From Chthoniobacteraceae bacterium (GTDB lineage: Bacteria; Verrucomicrobiota; Verrucomicrobiia; Chthoniobacterales; Chthoniobacteraceae): DNA of 25,284 nucleotides. Below the pieces are notes generated by a model, which made no database searches, had not been told where the DNA came from, and saw only the letters and a program-made list of their open reading frames with translations. The DNA lies in contig JBEBGK010000001.1 in NCBI GenBank assembly GCA_040081515.1, forward strand, positions 1-25,284, read 5' to 3'. The position numbers and the translations under genes are program-made. Below, piece by piece: positions 1-25,284 of this stretch (its first letter is position 1; each line of letters starts with the position of its first letter).

Positions 1-349
1 GCCACACAAGATCGAAGCTCTCAAGATGGTCCGACAACCAAGCCTGCCCGCTTGAACTGACCCGGTGCCCATAAGGGTTGACGAGTCGCGAATCAAAGCC
101 GCATCGCATCCGGGACCAAATGCTTCTAGGCGGAACTTGCTCCAATGGCAGAAATCCATCCAGCGCAAACTCGCCCGAGGATTCCGATCCCGGCGGCCTG
201 TTGTCGTGGAGTTCGGTAACTACAAAATGCAACTCGCCAATCTCATTCAATGCCCGTGCTACATGCAACACCCGCTGCTGAGTGCCGTAGGCCTTCTCGT
301 GCGGCCAGCATGGCGCGACGTAAAGTATTCGGGGGCGCCGCACCATCAT
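1..349 (-). CDS. Glycosyltransferase family 4, N-terminal part (runs off the left edge; not in ORF track)
   Basis: Hand translation from ATG at 349 (ATGA overlap with the stop of 346..1614) is stop-free to the edge: MMVRRPRILYVAPCWPHEKAYGTQQRVLHVARALNEIGELHFVV...FDSRLVNPYGH...LESFDLVW. It aligns with the neighbour (RPRILYVSPYWPH...LNVARALRQI...DPRSEYPHG...FDLIWF). Confidence 0.85.
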   Translation of the reverse strand, partial: MMVRRPRILYVAPCWPHEKAYGTQQRVLHVARALNEIGELHFVVTELHDNRPPGSESSGEFALDGFLPLEQVPPRSIWSRMRCGFDSRLVNPYGHRVSSSGQAWLSDHLESFDLVW

Positions 350-1614
350 GCCTCGACCCGAGTCTGATTTGACGATTTGCCACCGGTGCCTCTGCTCAGT
401 CGCAAACAATCCGCCGCCGCCGCCCACACACACGGACGAATCGCCTCCCAGGTCCACTTCTCAAGAAACAACTGCCAGGCACGCTCTGCCATCGCCGCCG
501 CTTCCACCGGCTCCCGGATGGTCCGGATACAGGCGTTTGCGAAGTCCTCGGCCGAGTTGGCCAGGTACATCTCGCGCCCGTCCTGCGGCTCATAACCATA
601 AGCGCCGAGATCGGTCGACACGATCGGACACTTCAAGCTGAATGCCTGCGCAATTTTCCCTCTCGTGCCAGCCCCCACTTGAACCGGCACAACCATCGCA
701 GACCATGTGGTAATCTCTTCATCTGCCGCCTCCACCCAGCCCAACCCATCGACATCCGGACCCGCCGGTTTCAGCGGACCGTCACTATACCGGCCCACCA
801 ACCGAAGCCGTGCATCGGGAACCGCTGCTTTCACCAGCGGCCAGCAATTCTCAGCAAACCACCGGATTCCACCGAGGTTCGGCTCATAGTCGAAAATCCC
901 GATAAACCCGAACCGAGGCGGGCTCGAGTTTTGGCGCTTCAAAGTGCGTGTAGGCCGGTCAAAGCCATTCGGGATGACGTGCAACGGCGCCGTCACCCCT
1001 AGTTTTTGGAGATACTTCCTGTCCGCATCGCTGCATACGCCAAGCACGGTGAACCGGTCCCCGAGAAGCTGGTCTCTCCGCCTCCAACTGTACAGCCTGC
1101 GCCTCGCATTGAGCCGCTCTCTCAATCGACGGGCAGACCGCAACATCGATTCCTCAAAATTACTCGGAACGTCGTCGATATCCGCTACGGAACAATTCCA
1201 CTTCCATCGTGGAAACATGTTTGGCGTACGCAACTTGCAAAACCAGATCAAATCGAACTGCCCGGCAAGGCTGGCCAACCGCTCCTTTGATTCCGCATCC
1301 GCGCCGCAGCCGTGGGGATACTCGGAACGCGGATCCAACGCCCACCTGAGCTTCCGGAGCACCCCCAGATTCGGACGCGACGAGAGGCCAGCGGACCCCG
1401 CCACTCGGAATTCCTTCTCCGCACTTGCATTCCACTCGTCCTCCTTTCCTTCGCCCCCAACAACAAATACCTCTACATCCGCAATCTGCCGCAAAGCACG
1501 AGCAACATTCAGCGCCCGCAATTCGGAAGCACAAGTCGCTCTGTGCGGCCAATAGGGAGACACATACAAGATTCGCGGTCGCTGCTTTGCGATGATAGGG
1601 CTTTCCTCAATCAT
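346..1614 (-). CDS. Glycosyltransferase family 4 (GT-B)
   Basis: 422 aa. Motifs RILYVSP, HVIPNGFD, FGFIGIFDYEPNLGGIRWF, GAGTRGKIAQAF..KCPIVST and terminal WTWE. Confidence 0.9.
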   Translation of the reverse strand: MIEESPIIAKQRPRILYVSPYWPHRATCASELRALNVARALRQIADVEVFVVGGEGKEDEWNASAEKEFRVAGSAGLSSRPNLGVLRKLRWALDPRSEYPHGCGADAESKERLASLAGQFDLIWFCKLRTPNMFPRWKWNCSVADIDDVPSNFEESMLRSARRLRERLNARRRLYSWRRRDQLLGDRFTVLGVCSDADRKYLQKLGVTAPLHVIPNGFDRPTRTLKRQNSSPPRFGFIGIFDYEPNLGGIRWFAENCWPLVKAAVPDARLRLVGRYSDGPLKPAGPDVDGLGWVEAADEEITTWSAMVVPVQVGAGTRGKIAQAFSLKCPIVSTDLGAYGYEPQDGREMYLANSAEDFANACIRTIREPVEAAAMAERAWQLFLEKWTWEAIRPCVWAAAADCLRLSRGTGGKSSNQTRVEA

Positions 1615-1787
1615 CGGAACTCAAAATGGAACTCGCGGGTGCATCCAGCAACCGAACTGCTTCTTGTCGTCTCCGACATATGCCATCATGAAACTCTTGT
1701 CCACTCGGTCAATCTCCTCTCGCTTGCCGCTTTCGGCCAAACCAACTGCGAACAAGGCCCCACCGATAGCAGAAATAACCGTTTGAA

Positions 1788-2807
1788 TCAGCATCTGCCG
1801 AACAAACGTTTCTCGAGATGGAACTGCAGTTTATCCAAGCGCCGCAACAAAGAGGCCTTTAGATTTGGAAGAACGAACTGTGCGCGTTTTGCACGGTCGT
1901 ATCCGACGGCCGGCACCATCCACCGGTACTTCCACCGCAAACGAGGCATCTCAAGCCGCCCCCCAAATTCCAACGCCAGCGCCTCCAACTCCCGGACGAT
2001 GTCCGGTCTTTCCGGGTAGAAATGAATCAGCCATGTGTGGAGGTAGTTCAAGCAGGCCTGTCGCACTCTTTCGCTCTCTTCCAGCGATCGGATGTACTTT
2101 ATGTGCAACCTCATCGAGATCACCATTGCATCCATCTTTCTATCTGACTGCCCGATGTGACTCAAACGACTGGTTGGAGTGACGCGATAATAAACCCTGC
2201 CTTCCGGCACAAATTTGACCCCACTGCTTGCCAGCAAGACGCGGCAGAAGTACTCGCCATCATCGTCACTCAGCAGGCGGGTGTCCCAAGGACCTGCCGC
2301 ATCGACCAATTCTCTGCTCGTGAGCCACGTTGCGGTCTGCATGTGCAGATTCTCACCCATCTTCCTTACCAGCCATTCCACTGGAGCCAAGTCATTCCAG
2401 AGCGAGGTCCGGGTAAACCGAGCTTGGCTCGCACGATAAGAAAAGTAAGCCCACGGGGATGAAAGGAGATGCTTTGCGGTGAACTCTCCACCAACTGATT
2501 TGAGCTGGCACTCGATTTTGTCCTTGGAAAGAAGGTCGTCGGCATCCAGCCACTGGATGTAGTCCCCTTTGCTTAGGGCTAGGAGATTGTTCCTTGTGGA
2601 CGCCGCACCCTGATTCTTCTGCCTGACCACAGTTACCCCCCTGCCTTCATAGCGCTTCGCCACCGCCAGGGTCCCGTCCGTTGAACCATCATCGACAACC
2701 ACAATTTCCTTGTTCGACCACGTCTGTTCGATTGCAGAATCTAGCGTATCTGCGATGAACTCTTCAGCGTTGAAGGCAGGAATAAGAATGGATACCAGAG
2801 GCGGCAT
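1788..2807 (-). CDS. Glycosyltransferase family 2 (GT-A)
   Basis: 339 aa. N-terminal VSILIPAFNAE, VVVDDGSTD, NQGAASTRN and the DxD motif in WLDADD. Confidence 0.92.
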   Translation of the reverse strand: MPPLVSILIPAFNAEEFIADTLDSAIEQTWSNKEIVVVDDGSTDGTLAVAKRYEGRGVTVVRQKNQGAASTRNNLLALSKGDYIQWLDADDLLSKDKIECQLKSVGGEFTAKHLLSSPWAYFSYRASQARFTRTSLWNDLAPVEWLVRKMGENLHMQTATWLTSRELVDAAGPWDTRLLSDDDGEYFCRVLLASSGVKFVPEGRVYYRVTPTSRLSHIGQSDRKMDAMVISMRLHIKYIRSLEESERVRQACLNYLHTWLIHFYPERPDIVRELEALALEFGGRLEMPRLRWKYRWMVPAVGYDRAKRAQFVLPNLKASLLRRLDKLQFHLEKRLFGRC

Positions 2808-2832
2808 TACATTGATGTTTTTGAGTTCGGAG

Positions 2833-2857
2833 TGGTCTCACGCTGGTCTCACGCTGG
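2833..2857. repeat. 11-bp tandem direct repeat (TGGTCTCACGC x2 + TGG) in intergenic DNA
   Basis: Read directly: tggtctcacgc 2833-2843, tggtctcacgc 2844-2854, tgg 2855-2857. Confidence 0.85.
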
Positions 2858-3008
2858 CCGAGTCGGCTGTGTTCTCTGAACTCAGGAGTTCTCACTTCGG
2901 CATGCCACTACCAAGTTGCGGACGGTTCATGGTCAAACAAGAGTCCTTCACTATGTCAGTTGTCACCCGCCCCATACCGCCATCGTCAGGTGACAGCAAA
3001 CGCCACGA

Positions 3009-6000
3009 CTACGGCCCAACAATGTACCCGGGCCCGGGAAGTCCGCGAGCTACCGGAGCAGAGAGCGATCCGGACGACATTCCCTCGTAGGCGCCAATAT
3101 CCCAAGCCCCATCAACGGGACGGAGCCTGCTGTTGATACTACCTCCGAAGACACCTCCTAGATCCGCGCCTGTATTCAAAGCACCCGAACCAGCCTGCAG
3201 CGAGAGCCCATCCCTGTTAGGGGCTAGGCTGGCTGGGTAGGCACCGGAAAATCCGGTCGGAAGATTTGCCGAATTCCTGAAGAGCGGGTCGGAAGACCGA
3301 GCCGTCGGCTCCCAGCCGAGGATATTGCCTGCATTGTAGTTGGCAGCGCCCACGCTCACCAGTGTTCCGGCTCCGACGCGGAAGAAGACGTTATTTGAGT
3401 GGCCCGTGACGTCGCTTCCGGAATCGGAGAACGGAACATCATCCAACTCGTAAATAATGTTGTTCCGAAAGTCGATGGACCCAGTTGAGTTCGGATTTCC
3501 GATATCCACAAAAGAGTTGTAGAATGTGTTGTTGAACACTCTTGCTGCAATGCTCCCAGAGTTTCCAGCAAAGCTAAGACCGCCTCCCGCCTCGTTCGGA
3601 AGAATAATGTTACCGAAGATGTCGACTGATTTGCTTCCCGTGCCGTAGAATCGAATTACCCCGTTATTGTCTACTGTCTGCAGGACACAGTACCGGAGCA
3701 CGCAGTTCGAGGGCCCGGGACCCGAACCGTACTCAGGCCCGTTGACAAAAGCAGCGGACGCCTTCACATCGTGGGAGAAGCAGAACTCGATGACAGCATT
3801 CCTCACATTTCCTTTGATGAGCAATCCATGCCCCTCTGAATAGCTTGGATCTCTTCCGGTATTGTAGGCCTCGCAACCTCTTACGAGAATATTAGAAATC
3901 ATGCCATTACTACCCGGATAGAGGCAGATTGCATCCCGCGCCACGTCGTAGACTACCGTATTGAGTATTTCGACATTGGAAACATGTCCCGAGCCATCGG
4001 GCGATCCGTCAGACACTATGATACCGTACTTGTAATCCCCCTCGCTCCCATTCCCAGTGTTGCCATGCGCAACGCAGTCTTCAATACGCTTGACAGCGTT
4101 CGTCAAGCCCGTCCGCCAATAAGAGTGATTGATGTCTATCAGATTGGTGCGCTGGTTGTTGCCGTCGATCTCAAATCCCTGAAGCCAGGTCGGCAGCGAG
4201 GTGTCATCCTCCCAGAAGCGAACCACACCGGTTTCATGCCGCGCTATTGCGCGAAGAACTGCCCGGCGACTTTCGCCACCGCTGGGGTTCCACTCATTTC
4301 CGACATAGTGCACGCCTCGCTTCAATTCGAGGCCAGGACCGCTTGGATTCTGTCCCATGCTCCACGTGCCAGCCCTGTTAAAATAGACTTTGTCACCCGC
4401 CTGCAGGGTGGCAGAACCCGCCCAGCCGACCATACCTGGACAGCGCCGCCAGGGACTCGCTGCGGTGCCAGGGTTACTATCGCTGCCAACAGAGTCGTCA
4501 ACGTAGTAGGTTCGTGCAACCGCAGCAGCATTTACAGTTAGCAGCGCCTCTGAGCTGGTGATAGTACCTGATGAGTTGCTCACAACGCAGCGATAATTCC
4601 CGGCGTCGCCAATGCTTACGCTCCCTATCGTGTAAGTCGCTGCCGTTGCCCCAAGGATGTTGACCCCGTTTTTTTGCCATTGATACGCAATCGGTGCAGT
4701 ACCCACGGCTGTAACAGCAAATGTTGCGCTCTGACCTACCGCCCGCGTTAGTGGCTGCGGATTCGTCGAGATGACTGGCGCGACGGAAACCGGTGCGGCG
4801 ACGATCAGCGCCGCCTCCACGCTCACGGCGGATCCAGAGCCATTACTCACCACGCAGCGATAGCTGCCCGCATCTACCGTCTGAACGCTCAAGATTGTGA
4901 ATGTTGCGGACGTAGCGCCACCGATGTCCGCCTGATTCTTCTGCCATTGATACGCCAGTGGCGCGGTCCCAGCAGCTGTTATGCTGAATGCCGCGGTTTC
5001 ACCAGTGCCTCGAGACAGCGCTTGCGGACTTCCGGTGATGGTCGGCGCTACTGACGTTGCCGAAACCGTAATCGTCGCCTCCGCACTGAACGTCGAGCCC
5101 GCACTATTGATCACAACACAACGATAATCTCCGGCGTCACCCATCCCCACAGTCGAAATGGTATAAGTTGCCCCGGTCGCACCGGCGATATTGCTCCGAC
5201 CCTTCTGCCATTGGTAGGAAAGCGGTGCCGCCCCTGATGCCGAGACACTGAGGGTGAGGCTCTGACCTACCACGCACATCAAGGATTGAGGATTTCCCGT
5301 GATCACCGGCACCCCCTGCGCCTGCCCGCCACCTCGCAGCGGATGCGGGTATGTGTATTTCACCCATCCTGGCTTTGCTGTCCCATTGTTGAAATAGTCG
5401 CGCCCAGCCTGAATATAGGCGGACGATGACGCGCTCGATGTGCACCCGCTGCCACCGAAATCAGTCGTCACCGCGCTCGGGTTGCCAAGATTGTTCCAGA
5501 TATAAAGCGGCTCACTGTCTCCCGCATAAGTAATGGAATCATTCCCTCCGTTCCCAGTAACGCGTCCCATGCCCACCTGCCGCGGTGCCGGATATCCCTG
5601 ATTCCAGCAAGGATTTGGTCCGGCGTTTCTTCGTAGGTTCATGACTGTCATTTTGATGGCAGGCTTTGTTCCCCATTGTGTCGATTGCATGTCTGCCAAC
5701 ACATTGTCCGCTATGACACCTGTACCGCCGCGGATAAAAAACACATAATCCAAGGGATAAGTTAAAGCGCCGATGTCATTAAAGACAAAATTATTATTGT
5801 AAATCTGATAGTGGCGTGCCCCAACCGGTCCCGTGTCCGCTCCGTGGGAACTCATGGCGGAGTTGTTGAAGATGCAGTATCGTACTACCGCGCGGGCGTT
5901 TCCGTCAAAATCCATTGTCTGCAAGTATATGCCCGCAAAATAGCAGTCTTCCACGTAGAAGTTTCCGAGCCCGTCAAGATCATTCATCCCCATCTTCGAA

Positions 6001-6827
6001 GCCTCAGTCCAGGCGGAGGAGTTCTGATCATTCTTAAATCCGATCGCCTGATCGTCGTTGCCGATTCCATTGCCGTTGCCACTGTAGAACCCGCTATCAA
6101 AGGAACACTTGTAAATGATTCCGCGGTTGACGCTTGTTTCAATGCTTCGGAGCATAGGGCCAGCTGTCGAGAACCAGCAGTTGTGAATTATGACCGGCTT
6201 CCCGCCCGACACACCGGATATTCTCAAATGCTGCCCATCTCGCGCACTACCCTCGATGAACCGAATTCCTGAGACCTCGACGCTTTGTGTGTTGTTCTCT
6301 GTCAACTGGAGAAGCACGGCGGCACCGGCATTGTGGGTGATCGTTGTTGACTGCACGATGCCCAAAGTCCAGAGTGCTCGTGTGCCACTCCCAACCGCGG
6401 ATGTGACATCGAGACTCAAGGAATTACCAGCGTAGTTTGTGACTGTGCCCTCCATGTAGTTATTTCGCCCGTCCGCGGTGAAAAACGCTCTGACTTTCTG
6501 TCCCGTACTGAAGCCAAGCCCGGGCTGGGTAACGAACGTCTTCGACCCGGTGCCTATCGCGACCGATGACGTAGAATGACCCAACAAGCCTCCGCCGCCC
6601 GCTCCCTCCAGTCTAATTCCCTTGCCAGAATTGCTGATCCCCGCGGTCCACGCGAATGTTCCCGCGGGGATCCGGATAGTTGAACCAGACGGGGCAGCGT
6701 TAATCGCCGCCTGTGTATCGGCGGCCGTCCCGTCGGTTTGAAGAACTCCGTTACCTAGGTTCGTATACCCAAGGACCGGAACACAAGTTGAAACATAAAG
6801 GAGGAGTAGCCCGATGATGGTTTTCAT
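3009..6827 (-). CDS. Large secreted protein: signal peptide, right-handed beta-helix (pectin-lyase-like), three I-set Ig domains, second beta-helix with a choice-of-anchor-Q-like end (1272 aa)
   Basis: Start reassigned to ATG 6827 (MKTIIGLLLLYVSTCVPVLG-, Sec-like signal), since the track start at 7172 overlaps the upstream GT4. Motifs: DTQAAINAAPSGSTIRIPAGTF (beta-helix cap), YTYPHPL, three YQWQK...DAGxYRCVV repeats, TYYVD..GSDSNPGT...PW (second beta-helix cap), and SLQAGSGALNTG...WDIGAYE. Confidence 0.85.
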   Translation of the reverse strand: MKTIIGLLLLYVSTCVPVLGYTNLGNGVLQTDGTAADTQAAINAAPSGSTIRIPAGTFAWTAGISNSGKGIRLEGAGGGGLLGHSTSSVAIGTGSKTFVTQPGLGFSTGQKVRAFFTADGRNNYMEGTVTNYAGNSLSLDVTSAVGSGTRALWTLGIVQSTTITHNAGAAVLLQLTENNTQSVEVSGIRFIEGSARDGQHLRISGVSGGKPVIIHNCWFSTAGPMLRSIETSVNRGIIYKCSFDSGFYSGNGNGIGNDDQAIGFKNDQNSSAWTEASKMGMNDLDGLGNFYVEDCYFAGIYLQTMDFDGNARAVVRYCIFNNSAMSSHGADTGPVGARHYQIYNNNFVFNDIGALTYPLDYVFFIRGGTGVIADNVLADMQSTQWGTKPAIKMTVMNLRRNAGPNPCWNQGYPAPRQVGMGRVTGNGGNDSITYAGDSEPLYIWNNLGNPSAVTTDFGGSGCTSSASSSAYIQAGRDYFNNGTAKPGWVKYTYPHPLRGGGQAQGVPVITGNPQSLMCVVGQSLTLSVSASGAAPLSYQWQKGRSNIAGATGATYTISTVGMGDAGDYRCVVINSAGSTFSAEATITVSATSVAPTITGSPQALSRGTGETAAFSITAAGTAPLAYQWQKNQADIGGATSATFTILSVQTVDAGSYRCVVSNGSGSAVSVEAALIVAAPVSVAPVISTNPQPLTRAVGQSATFAVTAVGTAPIAYQWQKNGVNILGATAATYTIGSVSIGDAGNYRCVVSNSSGTITSSEALLTVNAAAVARTYYVDDSVGSDSNPGTAASPWRRCPGMVGWAGSATLQAGDKVYFNRAGTWSMGQNPSGPGLELKRGVHYVGNEWNPSGGESRRAVLRAIARHETGVVRFWEDDTSLPTWLQGFEIDGNNQRTNLIDINHSYWRTGLTNAVKRIEDCVAHGNTGNGSEGDYKYGIIVSDGSPDGSGHVSNVEILNTVVYDVARDAICLYPGSNGMISNILVRGCEAYNTGRDPSYSEGHGLLIKGNVRNAVIEFCFSHDVKASAAFVNGPEYGSGPGPSNCVLRYCVLQTVDNNGVIRFYGTGSKSVDIFGNIILPNEAGGGLSFAGNSGSIAARVFNNTFYNSFVDIGNPNSTGSIDFRNNIIYELDDVPFSDSGSDVTGHSNNVFFRVGAGTLVSVGAANYNAGNILGWEPTARSSDPLFRNSANLPTGFSGAYPASLAPNRDGLSLQAGSGALNTGADLGGVFGGSINSRLRPVDGAWDIGAYEGMSSGSLSAPVARGLPGPGYIVGP
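4531..5312 (-). repeat. Three tandem ~88-aa immunoglobulin I-set-like domain repeats
   Basis: Repeat starts at about 5312, 5048 and 4781 (spacing 264 and 267 bp). Shared pattern P.I..PQ....G....F/L.V.A.G.AP..YQWQK....I.GAT.AT..I..V...DAG.YRCVV.N..G...S.EA...V. Confidence 0.88.
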
Positions 6828-6933
6828 GCTTTCTATTGTAATTAAGCACTCAGCGTGCCGTTCACAAGAGATATCGCAAACTCTATCACATATTCCTTGC
6901 ATTACGTTCTCTAACGTCCTCTCCTTCTGGTCT

Positions 6934-8310
6934 TTAACTCTCCACGCATTCTGCATAAACCTTCGCAATAATTTCAACCGCCTTTTCCCACGAATACCGC
7001 TCCGCCGCAAATTTCCGAATCTTAAAACGCGTCTCAGACATCTCACCGAACAAGTCACTAGAAAAAAACTGCTCGATTTTGGCTGCCAAATCGACAGCAT
7101 CATTCGGTTTGCAAACGAATCCCGTCTTCCCGATAATAATATCATCCGCAAGCGAGCCGACGTCTGACGCAATCACCGGAAGCCCGAAATTATACCCCAA
7201 AAAAAGAACCCCACTCTGAAAGATCTTGGTGTAGGGAAGCACGAAAACATCGGACGCTTTGAAAAACACCTCTGTCTCATCGTCCGGAACGTACTCGATG
7301 CGCCGCGTGACACTACCTCGTATTCCCAAAGTGTCGATTTGCCTCTCAATCCCCTCCCAGTAGGAAAGGCTTCCTTTCGGACGACCCGCTATAATCAACC
7401 TACAATCTGGTCGCAACGCGAGCACTTCCTTCATTGCTCCCACCAGGAACTCCAGGCCCTTATACGGAGCAATATTTCCAAAAAAAAGGACCACCTTCTC
7501 GTCCGAACTTACGCCCAAGCACTGACGAGCCTCCGCTTTGGAAAGCGCACTGTTTTTGACTGTCTCGTTAATTCCAAAGGGAATCACGCTAATCCGCCTT
7601 TGTGCAACACCAAAGTTCCCTATCAGTTCCTTCTTCATGCGCTCGGTATGCACAAAAATGTGGCTCACCAAGTGATACTGCGCCTTCAATGTCAAGCGGT
7701 TCCATATCGAATCGCAACCGTCCCGCCCGGCAGCATTTACATTATGAGCCGTCAATATAAGACGCTTCCCACATAGGCAATAGTACACCAGTAACAATGT
7801 GCGATCAAAAGCCTCAAACTTGTTATTCCAAAGAATGTGGAAGACCTTTGGCTTTGCAAAGGCCGCGTAGCACAATAGCTTCACATAATACATCAAAACA
7901 CGTGAAACCTTCTTCCACAGACTTGCATCAACACGCTGCTCACCCCGCAAATTCAGGAATCGAATGAGCGGATTTCCATGAAGGCTCGGTCCGTCAATCT
8001 CGTCACTTCCAACAAAGTCGAAAGAAATACCTTTCCCCGCCAGGCTTTCAGCAAGGCCCAGTGCATACGGCTTGTCCCGTCCGCCACTCAGCACACTCAC
8101 CTGGATTTCCCTCCCTCGCTGCTTACAGGGATTGCAGTCGACCTCCGATGAAAATACCGTCGGATTGCCTGACGCAGGATGCACTTCGAGGACTGAAGCT
8201 TCGTGCTCTCTAATCTCTTTCATCCCATCGGGAGTTGATGATATAAAATTCCTGAACCCGGAGGGAACAGGCTCCGAGCTTTTTAACGAAAGGAGGAGCC
8301 TACTGTACAT
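6934..8310 (-). CDS. Glycosyltransferase family 4 (GT-B)
   Basis: 458 aa as tracked; the true start may be downstream. Motifs LTAHNVN, IFVHT, VIPFGIN, VLFFGNIAPYKGLE, FQSGVLFLGYNFGLPVIASDVG and terminal YSWE. Confidence 0.9.
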   Translation of the reverse strand: MYSRLLLSLKSSEPVPSGFRNFISSTPDGMKEIREHEASVLEVHPASGNPTVFSSEVDCNPCKQRGREIQVSVLSGGRDKPYALGLAESLAGKGISFDFVGSDEIDGPSLHGNPLIRFLNLRGEQRVDASLWKKVSRVLMYYVKLLCYAAFAKPKVFHILWNNKFEAFDRTLLLVYYCLCGKRLILTAHNVNAAGRDGCDSIWNRLTLKAQYHLVSHIFVHTERMKKELIGNFGVAQRRISVIPFGINETVKNSALSKAEARQCLGVSSDEKVVLFFGNIAPYKGLEFLVGAMKEVLALRPDCRLIIAGRPKGSLSYWEGIERQIDTLGIRGSVTRRIEYVPDDETEVFFKASDVFVLPYTKIFQSGVLFLGYNFGLPVIASDVGSLADDIIIGKTGFVCKPNDAVDLAAKIEQFFSSDLFGEMSETRFKIRKFAAERYSWEKAVEIIAKVYAECVES

Positions 8311-8324
8311 TCGATCTCACTGTG

Positions 8325-9188
8325 TCACATTCCTGAACTACCACGGAGGTCGCTCAGGCCGCGCTCGGACTTCCAAAATACTTCAATGCTAGGCATCGAA
8401 CACCTGTCAAGCGTGGCGCTCATCTCATTTGTGCCCACCCAGTGCCGAAACGCCATTGCACCAGTACAATCAGAGACAAAATTCCATCGTGCAGAAGTAT
8501 CCAGCTTGTTTAACACTTCGATGCATTGACTGGCTTCTGGTCGGAACTCGGGAAGATTTACCTCAAATGATAGCATTGGGACGACCGTCTGCAGACCTTT
8601 CAATACCATCAATTCGTAGCCTTCGACATCAATTTTTACGTAGAACGGCCGCCCGTAGGCGGAGAACAGTTCCTCCAGGGTGGTCACCTCGACCTCCCGT
8701 TTCTGTTCAAATTCCAAAACTTCGCCGAACCGGCTTGCGTCCTCCTTCAATGTGTCAACCCACTTCTTGTTGAGCGTGTTCTTGGCGGAACCAGGTTCAG
8801 TCTCCCACATCGCTTCGGTTCCAACCTGGTCCCCCAGCGCCTTTCCCACGATCGTCAACGGCTTCTTGCACAATTGGAACCTCATGAATTTCTCGTCAAG
8901 GATTTCCTGGTTCGCCACATCGGGATCGACCGCAACGACGCGCGCGCCAAGCCTTAAGAAAATGTCTGTCTTGAATCCTTGATTAGCCCCAACATCAATG
9001 ATCAGCTCACCAGGCCTCATCTCCGTTAAGCTGTCGCGATAGAACGCCAATTCTTCATCGCGTCTCCGCAAAATCCGCCGGTCCGCGAGGGCCCAATATA
9101 GATCGTATAAGCGGGAAGCCTTGAGGCGATGGTATAACCCCGCCCGCCGGAGAGCATCCTGCACTCTCTGCTTAAAGTTTATTTTCAT
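8325..9188 (-). CDS. FkbM family SAM-dependent methyltransferase
   Basis: IIDVGANQG (motif I) and VKIDVEGYE (FkbM signature). Start taken at ATG 9188, which follows AGGAAG; GTG 9212 is an alternative. Confidence 0.88.
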   Translation of the reverse strand: MKINFKQRVQDALRRAGLYHRLKASRLYDLYWALADRRILRRRDEELAFYRDSLTEMRPGELIIDVGANQGFKTDIFLRLGARVVAVDPDVANQEILDEKFMRFQLCKKPLTIVGKALGDQVGTEAMWETEPGSAKNTLNKKWVDTLKEDASRFGEVLEFEQKREVEVTTLEELFSAYGRPFYVKIDVEGYELMVLKGLQTVVPMLSFEVNLPEFRPEASQCIEVLNKLDTSARWNFVSDCTGAMAFRHWVGTNEMSATLDRCSMPSIEVFWKSERGLSDLRGSSGM

Positions 9189-9211
9189 AAATGACTTCCT
9201 ATATTGGATCA

Positions 9212-11032
9212 CTACTGGTCACAAAGCAGGCACCGTTGAACCGCTTGAAGCGTGAGCACCGGACCGATGTCGTCAATTCGGTTACGCGCACCGCTAATAT
9301 GTTCGGCTGCCATTCTCCGGACCTCACTTGTATCCCAAATTCCACTTCTCCCGACGGCTGCCTCCTCCGCCGCCGCGCGCAAATAATCCGCGAGTTCGCG
9401 GCGAAACCAACGCCGATAGTGCAAATACTTGTGCTGCCCGAGAACGGGAATCACTCGGTTTATCGTTTTGATGCACGGATCAAGTCGAGTGAGCGCCTGT
9501 GGCATGCCTTCGTTGTTGTAGTAGTCCAGTTTGAACGTCACTTCTGCGAGACCGCGCCGCATGGCCCTTACCAACGAACTGCTGTTGCCGAGATACCCTC
9601 GGTCCGTCGGGATAGCCGCGAGCTTAGGATTGTGGCGCTTGATAAATCGGGTCGCAGTGCGCGATGACCGTCGCAGGCTCGCGGGCGCTCGATAGGCCAG
9701 CGACACGATTGCGTTGTCAAGAAACGGGGTTCGGAAGACAACCTGCGAACGGCACGCCACCAGGCTTGGCTGGATATTCCACGGAATTTCGCGAAACACA
9801 GCAAACGTCACTGGATGCATCTCCGACGCTCCGGAGCGGGACGCCCCCAAATCAAAACGGACGCCCTGAGAGCGTACCAGTTCCCGCGAGAACGGAACCG
9901 CCTTGAAGGTTGAGACGCCGCGTAGGATTTCACTCCCAAAAACTCCCGTCACCCGCAATGCTGATATAGACCGGGCAAGCCCGTTCAAATACACTTCATG
10001 CGCACCGACAGCCCCAAAGCTGCCGTCGGTCAGGTAGACGGTCCGCTCCACCCACTCACGAAATCTCGAGAAAAAATCCGGCCCAATCCGCAGCAGGTGA
10101 TGTTCAAGCCCACAAGCTGCGGCCACGCGCGATGCAACTTGCGCGTCGCGCGTTTCCCCAGTCACGCCGGCATAAGTGTAACAAACCGGAGGGCGCTTCG
10201 TTGGCGGTAGGCACGCCATGATCATCCTCGTGTCCATCCCGCCGGTAAGCGCGATGCCCGCTCGATTATCAGACTCGAAGTATGCCGGCAACACGCGCGC
10301 GAATGTCCCCGCCAATTCCTCCTCGAAAGAATCCTCAGCCAGCGGTGCTTGCTCTTCCCACTTTGCCGGCGTGAAATACTGCGCTTTTCTGCACAGCCCA
10401 TTCTCAATCCTCCACAGCGTACCGCCCGGCACCAATTCCATTCCGCGAAACAGCGTCCTCCAATCCAGTGTGCAGCCGAAACTCAAGAACTGCGCGACAC
10501 CCGTCTCGTCGAACGTCCGCAACTGGGGTAGCACCCGCAACAACGCCTTCGCCTCGCTCGCAAAATAGACCGCCTCTTTTGTCTCGTGCCAGTAGAGACG
10601 CTCAATACCGTACCGGTCGTTGAACAGGAATGCGCACTTGGAGCGCAGGTCCACCAGCAACCCGCTGAACAAACCATTCAGCGTCTCGAAGAACTTATCG
10701 CCCAATTCTTCGTAGAGATGGACCAGCCAGGCACCAGGCGTCGTTCCAAGGCTGTGACCCTTCTGCATCAGTTCAGACACGGTCGCCCCATCCACGAAGC
10801 ACTCACCTGAGAAAAGTACTGCCACGTCGCGCCGCTCGTTCCAGAACGGCTGCTCCGCGGCAAAAGAGCCGGCGTGCGCCACCCACCCTGCGTAGATTCC
10901 AAGCTCACCGAACACCTGACTGCCCGAAGTGTAGAACTTCTCATGGAGCATGCTCCGCGTCATGGATGAGACCAACCGTTGACACTCGTCCGGAGACTTC
11001 TGGCGGCTGATGATGCCTGCAATACCTGGCAT
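9212..11032 (-). CDS. Asparagine synthase-like protein with degenerate glutaminase domain (putative ATP-dependent amide ligase), 606 aa
   Basis: Start at ATG 11032 (MPGIAGII, aligning with MCGICG of AsnB). Retains NDRYGIERLYW, YFASEAKALL, ALTGGMDTR (SGGLDS-like loop) and RTPFLD. Confidence 0.85.
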   Translation of the reverse strand: MPGIAGIISRQKSPDECQRLVSSMTRSMLHEKFYTSGSQVFGELGIYAGWVAHAGSFAAEQPFWNERRDVAVLFSGECFVDGATVSELMQKGHSLGTTPGAWLVHLYEELGDKFFETLNGLFSGLLVDLRSKCAFLFNDRYGIERLYWHETKEAVYFASEAKALLRVLPQLRTFDETGVAQFLSFGCTLDWRTLFRGMELVPGGTLWRIENGLCRKAQYFTPAKWEEQAPLAEDSFEEELAGTFARVLPAYFESDNRAGIALTGGMDTRMIMACLPPTKRPPVCYTYAGVTGETRDAQVASRVAAACGLEHHLLRIGPDFFSRFREWVERTVYLTDGSFGAVGAHEVYLNGLARSISALRVTGVFGSEILRGVSTFKAVPFSRELVRSQGVRFDLGASRSGASEMHPVTFAVFREIPWNIQPSLVACRSQVVFRTPFLDNAIVSLAYRAPASLRRSSRTATRFIKRHNPKLAAIPTDRGYLGNSSSLVRAMRRGLAEVTFKLDYYNNEGMPQALTRLDPCIKTINRVIPVLGQHKYLHYRRWFRRELADYLRAAAEEAAVGRSGIWDTSEVRRMAAEHISGARNRIDDIGPVLTLQAVQRCLLCDQ

Positions 11033-11076
11033 GGGATGAAGAAAACCAACAAACCAAGGACGACGGACACCGACGC

Positions 11077-12024
11077 CTACTCGGCTCCGCTCATTCCATA
11101 CCAGCGGCTTCGGAGCTTTTTCAGTGAACTTTTCAAACCGCTCGGGATAAGCTCCCTCCAGCCGCGGTGCACGCCAAACTTCAAAGCCAACTTTCCCTTC
11201 GGCGTCAATGGCACAAAATAGCGAGGTACGCACATCTTCTCAAAACCACAGCGCCGCTTGAATTCCGCCAGCGAATCACCGCTCCAAAAAAGATAACAAA
11301 GATATGGCAACTTGCGCTGCGCACAGACCTCGACCGCCTTTGCAATGAGCGCGTTGTTTGTTCCTTTCTCGCGGTGCTCGACGGCTGAAATAATCTGACC
11401 GATTAAAGCAAATTTCCCTGTGTTAGCCATCATGATAAACCCAATCAGTTTATCGTCAAGGTAAGCACCAATCATATATTCGCGGTGGATGTAACGCGAA
11501 AACTGAGCCTTGACGGTTTCAAAATTCTTCCCGTAATGCCAGAACTTTCTCCCCTGTCGGACGGGTGTCTCGTTGAAGATAGCAGTCATACCGCGCACAA
11601 AGCTGTCATCGTACGCAGTCTCGCGCACAACGATGCCTTCCTTCTCCGCCTTACGAATCAGTCCACGGGTGCGAGACTTGATCTGCTTATTGAACCAGTG
11701 CTCGTAGCTTTGGATGGGCAACACGGCGATCTCCTCCCACTCGCTCTGAAATGAATGCCTCGGCTCCAAGTCGGGCAACCGCTGCCAGAATGTGAAAATA
11801 TCCGGCTTGAAACCATCGCTATTCTTCAACGTCTCGATCATCGCGCTCGGATCGCGCACGTCGTCGTACCACTCTTCCTCAAGGCTCAACATCGTCAGCG
11901 GCCCACGGCTCACGGCGTACGTTTGACCGGCGATTTCGAAGCACTCGACCTGCGTCGGCCTACCTTTCACCAAGGTCTCTTTCGTAATGCGCTTGAACGC
12001 CTCAGAGGGCTTTGACGCGATCAT
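11077..12024 (-). CDS. GNAT-fold / FemAB-like acyl- or aminoacyl-transferase
   Basis: 315 aa. SRTRGLIRKAEKEGIVV resembles the FemAB/Acetyltransf_6 'R..IRKA.K.Gv' motif. Also AYLDDKLIGF, GTNNALIAKAVE and LAEFKRRCGF. ATGA overlap with asnB. Confidence 0.7.
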   Translation of the reverse strand: MIASKPSEAFKRITKETLVKGRPTQVECFEIAGQTYAVSRGPLTMLSLEEEWYDDVRDPSAMIETLKNSDGFKPDIFTFWQRLPDLEPRHSFQSEWEEIAVLPIQSYEHWFNKQIKSRTRGLIRKAEKEGIVVRETAYDDSFVRGMTAIFNETPVRQGRKFWHYGKNFETVKAQFSRYIHREYMIGAYLDDKLIGFIMMANTGKFALIGQIISAVEHREKGTNNALIAKAVEVCAQRKLPYLCYLFWSGDSLAEFKRRCGFEKMCVPRYFVPLTPKGKLALKFGVHRGWRELIPSGLKSSLKKLRSRWYGMSGAE

Positions 12025-13955
12025 ATTCCCGACGCTCCCGCGACTGTTGTGCTACTTTCTTTTGGTGCGAGATTTGCCCGGTGCACAACCAAGCCGCGCA
12101 ACCACTGTTCTACCATCACCAGGCTGAAGAGCAATTTGTAATTATTTGCGCGTCCAGCGCGATGCGCTTCCAACAACCCACGTACCGCTGCGGGATTGAT
12201 CACGCGATACATCAGCGACTGCTCGTCCTGCAGCGCTTCTGTCAGTTGCCCGCCCGCGGAGGAATTAAACCACCCGTCCACGACGTTCACCGCAAACCCA
12301 CGCTTCTTGCGCTGCAGTATCTGCGGCGGAAGGAACCTTCCGCAGACCTCACGATGAATCCACTTTCGCCTGCCACTGCGGATCATGAAACTCGCCCCAA
12401 GGCGCTGGGCGAACTCCACCACTGTCCGGTCCAGATACGGCACGCGCACCTCGATGCTGTGCGCCATGGATATCTTGTCTCCGAACATAAGCAACTCATC
12501 GGGCAGAGACGAACGCACTTCGAGGAGCTGAAACCCGCCGAGTTCGTCCAGGTGCGCCATTTGCGGCAGCAGTTCGCGCCAGTAATCCACCGTCGCGTGG
12601 CCGCGGCCCGGGGGCAGGGCGCCCTCCTGAAAGAGTCCATCAATTGTGGCCAGCGGCGCCAACGAAAACACGCTTTGATAGCGTTCTAATCGGTCCGCCG
12701 TTCCGAGCGACTGCACGCCCCGCTTCAACGCCTCATTGCGCGGCAGCGCATTCACCGCTGCACCCACTACAGATCGCAGTGGCGAGGGCAGACCACGCCA
12801 GAACCGGCCGTAATGGACTCCCAGATGCCTCGTATAGCCGGCAAACAGTTCATCCGGTCCTTGGCCAATGAGAGCCACCTTAACGTCCTGCCTCGCGCGC
12901 TGGCAGACGAAATACATAGGAACAATCGAAGACGACGTGACCGGTTCCTCGAGGGAATCCACTATCTTCGGGAATGAACGCTCAAATTCGCCTCGATCCA
13001 GCAATACTGGAATGAACTTCCCGCCGAGCAGACGCGCGGTCTCCTCCGCATCCTTGAGTTCATCGTCCTCGAACGACTCGCCGTAGCCTACGGTATAGCA
13101 TGGCCAGTCCTTGCCGTGCTCGTTCATCAGCGCCAGCAAGAGTCCCGAGTCGAGTCCCCCGCTCAATAGAATTCCCACCGGGACATCGCTCAAAAGGTGT
13201 CGCTTAACCGCGCCGCGGTACAGTTCGAGAAGTTCTTGAATCGCATCCTCGTCCTCTTTCGGTCTCTCGAAGGGCACCGGCACGTAGTCATACCAGCGCT
13301 CCTCCCGGCAGTGTCCATGCTCCTCCACCACGAGCATTGCGCCCGGCGGGAGCTTACGGATGCCTTGGAACATGGTCAGCGGCGACGGAACATAGCGGAA
13401 TCGCAGGAACAGATTCAGGGCCACTGGGTCGAGTTCGGGAGCCGCCGGTTCACCCACGAGCACCGCGCGGATTTCCGAGCCGAACACCAGACACCCACCG
13501 GAGTTCCGGTAATAGACCATTTTGATGCCCATCGCGTCGCGTGCCACAATGAGCCGTCGTTTCCGCACGTCCCAGATCGCGAACCCGAACATCCCATTGA
13601 AACGCTTGAACGCATCCGTGCCCCATTCCTTGTAACCGTGGACGATGACCTCAGTGTCCGAGCGGGTTCGGAATCGATGTCCTTTCGCCTCGAGTTCAGC
13701 ACGCAGTTCAAGGTAGTTGTAAATCTCACCATTGAACACGACCCACACCGACTCCTCCGAATCGGACATCGGCTGATGCCCTCCTGAAAGATCAATGATT
13801 GAGAGTCGCCGGAATCCGAGCCCGAGGTTCCCGTCGAAGAAAAAGCCCTCATCGTCTGGCCCCCGATGAACGATCGACATGGCCATCTGCCGCACCTTTT
13901 CCTCAAGCACGCGTTCCTGGTTGGCGAAATTAAACTGTCCGCAAATGCCGCACAT
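12021..13955 (-). CDS. asnB: Asparagine synthase (glutamine-hydrolysing) family amidotransferase
   Basis: 644 aa. MCGICG (Ntn Cys2), HRGPD, GFRRLSIIDLSGGHQPM, VFNGEIYN, LLSGGLDS, GQGPDELFAGY and RVPYLD. Context suggests polysaccharide amidation rather than Asn synthesis. Confidence 0.93.
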   Translation of the reverse strand: MCGICGQFNFANQERVLEEKVRQMAMSIVHRGPDDEGFFFDGNLGLGFRRLSIIDLSGGHQPMSDSEESVWVVFNGEIYNYLELRAELEAKGHRFRTRSDTEVIVHGYKEWGTDAFKRFNGMFGFAIWDVRKRRLIVARDAMGIKMVYYRNSGGCLVFGSEIRAVLVGEPAAPELDPVALNLFLRFRYVPSPLTMFQGIRKLPPGAMLVVEEHGHCREERWYDYVPVPFERPKEDEDAIQELLELYRGAVKRHLLSDVPVGILLSGGLDSGLLLALMNEHGKDWPCYTVGYGESFEDDELKDAEETARLLGGKFIPVLLDRGEFERSFPKIVDSLEEPVTSSSIVPMYFVCQRARQDVKVALIGQGPDELFAGYTRHLGVHYGRFWRGLPSPLRSVVGAAVNALPRNEALKRGVQSLGTADRLERYQSVFSLAPLATIDGLFQEGALPPGRGHATVDYWRELLPQMAHLDELGGFQLLEVRSSLPDELLMFGDKISMAHSIEVRVPYLDRTVVEFAQRLGASFMIRSGRRKWIHREVCGRFLPPQILQRKKRGFAVNVVDGWFNSSAGGQLTEALQDEQSLMYRVINPAAVRGLLEAHRAGRANNYKLLFSLVMVEQWLRGLVVHRANLAPKESSTTVAGASGI

Positions 13956-13961
13956 TGGATT

Positions 13962-15191
13962 CTATTTCGCTCCCATTCCGCTTGTCTCGTAATGATAGAA
14001 TGCGAGGGCCCGAAACATCTGGGATTGTGCCCAACGATGCATCGGCACGTTATCCCACCCGAGAATCAACTGCCTCGAGCGGAACGAACCATCGGACTTT
14101 ACCCAATCCCGCAGGACCCCCGAAACAACTGCTTCCAGTTTCTCATTGAGTTCCGGGATGCGGTCCCGCAGCAGCAGACACAGGTTAATGCACTCAGCAC
14201 AGTCATAAAGTTCGCGCTTGTAAACCGTCAACCTCGGCGCAACCGCAAACGGCCTAGGGAGCCCGTCCTCTGCAAACAGGTGTTCGAGATAATATTTAAC
14301 ACCTCGCTCCAGCGCCTCCAGCGTAGCCTGATGACCGGTGAGTGAGTGAATCTTCGCCAGCGCCTTCATTACGAAGCAGGTGTGGAAATGATCCACGAAG
14401 TCACGAACACCATCGACTGCATATGGCCAGGATCCATCTGGATTCTGGCTCTGAAGCACGAAATGCAGATTGCGAGTTGCAGTCCTACGATAGGTCTCAT
14501 CGCCGAGGACCTGAGATGCGCTCGTGAGAAGGAAGGCCCGGTAGGCCGCTGCGTTGATGACACCGCCGCGATCAAAAGGGGTGTAGGAGCAACTGCTGGC
14601 CGTCTCCGATGTCGGAAAGTCCTTGATGTCCGTCGCCGCATGCCGGGCGATGGATGCCAGCACATCGCGCCATTCCGTCCTCGGGTCGATCTGATGGACA
14701 TGCAGAAACGCCTCGTATGCATACGGCGTGCTCGTAATCAGCGGAGTTTGAGCTGGAATGACTCCATTCCGCGTGACCCAATCGAACGGATAACCCCAGC
14801 AATACTCCTTGAACCCTCCGCACCGACTTCGCCTCAATTCGTTGAGAAAATGAATCGCCTTTTCCAAGTGTAACGCGCTCTTCGTCTCCTGGGAAAGAAA
14901 AGCAAAGCCCATCGCGTAGTGTGCATCAGCGATCGGAAAGCGGATGCGCCGATGAAACAGTTGCCGGGCGGACGGCATGAACGCCTCGCAAAAGACCATC
15001 GGCGCGACCGCCAATAATCCTGCTCGAGGCTGGCGGTAATAGAGTTGTTTGGCCCGAGCGCCCAGCGGACCTGCAAAAAAGCTCTGATGGTCCCATGAAT
15101 CCTCACCGTAGCGATCAAGCCAGCGTTCAAAGTCCCCGAGGGCGACGGATACCCTTGCGGCAGGAAACTCCGAACTGTGCAACGGTTCCAT
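13962..15191 (-). CDS. Uncharacterised polysaccharide-cluster protein, probable (alpha/alpha)6 barrel (AGE/epimerase/terpene-cyclase-like fold)
   Basis: 409 aa, helical. CWGYPFDW, QSQNPDGSWPY (QW-like repeat), VDHFHT and WAQSQMFRALA. The fold is inferred from repeat spacing only. Confidence 0.55.
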   Translation of the reverse strand: MEPLHSSEFPAARVSVALGDFERWLDRYGEDSWDHQSFFAGPLGARAKQLYYRQPRAGLLAVAPMVFCEAFMPSARQLFHRRIRFPIADAHYAMGFAFLSQETKSALHLEKAIHFLNELRRSRCGGFKEYCWGYPFDWVTRNGVIPAQTPLITSTPYAYEAFLHVHQIDPRTEWRDVLASIARHAATDIKDFPTSETASSCSYTPFDRGGVINAAAYRAFLLTSASQVLGDETYRRTATRNLHFVLQSQNPDGSWPYAVDGVRDFVDHFHTCFVMKALAKIHSLTGHQATLEALERGVKYYLEHLFAEDGLPRPFAVAPRLTVYKRELYDCAECINLCLLLRDRIPELNEKLEAVVSGVLRDWVKSDGSFRSRQLILGWDNVPMHRWAQSQMFRALAFYHYETSGMGAK

Positions 15192-16112
15192 TCAGCGCGA
15201 TTTCTGGGGCTCCGCCTCAAGGGAAAAGTTGTCCACTTTCTTCAGCCGAAGCAGTGATCTCAAGATAGCCTTAAGCTTCCGCATCTGGTCCTTGCGGTGA
15301 AATTGCATCAACTCTGGAGAAACCGCCCGCTTCATCCGCCGTGCCGCGGCCCACCAATAGCCGAGGAATAGCGCCAACCCACCGGTAACAACTGGCTTTT
15401 TGAACATGCGGTACACAACCCGGAACATCTGCCAAATGGGAGAACCGCCCAGATAATAGTCCTTCTCCCCGTATGAGACGAGAGCACTCAGCACACCTCG
15501 CTCCGCGGTTCCCATTGTCCGGTGGTGATGAAATCGTCTCTCCGGATAGGAACGGACACCCCAGCCCTTCATTCGCGCTGTCATCACGGCAATCCAGTCG
15601 ACCCCACCAGCCTTATTGGCAACGTAGCCGCCAATGTCCCGAAAACAACGATATCGGAACAATTGGCAGGGGCCTGCAACGTAGTTTTCACCCTCAAAAC
15701 TGTCGCGCGTGGAATCATAGCCTTCCTCGGTAAACGGCGTCCCAACGATGCCCAAGCCCGGATCGTCGGCTAACTTACCTACCAAAAACTGAAGGTAGTC
15801 GGGTTCGAACGTCACGTCGGCGTCGAGGTTGCCCAGCACGTCAAAATCAAGCCCTTCGGCACGCTCAAGACCCGCATTCACCGCCTGAGCTTTACCCGCG
15901 AAGCTTCGTTCGCTCCGTTTCGGGCGCTGCACAAGCTCAATCCACTGGTACCCGGAAGCGAATTGTTTCACCAAGTCAACCGTGCGGTCCGTTGAGCCGT
16001 CATCGACAATTATCCACCGAACCGGAAGTTGAGTCTGACTTGCGACAGCATGCATCGTCCGTTCGATGACTCGCTCCTCGTTTTTCGCTGCGGTGATAAG
16101 GACGTAATTCAC
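15192..16112 (-). CDS. Glycosyltransferase family 2
   Basis: 306 aa. YVLITAAKNEE, WIIVDDGSTD and the DxD motif in NLDADV. GTG start overlaps the upstream TGA. Confidence 0.92.
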   Translation of the reverse strand: MNYVLITAAKNEERVIERTMHAVASQTQLPVRWIIVDDGSTDRTVDLVKQFASGYQWIELVQRPKRSERSFAGKAQAVNAGLERAEGLDFDVLGNLDADVTFEPDYLQFLVGKLADDPGLGIVGTPFTEEGYDSTRDSFEGENYVAGPCQLFRYRCFRDIGGYVANKAGGVDWIAVMTARMKGWGVRSYPERRFHHHRTMGTAERGVLSALVSYGEKDYYLGGSPIWQMFRVVYRMFKKPVVTGGLALFLGYWWAAARRMKRAVSPELMQFHRKDQMRKLKAILRSLLRLKKVDNFSLEAEPQKSR

Positions 16113-17227
16113 TTCGATATAGTCGCGGGCGCATACTGCCTTAATGTCTCCCGGTCAGCATAAATCTGCGCGAATATTTCATCCATAATCCGAGCTGTTT
16201 GGACGATCTCACGATATGGAATGGGTGGAGGACCTGAGAGCTCAATGCTCTCGTAGAAGCGGCCGATGAGTTCCTTCATTCCAGAATCCTGATGCAGCTT
16301 CCGGGCGAGAAAACTCGAAATGTTCCTTCCAGCATTCAAGAGGTGCTCCCATGCATTCAGCACAGGCGGAACAAAATAGGTCAAATAGCTCTTCCAGCTT
16401 CGATTGAAGTGGCGGAGCACCGTTCCGCTTGCAATATCCACTGTCAGCGAGTTCCGCGGCCCGCAGACCCGGAATTGATTGATTCCGGGCTTGATCTGCG
16501 TGGAGAATGAGAAAAATGCCGTCGTTCCCTTTCTGTCTTGAATTAAGACGCGCAACTCATCCAAGACCTCCTGGCCACCCATGCTGCGGAGTTTTTCGCT
16601 CTGTCCGGCAACGGCCACAATGTGGGTCAGTTCATCGTCGAGAAACTCCACAATTCTGGCTACACCATGGCTGACGACGTTGTGAAGCAACTGGCCCGGA
16701 AGTTGCCTCACCCAGTGTCCGCGACTTCCCAGAATCGGGCCCACATAGCTCGCGTCTCCCAAGTCATAGGCGAAATGGCTTTCGAGATGCACGGGCTTCC
16801 CGCCAAGGAATCCCTTCTGGACGAGCCTTCGCATCGCAAGCATCTCGTTCGTGAATTGATAATTATGCCCGGCAGTGATTTTCCTCCCTGAACTGGCGGC
16901 TTGGGCGGTCAAGGATTCCGCCTCGACGGCGGTTACGGTGAAGGGTTTCTCCAGATAAACATGACAGCCACCCTGCAGGCATTGGCTCGCCAACGCAAAG
17001 TGTCCTTGTGGAGGGGTGGTGATATGAACCACGTCTGGCTTACTTACAGCCAACATTTCCGCCAAATCGGAGAAATGGCGTTCAATTTCAAACCGTTCCG
17101 CAAGCTGGCCTGCCATCAACATCTCGCGATCACAAACAGCAACAATTCCGCAGCCCCCAATACGATGCACAGCCTGCACATGCTGGTCTGCAATTTTTCC
17201 ACAGCCTACGATGGCGATTCGCAGCAT
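16109..17227 (-). CDS. Gfo/Idh/MocA family oxidoreductase
   Basis: 372 aa. RIAIVGCGKIA (Rossmann), DVVHITTPP..H and HVYLEKP. Confidence 0.9.
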   Translation of the reverse strand: MLRIAIVGCGKIADQHVQAVHRIGGCGIVAVCDREMLMAGQLAERFEIERHFSDLAEMLAVSKPDVVHITTPPQGHFALASQCLQGGCHVYLEKPFTVTAVEAESLTAQAASSGRKITAGHNYQFTNEMLAMRRLVQKGFLGGKPVHLESHFAYDLGDASYVGPILGSRGHWVRQLPGQLLHNVVSHGVARIVEFLDDELTHIVAVAGQSEKLRSMGGQEVLDELRVLIQDRKGTTAFFSFSTQIKPGINQFRVCGPRNSLTVDIASGTVLRHFNRSWKSYLTYFVPPVLNAWEHLLNAGRNISSFLARKLHQDSGMKELIGRFYESIELSGPPPIPYREIVQTARIMDEIFAQIYADRETLRQYAPATISK

Positions 17228-17236
17228 AAACGTTCG

Positions 17237-18316
17237 CTATTTCGCCTCAAATTGCCCCAGAAAAAGCGACATCGCCTGCTCCAATGGCACCCGAGGTTTC
17301 CACCCCAGCCGCTCACGGAGCTTCTGATTTGAAAACCGGTTTCCCTTCCATTCAGCTGAACAACGGCGTTTGTTGAATGCCAGCGGGAGCTGCCCCTCCG
17401 ACCAGCGGGAATATCTCTCCCAGAGGGCACAGAGTACGTACGCAAGGGAATACGGAAGTCGAACTGAAAAAAAACGCGACACCCGCCCCTTGTAAGCCCG
17501 CAGGAACTCACTCCCGGTCAACAGGTCATCATCGACAATATTAAACACCTCCCCCTCGACACCACGACGCAGACCAGCCAAAACCACCGCATCCGCACAA
17601 TTATCCACGAATGTCATCGGCAGGACTTGAGATCCGCCCACTTGCATGAAAAAGCCAAACGTGTCGATACCGACACGTCCGCTCAAATCACGCTTACCCG
17701 GCCCAAAAACCATGCCCGGGCGGAGAATCACATACGGCAAACCCCGCTTGTCGCCATAATATCTGACGGTTTGCTCTTGCTTCAACTTGCCAAAGCCGTA
17801 CGCATCGAACCTCGCTTGCGGAGCATCTTCCAGAGGGGAGTTCTCGTCCAACGTGGCCCCCCGCCTCATGTTAAAATTCGAATACACCGCAGACGAGCTT
17901 ACGTTTACGAATCGCTTTACTTTCCCAGACTCCAAAAATGCCTCAATCAGGTTGCGCGTCGAAAGCACGGAATTCATGAAGGCCCCAGCAAAGGATTTGT
18001 CAAATCCAGCAGCCAAGTGGTAAATGACCGATACCCCTGCGGTAGCCCTTCGACAGTCTTCCCGTGACAGCAAATCGCCCTCGCAAACCTCAACCCCCTT
18101 CGAATCAGGCAACCCTCCAATCACCGCGCTCAGTCTTTCCCGCCTACTCGAAGGCCTTACAAAACAGCGAATATGCCTAAAGCCTCTCGCCAGCAAGCTT
18201 TCAACAACCTTCACGCCGATGAAGCCATTGGAACCGGTCACCAGAACTACTTCTTCCACCCCAACGCAATCACCACAGTCAGGCATTGCGCCCAAAGAGT
18301 CATCAGGTAGGTTCAT
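17237..18316 (-). CDS. NAD-dependent epimerase/dehydratase (extended SDR)
   Basis: Start taken at ATG 18316, because the tracked start overlaps wzy. VLVTGSNGFIG, YHLAA, VSSSAVY, YGFGK (YxxxK) and ILRPGMVFGPG. Confidence 0.9.
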   Translation of the reverse strand: MNLPDDSLGAMPDCGDCVGVEEVVLVTGSNGFIGVKVVESLLARGFRHIRCFVRPSSRRERLSAVIGGLPDSKGVEVCEGDLLSREDCRRATAGVSVIYHLAAGFDKSFAGAFMNSVLSTRNLIEAFLESGKVKRFVNVSSSAVYSNFNMRRGATLDENSPLEDAPQARFDAYGFGKLKQEQTVRYYGDKRGLPYVILRPGMVFGPGKRDLSGRVGIDTFGFFMQVGGSQVLPMTFVDNCADAVVLAGLRRGVEGEVFNIVDDDLLTGSEFLRAYKGRVSRFFSVRLPYSLAYVLCALWERYSRWSEGQLPLAFNKRRCSAEWKGNRFSNQKLRERLGWKPRVPLEQAMSLFLGQFEAK

Positions 18317-18384
18317 CAGTCTCGGAAATGTAAAGTTACCTCTTTTTTGGAAATCACCAGCAACGACATACACAGCTAACTGGC

Positions 18385-19761
18385 CTATCCCACGGCTACC
18401 GAACTTCCTCGCGGATGCACATCCCTCATGGAATCCATCGATACGCTCCCCCCTCTGCTTCGCCGGCAATCCAGCGCGATAATGTAGAAAGTAAACCATA
18501 CAACGTGCAGAGCTTTCAGAGCAGCTTCGGTATAGTTGTAGAGCAGAAAGGCGAATAGAAATCCGATTCGCAATTGGCCAAATCGAAAATCCCGAAGAAT
18601 CTCTCGTCTAGCCTTGCGATAGGTAGAGAGTATCAGCCCGATCAAAATAAACACTCCAATCCATCCGAGATTCAAATATGTCTCCAAATACCCATTATGA
18701 GCCTGATTCGGCTGGAACGGAAAGATTTCGCCAAGCTTTTTGTAGCGCTCCCCGAGCCAAAAGCTTTCAAAGCCAGCTCCAAGAACTGGGTTAATGTCAA
18801 TGTTTAAAACCTCTCTCCAGATGTCCGTCCGGTCCGTTAGAGTAGCGTTTCTCCCAAGGAGTTGCAGCGTCCCAGCATAGATTCCGAAGGCAAGCTCGGC
18901 AAGAGATGCAATCAGCAGTGCAACCAGGACGTAAGTTCCGAAATTCCGCTTATTTACAATTCGCAATGAAAGGATCGCCATTGTCACTACACCAGCAATG
19001 AGTGACATTAATGACGTCTTACTGTCTGCCATCCAGAGCAACCACAGGATCATAATGAGAAAAGTCACATTGATGACAATCTCATTTCGTCGCGAAGCAC
19101 TCTTGGGATTATTCCAAAGCCTGTATAAACTCCAAATAAAGACAACGCCTAAAACAAGGCAATCCGCCCCCAGGATGTTTTTATTCAGCGTGACACCGGT
19201 ATTCGTAGCTGCGCCGGTCCATCCGTCGAAGCCTCGGCCGAATTCGGGAAGATACTTGATGAAAATGACCGAAAGTGGCATTAAGATATATGCGCTTCTT
19301 CTCATCACCGTTGTCACGGCTTGTGAGACATCGCGTTCAGTCATTATGATGAGCGCCATGATTGGATGGCCTAAAATCTTGATCCATCGCTTAAACGCAA
19401 CAAATGGGAAATCAGACCAGACAATTGCTACAAAGCAGTAGGCGAGGAAGATGGTCAGCCACTGGTTTTGCTGAATAAGGGAGCGCAGCGAAACTCTCCG
19501 TTTTCGCAGAATATTAACACCTCCTGCGATTAGGCCAAAAAAGACAACGGCATCGATGGGGCTGCCGTCCTCGAGCGAACCACCACCAACTGATAATCCG
19601 AATGTGTCCAGCCATTGGGAGAGAAATCTCGACCCGATTATTACAACCCAGATTGTTGGAAGCCAAAGAGCGCCGCTTACACCTACTCCCTGCCTGGAAT
19701 CACGATTAAATAAATAGCCGATAAACCCGAGGGTTATGATGAGGGCTAGGAGCGGAGGCAT
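18385..19761 (-). CDS. O-antigen ligase / Wzy-like polymerase family membrane protein
   Basis: 458 aa with many hydrophobic segments. NKNILG, SKTS, RTDIW, GAGFESFW and AHNGYLETYLNLGWIG (conserved His loop of the Wzy_C/WaaL family). Confidence 0.88.
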   Translation of the reverse strand: MPPLLALIITLGFIGYLFNRDSRQGVGVSGALWLPTIWVVIIGSRFLSQWLDTFGLSVGGGSLEDGSPIDAVVFFGLIAGGVNILRKRRVSLRSLIQQNQWLTIFLAYCFVAIVWSDFPFVAFKRWIKILGHPIMALIIMTERDVSQAVTTVMRRSAYILMPLSVIFIKYLPEFGRGFDGWTGAATNTGVTLNKNILGADCLVLGVVFIWSLYRLWNNPKSASRRNEIVINVTFLIMILWLLWMADSKTSLMSLIAGVVTMAILSLRIVNKRNFGTYVLVALLIASLAELAFGIYAGTLQLLGRNATLTDRTDIWREVLNIDINPVLGAGFESFWLGERYKKLGEIFPFQPNQAHNGYLETYLNLGWIGVFILIGLILSTYRKARREILRDFRFGQLRIGFLFAFLLYNYTEAALKALHVVWFTFYIIALDCRRSRGGSVSMDSMRDVHPRGSSVAVG

Positions 19762-19870
19762 TGCCTGTCAAACTCCGAAATGTGCCATTGCTCGATGTTG
19801 CGCGTTCAACGGGTGGATATTGAGATGTCCCCTAGATTGGTCGGATTCTCGAACAGGTAGTTTCCCCTTC

Positions 19871-20968
19871 TCACTTAAAGAAGGATCGAAACTGCTCCGA
19901 CACGTCGCTAATCATCGCTTCTGGCATCTCTGGAAAGATGGGGAGCGACAAGATCTGGGATTGATTGCCGTGCGCGACCGGGAAGTCTGCCGGTTTATGA
20001 CCGAGATACGCGTACGCCGGATAAAAAGGCAGTGCCTTTGGGTAATTTAGTACTGTGGCTATGCCATTGTCGGCGAGGAACTTCTTAAGGGCGTCCCGTC
20101 GCCGCGTTCTTACGACGTAGAGGTGATAGACGTGATCCCGATCGCTTCCGACTCCCGGCGGCAGGATGTCCCCGACGCCGTTCAAAAGCTCGCTATACCG
20201 AGCAGCAATTCTTCGTCGGGCCTCGGTCCAGGCCGACAAGTGGGGCAATTTGACACTCAGGATTGCGGCCTGCAGTCCGTCCAACCGGCTGTTGATGCCC
20301 TCCATGATGTGCTCTCCCTTCCCGCCGTGACGGGCGAAAGTTGCCATCCATTCGGCAAGCCCGTCATCGTTGGTGACAGCACATCCAGCATCACCGTAGG
20401 CACCGAGATTCTTCCCAGGATAAAATGAAAACGTTGCGGCATTTCCGAAGGTCCCGACAAGTTGTCCTTTGTATTTCGCAAGGTGCGCCTGGGCGCAATC
20501 CTCTATCACCCACAGATTGTGCTTTCTCGCAATCGCCATGATGGCATCCATGTCACAAGCCTGACCATACAGGTGGACAGGAATGATGCCGACGGTTCGA
20601 GGGGTAATTTTTGACTCAATCTGCCGCGGGTCGATGTTGAAGGTATCGTAGTCCGTGTCGCAGAAAACTACTCTTCCCCCTGCTTGGGTGATTGTTTCCG
20701 AAGTCGAGATCCAAGAGTGGGCGGTTGTGATGACCTCGTCTCCGCCCTCGATACCCAAGCCCCGCATCGCAATGTACAGGGCATCGGTCCCATTCGCGCA
20801 CGAGACGCAGTGCTTTACCCCAAGCGTCTTCGCCCAAGCCTCCTCGAACGCCTCAACATGCGGCCCGCGAATGTAGGCAGATTTTGCAATGACATCCGCA
20901 ATCGCGGCATCAATCTCGTCTTTAATCGTTAAATACTGAGCGTGAAGGTCTACGAATGGAACTGTCAT
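19871..20968 (-). CDS. DegT/DnrJ/EryC1/StrS PLP-dependent sugar aminotransferase (WbpE/WlbC/GnnB-like)
   Basis: Start ATG 20968 (MTVPFVDL). [35 protein letters not shown] (catalytic Lys) and NSRLD.LQAA. Confidence 0.95.
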
Positions 20969-20999
20969 AATTCGAAATAAATTCTGCGACTGTTGGAAC

Positions 21000-21476
21000 T
21001 CAGAGCGACCGGACCAGCCGTGCGGGATTGCCCGCATAGATTCCTGGCTTTGAGATGTCCTTTGTTACCACTGCGGCGGCGCCGACGACCACTCCGTCGC
21101 AGATGGTAACGGGCAGTATCGTTGCATTCGTGCCGATGCTGACTCCATTCCCGATTCTTGTGGAACGCCAGAGGTCGCGACGCCCTTTCGCGGGCCCGCC
21201 GATCGAGAAGAGGTCATTAATGAACATCGCCCCGTGGGAGATGAAACAGTCGTCACCAATTGTTACGAGTTCACAGATAAACGCGTGAGACTGAATCCTG
21301 CAGCGTCTTCCAATGGTTACATCACGCTGAATCTCGACAAACGGCCCAACAAAGCTGCCATCACCGATTGAGCAACCATAGAGATTCACCGGCTCAACAA
21401 CGGTGACTCCGTCTCCAAACGTGACGTCGATGATTCCGGCCTTCCGGAGTGTCGGTTCCTTCGAGATGCTTGCCAT
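21000..21476 (-). CDS. Hexapeptide-repeat (left-handed beta-helix) N-acetyltransferase (WbpD/WlbB-like)
   Basis: 158 aa. Hexapeptide repeats SIGDGS, TIGRRC, TIGDDC, RIGNGV, plus SHGAMFIND and YAGNPAR. Confidence 0.92.
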
Positions 21477-21482
21477 AATTCG

Positions 21483-22493
21483 TTATTTCAGCTGTCGTGC
21501 TTGTTCGAGAATGGAAACCACATTCCGAGCATGCGGGATGCCGGTGATTGGCTTCTTTCCAGTGCGGATACATTCCGCGAAGTGCTCCGCGGCGGAACGC
21601 AGCGGCTCAGTAAACTTGACCTGTGGCATCAAGATATCACCGCTTCGGAGGCTGAATTGCTCACGGCCCGGTTGATCAAAATCCATGTTCTGCCCGAGAA
21701 TCGCTTTCTTATCGATGCCCTTGTCGTAAATCGTGATCTTCTCGTCAGCGACGTCATCGTAAACGACCATTTTCTTGGAACCAACAATGATCATCTTCCG
21801 CACCTTCTGCGGATCCAGCCAGCTCACGTGAATGTTGGCCATGACTTTATCCGGGTACACCATACTCAGAAAGACCACATCATCGATACCATTCTGGACA
21901 TAATCCATCCCGAGCCGATGCACTGCCACGGGTTCAGGATCCCCGAGCCAATATTGAATGATGCTGATGTCGTGAGGTGCAAAATTCCACAATGCATCGA
22001 TGTCCGAACGAATGCGGCCGAGGTTCAACCTCTGGCTGTAGATGTAGCGAATCTCACCCAGGTCGCCGGCCTCCACCATTTTCCTCACATACCGGACAGC
22101 GGCGTTGAAAAGAAAGGTGTGACCGGCCATGACGATCAGATCTTTGTCCGCTGCGCGGCGGCCCAGAGCATCGACATCGGCAGCCGTGGTCGCCAGCGGC
22201 TTCTCGACGAAGACGTGCTTGCCGGCGGCGAGGACTGCATCAGCCAGTTGGAAGTGCGACGCCGCCGGAGTGGCGACAATTACGGCATCCACTTCGGGGT
22301 CTGAAAGGACGATATCGTTGTCCTCGACCGCCTTGCTGCCTGGGAACGCCTTTTCAACGAACGCACGGCGCTCAGGACTTGAATCGACGACATATTTGAC
22401 CCGACAATTGGGCAGCGCCGAGAAATTGCGGACAAGATTGGGCCCCCAATATCCACAGCCGTATTGCGCGAAAGTCAGCGTTTCCTTGTTCAT
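21483..22493 (-). CDS. Gfo/Idh/MocA family dehydrogenase (WbpB/WlbA/GnnA-like NDP-sugar 3-dehydrogenase candidate)
   Basis: Start ATG 22493; GTG 22556 is an alternative. GCGYWGPNLVRNF, VIVATPAASH, HVFVEKP and WNFAPHD. Confidence 0.9.
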   Translation of the reverse strand: MNKETLTFAQYGCGYWGPNLVRNFSALPNCRVKYVVDSSPERRAFVEKAFPGSKAVEDNDIVLSDPEVDAVIVATPAASHFQLADAVLAAGKHVFVEKPLATTAADVDALGRRAADKDLIVMAGHTFLFNAAVRYVRKMVEAGDLGEIRYIYSQRLNLGRIRSDIDALWNFAPHDISIIQYWLGDPEPVAVHRLGMDYVQNGIDDVVFLSMVYPDKVMANIHVSWLDPQKVRKMIIVGSKKMVVYDDVADEKITIYDKGIDKKAILGQNMDFDQPGREQFSLRSGDILMPQVKFTEPLRSAAEHFAECIRTGKKPITGIPHARNVVSILEQARQLK

Positions 22494-22552
22494 TGAATGC
22501 GGTTTCGAGGTTCTCGATGTCGGTGGGTATTCAGAGGTGTGCAGAATGCAAG

Positions 22553-24214
22553 TCACGCTGCGAGGCAGACCTCGGCAGTGCTCTCAAACTCCTTATCAGT
22601 CACTTGAGGGGTCGCCGCCGGACCGCCTTCGGATATCTTCCGGGCATTGGCACGCCGAGAGACGCGCAATCGCATTCCAGGCAGCCCAGTTTCACCGCCC
22701 GACACTTTTGCGCGGACCCGTACGACACGACCGTTCTCACGGACCTCCTCCAACGCCGCTGCGCGCCGCAACTTGAACCACCGCACAGCATCCAACCCCT
22801 TCGCGAACCATGGTCCGCGCATCTTTAGCCTTCCAAGCATCCCAATGTAGAAGTCACCCCACAACCGTTCCGGGGCCACGCTCCGATCGTGCCAGTTGAT
22901 AGTCATCACGCCGCCAAATCGTGTAGCATTTTTGAACAGGCCATCAACAACGGCATCGGCATCCGCCGGATCGAGGTTCATGTGGGACGGATAAAAGAGA
23001 GCCGTATCCATAATGTGCATCGGTAACTCCAGCAGGTTCGCAGTTCCGACTAGTTTGAACACCTGGCTAGTACCGGATCGAAAGCCGACGCATTCGTTGT
23101 AGCCAACAGTGGAATCGTATGCGAAGCCACCTTCCTCCAGTATTCTTGGCGATTGTTCACCAAAGCACAACCAATGCATGCGAACTCCGATCTCCCGGGC
23201 TCCTGTCACCTTCGCAATTCGCTCCCGCTCCTTCAGGCCCTCGCGACTGTCGATCCATGCATCAAGGCCATGCAACGAAACTTCCCCGCCTCCAGCGGTA
23301 ATCCCATTGATCTCGTCAACAATGTCGCTGACATCATAGCGGGTCGCCCGCTTGGATGGCTTTGCGCCATTCGTGTCGACCCCGGCGTGACCCTTGAACG
23401 GCACGACGAAGAAGGTGGATTTCAACCCGGCCTCAATTTCTCGATAACGATCGAATTGATACCAAAAGTCCTTCGCAATTCCCATGTGGACAAATGGGAG
23501 CCTCAGGACCGCAGCCCAGTTGGTGCACAATTGACGCATCGTCATCCGTCCCCTGCAAACCTTCACCACGGACCCGACGATTGCCCGGTAAAGAAATCCG
23601 AACATGGTGTGGTCGCACTTGTGGTTTCGAATTCCGACATGATCGACGTCATGCGTCAGGCAGGCAATGAACGAATGCCTTGTGGGCACAGGGGGAATCT
23701 CGACCACCGGAAGGCAACTCTCGACCATCAGATCCCGAACCAACGCGATGTGCAAATCGAGGGTCGGGGTGCGCGCCCAGGCCGGCGGCTGCCCAGTAGT
23801 GAGCAAATGGTGAACCTCATGGAAGAGGTCGAATCCGATGTGGATTCGCCTTTGGCTCCCCTTCTCATCAACTTGGGCGGCCGGCTCCTGAGTTCCCTCA
23901 TCTTTCAAAGGATGAGCCTCACCACTGCCGAAGGTGACACTCGCCCCATAAATCGGAAACCGATCACCCCTGTAGGTTAAGACTCGGCTATGACTCCCAG
24001 GAGCCACGAGCCTCCGGTTTTCACTCTCGCGCGACTCCCACTTCGGGTTGAAGATCAAAACGAGTCGCGCATCAACTTCTGATGGCGGTTCACCCGAACA
24101 TAAGACCGCTTCATAAGAGCTTCCGGCTTTGAAGAATTCCCAAGGAGTCTTGAACAATTGGAAAAACTCTTCGACAACGGGGTGCTGCTTGGAATCAGCG
24201 ATTACACCTATCAT
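22553..24214 (-). CDS. Polysaccharide deacetylase-like protein (NodB/CE4-type domain with extra N-terminal domain)
   Basis: 553 aa. CLTHDVDH, EVSLHG, GVRMHWL, YDSTVGY and MDTALF resemble the metal-binding and catalytic motifs of deacetylase-like proteins in polysaccharide loci. Confidence 0.68.
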   Translation of the reverse strand: MIGVIADSKQHPVVEEFFQLFKTPWEFFKAGSSYEAVLCSGEPPSEVDARLVLIFNPKWESRESENRRLVAPGSHSRVLTYRGDRFPIYGASVTFGSGEAHPLKDEGTQEPAAQVDEKGSQRRIHIGFDLFHEVHHLLTTGQPPAWARTPTLDLHIALVRDLMVESCLPVVEIPPVPTRHSFIACLTHDVDHVGIRNHKCDHTMFGFLYRAIVGSVVKVCRGRMTMRQLCTNWAAVLRLPFVHMGIAKDFWYQFDRYREIEAGLKSTFFVVPFKGHAGVDTNGAKPSKRATRYDVSDIVDEINGITAGGGEVSLHGLDAWIDSREGLKERERIAKVTGAREIGVRMHWLCFGEQSPRILEEGGFAYDSTVGYNECVGFRSGTSQVFKLVGTANLLELPMHIMDTALFYPSHMNLDPADADAVVDGLFKNATRFGGVMTINWHDRSVAPERLWGDFYIGMLGRLKMRGPWFAKGLDAVRWFKLRRAAALEEVRENGRVVRVRAKVSGGETGLPGMRLRVSRRANARKISEGGPAATPQVTDKEFESTAEVCLAA

Positions 24215-24344
24215 TCAGACACAGAATTCATTCATTCGACCATCGCGCCGCCTGAAATCCAATTGGTTTGTGAACGCGATGAGATGCACAGGCATTCGGT
24301 GAGCACAATTCTTTAACAGACTGCGCGGGCTCCTGCGCCGACCC

Positions 24345-25284
24345 TCATTCCACCGAAGCCAATCGACGGCCTTTCACAAGCCGGCTCACAAGATCAACAA
24401 ATCCTGCCCGTTCAGCAGCCCATCTGTGCGCGGAATAGACTCCCTGCCCCCTTCTGACGATTGCATTCACCTCGGCCGGATTGCCAAACACATATTCGAT
24501 CTTTTTCGCGAGGTCACTCGCATCTCCGAGATTGAAGAAAACCAGAGAGTTGTCCGGAAAGTAGTCTTGAATGCCGGGAGCCGCAGGCGCAACCACCGGC
24601 TTGCCTCGCGAAAGATACTCGAAGATTCGGGTCGGCGTGTTCAATTCGGTGAAGATGCTCCGTCGGTTCGGGATAATTCCCAAGTCACACTCATCGATGG
24701 CTTCTACAATCTGTTCTAAGTTCCTCTCCGGAAGAAAAGTGACCTGGTCCTGCAGGCCATCCCGACGAACGGACTCCATGACGTGCTCCAGAAAGAGCGT
24801 TGACCGCCCGTAAACTCGCAACTCGATCCCCGGAATCGATTGTTTCAACGACCCAACCGCTTGAACCGCGAGATCCAGCCCGTGCCGCTCGACGAGTGAA
24901 CCGTGATACATCAGGACGAATGGCTTGGCAGCCGACCGAGGCGACGCAGTCCGGCCTTCGGCATCATGATACTTGAAAATTCTCTCGTCGGGCGAGTTCA
25001 TCACCACGTGAACCTTCTCGCCCCGGCAACTTCTCGAAGAGAATATCTTCTTGCAGGCGAGGTTCACGGTGACCGCAGCATCTGCAAACCAGATGCTGAA
25101 CTTCTCCAATTGCTTCATGAAGCGGACCGCGAAACTGTTCTCCGGAATCCCGAAGATTGTCATCATCAACTCCGGCATTGGATCGTGGAGATCCAGGATT
25201 ACCTTCGCGCCGAGGATCTTTGGGACCAGCGCACTGAAGACGAGCACGTCCGGCATGTTGTGCACTGGACAAGGCGGTAACGGC
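24345..25284 (-). CDS. Glycosyltransferase family 4, 5'-partial, with apparent 1-nt frameshift at ~25265
   Basis: VHNMPDVLVF, ILDLHDPMPE, VVMNSPD, LMYHGSLVERHGLDL, PTRIFEYLSRGKPVV. The tracked start is a GTG (Val) of VHNMPD. Upstream, the plausible residues RYRLVQ lie in another frame. Confidence 0.85.
   Translation of the reverse strand, partial: PLPPCPVHNMPDVLVFSALVPKILGAKVILDLHDPMPELMMTIFGIPENSFAVRFMKQLEKFSIWFADAAVTVNLACKKIFSSRSCRGEKVHVVMNSPDERIFKYHDAEGRTASPRSAAKPFVLMYHGSLVERHGLDLAVQAVGSLKQSIPGIELRVYGRSTLFLEHVMESVRRDGLQDQVTFLPERNLEQIVEAIDECDLGIIPNRRSIFTELNTPTRIFEYLSRGKPVVAPAAPGIQDYFPDNSLVFFNLGDASDLAKKIEYVFGNPAEVNAIVRRGQGVYSAHRWAAERAGFVDLVSRLVKGRRLASVE

Follow-up and report, generated by a model that had tools for sequence, protein, structure and literature searches.

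A mosaic surface-polysaccharide locus in a Chthoniobacteraceae assembly resembles, in its proposed tailoring logic, the Wbp/Vim pathway for an amino-acid-bearing sugar amide

Which chemistry could be carried out by a run of genes that brings together two AsnB-type proteins, a FemAB-like transferase and an FkbM-family methyltransferase? The run occupies positions 8325-18316 of the 25,284-nt stretch of Chthoniobacteraceae DNA analyzed here (the window), and lies within a surface-polysaccharide locus. An earlier note, made from the sequence alone, described it as eight contiguous, mostly coupled genes and knew of no characterised pathway with such a combination. The ORF listing together with Pfam and NCBIfam scans confirmed eight contiguous, tightly packed genes, all on the minus strand, and the family assignments of all eight hold. 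The absence of a known pathway does not, since the same enzyme set with a solved product is on record (PMC7468200; PMC13086638). The Wbp/Vim pathway of Porphyromonas gingivalis comprises the diamino-sugar genes WbpB/E/D, the AsnB amidotransferase WbpS, the deacetylase VimE and the FemAB-like VimA, and its product is 2-N-seryl-3-N-acetylglucuronamide; this linking-sugar pathway, which includes WbpA, is also found in Tannerella forsythia (PMC7468200). By analogy, the logic of the window resembles this published route to an amino-acid-bearing sugar amide, of which it may be an uncharacterised variant. The GC content of the contig is 54.7% vs. 63.4% for the metagenome-assembled genome (MAG), and therefore the contig is either an island or mis-binned.

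The run begins with the FkbM-family methyltransferase (8325-9212; PF05050), which scores 74.4 bits against TIGR01444, above the cut-off of 37.7, and thus belongs to that family. It overlaps by 1 nt, at 9212, with the second AsnB (AsnB2, 9212-11032; GATase_7 and a partial Asn_synthase match), and a spacing of 44 nt separates AsnB2 from a Fem/VimA-like tandem-GNAT transferase (11077-12024), which in turn shares 4 nt (12021-12024) with a glutamine-dependent, WbpS-like AsnB-type amidotransferase (AsnB1, 12021-13955). Next come a cytoplasmic alpha/alpha-toroid protein of 409 aa (13962-15191), a GT2 glycosyltransferase (GT2b, 15192-16112; PF00535, E 5e-23), a Gfo/Idh/MocA oxidoreductase (GFO2, 16109-17227; PF01408, E 2e-26) that overlaps GT2b by 4 nt (16109-16112), and an extended SDR of the epimerase/reductase type (17237-18316; PF01370, E 1e-28), with gaps of 0 to 9 nt at 13955/13962, 15191/15192, and 17227/17237. 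A longer SDR start, at 18499, would overlap the adjoining gene for a Wzy_C-domain membrane protein (18385-19761, minus strand; PF04932, E 6e-12), a polymerase or ligase with about nine hydrophobic segments. The SDR has a Y-x-x-x-K motif as well as a segment rich in Ser (SSSAVYS) and reached no equivalog in NCBIfam, and the nearest solved structures to GFO2 are sugar and inositol dehydrogenases. On the other side lies a GT4 glycosyltransferase on the same strand (GT4b, 6934-8310; PF00534, E 1e-21).

The diamino-sugar genes and the deacetylase that the earlier note had invoked beside the eight genes were found as well, on the minus strand. The diamino-sugar trio (19871-22556) consists of a DegT aminotransferase (19871-21037; DegT, E 2e-108), a hexapeptide N-acetyltransferase (21000-21476), whose PDB matches include the WlbB-type LPS acetyltransferase 3mqg and QdtC, and a Gfo/Idh/MocA protein (21483-22556), whose best NCBIfam match is a UDP-GlcNAc 3-dehydrogenase at a sub-threshold 129 bits. 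The divergent deacetylase (22553-24214) matches NF053580 (VimE) over residues 312-447 only (E 2e-13, 49.5 bits vs. a cut-off of 440), a match shared by all nine members of its family, in which T-H-D-V-D, H315, D318, R345, and H442 are invariant. Its predicted model is poor (pLDDT 47), and its neighbors in the Atlas are PF01522 deacetylase clusters (TM 0.68-0.77). Together these results indicate a distant VimE homologue with a CE4-like fold, not a VimE equivalog. No UDP-sugar 6-dehydrogenase occurs within the window; one UDP-sugar dehydrogenase is encoded elsewhere in the MAG (contig C188), and only two related loci carry one.

Whether these neighbors belong together was approached through 87 related loci, 47 of which had enough flank to read the order of the Fem-like gene and AsnB2, and 18 were flanked well enough for a gene inventory. 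The Fem-like gene is followed on the same strand by AsnB2 in 44 of the 47, and a Wzy-like homologue (35-55% identity) is present in 16/18, a GT4b homologue (about 50% identity) in 12/18 and a GT2b homologue in 11/18 of the well-flanked loci. The SDR/Gfo pair occurs in seven of these 18, and its members are neighbors in 11/11 loci that have the two; the toroid protein adjoins AsnB1 in 18/22 loci with both, and the VimE-like gene, present in 7/18, adjoins AsnB1 in six of the seven loci holding both. An FkbM homologue was seen in a single well-flanked locus, and DegT within 10 kb in six; some related loci have heptose genes in place of the trio or the VimE-like gene. The trio and the VimE-like gene are absent within 10 kb in most loci, and the core pair therefore needs neither nearby. 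Hence, the eight genes are a mosaic of recurring sub-modules around the Fem-like transferase and AsnB2, which form the core, usually with the Wzy-like gene, whereas SDR+Gfo, toroid+AsnB1, and the VimE-like gene recur as optional sub-modules and FkbM is an accessory gene outside the conserved core. The earlier note had staked its cassette on co-occurrence in other genomes, and the genes do co-occur far beyond chance, so that this ground for rejecting it falls away; the recurring set nevertheless differs from the eight named, since FkbM and SDR/Gfo are mostly missing and the Wzy and GT4 genes, which accompany the core, lie outside its limits. The mosaic composition and the variable gene order among loci could also suggest chance neighbors assembled by O-antigen-type shuffling with no common pathway. 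Given the near-invariant adjacency of the sub-modules across phyla and the high identities across loci (up to 79% for the GNAT, 59-72% for AsnB1), we regard this as very improbable. For the core, these data already largely refute it, whereas FkbM may be such a chance neighbor. Acidobacteriota, Verrucomicrobiia, and Gammaproteobacteria all include carriers, but the distribution is patchy (0/400 and 0/300 sampled genomes in two phyla).

The first member of the core, described earlier as FemAB-like, is borne out at the level of fold. Its AF2 model (pLDDT 86) retrieves with Foldseek, as top matches, the aminoacyl-tRNA-dependent transferases Sbb17/Sba18, FemX, and MprF (E 1e-10 to 1e-8), with TM scores of about 0.5-0.6 (0.5-0.57 for the top ones) and 10-13% sequence identity. 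The best of them are FemX (PDB 1ne9) and Orf11/Sbb17/Sba18 (9wqw), which have the Lys of the FK motif in common, and two of the top matches aminoacylate an amino sugar (9wqw, 9wqy). Orf11/Sbb17/Sba18 attach glycine to the amino sugar of streptothrisamine (PMC12945691), which shows that amino sugars can be aminoacylated in a tRNA-dependent manner. The FemAB match of the window GNAT itself is non-significant (E 0.08). VimA matches the Fem-like family TIGR03019 (PMC7468200). The TIGR03019 HMM gave no match to the window GNAT, and hhalign aligned it with TIGR03019-like proteins (94.9%, E 4e-8) over residues 96-298, the C-terminal GNAT domain, with no alignment of the N-terminal third. Modeling thus predicts a Fem-type tandem-GNAT fold with the FK-motif Lys, in a family that counts 2577 protein clusters in metagenomes. 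The protein could instead be an ordinary acyl-CoA-dependent N-acyltransferase that modifies the amine of a sugar with acetyl or another short acyl group, which would leave a glycan with amides and N-acyl groups and no amino acid. Pfam sees only Acetyltransf_1 (E 2e-5), a profile search of the PDB yields generic acetyltransferases alone (E above 0.1), and the Foldseek list also holds acetyl-CoA tandem GNATs (VipF, clavulanate GNAT). On the other hand, every one of the best fold matches uses aminoacyl-tRNA, the homology to the TIGR03019 family points the same way, F255-K256 is invariant across 32 sequences, and two hallmarks of acetyl-CoA enzymes are altered: the position of the catalytic Tyr is an invariant Lys, aligned with the FK of Fem-like proteins, and the CoA-pyrophosphate motif, usually R/Q-x-x-G-x-G/A, reads R-D/E-K-x-T-N. 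We consider ordinary acylation rather unlikely.

AsnB1 starts with MCGI, contains the SGGLDS motif, and matches Asn_synthase with E 1e-76. It exceeds the cut-off of TIGR01536 (449 vs. 267 bits), and its best NCBIfam match is TIGR03108, the family in which WbpS and WbqG are placed (PMC7468200), at 467 bits, below the cut-off of 817. Every glutaminase residue (Cys1, Arg49, Asn74, and Asp98) is conserved among 26 homologues, as is the PP-loop, so that by sequence AsnB1 appears to be an AsnB-type amidotransferase whose glutaminase site is intact, as in WbpS. It resembles WbpS/WbqG in being a complete AsnB of the glutamine-dependent kind, encoded among glycan genes, and in its sub-threshold TIGR03108 match; the equivalent of Glu348 is Gln in all 26 AsnB1 homologues. 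The adjoining toroid protein gives weak matches within its family to SQHop_cyclase_C (20/20 members), Pec_lyase (13/20), and GlcNAc 2-epimerase (5/20), its Atlas neighbors (TM 0.88-0.91) bear the automatic name D-glucuronyl C5-epimerase family, and D267-H268-x-H270 is invariant. It is a candidate sugar epimerase.

The second core member, AsnB2, truly starts at MPGIAG, whose Met is residue 68 in the longer ORF; by Atlas comparison it has the full AsnB fold (TM about 0.8). What the earlier note called a glutaminase-dead AsnB proved to be a trait of the whole family: among 44 homologues the N-terminal Cys nucleophile is replaced by Pro in 43 and by Ser in one, Arg49 has become Trp in 43, Asn74 is Ser, Ala, or Thr, and Asp98 is unconserved. 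AsnB2 is thus predicted to have a dead glutaminase half and a retained PP-loop, T-G-G-x-D-T (cf. S-G-G-x-D-S), in which the Thr, second Gly, and Asp occur in 44/44 homologues, the first Gly in 33, and the final Thr in 38. Losses extend to the synthetase half, where the equivalents of Glu348, Asp351, and Lys429 are gone and the Asn_synthase Pfam match spans only 100 of 354 positions. Together with the missing nucleophile and the loss of most glutaminase residues, these features would suit a pseudoenzyme that forms no bond of its own and acts as partner or scaffold for AsnB1 or the Fem-like transferase. Conversely, the position equivalent to Lys449 has Lys in 39 homologues and Arg in four, the Glu352 equivalent is retained, and across phyla, with a median identity of 40%, another 25 or so C-terminal positions reach a conservation of at least 95%. 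Moreover, the Cys-less relatives beta-lactam synthetase, carbapenam synthetase, and lasso-peptide cyclases are active amide-forming enzymes. A scaffold role seems to us unlikely.

Placed beside the Wbp/Vim pathway, the window has putative counterparts of its 3-dehydrogenase, aminotransferase, 3-N-acetyltransferase, AsnB-type amidotransferase, CE4 deacetylase, and FemAB-like transferase. In Wbp/Vim, the AsnB-type enzyme makes the uronamide, and Ser or Gly is transferred to the freed amine by the FemAB-like enzyme. The WbpB/WbpE/WbpD-type families are present and adjacent, the dehydrogenase match being sub-threshold, and all window counterparts are distant and below curated family cut-offs. AsnB2, the toroid protein, the SDR+Gfo pair, and FkbM are additions without counterpart in Wbp/Vim, and there is no T9SS context. 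The window genes are also not scattered but grouped in a repeat-unit locus of the Wzy type. Exopolysaccharide (EPS) loci of the PEP-CTERM type, e.g., the psc1 cluster of Rubrivivax gelatinosus, contain these families too (PMC3684757), among them the TIGR03108 amidotransferase, the TIGR03019 FemAB-related protein, and the PEP-CTERM deacetylase. The XrtA/PEP-CTERM inventory and the window have in common more than one AsnB paralogue, a gene related to FemAB, a deacetylase gene, numerous GT4/GT2 genes, and wzy and wzx, and the heptose genes of some relatives fit it as well. PEP-CTERM families, namely the TIGR03108 amidotransferase and GT families, are the best NCBIfam matches of AsnB1 and three window GT4s; the window scores against TIGR03108, TIGR03087, TIGR03088, and TIGR04063 are all below cut-off. 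Unlike those loci, neither the window nor the related loci contain a chain-length/EpsB-type gene, and the absence of exosortase from the window and the roughly 85 related loci sets them apart from the XrtA/PEP-CTERM type. This absence also counts against the idea, raised by Veith et al. for VimA-like genes in PEP-CTERM loci (PMC7468200), that the product is not a bulk decoration but one linking sugar whose free amino group serves as the attachment point for secreted proteins, put there by an exosortase or similar sorting enzyme much as T9SS cargo is anchored. In favor of it, the MAG encodes at least four exosortases on other contigs, and several window glycosyltransferases have PEP-CTERM/XrtA families as their best, sub-threshold matches; the contig, however, may not belong to the MAG, and the Wzy-like gene and several glycosyltransferases that accompany the core pair fit a repeat-unit polymer. 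We judge a linking sugar to be quite improbable.

Decoration of the glycan with amide, N-acyl or aminoacyl, and methyl groups is a reasonable reading of this inventory; the zwitterionic or peptide-decorated polymer that the earlier note envisaged is conjecture. That the stretch is the tailoring portion of a Wzx/Wzy-type locus and works by Wbp/Vim logic, by analogy yielding an amide- and aminoacyl-bearing sugar, is a joint proposal to which we give an even chance, as to the scheme below, in which every substrate, the step order, and the aminoacyl donor are our inference and the observed part is the gene families, transferase fold, site conservation, and cross-phylum synteny. The 3-dehydrogenase, DegT aminotransferase, and hexapeptide acetyltransferase would produce a 2,3-diacetamido sugar nucleotide, after which AsnB1, with glutamine, would convert a sugar carboxylate, probably of a uronic acid, to the amide. 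The VimE-like CE4 enzyme would strip one N-acetyl group, and the Fem/VimA-like transferase would load an amino acid, probably from aminoacyl-tRNA, onto the freed amine. AsnB2 most likely would form a second amide bond without glutamine through its adenylating PP-loop, with a carboxylate as one partner and, as the other, an amine that is not ammonia released from glutamine, e.g., that of an amino acid or of the new aminoacyl group. Optionally, the toroid protein and SDR+Gfo may alter sugar configuration and FkbM may methylate. Several observations count against the scheme: AsnB2, with three synthetase residues lost, could be inactive; every Wbp/Vim-type match falls far under its curated cut-off; most loci have neither trio nor VimE-like gene within 10 kb; the window is without a UDP-sugar 6-dehydrogenase; and acetyl-CoA tandem GNATs stand among fold matches of only 0.5-0.6 in TM.

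A more specific reading of the core, which we put forward tentatively and hold to be possible rather than probable, is that the Fem-like transferase and AsnB2 are a two-enzyme unit building an amino-acid or short-peptide bridge on a sugar, with AsnB2 as an ATP-dependent ligase of a sugar or aminoacyl carboxylate and a non-ammonia amine. If so, the unit would represent a new class of glycan-amino acid ligase, encoded by a module that moves horizontally among bacteria of soil and freshwater from several phyla.

The window, a complete contig of 25,284 bases (C1023), carries eighteen genes, all of them (18/18) on the minus strand in the ORF listing, and Pfam and NCBIfam searches recovered the eight that the earlier note had named between 8325 and 18316, each with its family. 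These are an FkbM gene (8325-9212), a second AsnB (AsnB2, 9212-11032), a GNAT protein (here called Fem-like, 11077-12024), an intact AsnB (AsnB1, 12021-13955), a 409-aa protein with weak alpha/alpha-toroid matches only (13962-15191), a GT2 (GT2b, 15192-16112), a Gfo/Idh/MocA oxidoreductase (GFO2, 16109-17227) and an extended SDR (17237-18316). By coordinates, neighbouring genes in this set overlap by 1-4 nt or are separated by at most 9 nt, the exception being 44 nt before the second AsnB. Transcriptionally upstream lie a Wzy_C membrane protein (Wzy, 18385-19761), a DegT aminotransferase, a hexapeptide acetyltransferase and a second Gfo/Idh/MocA (together 19871-22556), a 553-aa protein (22553-24214) and a GT4, and downstream are found another GT4 (GT4b, 6934-8310), a secreted double beta-helix/Ig protein (3009-6827), a GT2 and a GT4.

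Related loci, 87 in number, were gathered from species genomes, assemblies and metagenomes, and the window proteins were mapped onto them. The Fem-like gene is followed by AsnB2 on the same strand in 44 of the 47 loci with enough flank, with a gap of less than 400 bp in 32 of these 44. Gene presence was counted in 18 loci having at least 7 kb on each side, where AsnB2 occurs in all 18, Wzy in 16, AsnB1 and the toroid protein in 13 each, GT4b in 12, GT2b in 11, the other GT2 (GT2a) in 10, the SDR, GFO2 and the 553-aa protein in seven each, DegT in six, and FkbM in one. Smaller associations recur as well: the SDR adjoins Gfo in every locus with both (11/11), the toroid gene adjoins AsnB1 in 18 of 22, and AsnB1 adjoins the 553-aa protein gene in 6 of 7. 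Extras vary from locus to locus, among them a Wzx flippase, GDP-heptose genes, a GT9, SAM methyltransferases and a sulfotransferase. By these counts and adjacencies, the eight genes divide into four or more sub-modules, assembled in mosaic fashion around an unvarying Fem-like and AsnB2 pair. They had been proposed as one cassette, which does not survive the comparison of FkbM (1/18), SDR and Gfo (7/18 each) with AsnB2 (18/18); what does co-occur elsewhere is the pair (44/47) and the sub-modules, but not the eight-gene set as a unit. Part of the truly conserved set falls outside 8325-18316, and the inherited unit is the pair plus a Wzy-like gene, not the eight genes.

Other proteins of these neighbourhoods deserve mention. 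Single beta-helix proteins of about 480-575 aa, found in 21 of 40 related loci, each correspond to one half of the double beta-helix/Ig protein of the window, which seems to have arisen by tandem fusion of two such units and belongs to the conserved neighbourhood. Two recurrent unannotated families are absent from the window, a soluble 589-aa family in eight loci (L012:4785-6554) and a 532-aa family with about seven hydrophobic segments in five loci (L078:8252-9850), the latter positioned between Wzy and the Fem-like gene. Both were compared by hhalign as candidate hidden relatives of the deacetylase, AsnB or GNAT proteins, with zero relation found.

The two AsnB paralogues were compared residue by residue with E. 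coli AsnB (from NC_000913.3), using 26 AsnB1 and 44 AsnB2 homologues. AsnB1 retains Cys1, Arg49, Asn74, Asp98, the PP-loop, Asp351, Lys429 and Lys449, and the position of Glu348 is Gln in all 26 (the window protein and 25 homologues). In E. coli AsnB, Glu348 is required for acyl-adenylate formation with aspartate, and the Gln of AsnB1 fits a substrate other than aspartate. In AsnB2, the description as glutaminase-dead was borne out: Cys1 is missing, the N-terminus being M-P-G-I in 43 of 44, Arg49 is replaced by Trp, and Asn74 by Ser, Ala or Thr. Of its PP-loop T-G-G-x-D-T, the Thr, second Gly and Asp are kept in 44/44, the first Gly in 33/44 and the final Thr in 38/44; Glu352 and Lys449 (39 K, 4 R) are retained, Glu348, Asp351 and Lys429 are gone, and about 25 more C-terminal positions show conservation of 95% or more in a family whose median identity is 40%. 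A full AsnB fold is assigned to it in the Atlas. Taken together, the residue losses and the retained PP-loop and C-terminal positions indicate that the glutaminase half is dead as an old family trait, and that the adenylating half is altered yet under constraint. One Acidobacteriota homologue (L011:10001-11757; G404:C14:1786263-1787739) matches in two pieces, broken by one and two in-frame TGA codons respectively, and is probably a pseudogene.

The Fem-like family comprises 2577 protein clusters, the best 120 of these 2577 being at 63-83% identity, and a confident model was obtained from 32 sequences (pLDDT 86). Its top solved fold matches are all aminoacyl-tRNA-dependent tandem-GNAT transferases, namely Sbb17 and Sba18 (E 1e-10, TM 0.56), whose substrate is the amino sugar of streptothrisamine, followed by Weissella FemX, MprF and aminoacyl-phosphatidylglycerol synthases, with acetyl-CoA tandem GNATs ranked lower. 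The TIGR03019 (PEP-CTERM FemAB) model gave no match to the protein, and the GNAT alignment profile found zero Fem proteins by sequence in the PDB. Profile-profile comparison with six TIGR03019-like proteins gave 94.9% probability (E 4e-8, residues 96-298), and F255-K256, invariant in the family, aligns with the FK of these proteins and also with the site that carries the catalytic Tyr in ordinary acetyltransferases. Because of the Fem-type fold matches, the profile match and the shared FK, the protein can be called FemAB-like by its fold and its distant homology.

Among the flanking genes, the second Gfo/Idh/MocA has UDP-GlcNAc 3-dehydrogenase as its top NCBIfam match (129 bits, sub-threshold), and solved relatives of the hexapeptide acetyltransferase include the WlbB-type LPS acetyltransferase 3mqg and QdtC, both 3-amino-sugar N-acetyltransferases; together with DegT, they form the set of genes expected for a 2,3-diacetamido sugar. 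A Pfam scan of the 553-aa protein returned zero domains. The NCBIfam model for VimE, a UDP-2,3-diacetamido-2,3-dideoxyglucuronate deacetylase, matches it and all eight relatives (E 1e-13 to 1e-14), far below the 440-bit cut-off (49.5 bits for the window protein) and in the C-terminal 135 residues only. Since the model built from a 9-sequence alignment was poor (pLDDT 47.5) and a fold search with it gave 0 significant matches, we relied instead on this match and on its Atlas structural neighbours, PF01522 polysaccharide-deacetylase clusters (TM 0.68-0.77). T-H-D-V-D, His315, Asp318, Arg345 and His442 are invariant in this VimE-like family. The 409-aa protein is an alpha/alpha-toroid without a specific family. 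It is a candidate C5-epimerase as a lead only, the idea coming from the automatic name (D-glucuronyl C5-epimerase family) of its Atlas neighbours, whereas its alignment profile matched only squalene-hopene cyclase repeats in the PDB (E 5e-5). Its invariant D-H-x-H and His385 are candidate pocket residues. A link to hopanoid genes, with HpnA, HpnB and squalene cyclase as top weak matches, was judged to be generic family similarity.

In P. gingivalis the T9SS linking sugar is 2-N-seryl-3-N-acetylglucuronamide, produced by WbpA/B/E/D (Veith et al., PMC7468200). WbpS is an AsnB whose part in uronamide formation was shown by deletion, VimE is a putative CE4 deacetylase, and VimA is a FemAB-like, TIGR03019-matching protein whose interspecies exchange switches Ser to Gly; vimA, vimE and asnB homologues are found together in PEP-CTERM and other loci (PMC7468200). 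The same pathway is restated in PMC13086638. Three wbpS-type genes stand in the Rubrivivax psc1 EPS cluster beside genes for a deacetylase and a FemAB-related protein (PMC3684757), and Orf11 of the BD-12 pathway is an established case of an enzyme that aminoacylates an amino sugar in a tRNA-dependent way (PMC12945691). The earlier note knew of no characterised pathway with this combination, and the Wbp/Vim pathway is one (PMC7468200). The window shares its logic, but with a VimE match far below the cut-off and no TIGR03019 match. It also differs from the PEP-CTERM/XrtA families, reaching 467 of 817 bits for TIGR03108, with all XrtA glycosyltransferase families sub-threshold; an exosortase is absent from the window and from about 85 related loci. 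Elsewhere in the MAG there are at least four exosortase (PF09721) genes (contigs C1088, C249, C404, C136, C544) and a TIGR03019-like Fem protein (contig C50), so that a separate PEP-CTERM-type system is present in the bin. No precedent is known for the obligate Cys-less AsnB partner, the toroid protein or the SDR and Gfo pair.

We see about an even chance that the window encodes a Wbp/Vim-like sequence with a further AsnB2 amide bond. A diamino sugar would be made first, AsnB1 would amidate a carboxylate, de-N-acetylation would follow, the Fem-like enzyme may then aminoacylate with aminoacyl-tRNA as putative donor, and AsnB2 would form a further glutamine-independent amide bond, the epimerases and FkbM being optional extras. 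Against this Wbp/Vim reading, most related cores lack diamino-sugar and deacetylase genes within 10 kb, the cassette contains no uronic-acid-forming gene, and AsnB2 could be a pseudoenzyme. The interpretation of the earlier note is supported in part: amide, N-acyl/aminoacyl and methyl substituents are plausible, but the eight genes are not one unit and a characterised precedent exists.

Uncultured members of the Acidobacteriota, Verrucomicrobiia and Gammaproteobacteria carry the pair, the named carriers being three Acidobacteriota MAGs, one Verrucomicrobiia MAG, a Candidatus Competibacter assembly and a Thiotrichaceae MAG. A single genome can contain more than one such locus: a Verrucomicrobiia MAG (G402, the genome of L009) has three full-length AsnB2 copies on different contigs, and a Sulfotelmatobacter MAG (G401, the genome of L008) has two, with a Fem-like gene near each. 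Carriers are rare within a phylum: samples of 400 other genomes from the phylum to which the MAG belongs and of 300 from that of L008 contained no further copy of the Fem-like gene. The MAG itself is fragmented (5.0 Mb, 1170 contigs, 84.5% completeness), and the GC content of the window's contig, C1023, is 54.7% against 63.4 +/- 1.9% in MAG contigs of at least 8 kb (z = -4.7), with a tetranucleotide distance at the 99th percentile. This odd composition, the patchy occurrence and the high identity between phyla suggest horizontal transfer, which is usual in O-antigen-type loci; alternatively the contig is mis-binned. Whether C1023 is a glycan island gained by horizontal transfer or a binning error, its host assignment is unsafe. 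DNA near-identical to 9212-15191 is present in two drinking-water metagenome runs (98% and 84% of sampled words), with partial matches in freshwater and sediment metagenomes, and this comparison yielded no RNA evidence.

Bacterial surface glycans change in charge and antigenicity when they bear amino-acid and amide substituents, and to our knowledge very few enzymes attaching amino acids to sugars are known. As a practical correction of annotation, the pair plus the Wzy-like gene should be treated as the inherited unit. The Fem-like and Cys-less AsnB pair is conserved and has no member known to have been studied; its chemistry, once solved, would carry the Wbp/Vim logic beyond two oral pathogens into environmental bacteria and would explain what a large set of proteins annotated as "asparagine synthase-related" do.
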